DNA of 54,263 nucleotides, taken from the NCBI GenBank assembly GCA_039680575.1, contig JBDKSP010000046.1, forward strand, positions 1 to 54,263, read 5' to 3'. The notes below the pieces were generated by a model. It was not told where the DNA came from, made no database searches, and was given only the letters and a program-made list of their open reading frames with translations. Shown one piece after another: positions 1 through 54,263 of the stretch (positions are counted from its first letter, which is position 1; each line of letters starts with the position of its first letter). This DNA is from Armatimonadota bacterium (GTDB taxonomy: Bacteria; Armatimonadota; UBA5829; DTLH01). Made by a program: the position numbers and the translations under genes.

Positions 1-361
1 CAGTGATAGGCGGATAGTCCAGCCGTGGCGTCTCAGCACCTTTTTCGAGTGCGATAGAAACAGTGTGAGGTATCTGCGTAGTAATGTCGTGGAAAGCCAG
101 AGCCGAAACAAGACAGATAACTGCCCTCGGAATGCGTGCTGCTACAGTCACAATATCAATATTGGATACTGGCTGCTGATCTGCCAGCCGATATACGCCA
201 CGTGATATCTGCGCCAGTTCTCCCGCGTCACGAAGTTCGTAAAGGGTACGCGGGTGAATACCTGCCTGAATGGCTTCAGCAGTCCGGATGATCCCGCTTT
301 TCTCTCTTACCAGACGTTTCGCGTCTTCCTTTGCGGAAGCGGTTGGACCTCGTTTTTTCAT
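1..361 (-). CDS. abiEi: AbiEi-family type IV toxin-antitoxin antitoxin/transcriptional regulator (5' part; runs off the window)
   Basis: Manual translation from ATG 361: MKKRGPTASAKEDAKRLVREKSGIIRTAEAIQAGIHPRTLYELRDAGELAQISRGVYRL...VICLVSALAFHDITTQIPHTVSIAL...PRLDYPPIT, open to position 1. The wHTH with RGVYRL and the CLxSALxFH-TTQIP motif are typical of AbiEi. Not in the ORF track because its stop lies outside the window. Confidence 0.85.
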   Translation of the reverse strand, partial: MKKRGPTASAKEDAKRLVREKSGIIRTAEAIQAGIHPRTLYELRDAGELAQISRGVYRLADQQPVSNIDIVTVAARIPRAVICLVSALAFHDITTQIPHTVSIALEKGAETPRLDYPPIT

Positions 362-409
362 GGATAGAATTACCTACGCTTGTTGCTCACTATAGGTATT
401 ATTATCCAT
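360..409. promoter_or_regulatory. Imperfect inverted repeat, probable AbiEi autoregulatory operator
   Basis: ATGGATAGAATTACCTA (360-376) / TAGGTATTATTATCCAT (393-409), 14/17 complementary. It overlaps a minus-strand TTGATT(426-421)-N17-AATAAT(403-398) promoter-like element. AbiEi proteins are known to bind inverted repeats in their own promoter. Confidence 0.55.
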
Positions 410-455
410 ACGGCAGAAAAAATCAAGTGCATTCTCGCTTTGTATTCAGATTGAT

Positions 456-484
456 TTGACAGACGATCATTAAGAGGATATATT
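456..484 (+). promoter_or_regulatory. Sigma70-type promoter for the OLD/UvrD pair
   Basis: TTGACA (456-461), 17-bp spacer, TATATT (479-484), about 160 bp upstream of the 644 start. Confidence 0.6.
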
Positions 485-643
485 ACGGCAGAGCTTCACA
501 CGCCCGCTTCACTGTTCTGATGACCTCAGATCAGGTGAGCGAAACTATCTACAATATGACCTACTGCGCTCAAGTCTCGCATACCGCAGCATTACCGCAT
601 ACGCTGAGATTATGAATGCTAACGAAGGTCTGGGAGGGCAAGT

Positions 644-2707
644 TTGCGCATTGGCTCAATAACACTCCGTAGCTTCCAATGCTTCGGACCTGAAGATACA
701 GTGGTGCAACTGGATGACCTCACATGCCTTATCGGTATGAACGGGGCCGGAAAGACTGCAATATTGAGAGCACTATGCCGCCTGTTTGGCGCTAGCCAGA
801 CCTCGCGCAAGCTGCGCCCTACGGATTTCCACGTTCCTCTCGGCGAGAAGTTGGAGAGTAGAGAGGAACGCGAGCTAATGATAGAAGCGCGACTCGACTT
901 TCCTGAGTTGATGGAATGCGGCGAAGATATTGCAGAATGCACTATTCCTCCATCTTTTCAACAAATGGTTGTTTCGGAGCCCGGGTCGGCGCCGTACTGC
1001 CGTATAAGGCTTGAGGGAAAATGGACACAAACTGGGGTAGACTCAGGCGATATTGAAGAAAAGCTGTGGTGGATAACATCATCGGAAGCGGACCCTGAAG
1101 GGTGCAGGATTAACGTACGACCTCATGATCGAGCAAGAATCCAAGTCCACTATGTTCCTGCTAGCCGTGATACTGCAACGCAACTAGCCAATGTTTCAGG
1201 GACAATGCTCCACGAATTGCTGTCCGCTGTGAAGTGGACAGATGAAATGCGCGATCAGGCGAAAGAAGCGGCAACGCGCTTACATGATCTGTTGGTAAGC
1301 GTTCCTGCTGTAGATTACATCAACTCGGCCACCAAACAGAATTGGAATGAGTTATATACTGACCGAACTTACAGCACGCCTTCTCTCAGCTTCACATCCA
1401 GCGACCTTGATGATGTGCTAAAGAATGCTCAGATCGTATTTGGGCCATCACACGAGAATGCAGATCACGATTGCAGAAGATTGAGTGAGGGCCAGCAGTC
1501 GTTATTCTACTTCGCATTCATCAACACGATATTCACCATAAGTAGACAGGTCTATTCAGCCAACTGCAGTGGATTACCAGAAGCCGGTGACAACATACAT
1601 ATAACCGATTGCATATCCTGCGAGAAACTGCGACCTTCACCTTTGACAGTGTTCGCAGTGGAAGAACCCGAAAACCACTTGGGCCCCCATTATCTCGGTA
1701 GAGTGATGAAGCAACTTTCGAGGATCGCGGACAATGAGAGCGCCCAGGTGGTATTGACCAGTCACTCTGCATCTATTGTGTCACGAGTAGATCCTGAGAA
1801 GATCAGATACCTTCGAATGGATAACGAATCTTGCGTGTCTGAGGTAAAGTCCATAGTGCTTCCTTCAGGACAACCAGAAGCCTGTAAGTTCGTGAAAGAA
1901 GCCGTTAGGACATTCCCAGAGCTGTACTTCGCACGTCTGGTTATTCTGTGCGAAGGTGATTCAGAAGAACTGTTACTGCCGAAGCTCGCTGCCGCTATGG
2001 GCGAAGAGCTGGATTTGGCATTCATTAGCGTTGTCCCGCTTGGCGGGCGTTATGTAAACCATTTGTGGCGCCTACTGACGGATCTCCATATTCCTTTCGT
2101 TACCTTGCTAGACCTAGACAGAGAGAGGAAGACAGGAGGTTGGGCGACGATAAAATACGTCCTGAATGAGTTGCTGGCGCTGGATGATGCCGAGGAATAT
2201 CGTAATACACTATTCACAGTAGGTGAGGATAGCCAAGCAGCCATTACTAATGAGGGACTGGCCTCCATGCACAATAACGACGATAAAGACACTTTTGGGA
2301 TCAAGGCTTGGTGCAGCAAGCTGAGATCATACGATGTGTTCTTCTCTGAGCCTTTGGATATCGACTTCATGATGTTGAAAGCATTTCCTGCAGCATATCA
2401 GTCCACAGTTGCTGACAACGCAGGACCTGACGGTTTTGAGAACGGGCATCCAACAGAAGAACGAGTGTGTAAAGCGGTCACTGCCGCTTTAGGGAAAGAG
2501 GGCGGAGACGGCAGCAGTTATTCGAGGGATGAGCTGGAGTTGTTTCCTTGGTATACCTATTTGTTCTACGGGCGTGGGAAACCAACAACACATACTCTGG
2601 GATGGCTACGAATCACAGAACTCCAAGACTCCGTGCAACTGCCGGAGCCAATGCAAGCCTTGATGAATCGGATGAAGAGCAAGTTATCTGAGGTAGCAGA
2701 ATCGTGA
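644..2707 (+). CDS. gajA: OLD-family ATP-dependent endonuclease (ABC ATPase + TOPRIM), Gabija GajA-like
   Basis: Walker A GMNGAGKT, signature-like LSEGQQ, Walker B AVEEPENHL, H-loop TSHS, TOPRIM LCEGDSE and LDLD. 4-bp overlap with the downstream UvrD gene. Confidence 0.85.
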   Translation: MRIGSITLRSFQCFGPEDTVVQLDDLTCLIGMNGAGKTAILRALCRLFGASQTSRKLRPTDFHVPLGEKLESREERELMIEARLDFPELMECGEDIAECTIPPSFQQMVVSEPGSAPYCRIRLEGKWTQTGVDSGDIEEKLWWITSSEADPEGCRINVRPHDRARIQVHYVPASRDTATQLANVSGTMLHELLSAVKWTDEMRDQAKEAATRLHDLLVSVPAVDYINSATKQNWNELYTDRTYSTPSLSFTSSDLDDVLKNAQIVFGPSHENADHDCRRLSEGQQSLFYFAFINTIFTISRQVYSANCSGLPEAGDNIHITDCISCEKLRPSPLTVFAVEEPENHLGPHYLGRVMKQLSRIADNESAQVVLTSHSASIVSRVDPEKIRYLRMDNESCVSEVKSIVLPSGQPEACKFVKEAVRTFPELYFARLVILCEGDSEELLLPKLAAAMGEELDLAFISVVPLGGRYVNHLWRLLTDLHIPFVTLLDLDRERKTGGWATIKYVLNELLALDDAEEYRNTLFTVGEDSQAAITNEGLASMHNNDDKDTFGIKAWCSKLRSYDVFFSEPLDIDFMMLKAFPAAYQSTVADNAGPDGFENGHPTEERVCKAVTAALGKEGGDGSSYSRDELELFPWYTYLFYGRGKPTTHTLGWLRITELQDSVQLPEPMQALMNRMKSKLSEVAES

Positions 2708-4629
2708 CCACTTCGCCGCCAGCATCCCCTGAGAACTGGCAACCTGTGGAAGGTATGTCATTTGAGAAGAATGCATTAGCTGCTCTCAGATCAGATATCA
2801 ACCAGTTGGTGGTCGCAGGACCTGGTGCAGGCAAAACCGAACTGCTTGCTCAGCGGGCATTTTATCTCTTACAGACCGGATTGTGCTGGCATCCAAGGCG
2901 CATTCTAGCGATAAGTTTCAAGAGAGATGCCGCCAATAACCTCAGGGAACGTGTGGAACTCCGCTGTGGGAAAGAGCTTGCCGCTAGGTTCGATTCTCTG
3001 ACCTATGATGCGTTTGCTAAAAGCCTGCTCGATAGGTTCCGAGAGGGTTTGCCACATTTATACCGACCCCCTGCCAATTACGACGTTGCTTCAGACAATG
3101 AAGGATATTCGGAGATGCATCGTCGCATTCAGGAGGCACTGCGGCGCCTTGATCCTCCCCTAGGTCTAGAAGGTATCGAGGCTTTACGACGCTTTAGAGC
3201 AAAGGACTTCGCCGAACGACATCTGTACTCTCGCTCAATAGCCTCTCACGAGCAGATAGCAGATGCGGTGCAGTGGGCGGCAGTTCACATATGGCAAGAG
3301 CTAATTGCTGCGGATAAATGCATAATACCGTTCGATATGGTCGAGAGACTTGCAGCTCACGTCCTAATATGCAATCCGTTGCTACTTAAGGCACTTACAT
3401 TGACCTATTCACATGTGTTCCTAGATGAGTTCCAAGATACTACTGGTGCTCAATTTGACCTCCTTTGTAGCAGCTTCCTTGGCTCTAGTGCGATCATAAC
3501 CGCCGTAGGCGATAACAAGCAGCGGATCATGCTCTGGGCGGGAGCCATGAAAGAAAGTTTCACCGCTTATGAAGAGGCATTTGATGCGGCAAGGCTTCCT
3601 CTTTTCTGTAATTACAGGTCTGATTCCGAACTAGTAAGAATCCAACATTTTCTGGTGGATACAATTGATCCGCAAGCCGGTCAGACAATCGCATCAGGTG
3701 TAAACGATTCAGGAGATGGCGTTTGCAGCATATTGGTGTTCGAAGATAGCAACCAGGAAGCGTTGTATCTGGCTAACCTGATCAAAGGCTTGCTACAAGA
3801 GGGTGTGAGACCAGGTGACATCTGTCTCCTCTCTCGAATCAAGCCTGACGCATATTGTAGCAAATTGCTTGATGAACTCCAGCATAATGGGATAAAGTGC
3901 AGGATTGAGGTGGCTTACCAAGATCTGATAAGGGATGAATTGATAGCTGCTGTGCTAGCTATACTTCGTCTCGCATCTTCCAAATCATCTCCAGAGTCTT
4001 GGGAGACGGCATTGCAGTTGTCCTGTCTCCTGGCTGGAGGCGACCCTGAAGACAATTCCGTGATGTACATGCAGGAAGATCGGCTTTCATCTTTCGTTTC
4101 TGATATGAAAGGAAAGATGAAAGTCACGATCAACGACGTTCGTGGAATGAAGGAGCTTGTAAGCACCATCACGAAATACTACGGTCATCACGCTCTTCGA
4201 TCCCATTTTCAGCAATACCGAAATGCATCCAGCTTCAGTCGTGCGATGAATCGCTTCTGTGAGTTGCTGTGGGCCAGTTATGCTTCAACAGGTTCTTGGC
4301 TGCAGGCTTTGGATGACTTTGAAGGTGCCAATAGCATTCCTGCTATGACTGTGCACAAGAGCAAAGGCCTTGAGTACCATACAGTAATCTTCATAGGATT
4401 AGAGGACAAAGCCTGGATAAACTTCGCTGAACAAGAGGAAGAGCATCAATGCACGTTCTTCGTAGCGTTTTCCCGAGCGAAGCAGCGGGTCTACTTTACA
4501 TACTGCAAATTGAGACCCGAGCAAAGGAATGCAGTGCCGCTGCCGCAGTCACGGGACAGGATCGCTTCGCTCTACAATATGCTACTCAGAGCAGGTGTCA
4601 CCGAAAAGCAAAACGTGAAGAACCTATAG
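2704..4629 (+). CDS. gajB: UvrD/REP SF1 helicase, Gabija GajB-like
   Basis: AGPGAGKT, LDEFQD, VGDNKQRIM, NYRS, MTVHKSKGLEY, FVAFSRAK motifs. Coupled to the OLD gene. Confidence 0.85.
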   Translation: MTTSPPASPENWQPVEGMSFEKNALAALRSDINQLVVAGPGAGKTELLAQRAFYLLQTGLCWHPRRILAISFKRDAANNLRERVELRCGKELAARFDSLTYDAFAKSLLDRFREGLPHLYRPPANYDVASDNEGYSEMHRRIQEALRRLDPPLGLEGIEALRRFRAKDFAERHLYSRSIASHEQIADAVQWAAVHIWQELIAADKCIIPFDMVERLAAHVLICNPLLLKALTLTYSHVFLDEFQDTTGAQFDLLCSSFLGSSAIITAVGDNKQRIMLWAGAMKESFTAYEEAFDAARLPLFCNYRSDSELVRIQHFLVDTIDPQAGQTIASGVNDSGDGVCSILVFEDSNQEALYLANLIKGLLQEGVRPGDICLLSRIKPDAYCSKLLDELQHNGIKCRIEVAYQDLIRDELIAAVLAILRLASSKSSPESWETALQLSCLLAGGDPEDNSVMYMQEDRLSSFVSDMKGKMKVTINDVRGMKELVSTITKYYGHHALRSHFQQYRNASSFSRAMNRFCELLWASYASTGSWLQALDDFEGANSIPAMTVHKSKGLEYHTVIFIGLEDKAWINFAEQEEEHQCTFFVAFSRAKQRVYFTYCKLRPEQRNAVPLPQSRDRIASLYNMLLRAGVTEKQNVKNL

Positions 4630-4690
4630 GCAGATGCCACAGTGGCAAGATCCTCTCAAGCTGTTTTACAACTCAGACTAGCCGTTGATC

Positions 4691-4734
4691 GTACAATCCG
4701 TCGGTATATATCGATAGCTACCGACGAATTGTAC
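4691..4734. repeat. 16-bp inverted repeat (hairpin) downstream of the helicase
   Basis: GTACAATCCGTCGGTA (4691-4706) / TACCGACGAATTGTAC (4719-4734), 15/16 complementary. The loop contains the palindrome TATCGATA. Confidence 0.8.
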
Positions 4735-4939
4735 AAGGAACGTTGAGTGATATCGGAACTCACCACAAATGAATTGGTGGTTGTTTCCAATATCCATCAT
4801 TTCCCCAGTATTGGATCTTCGCGAGCCACAAGAGGGTCAAGCCAGGCGATCTTTCCAGTGTCTAGGCGCGCCGGGATTCTATTGATTGTTCGGGAAGCCA
4901 AGAGAGGCTCATACTCTAGACGCGCGGCTGGACGAAGAC

Positions 4940-4968
4940 TTGAATGTGTGTTCCGATAGAGGTAATAT
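4940..4968 (+). promoter_or_regulatory. Putative sigma70 promoter of the methyltransferase
   Basis: TTGAAT-N17-TAATAT, about 80 bp before ATG 5050. Confidence 0.45.
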
Positions 4969-5049
4969 ATTTATCTATATTGCGTCGCAAACTCAAGTCA
5001 TGTCGTGCCGTGGCCGAATCTATTCACACCCATAAGGAGATTTCCCGAA

Positions 5050-5796
5050 ATGGACATTCCACGGATATTCAACATCACCGAAAGTGCTCACCGCATCCAT
5101 AACCCGTTCACACCCGAGAAGCTCGCCACTCTCGGCGCGGCGCTGCGTCTGGAAACGGGGACCCGAGTGCTCGACCTCGGCAGCGGTTCGGGGGAGATGC
5201 TGTGCACCTGGGCACGCGATTACGGAGTCATCGGCACCGGCATCGACATGAGCCAGCTGTTCACCGAGCAAGCGAAACTCCGCGCTGAAGAACTCGGAGT
5301 CACCGACCGAGTCGAATTCATCCACGGCGACGCTGCCGGCTACGTCTCGGACGACAAGGTTGGTGTGGCGGCCTGTGTCGGTGCCACGTGGATCGGTGGG
5401 GGAGTCGCCGGCACTATTGAGCTTCTGGCGCGGAGCCTGCGCCCCGGAGGGATCATACTCATCGGCGAGCCCTACTGGCGACAGTTACCGCCGACGGAAG
5501 ATGTTGCCAAGGGGTGCGGTGCCGGTTCAATTTCCGACTTTCTTATGCTTCCAGAACTTCTCGCGTCTTTTGGCCACCTTGGCTACGACGTCGTTGAGAT
5601 GGTTCTGGCTGACCAAGACGGCTGGGACAGATACGAGGCGGCCAAATGGCTCACCATGCGCCGATGGCTTGAGGCCAATCCCGACGACGAGCTCGCGAAA
5701 GACGTTAGAGCCAAACTGACCTCGGAACCCGATCTCTATGCCGCTTACACGCGTGAATACCTGGGCTGGGGTGTGTTCGCGCTGATGACGCGGTGA
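5050..5796 (+). CDS. Class I SAM-dependent methyltransferase, YjhP-like
   Basis: VLDLGSGSG motif I. N-terminus MDIPRIFNITESAHRIHNPFT resembles E. coli YjhP. Start moved to ATG 5050, which follows AAGGAG. Confidence 0.85.
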   Translation: MDIPRIFNITESAHRIHNPFTPEKLATLGAALRLETGTRVLDLGSGSGEMLCTWARDYGVIGTGIDMSQLFTEQAKLRAEELGVTDRVEFIHGDAAGYVSDDKVGVAACVGATWIGGGVAGTIELLARSLRPGGIILIGEPYWRQLPPTEDVAKGCGAGSISDFLMLPELLASFGHLGYDVVEMVLADQDGWDRYEAAKWLTMRRWLEANPDDELAKDVRAKLTSEPDLYAAYTREYLGWGVFALMTR

Positions 5797-5965
5797 TGAG
5801 TTGTGGCATCCGGCGGATTGTCAACGGCTGTGTCGCCACTATCAAGTGGAAGCTGCCTGATCTATCAATACAAACACCACTCTGCTACTGCCTGACCAAA
5901 CCGGCAAGCCGCTTCATTACGTCTTCATGATTACTACCATACATGGGTCATTATTGCATGCTGAT

Positions 5966-7111
5966 TCACAGATCATCATCTTCACCGCTGTCATCATACC
6001 GCTTGCCCAGTATTGGATCCTCGCGCGCCACTAGAGGATCGAGCCAGGCGATCTTTTCCCTGGCCCAGGCTATGTAGTCCAAGAGTCTGTCCCGCTTCCG
6101 ATTGTCGGTTTCATTTTGAGCCTGCTTTTCCAAGTCAACCACATACTGCTCAATTACCCGAGCCTTTTGCCAATCGAGAGCGTTTTCTTCCAGAACCTGG
6201 AATCGTTCCATCTCTTCTCTCTGTCGCTCTTCTCGTTCCTGTCGTTCCAGCTCTCGCTGCCATCGGAGTTGTTCTTCGCGACGCCGCTCTTCACGTAACG
6301 TTCTCAGAGCATTAGCACACTCCATAAGGCCAATTACATAAGAACCCGCTTCACTCTCCAGTTGCTTCCTTTTGGTGTCGCGCCAGTTTTTACGCGGTGC
6401 GTGATATTGCTCAATTGCCAGTGTCAAATCGTGTTCTTTGCTCCTCAGACGAATCCGCATCGGTTCTCCGAACCACACGACATACGTATGCCCATCCTTC
6501 TCGTCCAGCTTTATGGAGCCACCGAGTTCTTCAACCGCATGGAATATGACATTGAGCAGGCGATAGGCACGAGGCATATCATCTGGCTGCACATTGACAT
6601 CCAGGATCTTCTTGTACCAGGTATCCCAATAGTCGAGATCAGATTTGTAATCATTCCCCCAGTAGTCGAGCGACTTGCCTTTACGTTCCATACGCTTGTG
6701 CTCTGCCCGAACTTCCTGATCCTGCTTGATCAGCGGGTGTGGGTTTGTGAGTCGGTCTTTCACCTGCAGGTTATCACAAAGCTGCAGCACTCTGCTTCGC
6801 TCCTCATCTTCCAAGAACACCAAGCGCTCCTGCGTCTTGGATTGAACAACCGGACGAGGTCGATCTAGTGACGGTGATACTCGACGTATCTTTTGGGGAC
6901 CATCGTAAGTCGGCAATGGTGTTCGCGGCAGTGTCTGTCCAGCGCTTACCTTTGCCCAATACCCCCGCGGCGGCACAGGCACTTGCAGCCGCTTACATGC
7001 TTTGTGAATGGCAACATCGGAAACGCCATATCGCGTGGCGACAGTAGTAACGGGTTCTGACCAAACCTCCTCGTGCAGCTTGTCGCGATCATAGTAATTG
7101 TCAATTACCAC
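5966..7111 (-). CDS. Hypothetical protein with N-terminal HTH-like motif and C-terminal charged coiled coil
   Basis: N-terminal LHEEVWSEPVTTVATRYGVSDVAIHKACKRLQVPVPPRGYWAK is a recurrent HTH-like motif in mobile-element proteins. E/R-rich helix; ends in WAREKIAWLDPL. Confidence 0.7.
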   Translation of the reverse strand: MVIDNYYDRDKLHEEVWSEPVTTVATRYGVSDVAIHKACKRLQVPVPPRGYWAKVSAGQTLPRTPLPTYDGPQKIRRVSPSLDRPRPVVQSKTQERLVFLEDEERSRVLQLCDNLQVKDRLTNPHPLIKQDQEVRAEHKRMERKGKSLDYWGNDYKSDLDYWDTWYKKILDVNVQPDDMPRAYRLLNVIFHAVEELGGSIKLDEKDGHTYVVWFGEPMRIRLRSKEHDLTLAIEQYHAPRKNWRDTKRKQLESEAGSYVIGLMECANALRTLREERRREEQLRWQRELERQEREERQREEMERFQVLEENALDWQKARVIEQYVVDLEKQAQNETDNRKRDRLLDYIAWAREKIAWLDPLVAREDPILGKRYDDSGEDDDL

Positions 7112-7156
7112 TGCTTCACCTCATCAGCTGAATGCATGTTAGCTGCTAACGTGCCC

Positions 7157-7987
7157 TTAAATGCATGTGTCGGCAATCTGTTGAGCCAATATTTGGAACC
7201 ACTGGAACCTGGTCTTACCATCAAAGAAAGCGTTGGCATTAACTCGGCCGGAGGTGGACGGAACAACGAACACTCGGGATGCCCCGATGCTTTGACCGGT
7301 CAATCCAAAATGATGGCGCCTAGAGCCAGCAAAGGCTATGTATGCATTCTTGCCATTGAAGTAGACGATTCTGGGGCTGAAAGCCAATACCTTCTTTATC
7401 AGCAATGGAGCACCGCCCGATAGCTCTGACTGGAGCAGGTTGGAATCATCTCCCGTGTGCCTGTTTTTCACCATATCGGTTAGCCCTATCCCATATTCAG
7501 AGAGTCGCCAATCATCCTCGGGATTTAATAACACTGGAACAATACCAGCCTGGTAGATGCATTTGTAGAATGCGTTGTTATAGCCTGAGTAGTAATGTTT
7601 CCGGGCGGCAGAGACATCGCCTGCAGCCGTTCCGACAAAGACAATGTCCAGCCCATCTTTGAGATAATCCGGCAGCACATGCGTGTGATAAACTTCCACC
7701 TGCGGATCAGACATATCGGCTTTGGAAGATTCAGCCCGAAAAGCCGGTGATTGGTTTTTGAAACCACATAGTCTGATACACCAACGACCGTTAGGTGACT
7801 GATGCTGACCATCGATCTGCCCCTTACGCAGCAGGTTGCGCAGCGGTAGCCCTGGTCTGCTGGCTGAATTCCGTAGCAGACCCACCTGATGAAGCCACTG
7901 TGCCGCCTCAACCGCAGTCACTTCGCTGAGATCATCCGTTTGCAGCCTGTCCTGAAGGTATCGATTAATAGCATTCACGTCAGCCAT
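7157..7987 (-). CDS. Mismatch-specific uracil/thymine DNA glycosylase (MUG/TDG family) with extra N-terminal domain
   Basis: VLPDYLKDGLDIVFVGTAAG...HYYSG.NNAFY...YGIGLTDMVK...FNGK...VVPSTSG motifs. About 100-aa N-terminal extension. Confidence 0.8.
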   Translation of the reverse strand: MADVNAINRYLQDRLQTDDLSEVTAVEAAQWLHQVGLLRNSASRPGLPLRNLLRKGQIDGQHQSPNGRWCIRLCGFKNQSPAFRAESSKADMSDPQVEVYHTHVLPDYLKDGLDIVFVGTAAGDVSAARKHYYSGYNNAFYKCIYQAGIVPVLLNPEDDWRLSEYGIGLTDMVKNRHTGDDSNLLQSELSGGAPLLIKKVLAFSPRIVYFNGKNAYIAFAGSRRHHFGLTGQSIGASRVFVVPSTSGRVNANAFFDGKTRFQWFQILAQQIADTCI

Positions 7988-7991
7988 GCAG

Positions 7992-9011
7992 TCATTTCCT
8001 CCCAGTGTGGAAGATCACCGCTTGATCCAACAATGGCAACTTCCTCAGCTTGAACTTCCGTTCGAACAGATCATCGGATTCGGACTCAATTTCAATCAGA
8101 CCCAGAAACTGTGCAAATCCCCTGAGGCAGCGCGAGGAATAGCAGTTTCGCACCGTCTCTTCAGGAGTGCTGTATGATAGTTGCGGAACCTCTCTCATCA
8201 CAACTGGAAATGCATCAAGGAAAGCATCCTCATAGAAATCGTTCGGTCGCCACTTATTGCCGTAAAGTTGCAACAGGTAGAGGGTGAACAGAAACGAGTG
8301 CTGGATCAAGTCAATCTCTGGATAGCCGTCCCGGTAGCCCCAGTTGAACTGCTCAGCATAAGTCCTCAAGAGTCGAGGATAGATGCCGGCCATGCCATGC
8401 TCATTCAGTATCTTGCTGCAGTTGCGACTCAGAATAAACTTGCCCTTATACTTACGCACTAACCCGGCGAGTTCGGCCACAATGCGAATGGCATGCATAT
8501 CGTAGAAGTCTGTCTCAGTGTGGATATCGCCGAATCGGGTGTGCTCGCGATATCCCTCCTCACCCCAATATGCCAGCTCAGCTTCGCGCAGAAGCTTTTG
8601 CGGTAAATTGCCGGTGGCCGTCGGTTTGAGCCCCTTGTCGCCAATTGCGTCAGTTAACAGCTGAAACAGCGTCAGAATAGGTGCGGATGGCGAAGCATCG
8701 AGATAAGATGGGCATGTAATCAGTTTCGGGGAATCAAAAGGATGATACAACAACCTACCTATCTGATCTGACGAGAGCCCGTGAAACTCATCCCTAGGTA
8801 CTCTGTTACGCTGCTGCATATAATCATTCAAAAAGGTCTGAGCCTCTTCCCGTGATTTGAAGTCCTTTCCCTGTATCTCCCGATGCACGTCTTCAAAGAG
8901 CTCTTGCCCCAAGTCCGATGGCGCAGAGGCCACTTCACGGCCGAGGCAGCATTTTTTGTATTTCAGTCCACTGCCACACGGACACGGATCATTTCTTCCC
9001 ACGTTACGCAT
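7992..9011 (-). CDS. SEC-C motif (zinc-binding) protein
   Basis: N-terminal VGRNDPCPCGSGLKYKKCC. The rest is an uncharacterised domain (NRVPRDEFHGLS, LKPTATGNLP). Confidence 0.8.
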   Translation of the reverse strand: MRNVGRNDPCPCGSGLKYKKCCLGREVASAPSDLGQELFEDVHREIQGKDFKSREEAQTFLNDYMQQRNRVPRDEFHGLSSDQIGRLLYHPFDSPKLITCPSYLDASPSAPILTLFQLLTDAIGDKGLKPTATGNLPQKLLREAELAYWGEEGYREHTRFGDIHTETDFYDMHAIRIVAELAGLVRKYKGKFILSRNCSKILNEHGMAGIYPRLLRTYAEQFNWGYRDGYPEIDLIQHSFLFTLYLLQLYGNKWRPNDFYEDAFLDAFPVVMREVPQLSYSTPEETVRNCYSSRCLRGFAQFLGLIEIESESDDLFERKFKLRKLPLLDQAVIFHTGRK

Positions 9012-9053
9012 AGACTCGCACCTTTTGCCGATACCTATCCAGTCCAGACTTTT

Positions 9054-11627
9054 TCACGATATCCAGATCATCTGCATCTCGACCACAAACCACACACCGT
9101 TGATCTTCTTTAGTCGCACATCAAACCCAGTTGCGCTCAATGGCCCATAGTAAGCAACGATATGGGTTTTTGCTTCGGTCTTGTCTGAATTCCATAAAAC
9201 CACATTGTTTTTGTCGGACTCGTAGACCTTCGCTCCATCAAGGTCATACTCGGGTGGGCGAAAACTGACGTTGGGCTTTGCCTGTTCTTTGCGCCAAGTT
9301 GTGTGAGGTTTGTCCTTAATGTTGGCACATAGTGTAATCCACTCACGCCCCATCAGTTCAAAAGGCTGGATATTATCGGGCACATAGACAGTGAGAGGTG
9401 TGCAACTGCTGTCCGTAAATCGGAACCGGGCTTCGAATGTGGCTGCCAGCACCTGTTCAGTATCATTCAATTGCCGTGGCGCCGACAGAGGATTCTTGTC
9501 TTCTGAGTCCCTGATGCCATCGCCGTCAGTATCGGCGGCATTCGGATTCGTACCCAATCGAGTTTCGAGGATGTCGGTCCAGCCGTCTCCGTCGCTATCC
9601 TTCAAGAGCTTATTGTCAGTCGTCAGATCAAGCCAATCCTTACCTTTCATCTCAGATTCGGTGACACCCGTAAAGATCAGATGTGCCCACTTGCCATTTT
9701 CTTGTTTGGCGATCCACAGGTCTCTTCCCGAACCCGCCGCCGGACATGCAATCAGTCCCCATCTTGTGCCGCTCTTGTCGGATTTGACTTCAACCAACTC
9801 GACCCATGAATGATCGGACAATTCGGTTTCGTTATCAGAAACCTGCGCAGGCAGACTATCCAAACCAGTCATTTGATCTATAGATAGAATTGTTCTTGTT
9901 GTGTCCTTTGAAGCAATGACTGCAGATGCTCCGGCGTCTCCTCCGGTGCGAGCGAGATTCTGAAATGCTGCACACCGGAGAGTTGGGGCAGCCTTCAGAT
10001 CACGCAGTTTATCTATCATAAATGAAACGGCTCGCTTGTCGCTGGATTTGGCAAGCACTGTCATTGCGAGATCATGCATTCTGTTCTCATGAAAAGCTGA
10101 TTCATCACTGATCGGCTGCTTTTGCATTTCGGACAGAGCAAATGGCACCAAGACCTGATCATCTCCATAATGCACTAGCCAGCCCATAGCCTCACCCAGC
10201 AAATCTTGTGCTGCACTGTCCTGCAGCAGACTCATAACATCCGATGTGTGCTTAGGCGTGGCGAGAGCAAGCAGAATCTTCAGAGCATCATCAAGCTGCT
10301 CATACTGTTTGTATGAATCTTGCTGCCCCGTTCGGTCTACATTCCCTGCACTTGCCTTCTGATAAGCGCTCAGCCGCTGACGGACCACAGGAAGCACCGA
10401 TGCAAATCCCTCATCACCAAGTGATATTAGCATTCGCTTCTCACTCCGACTCAATCTATCGATTCGAGAAGCAAGACTCTGGGCTAGAATAGTTCGCGCT
10501 GCCGGATCGCTTGGAGCATTGTTGGGCTTACCGTTCGCCACAACACCGACCCACGGGCTACCGAGCATCAGCAAGCCATCCTTCATCAATTGAATATCGT
10601 TGCCTCCAAGATCAGGAGTCGGATTGATCCACAATTGCTTACCGGCAGAATCGAATGCAAAGAGTGCATCATCAATCGAGACAAGCACGTGGTTTGAATC
10701 AACAACAGGAGCAGAGGATCGGTGAATTCCTGCCTTGCACAGCTCCGCTCTCCAAGCTTGGCTGCCATCATCTGTATTGACGGCGTAGAGGTAACCATCC
10801 CAGGAAGCAAACACTACGAGGTTTTCAAATATGGCAGGCGCAGTATATACCTGATCACGTGATCGGAAGCTCCAAAGCTCTTGGCCGGTCGCTATGTCGA
10901 TAGCGACTATCCCGCCAGCATCGTAAGTCGCATAAATTCGATGTGAGTCAAATGCGAGTCCACTAACCGATACGCTGCTCTCTCCAGCAGGCACAGCAAG
11001 TTTGTGCCGCCAGATAATCTTACCGGACGACGGATTCAAGCAGATCACTTCCCCGGCTTTGGACGCTATGTACAAACGTTTTCCAATCAAGATTGGCTTG
11101 GCTGCAAGACCTGCATCGCGGTTCTGCTTTGCGGCGACCGTAGGGCTGTCGATCTTCATTGTCCATCTATTCTTCATGGTTTTGAGATCGACTGCTGCCA
11201 GGATTCCATTCTGCAGTTCACAAAACAGAGTTTCCCCATAGACGCGAATAGGAGACGAGAAACCCTGGCGCTTAATACTCCACCGCTCTTTCCCGGTGTT
11301 GGGATCACAGGCCATAAGCTTCCATTCACCGATAGAGGCATACAGAGTTCCACCGGAGTAATCGAGGTTGGCGCCGAAGCCTTTGCCTTCAATCGATTTC
11401 TTCCAGCGAAGCTTGCCCGATGCCAGATCCAATGCGCCGAATGTCTTATCTGTCGCAAAAAACACTGTTTTTGCGCCAGTGCAGATTTCACCAGTGGAGC
11501 CATCACAGTCGTACGCCCAGACTTCCCTGAGTGACGAGCCTGCGCATATCGCCTGCTCGCCAGCGTAGGCAAAGCCGGAACACATACAAAACATTGCTAG
11601 TGTTACTGTTGCAAGGAACCTGAGCAT
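9054..11627 (-). CDS. Secreted PQQ-like beta-propeller (BamB-like repeat) protein with Ca-binding DxDxDG repeats
   Basis: Signal peptide MLRFLATVTLAMF...AYA. Repeated ALDxxxGKxxW blades. DSDGDGWTD...GTNPNAADTDGDGIRD repeats near the C-terminus. Confidence 0.8.
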   Translation of the reverse strand: MLRFLATVTLAMFCMCSGFAYAGEQAICAGSSLREVWAYDCDGSTGEICTGAKTVFFATDKTFGALDLASGKLRWKKSIEGKGFGANLDYSGGTLYASIGEWKLMACDPNTGKERWSIKRQGFSSPIRVYGETLFCELQNGILAAVDLKTMKNRWTMKIDSPTVAAKQNRDAGLAAKPILIGKRLYIASKAGEVICLNPSSGKIIWRHKLAVPAGESSVSVSGLAFDSHRIYATYDAGGIVAIDIATGQELWSFRSRDQVYTAPAIFENLVVFASWDGYLYAVNTDDGSQAWRAELCKAGIHRSSAPVVDSNHVLVSIDDALFAFDSAGKQLWINPTPDLGGNDIQLMKDGLLMLGSPWVGVVANGKPNNAPSDPAARTILAQSLASRIDRLSRSEKRMLISLGDEGFASVLPVVRQRLSAYQKASAGNVDRTGQQDSYKQYEQLDDALKILLALATPKHTSDVMSLLQDSAAQDLLGEAMGWLVHYGDDQVLVPFALSEMQKQPISDESAFHENRMHDLAMTVLAKSSDKRAVSFMIDKLRDLKAAPTLRCAAFQNLARTGGDAGASAVIASKDTTRTILSIDQMTGLDSLPAQVSDNETELSDHSWVELVEVKSDKSGTRWGLIACPAAGSGRDLWIAKQENGKWAHLIFTGVTESEMKGKDWLDLTTDNKLLKDSDGDGWTDILETRLGTNPNAADTDGDGIRDSEDKNPLSAPRQLNDTEQVLAATFEARFRFTDSSCTPLTVYVPDNIQPFELMGREWITLCANIKDKPHTTWRKEQAKPNVSFRPPEYDLDGAKVYESDKNNVVLWNSDKTEAKTHIVAYYGPLSATGFDVRLKKINGVWFVVEMQMIWIS

Positions 11628-11833
11628 GATGAGTGTCCTCTCAAAATGTTAGTCAGTAGCCTTAGTAATATTCGGCGAATCTTGCTCCTCGGCCTCCCTG
11701 AGAATGGAGGTTGCCTTGGCTAAGCAGCCGCTAATTTGGTAAGATGGTGGCAATTCTATCACTATAGATTCACGACTCGTGTGCGCCTGGTAGCATCGAA
11801 ACCGAGGCTAAATGCCGCGAGTAGGGAAATCCG

Positions 11834-13240
11834 ATGCTCTTAACTATCACAACAACTCGTTCACCGGCCACCGATCTCGGTTACCTTCTGCACAAGAATC
11901 CAGCGCGGGCGCAAGTCTTCGAACTGGCATTCGGGCAGGCGCACGTCTTTTATCCTGATGCCGACGATGATCGCTGCACTGCGGTGCTGCTATTGGATGT
12001 CGATCCAGTGGCCCTTGTTCGCGGCCGAAAGAGCGGTCCGGAGAGCTTTGCACTCGGGCAGTATGTGAACGAGCGGCCGTACGTGGCGTCGTCGTTTATG
12101 AGCAATGCGATTTCGCGAGTCTTTGGCACCGCGATGGGCGGCAGGTGCTCGGACAAGCCCGGACTCGCTGATATGGAGATTCCACTTGTAGCAAAGCTGT
12201 CGGTTGTTCCCTGTCGCGGCGGCGAGGACCTGCTTCGGCGGTTGTTTGAGCCGCTAGGTTACTCAGTGACGGCCGAGGGATATGCGCTGGATGAGAAGTT
12301 CCCTGATTGGGGCGAGAGCACGTTATTTACGGTGACCCTGGAGAAAACCTGCCAGCTGAGCGAGCTGCTTACGCATCTGTATGTGCTGATACCAGTCCTG
12401 GATGATGAGAAGCACTACTGGGTCGGGGAAGACGAGGTAGAGAAGCTCCTTAAGCACGGCGAGGACTGGCTTTCCTCTCACCCGGAAAAGGATCTTATCG
12501 TAAAGCGCTACCTGCGGCACCGCCGGAACCTGATGAGCCAGGCGATGGCGCAGCTTATGGAAGAGGACACGCCGGACCCGGACGGGGTTCAGGAAACCGC
12601 CGCACAGGAAGAATGGGTTATTGAGGAGCGGATCAGCCTCAACGAGCAAAGAATGGGCGCTGTGGTTGCGGCACTCAGGTCCGCTGGCGCAAAGCGGGTG
12701 CTCGATCTCGGCTGCGGTGAAGGTAAACTGATCTCGGCCCTTCTCAAAGACAAGGAGTTCGTCGAGATAGTAGGTGTGGATGTATCCTACCGTACTCTTG
12801 AGAAGGCCCAGGACAAACTGCACCTGGAGAAGATGGCGCCAATGCAGCGCGAGCGCATCAAGCTCCTGCACGGGTCGCTGATCTATCGCGACAAGCGCCT
12901 TGAAGGCTATGATGCGGCCGCAGTAGTCGAAGTAATCGAGCATATGGATTTAGCCCGTCTGGCGGCTTTCGAGAGGGTGCTATTCGAGTTCGCGAAACCT
13001 GGGACAGTGGTGCTGACGACTCCAAATGTTGAGTATAACGTAAAGTGGGAGAGCTTGCCCGCAGGCAAGATGCGTCATCGTGATCACCGGTTCGAGTGGA
13101 CGCGAGAGGAGTTCCAGGCGTGGGCAAATGGCATCGGCGAGAGGTTCGGCTATAGCGTTCGCTTCCTGCCCGTGGGGCCGGAGGATGCGGAAGTCGGGGC
13201 GCCGACACAGATGGCGGTGTTTGAGAGGGATGCGCGATAA
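11834..13240 (+). CDS. hen1: Bacterial Hen1, 3'-terminal RNA ribose 2'-O-methyltransferase
   Basis: Hen1-L N-terminus MLLTITTT..PATDLGYLLHKNP, QYVNERPY, KHYWV. MTase motifs VLDLGCGEG, EVIEH, RHRDHRFEWTR. Confidence 0.95.
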   Translation: MLLTITTTRSPATDLGYLLHKNPARAQVFELAFGQAHVFYPDADDDRCTAVLLLDVDPVALVRGRKSGPESFALGQYVNERPYVASSFMSNAISRVFGTAMGGRCSDKPGLADMEIPLVAKLSVVPCRGGEDLLRRLFEPLGYSVTAEGYALDEKFPDWGESTLFTVTLEKTCQLSELLTHLYVLIPVLDDEKHYWVGEDEVEKLLKHGEDWLSSHPEKDLIVKRYLRHRRNLMSQAMAQLMEEDTPDPDGVQETAAQEEWVIEERISLNEQRMGAVVAALRSAGAKRVLDLGCGEGKLISALLKDKEFVEIVGVDVSYRTLEKAQDKLHLEKMAPMQRERIKLLHGSLIYRDKRLEGYDAAAVVEVIEHMDLARLAAFERVLFEFAKPGTVVLTTPNVEYNVKWESLPAGKMRHRDHRFEWTREEFQAWANGIGERFGYSVRFLPVGPEDAEVGAPTQMAVFERDAR

Positions 13241-15411
13241 TGTCGAGAAGCATCCATACCAACCGCAAGGACATCATCGAGTTGGCCCGATGGAAGTATG
13301 CCGATCCCGAAGTTCGGCGAGCTGAGGCTCAAGAGCTATGGGCGGATGTTCGCCGAAAGCGAAGGGCAAAGCGCCAAGTGAAGGGCGAACGTGCTGCTGA
13401 GAGTGGGCTTATCGTGGCTTCAGAGGTCGAGTCCATACCGATATCGATGCGTGACGCCGGGCAGTTCGTGCATTTCCCCACGTCTCCTGATGACGTACGG
13501 AATGTGATGCGCCTGTTGCCGGGTGGATCGCTGGATGGGCTTGCCCGGATCGAATTATGCCTTGGAGCTGAATACCAGAAAGATCCTTCGGTATATGATC
13601 CAGAAGATGGCTACAAACCTGACCCGCTTGTAGGGCGCATCGGTGATGAGATGCTCCCCGGCATCTACAGGGGGCACTGCCTGGGCTATTATAGCCGGCC
13701 GCACTCGGTAATCCGTGTTTTCGCTTATGTATACGATCCTGAAAAGGTCGATGTGCGCTTATGGGAAGTCTATCTGCGCCTGCAAATGCTCGCGACCGTC
13801 GTCCACGAGATCGCGCACTCAGTTGATCTCACTACGCGGGTGGCAAAAGACCGCTGGTTGGCTGATGACAAGTCGAAAGTCGAAATGTATGCCGAGAAGC
13901 TGGAATACTCCTGGCTCATGGACTGTGTGGTTCCTTACCTGGAGACGAAGTATTCCGATGAGACGACAGCGCTGCTCGATTGGATAGAGTATTACGGCGG
14001 CGACCGTATCAGTCTTGCTCTGCTTGCAGGAGAGCCGCGCCGCACCGGAACGAATGGGATGATGCGCCTTGTTATAGAATCTTCGGAAGCTCTGCATGAT
14101 TTAGCCCGATCAGTTGCGGATGGTAAGGGTCTCAGGGAATCACGGCTGGACTTCGCCAGGTACCTTCACTATGCTGAGATGAACTCGGAAGCGTTGCGAA
14201 TAGTAGATCGAGTTGTGGCTGAATGCTCCAGTGATGCGGAGGCACTGACATTAAGGGCCGACGTGCTCTACGATCTGGAGGAATACGAGCAGAGCCGCGT
14301 GGCCGCCGAGCAGGCGATCTCGCTGGATGCCGATTCCGAAGACGCATGGACATACCTATCCTTTGCACACACGGAGCTTGGGAATTGGTATGATGTCATT
14401 CGGGTGACGACGCACTTGCTCGATCACTTCAATCTGCGCAAAGGCCTCAAAGCCAACACTCTTGTTCGCCGTGCACATGCCATGCTGAACACCGGCGACT
14501 TGCATGGCATGAAGCGTGACCTGGAGCTTGTGACGCAGGCGAGTGAGACGCCATTCACTCGCTGGCAGGTCACAACCGTTCGTGCGTTACACGAAGCCTG
14601 GATAGGTATGGACGGGACTAAGAAAATGAGCGAGGCAACCGAAGAGAATGAGCGCCCAACTTCAGAGCTGGTCGCGAAGGCTCTTGCAGTGCTGCCGGAC
14701 CGTGAGGATGCCTATTGGGATTCTGTCAGGGTGTTGTGGATGCATGGGGACAACGAAGTCTTCGAAGAGGCGAAGCGCCTGTGCTCAAGTGAGAAAGCAC
14801 CGGAGAGGCAGTTAGGCGTAGATATCCTTGGACAACTAGGTGTGCCAGAGCGGAAATTCGCTGGAGAATCCGTTCGGATTATCACTGAGATGTTGCGGAA
14901 ACAAGGTCTGTTGCGCAAGGAGCAGGATCCGAACGTACTCTATTCGATAGGCATTGCACTCGGGCATCTTGGCGACCCAAAGGCGGTGAAGCCGCTTGCC
15001 GGCATGTCCGAGCATCCTTGTGCCGCTGTGCGCTATGGCGTTGCTTTCGGCCTGTGTGGGCACAAGAACAAGCTGGCCGTGAAGGTTTTGATCGAGCTGT
15101 CGTCGGACCCATACGCGTTCGTACGGAACTGGGCAACATCTGGGCTGGCGCGGCAGATCGACCTGGATACTCCGGCAATACGCGAGGCACTTGTCCAGCG
15201 TGTAGATGATGAGGATGACGACACTCGCGCCGAAGCTTTGATCGGTCTTGCCGCCCGAAAAGATGAGCGTGTGATTGAGCCCCTGATCCTTAAACTGGGA
15301 CGGGCTGATGTGTCGGAGTCGGTGATCGAGGCTGCTGAGAAGATGGCTAATCCGAGATTGCATCCCGCTTTGGCGGAGTTGAGCCGCATTCGAGAGGTTG
15401 GAGTGAAATGA
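13240..15411 (+). CDS. Fusion: HExxH (zincin-like) domain + TPR + C-terminal HEAT (PBS-lyase-like) repeats
   Basis: VVHEIAH at 13804-13818. TPR-like EALTLRADVLYDLEEYEQS...AISLD. HEAT block from the in-frame ATG 14626 (VRYGVAFGL, VRNWATSGL). Confidence 0.7.
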   Translation: MSRSIHTNRKDIIELARWKYADPEVRRAEAQELWADVRRKRRAKRQVKGERAAESGLIVASEVESIPISMRDAGQFVHFPTSPDDVRNVMRLLPGGSLDGLARIELCLGAEYQKDPSVYDPEDGYKPDPLVGRIGDEMLPGIYRGHCLGYYSRPHSVIRVFAYVYDPEKVDVRLWEVYLRLQMLATVVHEIAHSVDLTTRVAKDRWLADDKSKVEMYAEKLEYSWLMDCVVPYLETKYSDETTALLDWIEYYGGDRISLALLAGEPRRTGTNGMMRLVIESSEALHDLARSVADGKGLRESRLDFARYLHYAEMNSEALRIVDRVVAECSSDAEALTLRADVLYDLEEYEQSRVAAEQAISLDADSEDAWTYLSFAHTELGNWYDVIRVTTHLLDHFNLRKGLKANTLVRRAHAMLNTGDLHGMKRDLELVTQASETPFTRWQVTTVRALHEAWIGMDGTKKMSEATEENERPTSELVAKALAVLPDREDAYWDSVRVLWMHGDNEVFEEAKRLCSSEKAPERQLGVDILGQLGVPERKFAGESVRIITEMLRKQGLLRKEQDPNVLYSIGIALGHLGDPKAVKPLAGMSEHPCAAVRYGVAFGLCGHKNKLAVKVLIELSSDPYAFVRNWATSGLARQIDLDTPAIREALVQRVDDEDDDTRAEALIGLAARKDERVIEPLILKLGRADVSESVIEAAEKMANPRLHPALAELSRIREVGVK

Positions 15412-15447
15412 AAGATGGGCCTCCATGCCGTCCGCTGAGGGAACAAG

Positions 15448-16491
15448 ATGAGTGACACAAGACAAGAGCGAGATCCTCGATCTACTGACGAGATCATCGC
15501 TGACGCGCTGCTACAAGAAGATGATGATGCACGCTGGGGGTTGATTACGGCACTGCACTTCCGTGGCACGCGTGATGTATTTGAGGCGGCTCGAAATCTC
15601 ACTGAGAGCCTTAACCCGGACGAACGTTGTCTGGGAGCGGATATCCTCGCACAGCTCGGCATTCCGGAACGCAGCTTTCCGAATGAGGTGCGCGATGTCC
15701 TGCTCGATCTTCTGAAAAGTGAACATGATGCGGATGTTCTTCAGTCTGCCTGTACTGCGTTTGGTCACAACAAGGACTTCCACGTTGTGGAGCCTCTTGC
15801 CAGACTGAAGTCGCATCCGAGCGCTGATGTTCGCTATGCGGTGGTGTTCGGATTGCTGGGCCAGGAAGACGAAGCTGCAGTTCAAGCACTTATCGAACTC
15901 TCTACGGACGCCGATGATGACGTGCGCAACTGGGCCACTTTCGGGCTGGGCCAGCAAATCGACCTGGATACGCCCGAAATTCGCGAGGCGCTGATCAGTC
16001 GTTTGGATGATGAATATGATGCGGTTCGCGGGGAAGCACTGCGTGGTCTGGCGTGCCGCGATGATGAGCGCTCTATCGAGCCACTGATCCGGGAGCTTGA
16101 GGCAATCACGGAAGCGGACGAATGGTGGGACTACGCATTCGGGGCTGCCGAGAACATGCCTGACTCACGGTTGTATCCGGCGCTGATCGCGGCGAAAAAC
16201 AGCGGCATCGATGATCGGACTCTCGATCACGCCATTGCACTCTGCCGCATTCCCGCGCCGGAAGAGGGAGAAGATAAGCTGACGGATGCACCGACATCCT
16301 GTCCCGTTTGTGGGCGCAGACGGGCGTTCAAGAAATCAGACGGTTGGCAGTTCTGCAAGAGGTGTGGATGGGCCGACGATCTCGATCAGCGTGCGGTTTC
16401 AGATTCAAGAGAGGGGTACAACCGCTGCTCTCTAAACCAGGAGCGAGAACGGTGGAGGCATAGACTCGAGATGGCGAGGAAGAAGCAGTGA
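15448..16491 (+). CDS. HEAT-repeat protein with C-terminal CPCC-like cysteine-rich domain
   Basis: HEAT repeats (VRYAVVFGL, VRNWATFGLG, VRGEALRGLA). C-terminal CPVCG...CKRCGWADD...GYNRCSL. Confidence 0.8.
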   Translation: MSDTRQERDPRSTDEIIADALLQEDDDARWGLITALHFRGTRDVFEAARNLTESLNPDERCLGADILAQLGIPERSFPNEVRDVLLDLLKSEHDADVLQSACTAFGHNKDFHVVEPLARLKSHPSADVRYAVVFGLLGQEDEAAVQALIELSTDADDDVRNWATFGLGQQIDLDTPEIREALISRLDDEYDAVRGEALRGLACRDDERSIEPLIRELEAITEADEWWDYAFGAAENMPDSRLYPALIAAKNSGIDDRTLDHAIALCRIPAPEEGEDKLTDAPTSCPVCGRRRAFKKSDGWQFCKRCGWADDLDQRAVSDSREGYNRCSLNQERERWRHRLEMARKKQ

Positions 16492-17408
16492 CCGGAGAAT
16501 TGTACTCATCGCTGGTTCCCACTGGCACAGAGATTGTTACGCGCGTAGTCACCAATGATCACCCGTCAGGTTCAGTAGGTGTAATTACCGCGTCGCCGGC
16601 TGACAACACACACTCCTATCAGATCCGGTTAGTGGATGGTGCCGAGGTCAGCTTGCGTCGGGAGGAGTTCGCTATTCTCAAACATTTCCAGCGGCACGGA
16701 ATCGATGAACCGGGAGCGGTGCTTGCCGAGTATGACCTGTATGACGGCGTGATCTACCGGTGTGTGGTCGGCTCGCGGGCGTATGGGCTAGGCGGTGATG
16801 AGTCAGACACCGACAGGCGAGGAATCTATCTTCCACCGGCTGATTTGCATTGGTCGCTGTATGGCGTGCCTGAACAGCTTGAGAACAAGGAGACCGATGA
16901 GGTCTACTGGGAGCTTCGCAAGTTCCTGATCCTGGCACTCAAAGCCAACCCGAATATACTGGAGTGCCTCTACACGCCGATTGTGGAGATGGCGACTCCG
17001 CTCGCTCAGGAACTGCTCGATATGCGAAAGGTGTTTCTTTCGAAGCTGGTCTACCAAACCTACAACGGCTATGTGATCTCGCAGTTCAAGAAGCTGGAGC
17101 AGGACTTGCGCACGCGCGGAGAGATTCGATGGAAGCACGCGATGCATCTGATCCGGCTGCTTCTCTCGGGTATCACAGCGCTTAGGAAGTGTTATGTGCC
17201 GGTAAGCGTGGAGGAATATCGGGATCAGCTTCTAGCGATCCGGCGAGGGGACGTGCCGTGGGAAGAGATTGACGCGTGGCGGTTGGATTTGCACAAGCAA
17301 TTTGATGAAATCTATGAGGAAACATCTTTGCCTGACAGGCCGGACTATGCGCGGGCGAATGCGTTTCTGATAAAAGCGAGGAAGATGAGGGCAATGGAGA
17401 ACAGATGA
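16488..17408 (+). CDS. DNA polymerase beta-superfamily nucleotidyltransferase (RlaP family) with small N-terminal beta domain
   Basis: GSRAYGL...SDTDRRG, KANPNILECLY, WKHAMHLIRLL. Lies within the Hen1-Pnkp operon. Confidence 0.85.
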   Translation: MTGELYSSLVPTGTEIVTRVVTNDHPSGSVGVITASPADNTHSYQIRLVDGAEVSLRREEFAILKHFQRHGIDEPGAVLAEYDLYDGVIYRCVVGSRAYGLGGDESDTDRRGIYLPPADLHWSLYGVPEQLENKETDEVYWELRKFLILALKANPNILECLYTPIVEMATPLAQELLDMRKVFLSKLVYQTYNGYVISQFKKLEQDLRTRGEIRWKHAMHLIRLLLSGITALRKCYVPVSVEEYRDQLLAIRRGDVPWEEIDAWRLDLHKQFDEIYEETSLPDRPDYARANAFLIKARKMRAMENR

Positions 17409-17701
17409 TGGGGCTCAATATATTTCGCGATGAGGCAGGAGCTTTTCTGGATGCAATCGGAAAGCCCAGTGAGAACAGTGAGGCTATCCTCTCAATGCTA
17501 AAAGATGAGATGGCAGAACTGAGCATATCACTTTCAGACAGTTCTCGGCTGCGACATCAGATCTACGATATGTTGTTTCTCTTGTTTGAGTTGGCATTTC
17601 GACACAATCTCGATATGGACACCGAGTGGCAGATTGGACACGTGCGGAAGCAGGCCAAATACCTGAGTTCTGTGCCACCAGTTAATGAAAATGATAATTG
17701 A
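17405..17701 (+). CDS. Small MazG-like all-alpha NTP pyrophosphohydrolase-fold protein
   Basis: LKDEMAEL...QIYDMLFLLFELAFRHNLDMDTEW resembles the MazG EExxE...ExxD helical hairpin, partly degenerate. Overlaps both neighbours. Confidence 0.55.
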   Translation: MMGLNIFRDEAGAFLDAIGKPSENSEAILSMLKDEMAELSISLSDSSRLRHQIYDMLFLLFELAFRHNLDMDTEWQIGHVRKQAKYLSSVPPVNENDN

Positions 17702-18470
17702 CCGCAGGCTTGTGACTGTGATCGAGGAACATCCATACCCGCTGCTGTTCGCGACAATCAGCGGGGCGCATCTCTACGGCTTCCCTTCGCCTGATTCCGA
17801 TTATGACCTGCGCGGGGTGCATATCCTGCCCGTTGCAGACGTGGTCGGACTGGAGCCATGCCGGGAGACAGTAGAGCTAACGGAGGTACGGGATGGTCTC
17901 GAGATTGACCTGGTGACCCATGACATCCACAAGTTCTTTCTGCTCCTATTGAAGAATAACGGATATGTGCTGGAGCAGCTATACTCGCCGTTGATTGTGC
18001 ACACAACGCCGGAGCATGAGGAATTGAAGCAGATCGCCAGGTGTTGCATTACTCGGCATCACATCCACCACTACCTGGGGTTCGCGCAGACTCAGTGGAA
18101 GCTCTTCGAGAAAGAACAGCCGCGCCGGGTGAAGCCACTGCTATATACTTTCAGGGTGCTGCTAACCGGCATTCACCTGATGCGCAGGGGCGAAGTCGAG
18201 GCAAATCTGCTTCGGCTTAATGAGGCTGCGAAGCTGTCGTATATTGATGAACTTGTGGATCGAAAGATGTTGGGAGCAGAGCGGTCAGTGTTGGATGATG
18301 TGAATGTATCGTTCTATGAGGCCGAATACAACCGGCTCCGGGCTGAGCTGGAAGACGCTTTCACAAAGAGCACGCTGCTGGAGCGGCCGTCATGCAAGGC
18401 GGCGCTGAATGATCTGCTTATTAGGGTCCGCTTAGAGTCGAGACCTCCAAGGGAGGCACGCAGTGGCTAA
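17685..18470 (+). CDS. Second RlaP-family nucleotidyltransferase
   Basis: SGAHLYGFPSPDSDYDLRGVH, NGYVLEQLYSP, KPLLYTFRVLLTGIHLM. Confidence 0.85.
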   Translation: MKMIIDRRLVTVIEEHPYPLLFATISGAHLYGFPSPDSDYDLRGVHILPVADVVGLEPCRETVELTEVRDGLEIDLVTHDIHKFFLLLLKNNGYVLEQLYSPLIVHTTPEHEELKQIARCCITRHHIHHYLGFAQTQWKLFEKEQPRRVKPLLYTFRVLLTGIHLMRRGEVEANLLRLNEAAKLSYIDELVDRKMLGAERSVLDDVNVSFYEAEYNRLRAELEDAFTKSTLLERPSCKAALNDLLIRVRLESRPPREARSG

Positions 18471-18999
18471 GCAGCGAAATGACGACGAGAAGTGGGACGC
18501 TATCGCCGGCGTCGATGGCCGCACACGCGTTTCCCAGACCCTTGGTTCAGATCCCAACAAGGCTCTTGCCATTGCGCGTTCCATAGAGCATCCGTGGTAC
18601 CGATGCCAGGCGCTGGCCGAAGTCGTTGATCATCTGGATGACAAACAGCAAAGATCGGCGATCATCAGGGAAGCCTTGAATGCGGCGATGGAAAACGTTG
18701 AGCCGAATCCTGTTCGTCGGCAGGACGCCGCAGTGGTTCTCGTATGGCACATTCCCGATATGCCCGAAGAGTCTCTTCGCGCAGTTATGAATGCCTTTGA
18801 AGCTGCGTGCGGTGAGGGTGTGGGATGGAAGACCGGATACAACCTGCGATGGATGGCAGAGCTTATCAATACACGTGACCATGGAAAGGCCGTGGAACTC
18901 GCACTGATGTCAGGGAACCTGAGGAGCAAACGACGTGCCCTACGTGCCATTGGCGAACGAGAACTTGCAGAGAGGTACTATGAAACTAACCATCCCTGA
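18463..18999 (+). CDS. Hypothetical alpha-helical protein
   Basis: Overlaps the upstream and downstream genes. Repeat-like ALAIARSIEHPWYRCQALAEV. Confidence 0.6.
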   Translation: MAKQRNDDEKWDAIAGVDGRTRVSQTLGSDPNKALAIARSIEHPWYRCQALAEVVDHLDDKQQRSAIIREALNAAMENVEPNPVRRQDAAVVLVWHIPDMPEESLRAVMNAFEAACGEGVGWKTGYNLRWMAELINTRDHGKAVELALMSGNLRSKRRALRAIGERELAERYYETNHP

Positions 19000-21532
19000 A
19001 CTAGCCCTGGTGGTCCTGATCGGCCCATCGGGTTGTGGAAAATCGAGCTTTGCGCGGTCGCACTTCGAACCAACGGAGGTTCTATCCTCGGACTTCTGCC
19101 GGGCGCTGGTTTCTGATGATGAGAATGATCAAGCGGCCACAAAGGATGCGTTCGAGATATTACACTTCGTCGCGGCTAAACGGCTTGCGGCCGGGAAGCT
19201 GACGGTGGTGGACGCGACAAATGTTCAGCCGGAGGCACGGAAGCCCCTGGTTGCGCTCGCGCGGGAGTATCATTGCCTGCCGGTGGCGATGGTCCTCAAC
19301 ATCAATGAGAAAATCTGTCACGAGCGGAATCGAGAGCGCCCCGACCGCGACTTCGGCCCGCACGTCATTCGCCAGCAGAGCGCGCAGTTAAAGAGATCGC
19401 TGGGGAATCTCAAGCGAGAGGGATTCAGGCACATATTTGAGCTGAAGACGCCCGAGGAAGTGGCCGAAGTCGAGATAGAGCGCCAGCCACTCTGGAATAA
19501 CAAGCGGGACGAGCATGGGCCGTTTGATATCATTGGCGACGTCCACGGTTGCTTTGATGAACTCTGCACACTCCTTGCCGATCTTGGTTATGAGGTTTCG
19601 GAGAATTTGGCAAGGCATCCGGATGGGCGAAAGCTCGTGTTCCTTGGCGACATTGTGGACCGGGGGCCGGGGATAGTTGAGACGCTGAGGCTGGTGATGG
19701 CGTCGGTCGAGGCGGGGACGGCGCTTTGCGTCCCCGGAAACCACGACATGAAGCTCCAGCGGAAGCTTCTCGGCAAAGACGTGCAGATCACTCACGGCCT
19801 GGCTGATTCCCTGGCGCAGCTCGAGAACGAAACTGATGAGTTTCGGGAGAGAGTTCGACTATTCCTGGACGGCTTGGTTAGCCACTATGTCCTTGACGAC
19901 GGCAAGCTCGTGGTGGCGCACGCCGGTTTGAAAGAGTCGATGCAGGGGCGCGGTTCGGGCAAGGTCCGCGACTTCGCCCTATACGGTGAGACCACTGGTG
20001 AGACTGACGAGTTCGGCCTCCCGGTGCGCTACAACTGGGCAGCGGAGTATCGGGGCAAAGCTACCGTCGTCTACGGCCATACACCCGTCCCCGAAGCTGA
20101 CTGGCTGAACCGCACCATCAACATCGACACCGGATGCATATTCGGAGGCAATCTTACGGCGCTGCGTTACCCGGAGAAGGAGATTGTCTCGGTTCCGGCC
20201 AGCAAGGTCTACGCTGAACCCGCCAGACCGTTCGAGCCGAACGAAGATGCGCAAGCGCTCACCGCTCAGCAGGAGCATGATGACGTCCTTGACATAGATG
20301 ATGTTATCGGCAAGCGTATCGTATCGACTAGGCTGAACCGTACCGTCACCATTCGGGAAGAGAACGCCACCGCCGCACTTGAAGTGATGAGCCGGTTCGC
20401 AGCAAATCACAGGTGGCTGATCTACCTGCCACCGACGATGTCACCGTGCGAGACAAGTCGCAGACCCGATCTGCTGGAGCACCCCGAAGAGGCGTTTTCA
20501 TACTACCGACACGAGGGAGTATCGCGTGTGGTCTGTGAGCAGAAGCATATGGGCTCGCGCGCGGTTGTGATAGCATGCCGTGATGAAGATGCTGCCCGAA
20601 AGCGCTTTGGCGTCGTCAACGAAGGCATCGGAATATGTTACACCCGCACGGGCCGCCGGTTCTTTAACGAGCCAGAACTTGAGGTTCAAATGCTGGAGAT
20701 GGTCCGATCAGCACTGGATAAGTCCGGGTTCTGGGATGAGTTTGCCACCGACTGGGTCTGCCTGGACTGCGAGCTCATGCCATGGTCGGCGAAGGCTCAA
20801 GAACTGCTGAAGTCGCAATACTCGGCTGTCGGCGCGGCATCGCGGGCATCGTTGGGTGAGGCTGTCACGGTTCTGGAAACTGCTGCGAATAGCGGCGCCG
20901 AAGTCTCGGAACTGCTTGGCCGCTTCCGCAGTCGAAGAGATATGGTCGGTCAGTACGTAGACGCTTATCGACAATACTGCTGGCCGGTTTCGAGCATTGA
21001 GGACTACAAACTCGCGCCGTTCCACATCCTGGCGACGGACAGCGGTGTGCACGTGGACAAGGATCATGTGTGGCACATGGAGACGCTGGCGAAAGTATGC
21101 CGCGTACTCGACGACTGCAATTCCCTGCTTCTTGCCACACCCTACAAGGTGGTGGATGTAACCGATCCTGCAAGCCAGGAAGAGTGCGTCCGCTGGTGGC
21201 AGGAACTTACAGGCTCCGGCGGAGAGGGAATGGTCGTCAAACCGATGGATTTCGTCACTCGCGGACGAAAAGGGCTTTTGCAGCCGGCAGTAAAATGCCG
21301 GGGTCGGGAATACCTGCGCATTATCTACGGGCCGGAATACACGGTGCCTGAGAACCTGGAGCGTCTGCGCTCACGTGCCTTGGCTGGCAAGCGATCTCTG
21401 GCAATTCGGGAGTTCGCGCTCGGAATTGAGGGGCTTGAGCGGTTTGTCCGCAAGGAGCCACTCAGGCGAGTACACGAGTGCGTCTTCGGCGTCCTTGCGC
21501 TCGAGAGCGAGCCGGTGGATCCGAGGCTGTAA
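18980..21532 (+). CDS. pnkp: Polynucleotide kinase-phosphatase-ligase (bacterial Pnkp)
   Basis: Kinase GPSGCGKS and VDATN. Metallophosphoesterase DVHG, GDIVDRG, GNHD. Ligase motif I EQKHMGSR and EGMVVK. C-terminal LESEPVDPRL. Start moved to ATG 18980 after GAGG. Confidence 0.95.
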   Translation: MKLTIPELALVVLIGPSGCGKSSFARSHFEPTEVLSSDFCRALVSDDENDQAATKDAFEILHFVAAKRLAAGKLTVVDATNVQPEARKPLVALAREYHCLPVAMVLNINEKICHERNRERPDRDFGPHVIRQQSAQLKRSLGNLKREGFRHIFELKTPEEVAEVEIERQPLWNNKRDEHGPFDIIGDVHGCFDELCTLLADLGYEVSENLARHPDGRKLVFLGDIVDRGPGIVETLRLVMASVEAGTALCVPGNHDMKLQRKLLGKDVQITHGLADSLAQLENETDEFRERVRLFLDGLVSHYVLDDGKLVVAHAGLKESMQGRGSGKVRDFALYGETTGETDEFGLPVRYNWAAEYRGKATVVYGHTPVPEADWLNRTINIDTGCIFGGNLTALRYPEKEIVSVPASKVYAEPARPFEPNEDAQALTAQQEHDDVLDIDDVIGKRIVSTRLNRTVTIREENATAALEVMSRFAANHRWLIYLPPTMSPCETSRRPDLLEHPEEAFSYYRHEGVSRVVCEQKHMGSRAVVIACRDEDAARKRFGVVNEGIGICYTRTGRRFFNEPELEVQMLEMVRSALDKSGFWDEFATDWVCLDCELMPWSAKAQELLKSQYSAVGAASRASLGEAVTVLETAANSGAEVSELLGRFRSRRDMVGQYVDAYRQYCWPVSSIEDYKLAPFHILATDSGVHVDKDHVWHMETLAKVCRVLDDCNSLLLATPYKVVDVTDPASQEECVRWWQELTGSGGEGMVVKPMDFVTRGRKGLLQPAVKCRGREYLRIIYGPEYTVPENLERLRSRALAGKRSLAIREFALGIEGLERFVRKEPLRRVHECVFGVLALESEPVDPRL

Positions 21533-22632
21533 CACATTCCGAGGAGGGGTACTAAACATCGGCAAAGAGACAGATTCATGCTTGGGACTGCTGAACGGAG
21601 GCTACAAACGACGAAAGCGGAAGACCACCACAGAGATAGTTTTCCGCTTTACATTTGGTAGGGGACTTTGTTCTGGTCCAAAACAACCAAACATCTGTTT
21701 CTTGCAAAGTGGTCTCCAGCGTGAAGCCACCTGAAATCTCGAACCCTCGATTCCATTATTGCAGCCGCTCGCCCCGTCTTCCGAGTTCAAAAGCGGGGCG
21801 ATTATGGCATTATCGAATTTCCGTTCGTCTGAAAGTGAAGGGGACTTTGCAGTCGCTCAGACTTGCAATGACTGTGGGACGTTGCCACAGGAACTCAGCG
21901 ATCCTGATGCAGGCTTGAGCATTGGGACGTGGTGGGCCAGGGAACCACTAGCGAAACCTCCAACTCGGCTTAAGAACTGGGCGGTGTTATCGGAAGCTCT
22001 GAATTGAACCGCTTGTATTCGCTGCCGCTGCCCGTGCCCCTCCGTTCTCAAGATGACATCAACCTGAACTCGAAATGTTCGCTGGTGATGAGCTTGCGCA
22101 GCCCGAACGTAATGTCTTTGCTGGCAACCAGATGGTTTGGTGGGCCAAGAAACCTCTGGCAAAAACTAAGAGCGATCTTCGGACGTGGGATATTGGACAG
22201 CAGAAACCACGGAGCTGAAAAGTCGTCATCCGAGACAGAGACGCGTGGACTCTCGACCACAAAAAGTGACGGCGGTTCTCTCTCAAGTCCAAAGGAACCG
22301 CCCATCACTTCGTACCGCCCCGGTAACCACAAGTCACGTTCTGCGATCCTCCGCTTGCCGTGTTTCATATCCACATGCCATTTTCGGAGATGGTGATTGC
22401 GGCGACTCTGAACCGGCGGTTTGTGCCTAGTCCGCCATTGGGCACACCTGAAGTCCACCCAGAATATGCACGTCCGAGCGGGAGCCATAACCATCACGAT
22501 AGCGCATTGCGGTTGTGCCATCTGCCGAACTGGGGAATCGCATTGCACCGGCAAGTATGTCAGGCACATGACAGCGCTTGAAATGCACCTTCTCCCAGAC
22601 GACTTCCTCAGACCTTGTTCTCCGTAGGATTC

Positions 22633-22911
22633 TATGCCCAGACCTTACTCTGGAGTAGTTCCACTTTTCCGTAGCGCGATGACTACGAAGGTCCGCAGCA
22701 TAGTTCATGCAACCGCTTCTTCCCTGTCTCTACAATGGAGTTGATGGTCAGTAATGACAGGTGTCGGAGGCGGATTATGCCCGGACCTTACTCTGGAGTA
22801 GTTCCACTTTTTCGTAGTGCGATGGCTACGAAGGTCCGCAGTATAGTTCATGCATCTGCTTCTTCCCTGTCTCTACAATGGAGTTGATGGTCAGTACTGA
22901 CAGCTGTCGGA
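22633..22911. repeat. Tandem direct repeat, two 136-bp units at a 143-bp period, with internal inverted repeats
   Basis: Unit 1 is 22633-22768 and unit 2 is 22776-22911 (TATGCCCRGACCTTACTCTGGAGTAGTTCCAC...GTCAGTAMTGACAGSTGTCGGA), differing only by scattered substitutions. Confidence 0.95.
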
Positions 22912-23002
22912 CGTAGATTGCGCCGTGGCAGGGCCAGGCTCGACGTTAGTCACTAAGGTCACTTTCTCGGTCGGCGGGAGTACCCGCAAGGAGGTTGCAA
23001 AA

Positions 23003-23611
23003 ATGTCTCTTTCTTTGTTCTCTGCGGTCAAAGTAGTTCGCGCCATCATCGGTGCCAGGCCTTCGCTAAGGCCTGGTGTGCGCAATGTAGCGGTGATCGC
23101 TGATCTCGACAATATCTCGATCAGCCTTGCCGAGTACGGAAAACGACCTGACTGGCATGCTCTTCATGACTTCGCTTCAAGAAAGGGCAAGGTTGTGGCT
23201 GCTGAGGCTTTCGGCGAGACTCGATCTACTGCTGGATACCAGTCATTCGTCGGTGCACTTACGAAGATGGGCTACAAGGTACACCTTTCACCGGCCACCG
23301 AAGGTTACCATTTTCGCAAGGCTGCGCCGGTAGACCACAGCCTCGTCGCCAGGACAATGGCTCTTCTGCTCGACTACCAAATCGACGAAATACTGATCTC
23401 TAGCGGGGATGCCGATTTCCTACCGCTCATTGCTGAACTTCGTAGTCGCGGGGTCGTCGTCACTCTGGTCGCGCCGGACGGGTGCACCAGTCGCAAGCTT
23501 GCAGCAGCGGCCGACGAAGTCGTGTCTTTCACTCAGGTCGGGACCACCCGGCTTAATTCGACTGTTCTGATGAACAGGCGTCCGGCAGTAGCTTCTGCCC
23601 AGGCGCATTAG
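23003..23611 (+). CDS. NYN domain (LabA/DUF88, PIN-fold) putative ribonuclease
   Basis: VAVIADLDNI, KAAPVD, ISSGDADFLPL...RGVVVTLV, LAAAADEVV. The conserved acidic residues are present. ATG 23003 follows AAGGAGG. Confidence 0.85.
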   Translation: MSLSLFSAVKVVRAIIGARPSLRPGVRNVAVIADLDNISISLAEYGKRPDWHALHDFASRKGKVVAAEAFGETRSTAGYQSFVGALTKMGYKVHLSPATEGYHFRKAAPVDHSLVARTMALLLDYQIDEILISSGDADFLPLIAELRSRGVVVTLVAPDGCTSRKLAAAADEVVSFTQVGTTRLNSTVLMNRRPAVASAQAH

Positions 23612-23614
23612 GAG

Positions 23615-23848
23615 GTGAATGTCTTGATCAGCGGCATTGACGAGATGATGGGATTTGTCAGCGGCCACAAAGCGAGGCATTACCGACTGGTCTCAGCACT
23701 AGTAGGCACACTCGCCGTAGTGACCCAGGTGTGTACCGTAGCGCTTCACAGTGTTGCGCTCGCGGCGACTGCCTTCGCTCTCCTTGCCTGGTCGTCTTGG
23801 CACAGGCATGCCCGGTTCATGATCCGATACTTCTTGCGGTGCAAATGA
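23615..23848 (+). CDS. Small membrane protein
   Basis: Hydrophobic stretch LVSALVGTLAVVTQVCTVALHSVALAATAFALLAW. GGAGG right after the NYN stop suggests TTG 23624 may be the true start. Confidence 0.5.
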   Translation: MNVLISGIDEMMGFVSGHKARHYRLVSALVGTLAVVTQVCTVALHSVALAATAFALLAWSSWHRHARFMIRYFLRCK

Positions 23849-23960
23849 GCAAGGACACGGCCGTACTGGGTACCACCCGATGTGGTTCCCAGAAACGGAC
23901 TGCAGTCGCATCCGCAACACGCTATCACACAGATCGCCTTTGATGTTGGAGGATGGAAAG

Positions 23961-24965
23961 ATGAAACGTTTCGCTAGACTGATCCTTATTCTTCTTGCGT
24001 TCACTGGGGCCATTATCGCAGCCGTCGGAAAGCCCATCTGTGTATGGGCAACCCGTCACGCAGTAGGCGAACTCCCCGCAGGGAATTTCTCCACGGCGCT
24101 CGTCTGTCTCGACTATTCAGAGGCGCGGACAGATGTTATACGCGTTCTCACAGTCAATCAGGCAACGGGCAAGGCCGCCATGATCAAGATGTATCGTGAC
24201 CTCGAATGGTGGCACAACGGTCGGACCCATCGTCTGAATTCCGCCTGGCAATTCGGGGGCCCTGATGCGACACTTCGTGCCATCAGAGAAGTCTCCGGAC
24301 TGACAGTAGATCATATCATCGTTCTGCGCATAAAGGACGCAGAGAAGATGGTTGACTCCTTGGGTGGATTGACAATGGATCTGCCGTCGATATCCTGGAA
24401 GGGCTGGACTTATCGCTCAGGCGTTCAGGCTTTTTCGGGTGACGATGTCGTGAAGATCTTCCGGACGCGCCATGGCATCGATGGAGGTGACGGGAGCGAT
24501 ATCGGACGAACCGCACTGCAGGACCGGGTTCTTGCATGTTTGTTAGTCCGCCTGCGCTCTCTCTCTCCCATAGAGATGCGCAGGGTGGCTGGCGTTATTT
24601 CAGGTGTTCAGAGCGACCTCAGCCAGCGCAGGCGACTGCAGCTGGCTTTGGCCTTGAAAGATGCCAGTATGCGCCAGTTCGCTATTCCCTACACCGTAGC
24701 GGGTCCCCGGCTTCAGGCAGTGGACGATTGTCTGTCCCTGTGGCGCGAGCACATCGCAGCATGGCTGGCTGCCCCCGGCGACATAGAGCCTGTGGTCACT
24801 GTCCACGACCCAGACGTAGTCCGACCACGAGTGCTGCTTCCACACCCAGCGACCGAGAAACAGAAAGAGCTTGCCTCCTATCTGGGCAGACACAACTCTG
24901 CCGCCGTCGTAGCCGATGTGAGTGTCCCGGGCGTCACCCTCGTAGAGAAGGAGATAAGCAGATGA
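23961..24965 (+). CDS. LytR-CpsA-Psr (LCP) family phosphotransferase
   Basis: N-terminal TM helix. RTDVIRV, MYRDL, RLNSAWQFGG, FRTRH...SDIGRTALQ (LCP Arg/Asp motifs). ATG 23961 follows GGAGG. Confidence 0.85.
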   Translation: MKRFARLILILLAFTGAIIAAVGKPICVWATRHAVGELPAGNFSTALVCLDYSEARTDVIRVLTVNQATGKAAMIKMYRDLEWWHNGRTHRLNSAWQFGGPDATLRAIREVSGLTVDHIIVLRIKDAEKMVDSLGGLTMDLPSISWKGWTYRSGVQAFSGDDVVKIFRTRHGIDGGDGSDIGRTALQDRVLACLLVRLRSLSPIEMRRVAGVISGVQSDLSQRRRLQLALALKDASMRQFAIPYTVAGPRLQAVDDCLSLWREHIAAWLAAPGDIEPVVTVHDPDVVRPRVLLPHPATEKQKELASYLGRHNSAAVVADVSVPGVTLVEKEISR

Positions 24966-26074
24966 AAGCCATCGTCTTGATCGTTATAGTCGCAGTCCTG
25001 GCTTCTGCTTCGGCGGCGGCTGCCGAAGGTGTCTTCGTTCTATTTGTGCTCGACACCTCTGGCAGCATGACGAAGCAGATGCAGGCAGTAGCTTCCGCAC
25101 AAGCGGCACAGGTAAAGCTGGCAGCGCGCCCCGGTGACTTTGTGGGCCGGATTGTATTCAGCGACTACAGTCGGAAGGATCTGCTGGCTGAGATTCGCAC
25201 GGGAGCCGATGTTGTGAACGCGGCTGAGGTACTGGCGTCCGCTCCGTCGTCCATATCTGGATGGACATACATAAGCCATGGACTTACTTCGGCATTCGAT
25301 TTGTGGAAGGCACGCGCTGGTGGCCGTCGAACACTTGTATTCCTTGTTACAGACGGTATTCCTGCCACTCCGCCTGCAAGTCTTTCAGCCGAAGTTGAGG
25401 CACTAAAAGCACAGTCGGTAAGGTGGAAATCGGCTCCGGGGTGCAAGATCTTCCTGGTTGCGATTGGTCGCCCTGACAATGCACAGGCTATCAAGCGTCT
25501 GAGCGAACAGCTGGGTGCGCAGGTGGTCACACCCGATGCATTGGCTTCAACAAACATGATCGCTCGCGAATTGCGTGAAGCCCGGCCTATTACATCTACG
25601 GCACAAAAACCTCGTTCTCGTGGCAAAAATGCTTATCTACCCCTAGCGGCAATCGCCGCCGGTCTGCTTGCCGCATGTATCGTTATCGGCAGAGTCTATG
25701 TCCGGCCAAAGAACAGGGCCAACCCCAATGAGTTCTCTGAAGAAGGACCGGAGGATGATACCTGGACGGGAATTGTCCGTGTAGTTGCAACCGTGGACGG
25801 GGAACCCGAGGTGATCCGGCTCTTCATGCCGAACGATGACTGCCCCGAAGGTCGAGTGAGCTTCGGTCCTTTCGGTTGCCACATCAGTCTACCGGATGCT
25901 CAGTTCAACTTGGCCTTAAGTAGTTCCGCGACGGCGGTGGAATTGCCAGTAGGCGAGTCTGTGACCGTCAATGGCATCATCCGCACTGGCGGTGAATTCG
26001 CTATCGGTGAATCTTCGGAAATAATCGCTGGCAGCGCACACGTGATCATTGACCTGAAGAAGGGGAGGAACTGA
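24962..26074 (+). CDS. Exported vWA-domain protein with TM helix and C-terminal FHA-like beta domain
   Basis: True start is ATG 24962 (ATGA overlap with the LCP stop). Signal peptide, MIDAS DTSGSM, GWTYI, LVTDG, TM LPLAAIAAGLLAACIVI, C-terminal VTVNG...IIAG. Confidence 0.8.
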   Translation: MKAIVLIVIVAVLASASAAAAEGVFVLFVLDTSGSMTKQMQAVASAQAAQVKLAARPGDFVGRIVFSDYSRKDLLAEIRTGADVVNAAEVLASAPSSISGWTYISHGLTSAFDLWKARAGGRRTLVFLVTDGIPATPPASLSAEVEALKAQSVRWKSAPGCKIFLVAIGRPDNAQAIKRLSEQLGAQVVTPDALASTNMIARELREARPITSTAQKPRSRGKNAYLPLAAIAAGLLAACIVIGRVYVRPKNRANPNEFSEEGPEDDTWTGIVRVVATVDGEPEVIRLFMPNDDCPEGRVSFGPFGCHISLPDAQFNLALSSSATAVELPVGESVTVNGIIRTGGEFAIGESSEIIAGSAHVIIDLKKGRN

Positions 26075-26075
26075 A

Positions 26076-28814
26076 ATGGTAAGGAACGTCTACGCTATAC
26101 TCGGTGATGGCGGACTTGGCATCACCGGAATCCGCAACTATGCTCGAGCTGAGATCGCACTTCGCGGCGCTGTGCCGCCGAACGTCTTGTTAGTAGAAGT
26201 CGACCTCTGCAGTTTGACAGGCCGGGATGAGGAGCCCAGCATATCCGGGCTTGTTCCACCGGAGCAGTACCTGGTGCTGCAAGCGCCGGACGTTAACCTA
26301 GGTGCCCGTTGCGCGGCGCTGAGTCCGGAAGACCCCATCCGCAAGTGCATTGACATATCTGCCGTATCCGACATCGGTAACACCGGTACCATCGGCGGCA
26401 ACCAGAGACCCGTCATTCTCCAGTTGGTTGCACTCTTGGAACCGGCATGGTGGGAGTCCGTTGTCGGACACATTGGACAGGCAATTAACCTCCTTGCGGA
26501 GACAAGGGGCTTGTCCCTTGGCACTGTCCACATCAAGATACTGAGGAGCACTCTCGGTACAGTCGGAGCGGGCGGTATGATCTTGACGAGTTCGCTTCAG
26601 GACGGACTCAGGCAGATCAACACTTCGATGATTGACAGTGTTGTTCTACTGGCTGACTACGCCGAGCGGGTTCCAGATCGTCGGCGCGCTCGCGCATCTA
26701 CCGCCGCCGCTCTCGATGAGATCGACCGGCGGGCGAGAGGTATTTTCATCGCGCCCGGCGGTATGTTCAGACCAATCTCCGGCGTGCACGTGCTCTCCGA
26801 GGGCTTCTCCGAAACCGCTATCTTGGAGGAGGACGCCGTGCTTAGCCACCTACTCGTGGCAGGGAAGCTAGAAGGCCCCCTCGTGTCCCCGCTGACTCTG
26901 AGGAACAACACCCGTGATCGCGCCGAGACGGCGACCGCAATGACTGGGCGCATTCTAGTCGCAGATTCCGCTACGCTCCGCCAGCGATCCGGTGCCAGAA
27001 TGGCGGCCCAATCGGCCAATACGTTCGCGAACACCCCCGGTGGTCTTTCGGTGGACGCGCAGGTCGAGGCACTTCTGAGCAGCACCATGAGTAACCCGGG
27101 TGCGCTCATCAACTTGATCGGGCGAAATCTTGGGATCCGCAACGCATCCAAGCGGCTCGTGAACGAGATAGGCCAAGAGGCAGGACGCGCGGCTGATCGT
27201 GAGGTATTCGCGCGTGCTGATGGAATCTTGGACGATGAAGAGCTCAGGACATCGGCGGAGAGCAAGGTCTACGCCTTTACAATGGCGCTGAAAACGACAG
27301 CAGACCAGGCAATGGATAGGTCGCTATCGGGTGCGCTGGAGCTCTTCTCGAGCGGCGTTACCCACTTGCATCGGTACCGTGAAGATCTGTTGCGACTCAA
27401 AGAGACTCGTGAACAGGATGCGGCCACTTGCCGCAACAAGGTCAACGCAGCGGCCGGTCAAGCGGCGGCTGCTGAGGCCACGCGGAGCACTCCTGCGCTC
27501 CGGCAGTCCATCTGGGGCTTCGTCAAGACTGCACTCACGGACGAAAAGCCCGCTGCGCCAACGGCCTCCGATCCTGCAGACCTGAACAATCTTCGGGTCA
27601 GGTATACCTGCGTGTGCGGTGAACTGCAGACAATCGGTGCGCTTACATCGGCTATTGATCACGGGATCAGCGTCGTACGCGCCTATGAGACGGAGATCAG
27701 TGCCCTCCGTGAATTGGTTCTGAGTGCAAGCAGCACATTTGGCCGCATGGACTCTACGCTGGGCCACGAAGCTGTCGAGCGCATACGCAGGTTCGCGGGA
27801 GTGAGTCTGGCGGCAGAAGACGATGTGGTAGATGCACTTGCGAGCGCCCGCCTTGGAGACGGGACTCGTATAGCCACTGAGGCTCTCGCCCGTCTAGGAG
27901 CGACCGAGATTGCCTCAATCAACAGAATTGGCTTGGAGCGGGCTCTGTGGGAAGTTGTAGAGGACTTGCTGGGCCCGGCAGAGACGTTTTCGCTGGACAA
28001 CGTCGTCGGCGAGCTACCACCCGAGATGCTAGACCGTATCGCGCGATCTCTCGTTCCGACGAAGCCTCCAATGACCTTCGATCCAGGTGTGAGTGCACCC
28101 GGCGTGTTCTCGGTAGTTCACGTCGGTCATCCTCGGATGTCCGAGGCGGTTCGTCGCACCAGCTTCGGGCGGAACAGGGTAACGATCTGCCCGGCACCCG
28201 AAGGCAGCGAGTACTTTGCCGTGACCTACACCGGGGTGTTTTCCGTCAAGGACATTGAGTGCTATGGACGCGCCAAAGCCGCCTTTAACGAGGCTGTCGA
28301 GGAGAACTGGGCTGGCCAGATCGTTGACAGGCGCGTGCTCGAGATGCCTGACGACAGCACGGACGACGGCGCGCTTGAGATGCTTATCGCCAAGGCAGTC
28401 CTTGCAGGCTCGCTACAAGCAAGCGCGGCGGGCCGCTGGTACCATGTCGATCCCGGCAGCGGCATCTCTCCCGCAGATCTGGACTCCGCAGCGCTCCACG
28501 CGGCATTCGGCGATTGCCTTGGTTCGGGCATTGCGGAGACTGTTCGGACACTCCGGAGCAAACCATCGCTCCGCAGGGATCTGTCTTCGTCGTGGGATGG
28601 CTACGCCTTGCTCAGGTCGCCGCGACAGATGGTCGAATCCATCGACGCCATGGTGGCTTCGGGAAAGCTCCGCAAACTGAGCGGTTGCTTCAAGAGCATC
28701 AAGTCGGAGTTTCTGAAGGCGCTGCGAGACAGTGTGTTTGATGATGCCTACGTAGAACTCAAGAGAGTTGGGCGCAATGGCAACGGAGCGAAGGAGGAAT
28801 CCTATGTCGCGTAG
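26076..28814 (+). CDS. Divergent tubulin/FtsZ-like (Tubulin_2/FtsZl1-type) domain protein with long helical C-terminus
   Basis: AILGDGGLG (cf. IGLGGTG), LVEVD, GGNQRP (cf. GAGQxR), RSTLGTVGAGG (cf. SLAGGTGSG), followed by coiled coils. Adjacent to a vWA gene, as is typical of this family. Confidence 0.6.
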   Translation: MVRNVYAILGDGGLGITGIRNYARAEIALRGAVPPNVLLVEVDLCSLTGRDEEPSISGLVPPEQYLVLQAPDVNLGARCAALSPEDPIRKCIDISAVSDIGNTGTIGGNQRPVILQLVALLEPAWWESVVGHIGQAINLLAETRGLSLGTVHIKILRSTLGTVGAGGMILTSSLQDGLRQINTSMIDSVVLLADYAERVPDRRRARASTAAALDEIDRRARGIFIAPGGMFRPISGVHVLSEGFSETAILEEDAVLSHLLVAGKLEGPLVSPLTLRNNTRDRAETATAMTGRILVADSATLRQRSGARMAAQSANTFANTPGGLSVDAQVEALLSSTMSNPGALINLIGRNLGIRNASKRLVNEIGQEAGRAADREVFARADGILDDEELRTSAESKVYAFTMALKTTADQAMDRSLSGALELFSSGVTHLHRYREDLLRLKETREQDAATCRNKVNAAAGQAAAAEATRSTPALRQSIWGFVKTALTDEKPAAPTASDPADLNNLRVRYTCVCGELQTIGALTSAIDHGISVVRAYETEISALRELVLSASSTFGRMDSTLGHEAVERIRRFAGVSLAAEDDVVDALASARLGDGTRIATEALARLGATEIASINRIGLERALWEVVEDLLGPAETFSLDNVVGELPPEMLDRIARSLVPTKPPMTFDPGVSAPGVFSVVHVGHPRMSEAVRRTSFGRNRVTICPAPEGSEYFAVTYTGVFSVKDIECYGRAKAAFNEAVEENWAGQIVDRRVLEMPDDSTDDGALEMLIAKAVLAGSLQASAAGRWYHVDPGSGISPADLDSAALHAAFGDCLGSGIAETVRTLRSKPSLRRDLSSSWDGYALLRSPRQMVESIDAMVASGKLRKLSGCFKSIKSEFLKALRDSVFDDAYVELKRVGRNGNGAKEESYVA

Positions 28815-30384
28815 TGACACCTCTGAGACCGGTGGCCGACCGCATATCCGAGACAAGTGGGGTGCGGTGCCACCGCCAGTGCCTACATCGACCGCACGCT
28901 CCATTCGGCCGGATGAGGAATCTGTAAGCTCGCGAGAGACCGTGGCAGATCCGGTCATCCACCATTCCGCTGAACGGGTCTCGCGCAGGTCCAGAGTGAT
29001 CTGCCTGATGGCTGCGGGTCTGTCGCTGGCAGTATCGTTCCTTTCCACGGGCCTCTTGACGGAGGAATTCGCCAGAGCTTACAGTCCGCCTCATCCTGTG
29101 TTCCTGATCGTGCTGTCGCTCTTATGGACAGCTCTGGAGTTCGTCCCGTTGTACGCGTTGGTACGCGGCAATGGCGTTCTCTACGTGAAGTGGACAAAGC
29201 GTATGCTGATGGCCGGGCCTTCGCTCATGGCGCTGGGCAGGTTCGGCCTGGGGTTAACGGCAATCCGAGCCAGTGCGGTTGTCTTGCTGCCTATGGTAAT
29301 GGTCTTGCCAGCGCTCTCCCACCTTTTCGGCAACGAACACACCACATCGGCGCGGCGCTGGTTCTTTTATTTGCTGAGCTTCGGGCTGGGCATACAATTC
29401 GCTTGCGCTCCTTCGGACGGGATAGCGCAAGTCCGAGCAATAGGACTTTCAGTGATGTTGCTTGGGTTCATCGCTCCGCTCCGACCTGCACGTCTACTGT
29501 CCATACTTGACGATGCTGGGCCACGCCGCCTTGCAACGGCGCTCTGGTGGATATCCGGCCTTGTGCTGACAGCTAACGCTGGTGCTAAGTTCGTCACCGG
29601 AAGCGCTACACCCGGGATCAGTGTGGGAGGCGTCGGGATCGCTCCCTATTGGATAGCAGTGTTTCCCATCTTGACAGCGGTCGGGATCGAACTACGAGAA
29701 GGTACGGCCAAGAGACTGGGTATCGGACTTGGACTAATGGTAGTCCTGTATGTCTTTGGTCTGAAGGAGGGCGGCACTGCCCTCATGGTGCTGATAGCGG
29801 CGTTGCTGGTGACAGCCGTACTCGGGAGTGGCAGGCAGGTACTAGTGGGATTGACCTTGGGAACCACTGGCTACCTCTTCCTCAAGACTGGTTGGGCTGC
29901 GAGTGTGGCTGGGGTGTTTTCGGACCGAATCGCGTCCAGGCTGTCGATTTGGCACGGCTTAGCCTTCAACGCACAGCTTGCTTCCTATTATGATGTGGTC
30001 TCCATGTCGGGATGGACCGGGTTCTGCGGAGCGGCCAGGTCGTCGCTACTAATTCCCGCCGCAAGTAAAGACTTCATACTTGGTGCTATCGTAGCTGAAA
30101 CGGGCCTGGTGGGTCTTGTTTGCGCGACCGCGGCGTTGGCCTTCTACCTGCTCGAAATCGGCAGGTCTGTGGCCGCTCAAGATAATGCCTTCCGGCGCGC
30201 TGCCGGGTGTGGTGTCTGGTTGGCACTGTGTGCAAGCTTGCTCGTGAGTTATGCACCAACTCTGGGCTGGCTAATGCCCACAGGATTGCCACTACCCGCG
30301 CTTAGCCGCGGAGCGGCCGTGACTGTGGCGGCATGCCTCGCCTTGATTGTGTTTGAGTGGTTGAACTGGGAGGAATCGAGATGA
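28804..30384 (+). CDS. SEDS-family (FtsW/RodA/SpoVE) peptidoglycan glycosyltransferase
   Basis: Multi-TM protein. KEGGTAL, RLSIW, PAASKDFILGAIVAETGLVG, PTGLPLPALSRG (cf. TDFIFAIIGEELG, TGITLPFISYGG). ATG 28804 follows AAGGAGG. Confidence 0.8.
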   Translation: MSRSDTSETGGRPHIRDKWGAVPPPVPTSTARSIRPDEESVSSRETVADPVIHHSAERVSRRSRVICLMAAGLSLAVSFLSTGLLTEEFARAYSPPHPVFLIVLSLLWTALEFVPLYALVRGNGVLYVKWTKRMLMAGPSLMALGRFGLGLTAIRASAVVLLPMVMVLPALSHLFGNEHTTSARRWFFYLLSFGLGIQFACAPSDGIAQVRAIGLSVMLLGFIAPLRPARLLSILDDAGPRRLATALWWISGLVLTANAGAKFVTGSATPGISVGGVGIAPYWIAVFPILTAVGIELREGTAKRLGIGLGLMVVLYVFGLKEGGTALMVLIAALLVTAVLGSGRQVLVGLTLGTTGYLFLKTGWAASVAGVFSDRIASRLSIWHGLAFNAQLASYYDVVSMSGWTGFCGAARSSLLIPAASKDFILGAIVAETGLVGLVCATAALAFYLLEIGRSVAAQDNAFRRAAGCGVWLALCASLLVSYAPTLGWLMPTGLPLPALSRGAAVTVAACLALIVFEWLNWEESR

Positions 30385-31724
30385 GTTTCAAACTGAGGAT
30401 TCTTGTTGTGCTGAGTGTGCTCTTTACATTCGCGATAGTGGTGCTCGCGGACTTCCACGGGCGGCAAGAGAGTGTTCCTGCATACGAGCCGACACTGCCC
30501 CGAGCTATAGCTGCAACGAGCCCTGCGCTGGTTGACAGAGTACTGGACCGTGACGGCCGAACCATTCTCGCACGAGAGTTCGTGATAAAGGGCGGCGGAC
30601 GTTCTGCGGTTATCAGATACGTCTATGGATCAGCGCTGGGGGCTGCGGGCGTGGGTCGCGACCGGATCGTTGCCGGTATGATCCGCCATTTGCGAGCACC
30701 AGGTATAGATGCGCCTTGGTCAACACCAGAGCTGGGCGGGTGGTATCGCAGGTTGTTGGGTGACGGAGGTCTATGCCCCCGACCGCTACCCCATGAACTG
30801 GTTTGTTCCCTGGACTCCACCTTATGCGTTCGGGTGTACGAACTGCTGAAGCGAGAAGGCAGACAAGGGTCTGTGGTGGTTTTGGACCGTGAAGGACAGG
30901 TGCTCGCTCTGGTCGATGCCCCAGGTCCGGATGTCGAAGAATCAGACAGACTGCCTGACTCTCAGCACAGCCTGAACGTCTTCCTGTCCTGGCCGCCAGC
31001 ATCAACTTTCAAACCAATCGTGGCGGCCTACATGCTTGAGTACGGCCGTGGAGACAAGGATGCTGCTGTCGTCTGTAAGGGTGGCGGCGAATGCTGGGCG
31101 AAACATGGACATGGCGTGACCCGGGGGCTGCGGCAGGCCTTGGTACATAGCTGTAATCCTTGGTTCCGGCAGCAGGCGAATTCTTTCCCGAGCGGGCACT
31201 TCCTGGCGTTCTTGAGTGATATCGGCTTCTTTCAGGAACCGTCGCTGGGTATCCCTGCGATACCGGCTGTTACCCCCGCGCGTGGCGGCAACACCGTCGA
31301 TCCGGAGATGGCGATTGGAATGCAAATACTGGCATCACCGCTGTCGTTAGCCTGCGCGTATGGAACAATCTCCGATCCCCAAGGCCGTCGCTTTGCTCCG
31401 CGACTGTTGGTCAGAGCAGACGGGAATCCGCTGCCAGCTCCTGAGAGGCCCCAAGTTCTGCGCCCAAATGTCACGGCTATCGTAAGGGAGCATCTAAAGG
31501 CAGTGGCAAGCATTGGCACAGCGTCAAGACTCGGAAGGCTCCTCAGTGGGAACGTGGGCGCTAAGACTGGCACCGCCAACGGCGCGGCACTACTGGCGGT
31601 GGTGACACCGATAGACTCTCCGAAGTTCATTGTCGTGATACGAATAAAGGGTGCTGAAAGCGGAGCGAGCCTGTGCGATCTTGCAGCTAAAATTGTCAGA
31701 ATGACCGGGCAGGAAACGAGGTAA
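30381..31724 (+). CDS. Class B penicillin-binding protein (transpeptidase), PbpA-like
   Basis: N-terminal TM, VLDRDG, SxxK (PASTFKP), SxN (SCN), KTG (KTGTA). ATGA overlap with the SEDS gene. Confidence 0.9.
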   Translation: MSFKLRILVVLSVLFTFAIVVLADFHGRQESVPAYEPTLPRAIAATSPALVDRVLDRDGRTILAREFVIKGGGRSAVIRYVYGSALGAAGVGRDRIVAGMIRHLRAPGIDAPWSTPELGGWYRRLLGDGGLCPRPLPHELVCSLDSTLCVRVYELLKREGRQGSVVVLDREGQVLALVDAPGPDVEESDRLPDSQHSLNVFLSWPPASTFKPIVAAYMLEYGRGDKDAAVVCKGGGECWAKHGHGVTRGLRQALVHSCNPWFRQQANSFPSGHFLAFLSDIGFFQEPSLGIPAIPAVTPARGGNTVDPEMAIGMQILASPLSLACAYGTISDPQGRRFAPRLLVRADGNPLPAPERPQVLRPNVTAIVREHLKAVASIGTASRLGRLLSGNVGAKTGTANGAALLAVVTPIDSPKFIVVIRIKGAESGASLCDLAAKIVRMTGQETR

Positions 31725-31823
31725 TGCTGCTGATCCCAGGAATGGAGCATCCTATGCTACGGACAAAGCGCAAGCAATGCAGATGACCTCACACTGGTTG
31801 CACATAGCTGACCAATCTCGGCG

Positions 31824-32930
31824 CTATTCTATTCGACCCAATGTAGACATTGAGCGCAAATCAACGAGCACGTTGTTAAGACAACCGTTCAGCGTACCAG
31901 TTAGATCAGGTGCGCCCCACTGCCACCCTACGAAGTAAGTGTCGTTACGAAGAGCGGACGTGGGATCACAGAAATCCATGGAACGCAGAATAAATGGGTG
32001 GCTGGGTTCCTCGTTGATATTACGGCCATTGCTGTCGTAACACGGGGACGTAAAGCTGTTCCGAGGTACATATATAGAGATCTGGCCACTCATTCCGTCG
32101 TGGTCTTTTCGCTGAATCCGGAAACAGCGGACTGAAGAGAACGGGCCGACTTCTCCGTACGCATGCTTGCTCTTAAGCTTCAAGGTGCTTTCGCGCAATT
32201 GACCCATCCAGTCTCCAACGACAGTGAGCATTCGCTCTCCATTGTCCTCAGTAATGTCAGGTTCATAGAAGGCCTGAATTGTGAAACCATTGCTCGCACG
32301 CTCTCGCTCTGCCTGCAGTTGCCGTGAGAAGAGGAAAGGCGATTGAAAGCCGTAGGGAAAAGCCGTCAACTCGTCGGTATCCGCAGTTGTTGGACTGCTA
32401 CTCAAGTCGACGGCGGAAACACAATAGGCATCAGGGCTGCCGTTGACATCGTGTACATTGCGTGGCTGCGGCCACAGTAAACGCATGTTTGAAGTATTCA
32501 AGCTCTCAAGCCCTGTATGGACGTCGTCGATGATCTCTGCCATTTCCGCCTTGTCGCATCCATCTGCGCCAATACATACCATCTGAACGTGCCCCACATT
32601 CTCGACCTGAACGCGTCCGAGAGTATCATATCTACAATGTGATCGGGCAGCTCTAGCGAAGACCCCGTTGTGCGCTAGGGCACGCACCAAGAGTTCCTGG
32701 GACATAACGTCCGAAGCCATTCCGATAAACACAGCTTTCAGTGTATCGATGGTCAACTCTGACGTGGTATCCAGCAACAACGGAAGGAAGGCTGAGGAGC
32801 ACCAAGTTGCGACAGACAGGTCCTCATACATTGGTCGCTCTGACCACGCGCTGGCATCTTCTCGGTTACTCATATCTAGTTTGACCTCCAGATTCACGGT
32901 ATTCAGGATTACGTAGGCTGGTACTCGCAC
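31824..32930 (-). CDS. Hypothetical protein (alternative start ATG 32873)
   Basis: Long open frame that is co-directional with the upstream operon. No motif recognised. Confidence 0.6.
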   Translation of the reverse strand: MRVPAYVILNTVNLEVKLDMSNREDASAWSERPMYEDLSVATWCSSAFLPLLLDTTSELTIDTLKAVFIGMASDVMSQELLVRALAHNGVFARAARSHCRYDTLGRVQVENVGHVQMVCIGADGCDKAEMAEIIDDVHTGLESLNTSNMRLLWPQPRNVHDVNGSPDAYCVSAVDLSSSPTTADTDELTAFPYGFQSPFLFSRQLQAERERASNGFTIQAFYEPDITEDNGERMLTVVGDWMGQLRESTLKLKSKHAYGEVGPFSSVRCFRIQRKDHDGMSGQISIYVPRNSFTSPCYDSNGRNINEEPSHPFILRSMDFCDPTSALRNDTYFVGWQWGAPDLTGTLNGCLNNVLVDLRSMSTLGRIE

Positions 32931-32997
32931 TCTGACAGGAAGCGAAGCAGTTCAGCTTCTCCGTATCAGATGGCCAGTAGAACACGTCAGAGCACGC

Positions 32998-33591
32998 CTA
33001 CACTCCACCGTTTGCGTTTACCATACTGTCAACACTGTCCGCAGTGAGACGGAATCGCCAGGGCTGCAGATAGGGTTCTGTCTCGCAGAATACTTGAGCA
33101 AGTGGTCGCTGCTCCAGCATACAACGCATTACGCGGATCACTCCGTTATGGGAAACCACCGCAACGTTGACATCCTCCTCCAAGTTCATCACAGTGAACA
33201 GAAACGTGCGAATCCGGTCCACGAAAAGGCTGAAAGTCTCACCACTAGGGGGCGTAAAGTACGGATCCAAGCGGCCAGCCTTGTTGAATGCGTCTGGAAA
33301 CTGGATTCGCAAGTCTTTCTTTGACTGTCCAGACCACGACCCTAGATCTCGCTCTGCTAGGCCTGCGTCCAGTATAACTGGCTGGTCTGGGAAGATGAGT
33401 TGCGCCGTCGCCTTGGCTCGTGCCAGTGGAGAGCAGAATCGGTATTCAAACCGGTCTCCGCTCAGCATTTGTCCGAGTTCCTCGGCTGCGCGCAACCCAT
33501 CCTCAGTGCTGGGTATATCCATAGAGCCCATGAATATCTCACGTCGGTTGGACTCCGTCGGCGCGTGTCGAATTACTGTTATGTACGGCAT
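32998..33591 (-). CDS. Histidine phosphatase (phosphoglycerate mutase-like) family protein
   Basis: RHAPT, SPLARAKATA, ERDLGSWSG, GET, VSHNG. Confidence 0.9.
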   Translation of the reverse strand: MPYITVIRHAPTESNRREIFMGSMDIPSTEDGLRAAEELGQMLSGDRFEYRFCSPLARAKATAQLIFPDQPVILDAGLAERDLGSWSGQSKKDLRIQFPDAFNKAGRLDPYFTPPSGETFSLFVDRIRTFLFTVMNLEEDVNVAVVSHNGVIRVMRCMLEQRPLAQVFCETEPYLQPWRFRLTADSVDSMVNANGGV

Positions 33592-33639
33592 TCTGATACT
33601 AATGATTACTCCGATCCAGGTGGAAGACTAGTGCGTTGT

Positions 33640-34575
33640 TCATTCCGCGAACACACTTCTCAAGGCGCGGTTGATATCCTCAAGCGCCTCTCGCCCCTTG
33701 TCCAGAACACGGAACTGGATCACGTATCCGTGCATCATTCCCTCGTAGCGTTTCATCTGGACGGGAACACCTGATTCCTGAAGGCGCTTAGCATACATCT
33801 CCCCCTCGTCTCTCAGTGGGTCGAACTCACCGGTCAACACAAAAGCTGGCGGGAGACCGCTGAGATCGGCGGCTCTAAGTGGGCATATGTATGGATTGTT
33901 GATATCGGGATCACTGGGCAGGTAGTTGTTCCAGAACCAGATCATAAAGTCTCGATTCAACGAATACCCCTTCGCGTTCTCTTCGTATGATGGCGTCCCA
34001 GGAATGTAGTAATCTGTGACTGGATATATCAGCACTTGGTAAACCAAACTGGGACCTCCTCGGTCACGAGCCAGCATCGCGACTGCTGCCGCTTGGGTTC
34101 CCCCTGAACTATCACCCCCGACAGCCACTCGATTCGGATCTCCGTTAATCGCCCGCGCATTATTCACCACCCACTGGGTCGCCATATAGGAATCATCGAT
34201 AGCCGCAGGGAATTTGTGTTCAGGCGCAAGTCGGTAGTCTACCGAAACGACTATACACCCACCGCCATTTGTGATACTTCGGCATATGCCATCGTGTGTG
34301 TCTAGATTGTTAAGAGTCCATCCACCTCCGTGAAAGAATACGAGAATGGGGAATGGACCTTCTCCAGCAGGAGTGTAGATGCGCAGTCCGATGTCTCCGC
34401 AAGGTCCGGGTATTGCACTATCAGTTACGTTCGCTACGGGCTCGGGTTCCGCGCCTGTTACAAACGCTGCAATCATTCTCTTCCTGGCTTCCTCCACCGG
34501 TAGTGTGTAGACTGGGGGAAGTCCAGCGGCTTTTGCCGCATCCAGTAGTTTTTGAGCTTGTGGATCAAGTGACAT
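33640..34575 (-). CDS. Alpha/beta hydrolase, HSL-family esterase/lipase
   Basis: HGGGW oxyanion loop, DYRLAPEH, GDSSGG nucleophile, FDPLRD, MHGY. Start moved to ATG 34575 (MSLDPQ) after GAGGAG. Confidence 0.9.
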   Translation of the reverse strand: MSLDPQAQKLLDAAKAAGLPPVYTLPVEEARKRMIAAFVTGAEPEPVANVTDSAIPGPCGDIGLRIYTPAGEGPFPILVFFHGGGWTLNNLDTHDGICRSITNGGGCIVVSVDYRLAPEHKFPAAIDDSYMATQWVVNNARAINGDPNRVAVGGDSSGGTQAAAVAMLARDRGGPSLVYQVLIYPVTDYYIPGTPSYEENAKGYSLNRDFMIWFWNNYLPSDPDINNPYICPLRAADLSGLPPAFVLTGEFDPLRDEGEMYAKRLQESGVPVQMKRYEGMMHGYVIQFRVLDKGREALEDINRALRSVFAE

Positions 34576-34603
34576 TCTGTTCTCCTCTTCGTGTAGTAGT
34601 ATG

Positions 34604-35743
34604 TCAGCTTCGTCCGGTGCACCCCGAAGTCTGAACATTGGGTGCTAGGCCGTCGTAGCTATAGACTGGTTGCAGCCTACCAATGACCTCGCCAGGGCAG
34701 CGTTCAAGTATGGCGTGCAACAAGCCATCCAATATATCTCTGGTAGCTCCATAACCCCTTACAGTCAGTTGGGGCATATTTCGCAGACTGTCACCTACCC
34801 GGTATTCGTGCCCGTTTATCGATACGGAGCCCGGACCCTGGTCCAAAGTGAGATACGATGGTACCTCAACACCAAGACCGTGAGGGGACAAGACCAGCTC
34901 TTTGGAGCCGACAACGGCATGATTGTCAAGAGCCGGACGTGGTTTCACAAAGAATAGATCCTGCTGAGGGGCCGTCAGTAGCAGATAAGGTTGTGATTTC
35001 CACTGACAACCTATTGCCACAGAACTGGCCGTCGGCATGCCGTAGTGCATTACGTTCAGCACTTCCTCAACGATCTGATTGCCTCCGGCGATTAGATCTG
35101 CAAAATACCGGAGTCTATTCCTACCCTCGACTTGCAGACGCCGCGCTTCCTGAAAGAAACGGTCAGCTGTCGAGCCGCATATGTAGCGAAGATAGCGCCC
35201 GGATGTGTCCAGTTCAATGTGGATATCACCTGCATACCAGTTGGACTCGGTCGGGTACAGTCCGTGGTACTGGTGCTTGCTCTCCCTGCCAGAAGCATGT
35301 AGAACCAAGTAGGCACCATCTGGAACAATATCAGAGCCACTTACCACACCGTACGTCACGAAGTGGTTCCCTTCTCCAAAATTCCACTGGTACACGCCCT
35401 CCCGGTCTGCTCTGTCTCTTCCTTGTTCGATCATTTCCTGGAAGCGTCGGGGGTCCTCAATGCAGCTGGTGAGTCTGAAGACAGCGACACCACAGCTGTT
35501 GACGGTGGCATCGACGGGAACAAACGGCACACTGGTCTGCCAACTGTAAAGTGCCCCAGTGAAGAAACCACCGGCGATCCGCACGGTGTTGTAAGGCAAG
35601 CCAAGATCCGGCATCGCCCATATCTGAGACCCTTGTTCAACTCCGGACAGCTTGCTCGCTACAGTGGCAAGCATTCTTTCCGTCACTGCTAGATGGCGAA
35701 GAATCTCCATCTGGGTAGGGTCATTGAGCGTCAAGTTGCGCAT
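34604..35743 (-). CDS. Divergent RtcB-family protein (RNA 3'-P/5'-OH ligase fold)
   Basis: Ordered motifs MPD, VDATVNSCGV, GEGNHF, LHASG, MHYG, SPHGLG parallel RtcB MPD, DxxCG, GNHF, HxGS, HN, HGAG. Confidence 0.65.
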   Translation of the reverse strand: MRNLTLNDPTQMEILRHLAVTERMLATVASKLSGVEQGSQIWAMPDLGLPYNTVRIAGGFFTGALYSWQTSVPFVPVDATVNSCGVAVFRLTSCIEDPRRFQEMIEQGRDRADREGVYQWNFGEGNHFVTYGVVSGSDIVPDGAYLVLHASGRESKHQYHGLYPTESNWYAGDIHIELDTSGRYLRYICGSTADRFFQEARRLQVEGRNRLRYFADLIAGGNQIVEEVLNVMHYGMPTASSVAIGCQWKSQPYLLLTAPQQDLFFVKPRPALDNHAVVGSKELVLSPHGLGVEVPSYLTLDQGPGSVSINGHEYRVGDSLRNMPQLTVRGYGATRDILDGLLHAILERCPGEVIGRLQPVYSYDGLAPNVQTSGCTGRS

Positions 35744-35764
35744 ATTGCTCCTCGTTTCCGACAG

Positions 35765-38071
35765 CTAAAGCGATGTCGACAGATCCGCCATTCTGTTCTG
35801 AGCTGCTTGCAGCCTTGAGCTGCATCCTAGCCTCTCAAACAAGTTAATGGCGGTTGCAAGTAACTCTGCCGCTGCAGCGCGATTGCCCCGTATTTCGTGC
35901 AAGCGCGATTCCTGCTCGCATATCTCGGCTTGTTGCATCGGTTCGCGAATCAGTGCCTCTTCATTACGGGCTTTGGCGAGCAGCGCCTCAGCAGCAACGT
36001 CATCTCCACTATCGAGCGCAATGACGGCCAGCTTCACCATCGCCGCGAGCGTGCCTCTGGTGAATCCGTGCCTTTGGGCGTCATCAAGAAGCTCCTCAAA
36101 CAGACTTCGGGCTTGGTCAAGTTGTCCCATCTGATAGAGACATAAAGCGGACCAACGTCGATTTGCATTCAGTACTTCATGCGGCAAGCCATCGGCCATG
36201 GATAGGTTCTTGTCCCAAAGCGCTTTTGCTTCATCAAGCCTGCCTGCGGCCAGATAGTACAGCGCACGGGCGTGCTGGTAATCGATCATCTGTGTTGGGG
36301 AGATGCACTCGTGCGTCGATAGTGTTTCGATCCTATCCAGGTGCTTCCCTACTTCGTCAAGGTCACCTTGCTTGCTTGCAACATTAATATGATAGACCAG
36401 TGCATCAAATTCTTCTGAAATGTCTTCGAGCATATGAGCAGCCTGTGCTCGCAAGAGGCTTGGCGAAGTCTTGCTTGACCAGTTGCCCCTAACATAGTAG
36501 AAGTACCTCACACCTTTGGCGATGCGGATCACATTGGTGTAATGCTGAGCATCGAACGCCCACGCAAGAACCGCCTCAACGGCATCGCGCTCGCCTTCAA
36601 CGTCCAAAATGCGCAGACGAGCAATATCATTCCAGCAGAACCCGATGCCACTGGCCAGGTCTGAGTACCACCCAATCATCCTGTCGCGAGCTTGGGACTG
36701 AAAACTCGTACTATCATTCTTCAGCTGGCTGTGAGCGAAGCCACGGACAAGTGGGTGCTGTGAGTAACGGATGCAATGCCCGGTATCACTTGTCTGCTCA
36801 AGGTCGAGGAGCTTAAGATCGAGCAACTGCTCGACGGCTTCGTCTAGCTTCGATCCTTTGGCAGGAAAACCGTAGTCATCAATTCCGGGCACCCCCGCGG
36901 CTGCAGAAAGCGCTGATGGACACGCACTCTTGGGGAACATCGACATCGACATCACAACGTGCTTCTGCTCCTCCCAAAGCATATTCCAAGCTCGCTTGAA
37001 CAGATGGTCGATCAAGTCCTCGAAAACCGAACCTTGCGCCTCTGAGAGCTCGCGAATCACTTCTGGCACTGGTCGATGTTCGTACTTTATGCAGCCCAGT
37101 GCAGCCTGTATGGCAAATGGGTTACCGCCGGTAACTTCGCACAGCGAACTAAGCTCGGGACACGTCTCGAGCGTGATGCCCATCTTTAAGTGTCTCAGTC
37201 GCTCTGCGACAAACTCGTCAGATTCAGTCTTAGTAAGACCCTCGAGCTCTATGACCCATGCCTTCTCTCTGATATCTCGGTTTAGGTTGACCCTGCTCGT
37301 GATAATCGCTTTGCTTGTCTCTGGAAGGTAGTTCAAAATCCACGTGGCCACACCCGAATCCGTAATAGTCTCATAATTGTCAACTACCAATAGCACGCGA
37401 TTTTCCCGCAATAGACGTTCGACGGCACGCCCCTTCTCATCTACAGGCAGCTTCACATAGCCCTCGTAGTCCATTGTTCTGGCGATGGTATCGAAGACCG
37501 TCTCAAGCTGTGTGGTACCTTCTTTGAACTCGTCACTTACCCACACTACAGCATCATAGGCTCTTTGACCTGCAGCACCGTCTATGCTGGCCTTCGCGTA
37601 CTCTCGAACGAGACTTGTCTTTCCCATACCACCAAAGCTGCGCACCAGTACAGCTGGAAGCGACTGCTCGATTCCTTCTCTCAGATCAACGAAAGCCTGT
37701 GGACGCGGTATGAACCGGCTGTACTTCGATGCGGGTAGATTGTTATAGACCCTCTTCAGATCAGGAGAAGCCGAGGCTTCGCCGAACAGCTCATCCAGTA
37801 ATTGCTTGATGGCAGGATACCTTGCGGACTCCAGGAACGCCCTTGCCCAGTCGGAGCCAAGCAAGCCTCTCTTGACGCACTGTTTCGCGAGAAACGCTAT
37901 CGTCTCAATCTCCGGGGGGAGATGCCCGGACTTATAGCGCTGTACAGCGTGCCCAGAGAGACAAAGAGTGTCTCCGAAGTCGTCCTCTATGATGGTGGCG
38001 ACCTTACCCTCGATGTTGGCAATACTGCCGATCCCAGCTTTCAGTAGCCTTCCAAAGGTTGGGTTCTTCAT
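35765..38071 (-). CDS. STAND NTPase: N-terminal HTH-like domain + NB-ARC + TPR
   Basis: N-terminal FGRLLK...LCLSGHAVQRYKSGHLPP (XRE-like HTH). NNLP, Walker A FGGMGKT, Walker B LLVVDNYE, IITSR, GGNPFAI, HPLVR. C-terminal TPRs. Confidence 0.85.
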   Translation of the reverse strand: MKNPTFGRLLKAGIGSIANIEGKVATIIEDDFGDTLCLSGHAVQRYKSGHLPPEIETIAFLAKQCVKRGLLGSDWARAFLESARYPAIKQLLDELFGEASASPDLKRVYNNLPASKYSRFIPRPQAFVDLREGIEQSLPAVLVRSFGGMGKTSLVREYAKASIDGAAGQRAYDAVVWVSDEFKEGTTQLETVFDTIARTMDYEGYVKLPVDEKGRAVERLLRENRVLLVVDNYETITDSGVATWILNYLPETSKAIITSRVNLNRDIREKAWVIELEGLTKTESDEFVAERLRHLKMGITLETCPELSSLCEVTGGNPFAIQAALGCIKYEHRPVPEVIRELSEAQGSVFEDLIDHLFKRAWNMLWEEQKHVVMSMSMFPKSACPSALSAAAGVPGIDDYGFPAKGSKLDEAVEQLLDLKLLDLEQTSDTGHCIRYSQHPLVRGFAHSQLKNDSTSFQSQARDRMIGWYSDLASGIGFCWNDIARLRILDVEGERDAVEAVLAWAFDAQHYTNVIRIAKGVRYFYYVRGNWSSKTSPSLLRAQAAHMLEDISEEFDALVYHINVASKQGDLDEVGKHLDRIETLSTHECISPTQMIDYQHARALYYLAAGRLDEAKALWDKNLSMADGLPHEVLNANRRWSALCLYQMGQLDQARSLFEELLDDAQRHGFTRGTLAAMVKLAVIALDSGDDVAAEALLAKARNEEALIREPMQQAEICEQESRLHEIRGNRAAAAELLATAINLFERLGCSSRLQAAQNRMADLSTSL

Positions 38072-38101
38072 ACCTGCATTCTAACCTCTCCAGTCGATTA
38101 T

Positions 38102-38156
38102 GTGTCGGAATCCTGCTACGAAACTTCGGACAGCAGTAATGACGAGCTTTCGTAGT
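38102..38156. promoter_or_regulatory. Inverted repeat / motif cluster upstream of the HTH-NB-ARC-TPR gene
   Basis: CTACGAAA (38116-38123) N24 TTTCGTAG (38148-38155) in the 100-bp intergenic gap. It shares words with the 22.6-22.9 kb repeat. Confidence 0.5.
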
Positions 38157-38171
38157 ACGGTTCTGCCGTTG

Positions 38172-38840
38172 TCACTGGGCGGCACCATCATCAGGTCTGT
38201 CGTCGCTGGGAGAGCGGCGGCTCTTGATGAACTTCGCAGGCACCCCAGCCACGACGGTATATGGATTCACCGATTTCGTTACGACAGACCCAGCAGCTAC
38301 AACAGCACCTTTGCCTATCCTGACACCTGGGAGGACGGTGACGTGAGCAGCGATCCAGACATCATCCTCAATTGTGATGGGTGACAGCTTGTGGCCTTGA
38401 TCTCTTATCGGTATATCTGGGTCAGAGTAGATGTGGCTGCCGCTGTTTATCACTGTGTATGGCCCGATCATTACGTTGTCTCCTACGCTTATCTTTGCCT
38501 GTGCACTTACGTTGGCTCCGCGATTGATAAAGACGTTGTAGCCCACCTCCAGGTTCTCGGGATAGGAGATGACAACGTGCGGAAGAACATAGAGAGCTCC
38601 ATCGCACCTCCCTAGAGTCTCCGTGTAAAACAGAATTCGCTTGCTCATGTCGATTCCGACCGGTGCCCCCAAACTCAGCCGCTGTTGAAGCATATGCCAC
38701 TCTTCAGAACCGGGGCCAATTCTACGGAGCCGTATACCAAACAGTCTCAGTCTGAGTCTCATCCAGGCTGACGAGATGACATTCCACTTGCTGACACGTC
38801 TTGGATGCCTATCGTAGTAGGCCTGCAATTCCCTTCTCAT
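38172..38840 (-). CDS. Hexapeptide-repeat (left-handed beta-helix) O-acyltransferase
   Basis: VGDNVMIGP, SGSH, PITIEDDVWIAAHVTVLPGVRIGKGAVVAAGSVVTKSV, GVPAK. GGAGG RBS. Confidence 0.9.
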   Translation of the reverse strand: MRRELQAYYDRHPRRVSKWNVISSAWMRLRLRLFGIRLRRIGPGSEEWHMLQQRLSLGAPVGIDMSKRILFYTETLGRCDGALYVLPHVVISYPENLEVGYNVFINRGANVSAQAKISVGDNVMIGPYTVINSGSHIYSDPDIPIRDQGHKLSPITIEDDVWIAAHVTVLPGVRIGKGAVVAAGSVVTKSVNPYTVVAGVPAKFIKSRRSPSDDRPDDGAAQ

Positions 38841-39150
38841 GCTGTACCTCCTAAAACGTAGGTTTCCAATCCGCCATAGTTGCGATAGGCCACGGCCAGT
38901 TGATTCATGCGTCGATAGTCGTCCTTGGTTAGACCCTTGGGCATCTCGATCAGACCCGACTTGACTATGTATCCCTGAGATTCCAGGATTGCGATGATGG
39001 AGTCTCTGAGTTCATCAGCTGAGGGAATGCTTCATTGGATGCGGTGTTATCTTGACGTGCGCAGTCTGCGCCTGATGCGGTTGCATCAGGTGGTCTGCCA
39101 TCTGCTGACCCAGCATGAACTGGTTGTTCGACTGGTACCAATTCCCTCAC
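38837..39150 (-). pseudogene. Frameshifted/truncated gene remnant
   Basis: Start-less protein-like frame 39031-38837 (SIPSADELRDSIIAILESQGYIVKSGLIEMPKGLTKDDYRRMNQLAV...) whose TGA overlaps the acyltransferase ATG. It is one frameshift away from the GTG-39150 ORF. Confidence 0.4.
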
Positions 39151-39162
39151 GTCATCCCCATA

Positions 39163-39372
39163 CTACTTCTTGGTTCGGTCATACGGTGATTGGTTTGTCG
39201 GCTTAAGCGACACACTCTCCTCGCTGGCTTTCGAGCGAATCGCTTCTTCGGTACGCTCAAGCTTCAGCCCGATGACTCGGGTCGGTGTGTTCTCTTTCGC
39301 CAGCTTCTTGAGTTCTCTTACTTGCTGATCAGTCCACTGCTTACCACTATTCGCGGGTTTCTTGGTCATCAT
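39163..39372 (-). CDS. Small conserved basic HTH/Myb-like protein
   Basis: NSGKQWT...LKKLAKENTPTRVIGLKLERTEEAIRSKAS...LKPTNQSPY. GAGG RBS upstream. Confidence 0.75.
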   Translation of the reverse strand: MMTKKPANSGKQWTDQQVRELKKLAKENTPTRVIGLKLERTEEAIRSKASEESVSLKPTNQSPYDRTKK

Positions 39373-39470
39373 CTACCTCTATGCCTCTGGCGCTGATCTA
39401 CACCCTCGATGTGGTGTATGATCGGTACGTCTGCCATACCAGCGCTTCCGCTCCTCATTGTTATGTGTTC

Positions 39471-41369
39471 TCAGTCCCTTGCTCTGATTAGAACTCGTTC
39501 ACCAGCCCATTCTCCTGTGCGGAGAGCTCCGAGCACTGCCATATATGCATCATCACTGGTCACGGACGTCGGATCTCCGTGAGCGGCGATATTGCCCAGC
39601 GTCCTTACGGAGTGCAGATGCTGCGTGATCGGTTCGGGTATGTAGTCTCCTCTGTCGAGTTCAGTAAGCATATCGAATAGCGGCATCCTACCAGGATCGC
39701 TGCCTATTAGCTTCTCGTATATCTCTCTAAGAAGCAACTCTAGACCTCGGCGTGCCGAAAGAAGAGCAATATCCGGTTGGGACTCAGACAACTCCTGGGC
39801 CTTCCGTATCTCTGACCCAACGGCTGGAAACAACATCTCCAGTCGTGCGATTCGTGATTCCAAGCTGCCTACACTACCCTCCGAACTCTCCTCCTCAAGA
39901 ATTTGAGATGGGTCCTCCGGCGGCGCAGACTGGATCGCTGTAGGTATCACGCTCAATCCTTCTATGCCTATCTCGACCTCTGCGAACTCTTGATCCATCT
40001 TGTGTAGTTCGTCCCGAATCCGCTGCCTGAGTTCCACGGCCGGACGCAAGCAATGTAGGGCGAAGTCATCCTCGGAGCAACCCATGTCGGGATAGAGCAG
40101 CTTCATGAAACCTGATGCAAGTCGAACTATGGCCTTCTGATCGCGCAGATCCTCGCATCCGATCAGCTTGGAGTTCTGTGAAGCGTAATCCGCGAATGCT
40201 GTGCTGGCACGAAGCTGATGCAGCACCTCAGAGAAGAAGTCGCCTTTGAAGCCGATACAGCACGACGGCGTGTGTCTTGTAACGCGAGGCAGCTCCCATC
40301 CAGGCAGAAGTCCATGTAGGCGGTCTATGAATGCCGTCTCCCTCAGGAAATTGGGAAACTCGTTGAAGATGCCTCGGTCACTATGCATGGGCTTTCTGTT
40401 CTCATCCAGCAGGATGTTCCCCAACAACACAAGACCTGACTCGGCAGTACCGGAAGTATTCCCGCGACTATACCGACCCGACTCCAGGTATACTTTGAGC
40501 CCCGCCACCAACTCGCCTGTTGAGTCGTCATTTACGCTCTGAACCTCGTCTAGAACAACCACATCGTAGCGAGTGATGAGTCCCGGAGTCTGTCGCACAT
40601 TGTGGTGGAAGAGCACGGGCGCTGAGACGCGCCCTCCGCCTACAACCCGCGCGTACCTCGACACGTTGTCGAAGACGAAAGACTTGCCCGTCCCTTTGGG
40701 GGCAAGCTCAACAAGGTTTGTCCGTGGCTCCACAAGAGGCAGGATGCGAGTCAGCAGAAGCATCTTCTGACGTGCGGTGTGAACCAAAGGGTTGAATCCC
40801 ATAGACGATACCAAGAGGTCAATCCATTCATCTAGCGAGAACCTGGCGCGGGCATTCTTATAGTAATCGACATCTATTGACCCGATCTGAAATGGCTCGA
40901 GGTCGCGCATCCATACTTGCCCCTTGTTGCCTTGCTCGTCCGGCGGCACATAGAACAGCTCGCCAACGCCCCATACGCCACTGGTCAGCAGCAGAGGGTT
41001 GTCGTCGACCAGAGTGTTGTTAATGTAGGCATCTTCTAGGTCAAGCAACGGTATGCGCAGGTGACGGATGCCAGAGTTCAGATTAACGGCCACACTATAG
41101 TCATCGAGAAGCGCGACGGTTTCCATGCTGACGAGCTTGTTCTTCAGCTCGTTCTTCTGACCTTTCTGCGGCAGGTACTTCCCGATGAACGCGGACACTT
41201 CAGCGCGGCCAGCGTCGGTCATTCCGCCGTCAACGAGGTAATCTGAGAGTATCCACTCCCCGACGTACGTAGGGATCGCCCTTGCACCGAAGCCAGCCTG
41301 GCGTATCAGATCCTTACGGATCACTACCTCTCCGAAGTTCTCTAGTGACTTTTGCTCAAATGATTCCAT
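39471..41369 (-). CDS. brxL: BREX BrxL-like AAA+ ATPase lacking the Lon domain, fused to a C-terminal DUF4145 (HEPN-like) domain
   Basis: IPTYVGEW, EWIDLLVSSMG, VELAPKGTGKS, YDVVVLDEV, AFIDRLHG.LPGWE. C-terminal ARRGLE...LHSVRTLGNIAAH. Confidence 0.85.
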   Translation of the reverse strand: MESFEQKSLENFGEVVIRKDLIRQAGFGARAIPTYVGEWILSDYLVDGGMTDAGRAEVSAFIGKYLPQKGQKNELKNKLVSMETVALLDDYSVAVNLNSGIRHLRIPLLDLEDAYINNTLVDDNPLLLTSGVWGVGELFYVPPDEQGNKGQVWMRDLEPFQIGSIDVDYYKNARARFSLDEWIDLLVSSMGFNPLVHTARQKMLLLTRILPLVEPRTNLVELAPKGTGKSFVFDNVSRYARVVGGGRVSAPVLFHHNVRQTPGLITRYDVVVLDEVQSVNDDSTGELVAGLKVYLESGRYSRGNTSGTAESGLVLLGNILLDENRKPMHSDRGIFNEFPNFLRETAFIDRLHGLLPGWELPRVTRHTPSCCIGFKGDFFSEVLHQLRASTAFADYASQNSKLIGCEDLRDQKAIVRLASGFMKLLYPDMGCSEDDFALHCLRPAVELRQRIRDELHKMDQEFAEVEIGIEGLSVIPTAIQSAPPEDPSQILEEESSEGSVGSLESRIARLEMLFPAVGSEIRKAQELSESQPDIALLSARRGLELLLREIYEKLIGSDPGRMPLFDMLTELDRGDYIPEPITQHLHSVRTLGNIAAHGDPTSVTSDDAYMAVLGALRTGEWAGERVLIRARD

Positions 41370-41381
41370 TCTTGTCCCCCA

Positions 41382-43721
41382 CTACCTGAATCGACGTTCC
41401 TTCCGCTCCACCAAGGACCTCACATCGATTGGTATGGCTATTTCCGCTGACTCATACTTCTGCCCCGCCAAAACGAATGAAGCGCTAACTCTGAGTTCAG
41501 TCACCGGCTTGCCGATGTTGCGGAACTTGGCATTGGTCGTTATTCTGGCTATCGCAGATGAGTCTATGATCGCGCAATAGGCTGTGCCGGATTGCATACC
41601 CTCGGCCGCAAACTCACAAGTTACATCTTCAAGCTCGTACTGCCCCGGGTTAGTCACTTCAATCTCGATGACCTCTGGGTTGCCGTACCGGAACACCTTG
41701 TTCACAAGTGAGATCACTGGCATCTCGACTTTCGATAAGGCCCTGCTGAACATGGCAACTGGCACGACGACCTCTTCAGGTGACAGCCCCCCGTGAGCGT
41801 AGCATCCGTCTCCGCCATTGGCAAACCTATAGTACTGTTGCGCCACTGCATAGTTTTCCAAGAGCCCGTGCTGTTGTCGCGGAAACAGGAAGCACTGTTG
41901 CTGCAGGTTGCCAGGAAACTGTTCCAGTTCCGCATCGCTAAGTCTGAGAAATCGATGGTGCCGATCCTCAGTGAAAGTCTTGAAGAAGCCCGTGTCAATC
42001 AGGTTCGCAGCGCGCGAATCCAGCAGGAGCGAACCATGGTCGGCTACAACGGCAATCTGTAAGTCCTGCGATATCCCTTTGGCATCAGACCACCCGCGTA
42101 TTGCCTTAGCCAGACCATCGAAGTAGAACTCTGCAGTATCCTGATATGTCATCCCTGTCTTGGACTGGTCCTCGTGCAGTATCTCATCCAGCTTCAGGTA
42201 GTTCAGGAATATCACGCTCGGCTTTTCGGTCGGGGCGCTGCCGATCTTGCTGATATCCGCTAAGTAATGCACGGGCCGATCTCCAAACTCACCTCTCCAA
42301 CGCTGCGCGAGCGACGAGTAGTCGAACGCGGCAACATCAGATTGCAAGCTGCTTGCGCCGAGAAGGCATTTTTTAGCAACGGATGTCTCTGTCGGCAAGC
42401 TGGCCAGAGCATATTCAGCTTTGGTCCTCGCAAATCCGTGCTTGTTCAGTGCCTTCTGTAGAGCAGGAAGGAATCTGACTCCGAGGTTGTCGGCTATGAT
42501 CACAAGCAGCCACTTCTCGGGTCCGCCAATCCAGTCGCTGACCCGCAGAAGCGCTTTGTGCAGCGCCAGGCTCGAACTGGATTGTATGTCCAGGTAGTTA
42601 GTGTATAGCCATTCCTGGAATTCTTGACTGTAGCAGTCCAATGCCTCGTCCGAATGCCCAACACGCTCACACCAGAACCGGTAGGGCAGGTAATCATCTA
42701 TGGCCCAGCCGACCCAGGATTCGACTGTACTCAAGCATTCCGTACTGGCTGGGAACGCGGGACTGACCAGACCCCCAAGCCTATCCAGTTCTGATGCAAG
42801 CTTCGAACGCAGAGGCGCGAACTTGCTCTTGACCCTGTTTACCGTCGGAGGATCGGCAAGTCCGGTCAGGCGGCTCAGAACGCTGCGCGTCTTCTCGAAC
42901 TCGACTTCGAGCTGGCCGCTCATCGGCGCAAGCAATGACTCCACCCCGTCAATGGTAGTGATGCCTGAACTGAGCTCGTCCAGGTAGACGCCAATATGCG
43001 GGATAGCTGAAGCCGCAGCTTCCTCGCTAACACAAAGGCCAGACGTGTTCAGCCCAAGTTGATTGAGGATATCCAAGTCCTGTCCAATGACTCGGCGTGC
43101 TACAACCTCGGGATATGAGCGCAGAAGCACGAACTGCTCAACAAGCAGCTTTGCTGCGCCGATATCGTCCTTGATCATCTCGGCGAAACGTGTCTCCGCG
43201 TTTGTCTTTGCCTGGCTCTGCCATCGCTCCAATCGTCGCCTGTATGTGGCTACAACGCAGCGTATCTTTGCATTCTGGCTCCATCGTTCCGGGTCATAGG
43301 CATCAAGCAGCTTTCCAAGGCTGTGGAGTGGAAGACGAGGCGAAGCGAAATCCGCACCATAGAAGCTGCGCAGAATGACATTCTCGAAATCGTCGTTTGC
43401 GAACACGCTCGGGCTGTATTCCCAGAGTCGGTCATACGCGAGGTCCGCATCACTGAATGATGAGGGCACGGGTACATTCCACGCTTGCTCTGTAGCGGTT
43501 CGAGCATTGTAGTTCACTATCGTTGACTCAGGCACACCGTGTTTGCTAAGCGCCCTCCGCAGCCACTGAGCGCACGTCCTCTCTCTGACGACCAGATCAA
43601 GGACTTCGGTCCTGCCCATGGCCTGCTGCAATGCCACATATGCCTTGACGTACTCAGCCACCGATGCAACCTGATCGCCGCCCTCATACAGCTTATCGAA
43701 ATCGAGAATTAGCCTAATCAT
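41382..43721 (-). CDS. pglZ: BREX PglZ-domain alkaline-phosphatase-superfamily protein
   Basis: IIADNLG, SLPTETSVAK, LDEILH, VVADHGS, YAHGGLSPEEVVVP. Confidence 0.9.
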   Translation of the reverse strand: MIRLILDFDKLYEGGDQVASVAEYVKAYVALQQAMGRTEVLDLVVRERTCAQWLRRALSKHGVPESTIVNYNARTATEQAWNVPVPSSFSDADLAYDRLWEYSPSVFANDDFENVILRSFYGADFASPRLPLHSLGKLLDAYDPERWSQNAKIRCVVATYRRRLERWQSQAKTNAETRFAEMIKDDIGAAKLLVEQFVLLRSYPEVVARRVIGQDLDILNQLGLNTSGLCVSEEAAASAIPHIGVYLDELSSGITTIDGVESLLAPMSGQLEVEFEKTRSVLSRLTGLADPPTVNRVKSKFAPLRSKLASELDRLGGLVSPAFPASTECLSTVESWVGWAIDDYLPYRFWCERVGHSDEALDCYSQEFQEWLYTNYLDIQSSSSLALHKALLRVSDWIGGPEKWLLVIIADNLGVRFLPALQKALNKHGFARTKAEYALASLPTETSVAKKCLLGASSLQSDVAAFDYSSLAQRWRGEFGDRPVHYLADISKIGSAPTEKPSVIFLNYLKLDEILHEDQSKTGMTYQDTAEFYFDGLAKAIRGWSDAKGISQDLQIAVVADHGSLLLDSRAANLIDTGFFKTFTEDRHHRFLRLSDAELEQFPGNLQQQCFLFPRQQHGLLENYAVAQQYYRFANGGDGCYAHGGLSPEEVVVPVAMFSRALSKVEMPVISLVNKVFRYGNPEVIEIEVTNPGQYELEDVTCEFAAEGMQSGTAYCAIIDSSAIARITTNAKFRNIGKPVTELRVSASFVLAGQKYESAEIAIPIDVRSLVERKERRFR

Positions 43722-46700
43722 GATCCGGCATTCCTATCCAACTGATCCGCGATATCGCGCAAAACCGTTGCGGCCTGTTGACGATCGATTGCGTTCTCGC
43801 CTATCGATGTCTCCACAAAAGAGCGGATGGAAGTCTGGAACGCCGCCGGATCCGGTGGAAGAACGATGTTGACCACCTGATCCATTCCTTCCAACTTCTT
43901 CTGACTCGGCGGCTTCACAGTGAACTTCTCGAGTTGGTCAATGAACTCGACTGCGCATAGCTTGCCATAGTTGCCCTGGGAGTCGCGCGAAACGAGAAGA
44001 ACGGTTCTGTTGCCTCCATTGATTCGGTACTCGTAGGAATCCGAAATAGACTGCACTTGCGCTCCGTGAGCGCTAGGATCTTCACCGGAATCGGACAGCA
44101 ACACCAGGACACCAGCCTTTGGCACTTCGACCTTTATGCACCCACTGCCTGAGTAATGGACTTGCCATTTGCCGTCCTGCCCTTTGAGCTCCTGACCGGC
44201 TATCACGCAGCCTATGAGGGGAGACTCGACCTTGATGGCGTTCTCCTCAATATGCTTGATGCCTTCTCGGAGCTTGGTGACATAGTCCTGCGTCTTGTCG
44301 GTATTCCAATCCGCGACCTGCCCCAGGCCAAGATCCTTTGGGACCAGGCTGAACAGCGTGTTCTCCGTGTCCGTGATCGTTCCCAGATTCTTTGCGAGGG
44401 CACGACTCTCAGACGTGTGCCACTTGGCGCTCAGATCTCTTTGATTCTCGTCAAGGCCGTTGAACCACTCGGAGAGACCAGCTCGACAATCATCATAGGT
44501 GACTCCCTTGATAGCAAACACCGACCTGATATCGCCCAGCAGTCCGCTCCTGAATGTGCCTGGCGCGTCTTCAATCGCCTGCTTGATCTTCGTCACGCAC
44601 TCAACTACCAACGTCGCTCGCGTCTTGTCGATCAAATCGTCGCCAGCTTTTCCGCATACTGTCTGGAGCTTTTGGAACACGAACTCCGAGGGTTCCAGGT
44701 TCGCGCGTACTGCCATAGCATCGACGAACAGCTTCACGGCATCGCTACCCTCGTCTGTGTAGAGGGACTTCACTCTGGCCAACTGAGGCTGCAAGTCCCA
44801 CCACTTCGCTATCGCATCCGAGACTTCGTACACAGTGCGAGCGTCGCTGACGCCAACGGGCAGACCGGTGAAGACTCCATATAGCTCGTTCAGCAGATCA
44901 CGCTGTTCTTTGCTGATTGGCCTCCTGAACATATAAGCGCCAGGGCTCCGGCCGGACAACAGATCCCACAAGTGGTCGAATTCTGTGATCGTGACCTGGC
45001 CAGCCGCAGCTTGATCTCTCTTGACTACGATCTGGTCGCCGAACATCCGTAGCAAGCAGGCAAAGAACATTAGCAGAGCTGTAGGACCAAGACCGTAAGG
45101 CGGCTGCGAGTACTTCTTGACGAAGTCCGCGATGAACAGCCGGTCTTGCCCTCCCAGGCCGTTGATCTGGGCTTCCATCTCAACGAGAGCTGGAAAGACC
45201 TGTGCGTACTTGCTCTCATCGTGTTCCACTTGGCAGGCCATGACGCCTTGTGTTGCGCTCTTCTGGCACAGGACCTGGCTATTGAACAACACTTTCCTTA
45301 GGTACTTGATTTGGCCCTTATCATCCCCATAGTTGGTGTTGATCTCGATGTTCCTGTACGTAGCCAAGAGCGCCTCGACAGCATCCTTGATCTGCATCTT
45401 GTTCTTCATGCTGAGCAGGTTGCCCAGCGAGTAGAGATGAGACTTGTTGAACTCATCGTGCTTCACACGGTTTCGCTTCTCGTAGAGCTCGTCCATCACC
45501 AAGTCCAGAGACTGGTGTGGGCTGCCGGACTTCTGGCTTAGCTGGCGACCGTTCTTGCCATACCATGTCGCCTTGAGCCCATCCAGATACGTGTTGCGTA
45601 TGTCTACGTATCGGCCTTGGTAACCAGCGTGAGCATCTCCGATAAGCTCCGATATGTGCGCCTTGTCAGGAGTGCTGTAGGTATCGTAGTTCGACGATGC
45701 TTCTATCGCCTTGATGGCACGCAGGTTCATGACCGCTTCGGTAACTGGCATTGGTTCTCTGGGTACCGCAGTCAGTACACGGTCGCATGGGTTCTTCGCG
45801 GCTGCGTCACGGGCTTTCTCTATATCCTCCAGGCTCTCGCAGATCACATAGACGCACACGGCATCGTAGTTATCTGCATGAGCAACGCTGTTCAGCCAGT
45901 CTGCTTCCAGCTTGGTGAAGAAATCAGACGTAAGCAGGTCGCTCGGCCGTGCGAATACTCTGATGGCCCGCTTGTCCTCGTTCCACTCATTGTTGTGCCC
46001 ATTGGCCCACAGGATTCGATCTCTCTCCTGCAGTTTCGCGAAAGTCCTCGGGGTGCCGAATGGCTGATTGTCGGGCCAGGCTCTGTCTATGCTCACCTGG
46101 ATCATCTCACTCGCCAGGTCCGCCGGCCGGTTGTCCTCAGATGACCGGTAATCCTCTATCAACTGATCGATGTCCACGCGCTCGGCTGATGCGAACTCAT
46201 AGGTCCTCGATATCGGGCCCATGAACAGGACGCGCTTTTCCTTCAGCTCACCCAGGAGTATCTCCAGATTCCGAATGTCCTTGGGTGCGGTCAGGAACAG
46301 AGAAAACGCGACGTTGTCGAGGTTGCATGGCACGTTCACCAACTGTAGGACGAGCATCGCCCGCATCACCTTTCTGATCTCGGCAATGCGATCCTCACCA
46401 CCCAACAGCTCCTGTCCAGCGAGCTTCTGGAACTCGCGCAAACTCGTCTCATAGTTGGATATCAGCTTGCGAAGCTCGTCTCGGAGTTCGCGGTTCGAAG
46501 TCGACATCTCCTTGGAGAAGAAATCCATTAGCAGATCAGCGGTATAGAGGCGAAGGTTCTGTCCGTCCAGGATATCGTGATCGTCGATGAACCAGGGGAA
46601 TGAGCCACGCTCGCTGGTGTCCTCTGTCGAAAAGAACGTGAACGCCGTCCTGTTATTCGATCCGATCTCTTTGGCCAGCTCCAGCAGGCAGTACGTAGCC

Positions 46701-47893
46701 ATTGGGTGCATCGGGTATGCGCCTTTGGATATCTTCGATGTAATCGTCGGAGCATCCAGCCAATCGAATATCTTCAGTCGCTTGCACTCAGAGGCAAATC
46801 CATTTAGCAGGTTCTCTCTGGGTGCGACCTCGGAAGCCCACGGAGCACTATCGGTAAGCGGCTGGACCATTGCACCGATGATGTCCTCGATGCCTTCAGC
46901 GGTCAACGGGACTTCTTTGATTCGCCCGCTCTCCTTCGAGAAGTCATCCCAGCCCTTGGCGTAGTTCGCGAATGATTTGTGTGCAGCCGCCACGAAGATG
47001 CAGGGCTGTCCTTTGCGGTCGCCGCTGTTGCAGAACTCGGCGAACTCCTGCCAGATGTTGAGCGAAATACGGCGATTCTCGAGGACGTAGCCGAACTCGT
47101 CAAAGAGTATTGCTAGCCCGTCGTACCTGTCCTTGAACGCCTCGCTGGAAGTGAAGTCCTTGATGATGCCGACGAGGTTCGACTTGCTCGGTGTGAACTC
47201 CTCAGTGGTGAACAGCTCCTTGAACACTCGCTTGAAAGCTAGAAGAGCTGCTTCGCGATGTTGCTTGAGTTCTTCTCGTAGCTTGTTAATAGTGTAGTCG
47301 GGCTCGATCTCCTGCAGCGTGTCCAGGAACGCCGAATAGAGGCGGAGGCGACTACCGCCTTTCTCTTCCTCTTCCCAGGTATCGAGCTTGCGTATTGCTT
47401 CATGGTAGTGTGTCTCAAAGATGCCGTGGAAGTCTTCTCTATCAGGTCCGCACGCATCGGCAATGGCCCGAAGCACCACTTCTTCGAAATCGTCATTCGT
47501 GCCATAGTCGCAGACCGCCACAAGCCACCGTTTGTTCTTTCGGAGAGCTCTGAGCCGGTCCACCGGGCCGGGGTCGACTGACTTCCAGTTGGATAGGAAT
47601 CCGGTGATCTCAGGTTGGTCCGAGGTGTTGTGAAGGTAGTTCGCCAGCATCAACATCAAATGCGACTTACCTGTTCCGAAGTTACCCGTCAGCAGGAAAC
47701 ACCTGTCTTTGGCAAGCCCCACTTCGATGGATTTGGTTAGTCGAAGGAATGCATCCCGGTGGCTTTTCACCGGCTGGTAGCGCTCCATGCGGCCGCGATT
47801 GCTGTCCGTATCGAGGAACTCCTCTTTCAGGTTAACGGCCGAGGCGTACCCCGAGTTGAGCTTTACTACTTCGCTTATTCTAGCCATAGTCAT
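43718..47893 (-). CDS. brxC: BREX BrxC/PglY-like large P-loop ATPase
   Basis: LTGNFGTGKSHL, ILFDEFG, YPMHP, NNRTAFTF, PPYGL. Position between brxF and pglZ. Confidence 0.85.
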   Translation of the reverse strand: MTMARISEVVKLNSGYASAVNLKEEFLDTDSNRGRMERYQPVKSHRDAFLRLTKSIEVGLAKDRCFLLTGNFGTGKSHLMLMLANYLHNTSDQPEITGFLSNWKSVDPGPVDRLRALRKNKRWLVAVCDYGTNDDFEEVVLRAIADACGPDREDFHGIFETHYHEAIRKLDTWEEEEKGGSRLRLYSAFLDTLQEIEPDYTINKLREELKQHREAALLAFKRVFKELFTTEEFTPSKSNLVGIIKDFTSSEAFKDRYDGLAILFDEFGYVLENRRISLNIWQEFAEFCNSGDRKGQPCIFVAAAHKSFANYAKGWDDFSKESGRIKEVPLTAEGIEDIIGAMVQPLTDSAPWASEVAPRENLLNGFASECKRLKIFDWLDAPTITSKISKGAYPMHPMATYCLLELAKEIGSNNRTAFTFFSTEDTSERGSFPWFIDDHDILDGQNLRLYTADLLMDFFSKEMSTSNRELRDELRKLISNYETSLREFQKLAGQELLGGEDRIAEIRKVMRAMLVLQLVNVPCNLDNVAFSLFLTAPKDIRNLEILLGELKEKRVLFMGPISRTYEFASAERVDIDQLIEDYRSSEDNRPADLASEMIQVSIDRAWPDNQPFGTPRTFAKLQERDRILWANGHNNEWNEDKRAIRVFARPSDLLTSDFFTKLEADWLNSVAHADNYDAVCVYVICESLEDIEKARDAAAKNPCDRVLTAVPREPMPVTEAVMNLRAIKAIEASSNYDTYSTPDKAHISELIGDAHAGYQGRYVDIRNTYLDGLKATWYGKNGRQLSQKSGSPHQSLDLVMDELYEKRNRVKHDEFNKSHLYSLGNLLSMKNKMQIKDAVEALLATYRNIEINTNYGDDKGQIKYLRKVLFNSQVLCQKSATQGVMACQVEHDESKYAQVFPALVEMEAQINGLGGQDRLFIADFVKKYSQPPYGLGPTALLMFFACLLRMFGDQIVVKRDQAAAGQVTITEFDHLWDLLSGRSPGAYMFRRPISKEQRDLLNELYGVFTGLPVGVSDARTVYEVSDAIAKWWDLQPQLARVKSLYTDEGSDAVKLFVDAMAVRANLEPSEFVFQKLQTVCGKAGDDLIDKTRATLVVECVTKIKQAIEDAPGTFRSGLLGDIRSVFAIKGVTYDDCRAGLSEWFNGLDENQRDLSAKWHTSESRALAKNLGTITDTENTLFSLVPKDLGLGQVADWNTDKTQDYVTKLREGIKHIEENAIKVESPLIGCVIAGQELKGQDGKWQVHYSGSGCIKVEVPKAGVLVLLSDSGEDPSAHGAQVQSISDSYEYRINGGNRTVLLVSRDSQGNYGKLCAVEFIDQLEKFTVKPPSQKKLEGMDQVVNIVLPPDPAAFQTSIRSFVETSIGENAIDRQQAATVLRDIADQLDRNAGS

Positions 47894-47898
47894 CCACC

Positions 47899-48372
47899 TC
47901 AGATAGCCTGCAAGTCTTGGAATGGAATGATGCGAGAGCTGTCCGCCGATGTGGGCGTGTAGCTTATCCCGGAAAACGCCTCGTCATCCTGGGCAAAAAC
48001 GCAGAGCACGGTCGGGAACTGGACGCTGTCCAGCTTACCCAACCATTCACAGAACTCCCGGCGCGATCTGTCGCCCCAAGTGTTGATGAGGAAGTCGGGA
48101 TTATCGAGTATGATCGTTTTCTCGCCTTGAGCCTTGAGTTTGAGCAGATCGAGCAACTTCTGCTGGTCGAACGTATCTATCTTCGACGAGAGCTCTCCAT
48201 CATCAATGAACTCATTCAGCAGGTCCAGATATCGCGCGGACAGCGCGTTAGCGAGCTTCTTCGCGTAGTCGGACTTGCCGCATCCAGCCGGACCTGTAAC
48301 CAGCACGGCCCGATATCTCTCTGTTGCTTGCCGCTTCAAGAGACCTTGGAGATCGATTGGTACTTGCGACAT
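47899..48372 (-). CDS. brxF: Small P-loop protein, BREX-3 BrxF-like
   Basis: 157 aa. YRAVLVTGPAGCGKS and IILDNPDFL. Immediately upstream of brxC. Confidence 0.7.
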   Translation of the reverse strand: MSQVPIDLQGLLKRQATERYRAVLVTGPAGCGKSDYAKKLANALSARYLDLLNEFIDDGELSSKIDTFDQQKLLDLLKLKAQGEKTIILDNPDFLINTWGDRSRREFCEWLGKLDSVQFPTVLCVFAQDDEAFSGISYTPTSADSSRIIPFQDLQAI

Positions 48373-48374
48373 CT

Positions 48375-49202
48375 CTAATCCTCCGTGTCCTCGAAGTGAG
48401 CAAGTAGGTAATCAGCCGGATCGGGCGGATTCACGAAGCGCACTTGGTCGAGGTGCCCTTTGTTCTCTATGCTGACCACGTCGTTCCGGTGCATCCTCTC
48501 AAGATGCGCGCGAACGTCCGGCTCACGCATCAGGAAAATCCTTCCAGGTGACGATGTCGCGGCCGCGATATCGGACACCGGTATCGCCGTCTCTCCCGGC
48601 CGGTATCGCGCTGCAAATGTCAGCAGCGAATAGCCAAACACTACTGGCGGAACCCGCAGTGTGGAAGGAGCAGCGAATGTATCGTCTCGGGGTTCAAGAT
48701 ACGACAGCCTGGACAAAGAACCTTCCGAATATGCTCGCAGGAATACTGAAAGCTCCTTCACGAGGTGCTTGGTGGCCGAGTAAACCGAGTGACTGGTTTG
48801 GAGGTCAGTGAAGAATCCTTTGGCATCCTGCAGACTGATACAGCAATTCGATGTGATCACCTCATTGGCCATTCTATGCCAGACTAGATGATACGGATCC
48901 GCCGACAGGTTGTAATGCACAATCCACGGTGTCTGCTGGCCTGTGAGGTACGGATCGATCTTGAGTATGGCCTTGCCGAGGGGCGTGAGCCGACCCGTCC
49001 GAGGCAACATAAAGTCCATCGCCATCGTATGGCTGGCGATGCTGTCGATCATCCGCTCCGCTAGCCCCAGGTCATCGCTGGCTGCTTTTGGACTCCAACG
49101 AGGCATGTTCTGTTCTTCCAGCCACTGCAGTAACCGGGCCGTCTGGGATAGGTCCAGGTCATAGCCATTGGATAACTGTAGCTTCGGCTTCAGCTCTGCC
49201 AT
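48375..49202 (-). CDS. DUF4007 family protein (BrxA/SspB-like)
   Basis: LGLAERMIDSI, LTPLGKAILKIDPYL...WIVHYNL, SPGRIF, LDQV motifs characteristic of DUF4007. Confidence 0.75.
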   Translation of the reverse strand: MAELKPKLQLSNGYDLDLSQTARLLQWLEEQNMPRWSPKAASDDLGLAERMIDSIASHTMAMDFMLPRTGRLTPLGKAILKIDPYLTGQQTPWIVHYNLSADPYHLVWHRMANEVITSNCCISLQDAKGFFTDLQTSHSVYSATKHLVKELSVFLRAYSEGSLSRLSYLEPRDDTFAAPSTLRVPPVVFGYSLLTFAARYRPGETAIPVSDIAAATSSPGRIFLMREPDVRAHLERMHRNDVVSIENKGHLDQVRFVNPPDPADYLLAHFEDTED

Positions 49203-52200
49203 CAGTCACCCTCCGGCTCTTCAGGCAGCGAAGCTAAGTCCAACGGCCTGAGAAAAGAGTTTGACTTGTACTGTGCGAAAATGCCGCGTGGAAGAGCCAG
49301 GTCCGGGGCGACATTACGCACTATCAGATCATCGATCTTGAGCAAGATATCCATTCTCTTGTTGAAGTTGTAGTTTGGCACTTCAATACCCTTGGTGATC
49401 GATACTTTGCAGTGCGGTGCCGCATTCCACAGCTCGTTTGCAAGAGCTGAGACATCATCGACCGGCAACTCTGGAACAGGGAAACACGCGACTGTATCGA
49501 CGTTGGTGACGAAGCCGTCGCCAAAGACGCGCCAGTACCAGTAGAAGACATTGCTGTTGACAAGAATGCCCATCAGATCGCGATCGTACTGACAGTTGAA
49601 TGTGAGAGTCAGCACCTTGTTGCGAGCTATCCGAACAGGGAACGCCGAAAGGAAGTAGTTTACAGCGCGGGGTACAATCAGAAAGTGCTCCGCTTCCGTG
49701 TCTTTCTGGCTCTCCGAGAGGATCGTGCGGCATACTTCGCTACCAGTTCTCTCACCAGAAGTTATGCGCAGCCAGAATGCGCGTAGACGGGGGGCACCAA
49801 GTCGCGGGAATGATCTCTGCGAACAGAAAGGCGTGATATCAGAGTACGTGAGGCTACCAAAGAGGGCATCTCTATCTCTATTGGCCCACCGAAGCAGATC
49901 AGTTGCCTGCACCATTGGCGAGTCCGCGCCGAACCTCAAGAGGACAATCGATGCGCGCTGTCCATTGCGTGTATCAGGGCTCTGGAACAACTGATCGGGA
50001 TTGTTGTCGAAGTTGGCGAACTTAGCTGCCATGGATCTGTCCAAGATCATGCCGCGCACGTCGGAGAATTGCCGACCGAAAGTGATCGACAGCGGGACGA
50101 CCGCCCCGAGAGACGAAGTCTTGCTCGCAACAGCCATGCCGCGTTCTAGCATCCATCCGTAGGTGTCGCCGCACCTGGCGCTCGCGTATGCATGGGTAAT
50201 GAAGGAATCAGCCTTCGTCCCAACATACGGTGGATTGGCAATGACCGCATCGAATCGGACAGCGCCATTACGGAATGCCTCTGCAAATTCCAAGTCCCAG
50301 TGGAAGAAACGCTTCTCTTGGGCCAGTTCGCGAGACCTCTGCGCGTACGGTCTGTCTTTGACTATGCGGCTCCAGCTATCTGCGTGATAGTTCTGCCCGG
50401 CCAGTTCGAGCAACTCCGCGTATTGATCAGAGAGGACGTGATTCCCGTAGAACGTCGACACCCAGACATTGGCCAAGTCCTTTACGCGAGTCATGATCTC
50501 GCCTATGTGCTTGTCGCGCCGCTTCTTGTCTTCCACTGCGTCCATCGCGTCCGAGTCCTGAGCGGCAATCCCTTCATACTCCGAGAGCACGAGCGCGATT
50601 GTGTCGTTGACGTACAAAGGCAGCGACGGGCCTGACTTTTCGCCTTTGACACCAGGCAATCTTCTTAGATCAGGCAGCCTTGCCCCGATGAGCGAGTTGC
50701 CGGTCTTGAGGTGGTGGTTCAGGAACGAGAGTGGCTTGCCCTCGCTCGCGGATGCCAACCATAGAGAAAGCTTGGCAAGCTCAGTAGCGAGTGGATTGAC
50801 ATCTACCCCGAACATACAGCGTTCCACAGCCCGCCTGCGCCAAACGCCAGGGCTGGTGTCGAGCGCTTCATTGGTCCACGGAGTCTCGTTGAGCTTCTCG
50901 ACGATGAAGTTAGTGACTTTCTGCAGTGCGTTCACAAGGAAGTGGCCGCTGCCCATGGCGGGATCCAGTATCCGATAGGTGAACACTTGCTTGCGGACGA
51001 ATTTCTCGACTGACTCGTCCACGAAGCGCTGAAGTCGTTCTTGCTCGTCTTCGGATATGGCAGACCTTTCATCGGAGACAAGCTGTTCCAGTTCGGGCCT
51101 GAACTCACCCCAGAGGTCCTCCAGTCCCTTGCACACCGTGTTGGAAACTATGTAGTCGACGACGTCCTCCGGCGTATAGTAGCTGCCGCTACGCTTGCGT
51201 TCGGTGGGCGATTGGCCGAAGTAGACGCCGCCAGAGGGGATGAGGTTGCCCCGGTCGGATTCCTTGAGCTGCACGCTCGACTGCGGCACGTACTGCACCT
51301 TGTCTCCGGACACGCGCGCAACCATCGGCTGTTCGGCGATGTATAGCTTGTATTCCAGCAGCGCTTCGTAGAGGGAGCCCAGGTGCCGCACGGACAGGTC
51401 GCGGTAGTCGATCCAGCGATGGACGCCGGGCCGCTTTGGTTCGTCCATGCAGTTCAACTGGTATATGGCTTCCGCCAGAAACTCGTTGCTGATCAGATGC
51501 TCGGAAAGATACGGTCGCCGGGAGGAGTCGAACAGCTCGCCGTCGTACTCCGTGATCTCGAAGTCCTCCTCCGGGGTGGCTCGGTGTCCCTCATCAACCC
51601 AGACAAAGAGCTTGCGTAGCCGGACCCAAAGGTCGGTGCCGGTCGGGTCGATGGTCCGCTTGAAATGATGTTCAACTGCCTCGCGTGTCAACGTCTTCAG
51701 GGAATACTGGTCAGCGTATACTGCGTTCGAAGTCGGAAGCAGCCCTCGCGACTCGGCATATAAGATGAACACTATTCGATAGAGCAAGTAGACGGAGTTG
51801 TTGAATATCTCGTCCCGTTCATCCTGGCTGAATGTGCTGCGACCTTCATCACGCACGAATCCTAGACAGATGTTTCGGAGAACGTCGTCCATACTGGACT
51901 TGAGATGCTTCTCGATCTCCTGAGTTGCCTTGATCGAGGCTTGTCGGTAAGTCTCAAGTGCCGGCCGGTCGTCTGCATCAACCACAAACGCATCAGCGGT
52001 GAAGAAGCGATGGAATATTCGGAGCGCATCTACGTTGCGGGCGTCGATTGCCGCGCCAAGACTCACCTCAAGGAATGTATCGTAGGGAGCCAACTCGTCT
52101 CGGCGATAGAGCCGCCATGTCTCTCCGTCTGTGAGCACTCCCCAACCAGCTCCGCATGTGTGCATGTAGCGAACAAGCTTCTCTGCCCAATTGAGTCCCT

Positions 52201-52531
52201 TTAGGGTACATCCCAACTGCGAGGTGTGATCGATGACGATTAGCCCGCCGACAGGAGTCTCAGCCCCCCAGTATGGCAGAAGCCGCGCCGCGCCTGGAAC
52301 TGCGGGATCGTCCTGACGCACGAAGTGTAGGCTGTCCAACACCGGTCCTACATATGACGCGAGGAGCTGGGCCGCACTACCGGATTGACTGGACTTGCGC
52401 CATTCCTTGATCGTTTCGCCAAGTGCATCGAGCGTGCTCTTGTCGTACTTCTCGGCGAGCAGTTGCTCCAGATACGCCTGCGCGAACAGGAACTCATTTC
52501 TATACAGTTGTCCGTCAGTCGTTGTCCGCAT
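49202..52531 (-). CDS. pglX: Eco57I-type N6-adenine DNA methyltransferase (PglX-like; alternative start 52540)
   Basis: RKRSGSYYTP, ILDPAMGSGHFL, FGVDVNPLA, GNSLIG, FHWDLEF, IANPPY. N-terminal WGVLTDGETWRLY domain. Confidence 0.85.
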   Translation of the reverse strand: MRTTTDGQLYRNEFLFAQAYLEQLLAEKYDKSTLDALGETIKEWRKSSQSGSAAQLLASYVGPVLDSLHFVRQDDPAVPGAARLLPYWGAETPVGGLIVIDHTSQLGCTLKGLNWAEKLVRYMHTCGAGWGVLTDGETWRLYRRDELAPYDTFLEVSLGAAIDARNVDALRIFHRFFTADAFVVDADDRPALETYRQASIKATQEIEKHLKSSMDDVLRNICLGFVRDEGRSTFSQDERDEIFNNSVYLLYRIVFILYAESRGLLPTSNAVYADQYSLKTLTREAVEHHFKRTIDPTGTDLWVRLRKLFVWVDEGHRATPEEDFEITEYDGELFDSSRRPYLSEHLISNEFLAEAIYQLNCMDEPKRPGVHRWIDYRDLSVRHLGSLYEALLEYKLYIAEQPMVARVSGDKVQYVPQSSVQLKESDRGNLIPSGGVYFGQSPTERKRSGSYYTPEDVVDYIVSNTVCKGLEDLWGEFRPELEQLVSDERSAISEDEQERLQRFVDESVEKFVRKQVFTYRILDPAMGSGHFLVNALQKVTNFIVEKLNETPWTNEALDTSPGVWRRRAVERCMFGVDVNPLATELAKLSLWLASASEGKPLSFLNHHLKTGNSLIGARLPDLRRLPGVKGEKSGPSLPLYVNDTIALVLSEYEGIAAQDSDAMDAVEDKKRRDKHIGEIMTRVKDLANVWVSTFYGNHVLSDQYAELLELAGQNYHADSWSRIVKDRPYAQRSRELAQEKRFFHWDLEFAEAFRNGAVRFDAVIANPPYVGTKADSFITHAYASARCGDTYGWMLERGMAVASKTSSLGAVVPLSITFGRQFSDVRGMILDRSMAAKFANFDNNPDQLFQSPDTRNGQRASIVLLRFGADSPMVQATDLLRWANRDRDALFGSLTYSDITPFCSQRSFPRLGAPRLRAFWLRITSGERTGSEVCRTILSESQKDTEAEHFLIVPRAVNYFLSAFPVRIARNKVLTLTFNCQYDRDLMGILVNSNVFYWYWRVFGDGFVTNVDTVACFPVPELPVDDVSALANELWNAAPHCKVSITKGIEVPNYNFNKRMDILLKIDDLIVRNVAPDLALPRGIFAQYKSNSFLRPLDLASLPEEPEGD

Positions 52532-53144
52532 GCGTGTCATCCGCCAATTCCCATATTCCGTTGGGAGAGTTGCTGCGCAGTATGCCGCGCGTGACAAGAG
52601 CTTGCCTGGCCCATCGTGCTCTGTTCCACCAAACGACCTCTCTATACTTCTCATTCACCTCAAGGTCAGCCTCAGTCAATTGGTCTCCCATAGTCTCCAG
52701 CAGTATCTTGCGCACCTCTTTGGCCGGAGCAGATCCACCAAGCTGCCGAAGAGCGTCGATGATTGGTTGCTCATAAACCTTCGGCGAAGTCACGCCGCTA
52801 CCCGAAACCGTGATCGCAATGTCTGTCTTCTTCTCGAACCTCTTTGCTTGCACTGCCGACGGCGAAACCTTTAGCTTCTCGGCTATCGAAACGATTCTGC
52901 CTGAGAGCACCTCTAGGGTGTTTGCGGCGGCGCTGACTGCCTTCTCGTCCTCAGCCAGGTTCTCCTGGAGCTGAACAAGCAGCTCCGGCACGTTCAACCC
53001 TTTCTTTGACAGCCGATCAATGGTTGTTCTGACCTCTTTGAGCTGACCCAACTTCTCGCTCTTTGAATCGCTGTTCATCAGCGATTGGGCGTCACCTATC
53101 AGCCTTTCAATCCGGTCACAAAGCAGATTGGCCTCATCTATCAT
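52515..53144 (-). CDS. Coiled-coil + Mrr_N-type winged-helix protein
   Basis: YEQPIIDALRQLGGSA...WWNRARWARQALVTRGILRSNSPNGIWEL is an Mrr N-terminal domain motif. No Mrr catalytic domain. Confidence 0.8.
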   Translation of the reverse strand: MIDEANLLCDRIERLIGDAQSLMNSDSKSEKLGQLKEVRTTIDRLSKKGLNVPELLVQLQENLAEDEKAVSAAANTLEVLSGRIVSIAEKLKVSPSAVQAKRFEKKTDIAITVSGSGVTSPKVYEQPIIDALRQLGGSAPAKEVRKILLETMGDQLTEADLEVNEKYREVVWWNRARWARQALVTRGILRSNSPNGIWELADDTHADND

Positions 53145-53761
53145 TGCTCGTCACCAGATGCGCTGCCATTGGGACTAGCCAGTTCCCATGTCTTCCGTGG
53201 CGAATCTGCGCGCAGCACACCACTGTCCATAAGGCTGTAACGCGCGATCTTCGCTGTCCTCCGCCAGTTCTCGCAGTCACTATTAGGGTACATCTCTAGG
53301 TCTCCGGGCAGCAGTTGTCTCTCCATTGCCTGAAAGACGGCGTCAAGTATCTTATGAGCCGTGCCGCTGCCGCCCATGGTGCGCAAAACGTCAATGATCA
53401 CCGGATGGTAATCCTCTTCGGGCGTGATCTCCGGCAAGTCGCCTCTCCGGATTCTCTTGCGCACGCCTCGGACTCGGACCAAGGGTTCGATGCTATCCGT
53501 GAACCCATCAAGTCTCTCATACAGAGTCTTCAGCGTCTCCACCGCGACGTCATGCTGTGACACTTCCTTAGATAAGCTGTCGGAGAGAGCTGCTAGCTCT
53601 TGAGGAACAGCTACATTCGCTCGCGTCAAGTTCTCGACGGTCACGCTGATCTGCTGGAGCTGCTTTCGCTTCTCCGCTAGTGAGTCACTCTGGATGAGCG
53701 CGGCAGCGTCCTCGATCAACTTCTGGATTCGATCACAAAGTAGATGTGTCTCTTCAATCAT
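53141..53761 (-). CDS. Paralogous coiled-coil + Mrr_N-type winged-helix protein
   Basis: Start moved to ATG 53761 (MIEETHLLCDRIQKLI, cf. paralogue MIDEANLLCDRIERLI). C-terminal WRRTAKIARYSLMDSGVLRADSPRKTWEL. Confidence 0.75.
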   Translation of the reverse strand: MIEETHLLCDRIQKLIEDAAALIQSDSLAEKRKQLQQISVTVENLTRANVAVPQELAALSDSLSKEVSQHDVAVETLKTLYERLDGFTDSIEPLVRVRGVRKRIRRGDLPEITPEEDYHPVIIDVLRTMGGSGTAHKILDAVFQAMERQLLPGDLEMYPNSDCENWRRTAKIARYSLMDSGVLRADSPRKTWELASPNGSASGDEQ

Positions 53762-53828
53762 AGGACTGTTTGCGAGACCCATACCAAGGGTGCTTTCTGC
53801 TCTAGACGAAATCCCGACAAGCACCAGC

Positions 53829-54041
53829 TTACTGCGGGGTGGTGTCATCTGAGCAGACGTCGGCTTCGATCTCCAGTAACCTCTGGAGAAGGTATGGCTG
53901 AGGTCTTCTCTTCCCTCCCTCCCAGTTATTGACAGTGGAAAACGCGACACCGATCTCGCGCGCAAGTCGCTCCTGCGTCCAGCCAGCGCGATCCCTGATT
54001 CGTCGTATCAGGGCAGTGATGTCCTCATAATTCATGCTCAT
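53829..54041 (-). CDS. XRE-family HTH transcriptional regulator
   Basis: IRRIRDRAGWTQERLAREIGVAFSTVNNWEGGKRRP. Start at ATG 54041 or 54035. Confidence 0.9.
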   Translation of the reverse strand: MSMNYEDITALIRRIRDRAGWTQERLAREIGVAFSTVNNWEGGKRRPQPYLLQRLLEIEADVCSDDTTPQ

Positions 54042-54078
54042 CTCGCTCGCACCAACTTCAGTGAGAATGCGCAACCGC

Positions 54079-54121
54079 TATAGTAGATACTATAATACTG
54101 CCTGCCTCGGCTGGCTGTCAA
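54079..54121 (-). promoter_or_regulatory. Promoter and palindromic operator ahead of the XRE-BREX operon
   Basis: Minus-strand TTGACA (54121-54116)-N18-TATTAT (54097-54092). Perfect palindrome TATAGTA-GA-TACTATA (54079-54094) overlaps the -10/start region. Confidence 0.6.
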
Positions 54122-54263
54122 ACGCTGAGTTGGGCGAGGCAGGAGCATCGTTTTTAGACAGTGAGCTTGTATATGATTATCGGGTGTATAGGATTGGTCT
54201 GGAAAAATGGCGGGATTGTTAGTATTGATACGCGAAAAAGGATGATTACGGGACTTCTATACA

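Follow-up and report, generated by a model that had tools for sequence, protein, structure and literature searches.

A candidate accessory wall-building operon encoding a tubulin-like protein with SEDS, class B PBP, and LCP proteins in an Armatimonadota bacterium

A 54,263-nt stretch of DNA from an Armatimonadota bacterium (the window) carries an operon that points to an additional machine for building wall, one not described so far; a scaffolded, accessory wall synthase is the most likely reading. ORF and Pfam analysis of the window identified seven plus-strand genes at 23003–31724, in the order NYN, 74-aa membrane protein, LCP, membrane-anchored vWA, 912-aa protein, SEDS, and class B PBP. 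The initial annotation had claimed a co-directional operon, and all seven genes were confirmed on the plus strand. The six genes it had named were recovered; the one it left unnamed, a 74-aa ORF starting with TTG (23624–23848), is also called as a gene in the protein collection. Rounded Pfam E-values were 6e-23 (NYN), 9e-20 (LCP), 4e-9 (vWA), 7e-7 (SEDS), and 4e-19 (transpeptidase). No GTPase match was obtained for the seven genes in profile searches. The operon and the features around it are:

21614..21751, minus strand, integration-like scar: last bases of tRNA-Glu(CTC) with the hairpin downstream of it, and a 13-nt fragment of that tRNA
22633..22918, strand unassigned, two tandem 143-bp copies sharing 92% identity, immediately upstream of the operon
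23003..23611, plus strand, predicted RNase of the NYN family (LabA/DUF88, PIN-like), 202 aa (PF01936, E 5.9e-23)
23624..23848, plus strand, 74-aa protein containing a long run of hydrophobic residues (called gene, RBS, hydropathy)
23858..23902, plus strand, predicted hairpin in the 112 nt that separate NYN and the small ORF from LCP
23961..24965, plus strand, LCP-family glycopolymer-peptidoglycan ligase, 334 aa (PF03816, E 8.8e-20)
24962..26074, plus strand, vWA protein, 370 aa: signal/anchor, vWA domain, transmembrane segment 224–242, beta-rich tail
26076..28814, plus strand, 912-aa protein with an N-terminal FtsZ/tubulin-fold domain, related to Tubulin_2/FtsZl1
28804..30384, plus strand, predicted divergent SEDS glycosyltransferase, 526 aa (PF01098, E 6.9e-7)
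30381..31724, plus strand, predicted class B PBP, a monofunctional transpeptidase, 447 aa (PF00905, E 3.9e-19)

GGAGG ribosome-binding sites had been claimed for the operon; they precede six of the seven starts, and the vWA start has AAGGAG. The ATGA-type overlaps described earlier occur at two of the six junctions (LCP/vWA and SEDS/PBP) and not at the other four. The vWA and tubulin-like genes are separated by 1 nt, the tubulin-like and SEDS genes overlap by 11 nt, and gaps of 12 and 112 nt follow NYN and the small ORF, respectively. All four junctions from LCP to PBP are overlapping or abutting.

The SEDS and PBP proteins are not the host's core RodA/PBP2 or FtsW/FtsI. Host RodA is encoded on contig C22, FtsW and FtsI in the dcw cluster on C88, and PBP2 on C60. 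In the tree, the window SEDS and three homologues formed their own clade, at 7.4 changes per column from host RodA. The window SEDS has extra N-terminal membrane segments and a conserved motif (RP..DKWGA..PVP) followed by a variable linker. The DF aspartate is present (D423-F), as first annotated. Residues D423, R379, W383, R184/R185, and S501 were kept in all four family members, and P418 in three of the four. By motif, these correspond to E. coli D262, R210, W214, R48, S344, and P257, respectively, an equivalence mapped through host RodA and not aligned directly. It has been shown that D262A and P257A abolished activity and that R210A and R48A strongly reduced it; the ExHT positions that are changed in the window SEDS had no effect on activity (PMC10449877). 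The RW and QPSExxK motifs are lost (R109, E114, and K117 changed), and D159 is replaced by Glu. Since changes equivalent to those at E114, K117, and D159 impaired SpoVE in vivo (PMC10449877), the substrate or activity of the window SEDS may differ.

The PBP has a short N-terminal region, and the catalytic motifs noted earlier are all present (S208-x-x-K, S257-C-N, K395-T-G). It also shows a Zn-site pattern (Cys/Cys/His/SCN) of a type described previously (PMC9334274). Its best PDB sequence matches are 7rd0 and SpoVD 7rcz, which belong with the Zn-binding SpoVD/PBP3 proteins of Clostridioides difficile; in the sequence alignment the Cys, Cys, His, and SxN-Cys positions match, and the C. difficile enzymes are non-essential and serve specialised wall synthesis (PMC9334274; PMC12713402). 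Unlike SpoVD/PBP3, the window PBP lacks a sporulation context, has a shorter N-terminal region, and is linked to tubulin-like, vWA, and LCP genes.

The LCP protein has one N-terminal membrane anchor and scores 69.5 bits against TIGR00350 (cut-off 62.3). The Arg motifs attributed to it were largely recovered: R56, R79, R168, R170, and R183 are present, whereas the last Arg of the 3qfi motif is L186, leaving five of the six Arg aligned to 3qfi and 3owq. The MIDAS of the vWA protein is intact (D31-x-S33-x-S35, T102, D131), and its sequence predicts a trans-membrane adaptor. An FHA identity of its tail, suggested by eye, was not supported: no Pfam match was found, and the hhalign score of 1.2% was equalled or beaten by 12 of 100 shuffles. 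A single-sequence model of the tail (pLDDT 39) was too poor for use.

The 912-aa protein has no Pfam match and does not reach the PF13809 cut-off. Nevertheless, hhalign of its N-terminal domain against 14 Tubulin_2 domains gave 95.1% (E 3e-8), compared with a maximum of 43% over 60 shuffles. An AF2 model of residues 1–330 (pLDDT 67, pTM 0.71) supports the tubulin fold originally proposed, as the top 17 VIA matches among 48,161 chains were all of the FtsZ/tubulin family; the best was FtsZ (Z 15.1, rmsd 2.8, 185 aligned), and the first other fold had Z 10.4. The best Foldseek match of this model had an E-value of 3.6e-4. In the Atlas search, Tubulin_2 clusters appeared at 0.87–0.89, which serves as a lead only; a sequence-only PDB search with the tubulin profile gave no match. 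The central and C-terminal regions matched no family, and an Atlas search with residues 560–912 gave no usable match. The T1-like motif GDGGLG is intact. The T4 loop is altered (LGTVGAG) and departs from the signature GGGTG(S/T)G; the aligned position reads LGTVGA in three of three close members and NG(A/S)(V/I)G in three of three full-length split homologues. Because of this T4 loop, the protein probably serves as a scaffold, static or gated by nucleotide, and not as a treadmilling GTPase. The scaffold idea of the initial annotation agrees with the modelled fold; its word "cytoskeleton" is doubtful in a GTP-driven sense, the canonical GTP loop being missing.

The NYN protein matches PF01936 and aligns to 2qip, confirming the PIN-fold assignment. 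Its acidic site is present (D34, N37, D111, D136, D138); four acidic residues have been predicted for the family (PMC5499597). Among 1887 candidates, no NYN homologue was detected besides NYN itself, and for this reason NYN is a possible add-on whose membership of the operon core is uncertain. The hydrophobic stretch of the 74-aa protein probably forms two membrane segments, as judged from its sequence, and its SLATT_1 match is weak (E 0.085, under the cut-off). One freshwater contig joins the 74-aa ORF to NYN at about 90% identity. Both genes are probably an addition to the core, transcribed together with it.

The cassette is very rare. It was found in none of 52 genomes of the class and in none of 400 sampled genomes of the phylum. 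No confirmed relatives were found in genome, metagenome, viral, or plasmid contigs by pattern scans, which recover mainly close relatives and do not demonstrate absence. The single match to profile A4 in the phylum (G397, E 7.7e-4) was dismissed as chance; it covered 61 of 240 positions, and the 548-aa protein in question looked unrelated. Conservation as a unit, implied by the initial annotation, was seen in part. In a large protein database, searched with the tubulin-like and SEDS proteins, homologues of the two (52–67% identity) both lie on contigs of 13,084 and 81,540 bp, the matching sizes pointing indirectly to linkage of the two genes in two metagenomes. One freshwater study contains, in a single run, fragments of six genes: four from the core plus NYN and the small ORF. 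NYN, as stated, had no detected homologue among the 1887 candidates. At the 2–5x depth of the freshwater runs, much of SEDS is without cover, and cover of the right flank in 0 of 7 bins (X3) and 2 of 7 bins (X2) proves nothing. None of 20 canonical Tubulin_2 neighbourhoods in the phylum holds a SEDS, PBP, or LCP gene, so pairing of tubulin with wall enzymes is not a family-wide rule. A small vWA profile matched one of these 20 loci and is too weak for counting vWA genes. The operon was likely acquired horizontally; its GC content is 0.581 against 0.511 +/- 0.024 for the genome, a value reached by 1 of 555 genome windows.

The preferred reading, to which we assign an even chance, is that the five genes from LCP to PBP form a horizontally acquired accessory wall-building machine positioned by a tubulin-fold scaffold and a vWA adaptor. 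It draws on the core copies elsewhere in the genome, the separate SEDS clade, the kept catalytic residues, the modelled tubulin fold, the tight junctions, the shared homologue contigs, and the outlying GC. The accessory, scaffolded wall-remodelling machine first proposed fares best among the readings, given the extra SEDS and PBP and the tubulin fold, although its conservation as a unit is partial. The predicted roles are lipid II polymerisation for the SEDS protein, cross-linking of the product for the PBP, and glycopolymer attachment for the LCP protein. The site of synthesis would likely be set by the scaffold and the membrane-spanning adaptor: the vWA domain may bind an outside ligand via its MIDAS, and the 912-aa protein, probably a static or nucleotide-gated structure, may be docked by the adaptor's cytoplasmic tail, by the conserved motif at the SEDS N terminus, or by both. 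What is produced would be a locally thickened and decorated patch of wall, laid down when needed and not for routine growth or division. NYN and the 74-aa protein may regulate mRNA or act as a growth-arrest module.

A more ambitious version is advanced tentatively: a third class of cytoskeleton-organised wall synthase might exist as a mobile, self-contained machine. In it, an FtsZl1-type tubulin would position its own SEDS-bPBP and an LCP protein to build a patch of decorated wall once the vWA adaptor senses a phage or competitor, and NYN would act as a switch or kill function. If so, it would stand beside the divisome and the elongasome, and the Tubulin_2 family would gain its first concrete output. 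In the literature searched, gene context is the only basis for the role ascribed to FtsZl1/Tubulin_2 proteins. The outputs of the operon partners can be assayed (lipid II polymerisation, beta-lactam labelling, HADA incorporation, glycopolymer ligation), and the function of these tubulins would become directly testable in one 9-kb construct. Such a system would also be an example of a complete wall-synthesis module travelling between genomes as accessory cargo.

We consider it unlikely that all seven genes form an anti-phage or anti-predator system, in which the vWA protein would sense attack, plugging or masking of the wall would fall to the wall enzymes, and NYN with the small protein would arrest or kill the cell. 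The contig does carry Gabija (E 1e-233), Pnkp-Hen1/RlaP RNA-repair, BREX/Ssp-like, and NB-ARC-TPR genes, in keeping with the defence-island location first claimed. NYN has its acidic site and matches one PADLOC NYN model (E 3e-11), the small ORF has the weak SLATT match, and tubulin and vWA genes have been placed in membrane-proximal conflict systems (PMC7159879, section 29); the six-gene freshwater fragments also suit a joint system. However, the tRNA-Glu-type scar and pseudogene-like DNA stand between the RNA-repair operon and the wall cassette, as at a general integration hotspot. Because this scar parts the operon from its defence neighbours, the proposed defence role, which comes from the neighbourhood alone, is unproven. 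The failure to detect a NYN homologue, when tubulin-like and SEDS homologues exist, and the 112-nt gap with its hairpin both set NYN apart from the core. The operon has no DO-GTPase or GAP1 gene, and a PADLOC scan of NYN and the five core genes matched NYN alone, to one model.

The lost SEDS motifs raise another reading, a distinctly doubtful one, in which the SEDS protein has switched to another undecaprenyl-linked glycan that LCP ligates while the PBP remodels the anchoring peptides, giving a surface-glycan machine. The RW/QPSE/K and PDLG motifs are lost in all four family members, the SEDS branch is very long, and SEDS is tightly coupled to LCP; to our knowledge, LCP coupling is unusual for SEDS-bPBP pairs. 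Against this, the operon has no glycosyltransferase, flippase, or sugar-synthesis genes, and translation of SEDS is coupled to that of a PBP whose motifs are complete, as in lipid II polymerase pairs. It is very improbable that the genes share no function and sit together by chance or as decaying cargo of a mobile island. Eroded motifs, the absence of described relatives, and the empty class and phylum counts fit this reading, but each of the seven genes keeps an open frame and an RBS, the genes are tightly coupled, homologues of 52–67% identity selectively retain catalytic residues, and two of the genes seem to travel jointly in separate metagenomes.

The proposed accessory wall-building machine shares parts with several known systems. 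Like FtsZl1 (Tubulin_2, PF13809)-vWA loci (PMC2875224), it has an FtsZ-like domain at the N terminus of a protein some 900–1100 aa long, an adjoining gene for a membrane-associated vWA protein with intact MIDAS, no recognisable T7, and normal division genes in the same genome. It differs in that its tubulin-like protein is under Pfam detection with the GGGTG(S/T)G loop altered, and in that the operon has SEDS, bPBP, and LCP and is without kinase, P-loop GTPase, or OmpA genes. The terms penicillin, FtsW, RodA, LytR, and SpoVE are absent from six supplementary files of Makarova and Koonin (2010; PMC2875224). The GAP1-N2 DO-GTPase systems (Kaur et al., 2020; PMC7159879) likewise combine a tubulin with a C-terminal extension and a membrane-bound vWA protein with a beta-rich domain, with proposed action near the membrane and wall; in contrast, the window operon is without DO-GTPase, GAP1, and FNIII genes. 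FtsW, transpeptidase, LytR, and NYN do not appear in the main text and two supplement files of that paper, the portion available. As in FtsZ/FtsW-FtsI and MreB/RodA-PBP2, a SEDS protein and a class B PBP with catalytic residues accompany a cytoskeletal-fold protein and a membrane-spanning partner, here by co-encoding. Unlike these core sets, the window set is accessory and rare, its tubulin belongs to another family with a degenerate GTP loop, a vWA adaptor replaces FtsQLB or MreCD, and LCP is in the operon. No published description of the NYN-LCP-vWA-tubulin-like-SEDS-bPBP combination was found in a search mainly of non-subscription literature.

Promoter and terminator scans gave results at shuffle level, and an Rfam scan over 21400–24100 yielded two miRNA matches at chance level. 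A single RNA run contained one short matching piece, from which no inference was drawn. The tandem 143-bp copies upstream of the operon have no match elsewhere in the genome and no notable fold; they are possibly a duplicated promoter or regulatory region. The hairpin in the 112-nt gap is without a U-tract and has a z-score of -3.3 (1 of 200 shuffles), a selected score, since the hairpin was picked after a chance-level Rfam match.

The window is an entire contig (C46) of a 2.97-Mb genome that is 97% complete. The operon and the gene groups around it were called as follows.

23003-31724, + strand: seven-gene operon encoding NYN, a 74-aa ORF, LCP, vWA, the 912-aa tubulin-like protein, SEDS and PBP (gene calls)
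23624-23848, + strand: hydrophobic 74-aa ORF, seventh gene of the operon, also called as a gene in the protein collection
644-4629: Gabija GajA-GajB pair (PADLOC E 9e-234 and 8e-213)
11834-21532: RNA-repair cluster of Hen1, two HEAT-repeat proteins, two RlaP nucleotidyltransferases, a 178-aa unknown and Pnkp
31824-38071, - strand: five-gene run of an HTH-like/NB-ARC/TPR protein, a 379-aa protein, an alpha/beta hydrolase, a histidine phosphatase and a 368-aa unknown
39471-53965, - strand: BREX/Ssp-like cluster of BrxL-DUF4145, PglZ, a 1391-aa ATPase, a BrxF-like protein, SspB/DUF4007, an Eco57I-type methylase and Mrr_N

The seven co-directional genes of the initial annotation were recovered, the one it had left unnamed being the 74-aa ORF, and Pfam confirmed NYN, LCP, vWA, SEDS and transpeptidase. 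LabA-like NYN proteins have no established function in the available text of PMC5499597. Within the LCP-to-PBP stretch of five genes, ATGA-type overlaps were found at two junctions, but the others are a 1-nt gap and an 11-nt overlap, and 112 nt with a predicted hairpin set NYN and the 74-aa ORF apart from these five. The hairpin was picked following a weak match, so its score (z -3.3) is a selected one. The GGAGG sites described initially precede six of the seven starts and are missing from one. Because the operon has a GC content of 0.581 vs 0.511 +/- 0.024 for the genome, a value reached in 1/555 windows, a horizontal origin is pointed to.

The 912-aa protein has no match in Pfam, NCBIfam or PADLOC, and its proposed tubulin fold was borne out by two comparisons. 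The N-terminal domain profile matched 14 Tubulin_2 domains at 95.1% (E 3e-8, 205 columns, profile-profile), with a maximum of 43% in 60 block-shuffled controls. When an AF2 model of residues 1-330 (pLDDT 67) was searched against 48,161 chains, the first 17 matches all belonged to the FtsZ/tubulin family (best Z 15.1; first other fold Z 10.4); Foldseek also pointed to FtsZ/tubulin, less strongly, and some dehydrogenases were among its matches. The first glycine loop is kept, and the T4 signature is LGTVGA vs GGTGSG. The T7 motif is of the NxDxxD type, and none of this type was seen in the protein. T6-H7 is likewise not identifiable in FtsZl1 in the available text of Makarova and Koonin (PMC2875224). 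The 912-aa protein is thus a highly divergent FtsZl1-like tubulin, and its GTPase activity is doubtful. Tubulin_2 has itself been set aside as a divergent outgroup (PMC9871819). Two full-length homologs share 67% and 52%. More distant homologs are of two sizes: three have 243 aa and match the N-terminus, and five have 681-735 aa and match the C-terminal part, so that a split form may exist elsewhere. Among P0004-P0014, the distant split homologs, 243-aa tubulin-domain proteins and ~690-aa proteins matching the rest imply a natural two-gene form.

Three SEDS genes and four genes of the transpeptidase family were counted in the host genome, and its core set lies on other contigs.

C22: core RodA
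C88, dcw cluster: core FtsW and FtsI
C60: core PBP2 and a 747-aa PBP

The window SEDS and PBP are thus not the host's core rodA/pbp2, the case that the initial annotation had named against itself. In a 9-row tree, which does not indicate its origin, the window SEDS groups with three homologs (60-67%) at 100/100 support, and the branch of this clade is very long. Best-ranked relatives of the host core RodA are Chthonomonadales (51-53% identity, labeled Armatimonadota in the tree), with Negativicutes near behind, so the host probably belongs to Armatimonadota. LCP scores above the TIGR00350 cut-off; its arginine motifs were reported as kept, and this holds for five of six aligned arginines, one being changed. 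In the vWA protein, a hydrophobic segment at the N-terminus is accompanied by a complete MIDAS, a single membrane segment and a beta-rich tail without an assigned fold. The best PDB sequence matches of the PBP are 7rd0, C. difficile PBP3, and SpoVD 7rcz. Its C232, C238, H242/H244 and C258 align with the Zn-site pattern of both structures (PMC9334274).

The favored reading, with about an even chance, is that the operon is an accessory wall-building machine; its gene content, gene coupling, motifs and fold are established, and its binding, activity, trigger and purpose are predicted. SEDS would polymerize, PBP would cross-link and LCP would decorate, and the tubulin-fold protein with a vWA adaptor would fix the place and time of wall building. 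A conserved N-terminal motif of SEDS, preceding a variable linker, would be the best candidate docking site. Mapped via the host RodA, the window SEDS retains the equivalents of D262 (the aspartate expected initially), P257 (3/4), R210 and R48, which are essential or strongly needed, and is changed at those of E258, H260 and T261, where changes had no effect (PMC10449877). It lacks R109, E114 and K117 and has Glu in place of D159; changes at E114, K117 and D159 impaired SpoVE in vivo (PMC10449877). All three PBP catalytic motifs are present, as first reported. A machine for a non-peptidoglycan glycan is a quite unlikely reading of these enzymes, and inert cargo a very unlikely one.

A seven-gene defense system is unlikely. 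The island setting proposed initially does exist, the window carrying Gabija, a Hen1-Pnkp-RlaP RNA-repair cluster, an NB-ARC-TPR gene and a BREX/Ssp-like cluster. The interval from the RNA-repair cluster to NYN contains the final bases of a tRNA-Glu(CTC) with a downstream hairpin, a second tRNA piece of 13 nt, a 290-bp degenerate stretch common to genome G038, a 40-bp repeat frequent in the order and a tandem duplication of 143 bp; the right end of the window is repeated, IS-like sequence. Judged by sequence, the interval reads as a mosaic integration hotspot, which would account for the neighborhood without a defense function, and a defense role is also compatible with it.

Conservation as a unit, on which the wall-building proposal had been staked, was found in part. 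Two freshwater runs of one study, distinct from the run that is the probable source, gave short contigs on the operon, with depth in 12/15 bins over 22808-31822. At least 15 pieces, 82-100% identical among those listed, cover NYN, the 74-aa ORF, LCP, vWA, the tubulin-like gene and PBP; among these, one bridges NYN and the 74-aa ORF and one bridges LCP and vWA. Tubulin-like and SEDS homologs are read as pairwise on the same contigs since source and longest contig coincide (P0001 and P0016, JGI, 13,084 bp each; P0003 and P0018, Logan, two contigs each, longest 81,540 bp). On the other side, the tubulin-like gene was absent from 52 class genomes searched, neither it nor the SEDS family was found in 400 sampled phylum genomes, and NYN matched only itself among 1887 candidates, so more distant loci may have no NYN, carry a far more diverged copy or be cut. 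Canonical Tubulin_2 is widespread in the phylum (148/401 genomes), and none of 20 of its neighborhoods, selected by family spread and contig size, contained SEDS, PBP or LCP, while a control SEDS profile built without the window family does detect the SEDS of the window (E 5e-11). Among class relatives it occurs in just 2/52. Identity among the listed freshwater pieces is 95-100% over 25641-28344 (vWA tail and tubulin-like gene) and 82-90% over NYN, LCP, the vWA domain and PBP; recombination, two populations or quicker change in exported parts may be involved.

The predicted machine would work like FtsZ- and MreB-guided synthases, and the operon falls in the class of FtsZl1-vWA loci. Its 912-aa protein differs from FtsZl1 in failing the T4-loop and Pfam tests, and the operon has no GTPase/GAP1 core like that of the Kaur systems (PMC7159879). 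The available supplements of PMC2875224 and PMC7159879 (files of the latter perhaps incomplete) contain no wall-enzyme terms, and no description of this gene combination was found in the literature searched. The combination is distinguished by its LCP, by having SEDS and PBP as separate genes, and by the eroded GTP loop.

Several minor features were observed. In the host genome, a multi-FHA protein cluster with a vWA protein, phosphatase-like and kinase-like genes (C89 44600-53500) might act in trans with the operon; the relatives searched also have FHA clusters of comparable size. The 379-aa protein of the 31824-38071 run has no family match and looks RtcB-like by eye. The 1391-aa ATPase is nearer SspC than BrxC, and the BREX/Ssp-like mix may be an unusual subtype. 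A 54-bp repeat (89% identity; 4801-4854 and 6003-6056) flanks a methyltransferase gene region. Another repeat of ~40-65 bp, without an Rfam family, recurs across several of the order's genomes, often right after a gene stop, and ends with a small hairpin and CCACCA.

22256-22295 in the window: truncated copy within a stronger hairpin (z -4.0)
13179-13215 and 15224-15263 on host contig C69: further copies
L141-L150: further copies

On C69, a tmRNA is followed by repeated 110-236 bp segments between cargo genes, including a restriction-modification-like pair (9396-15408), which looks like stacked islands.
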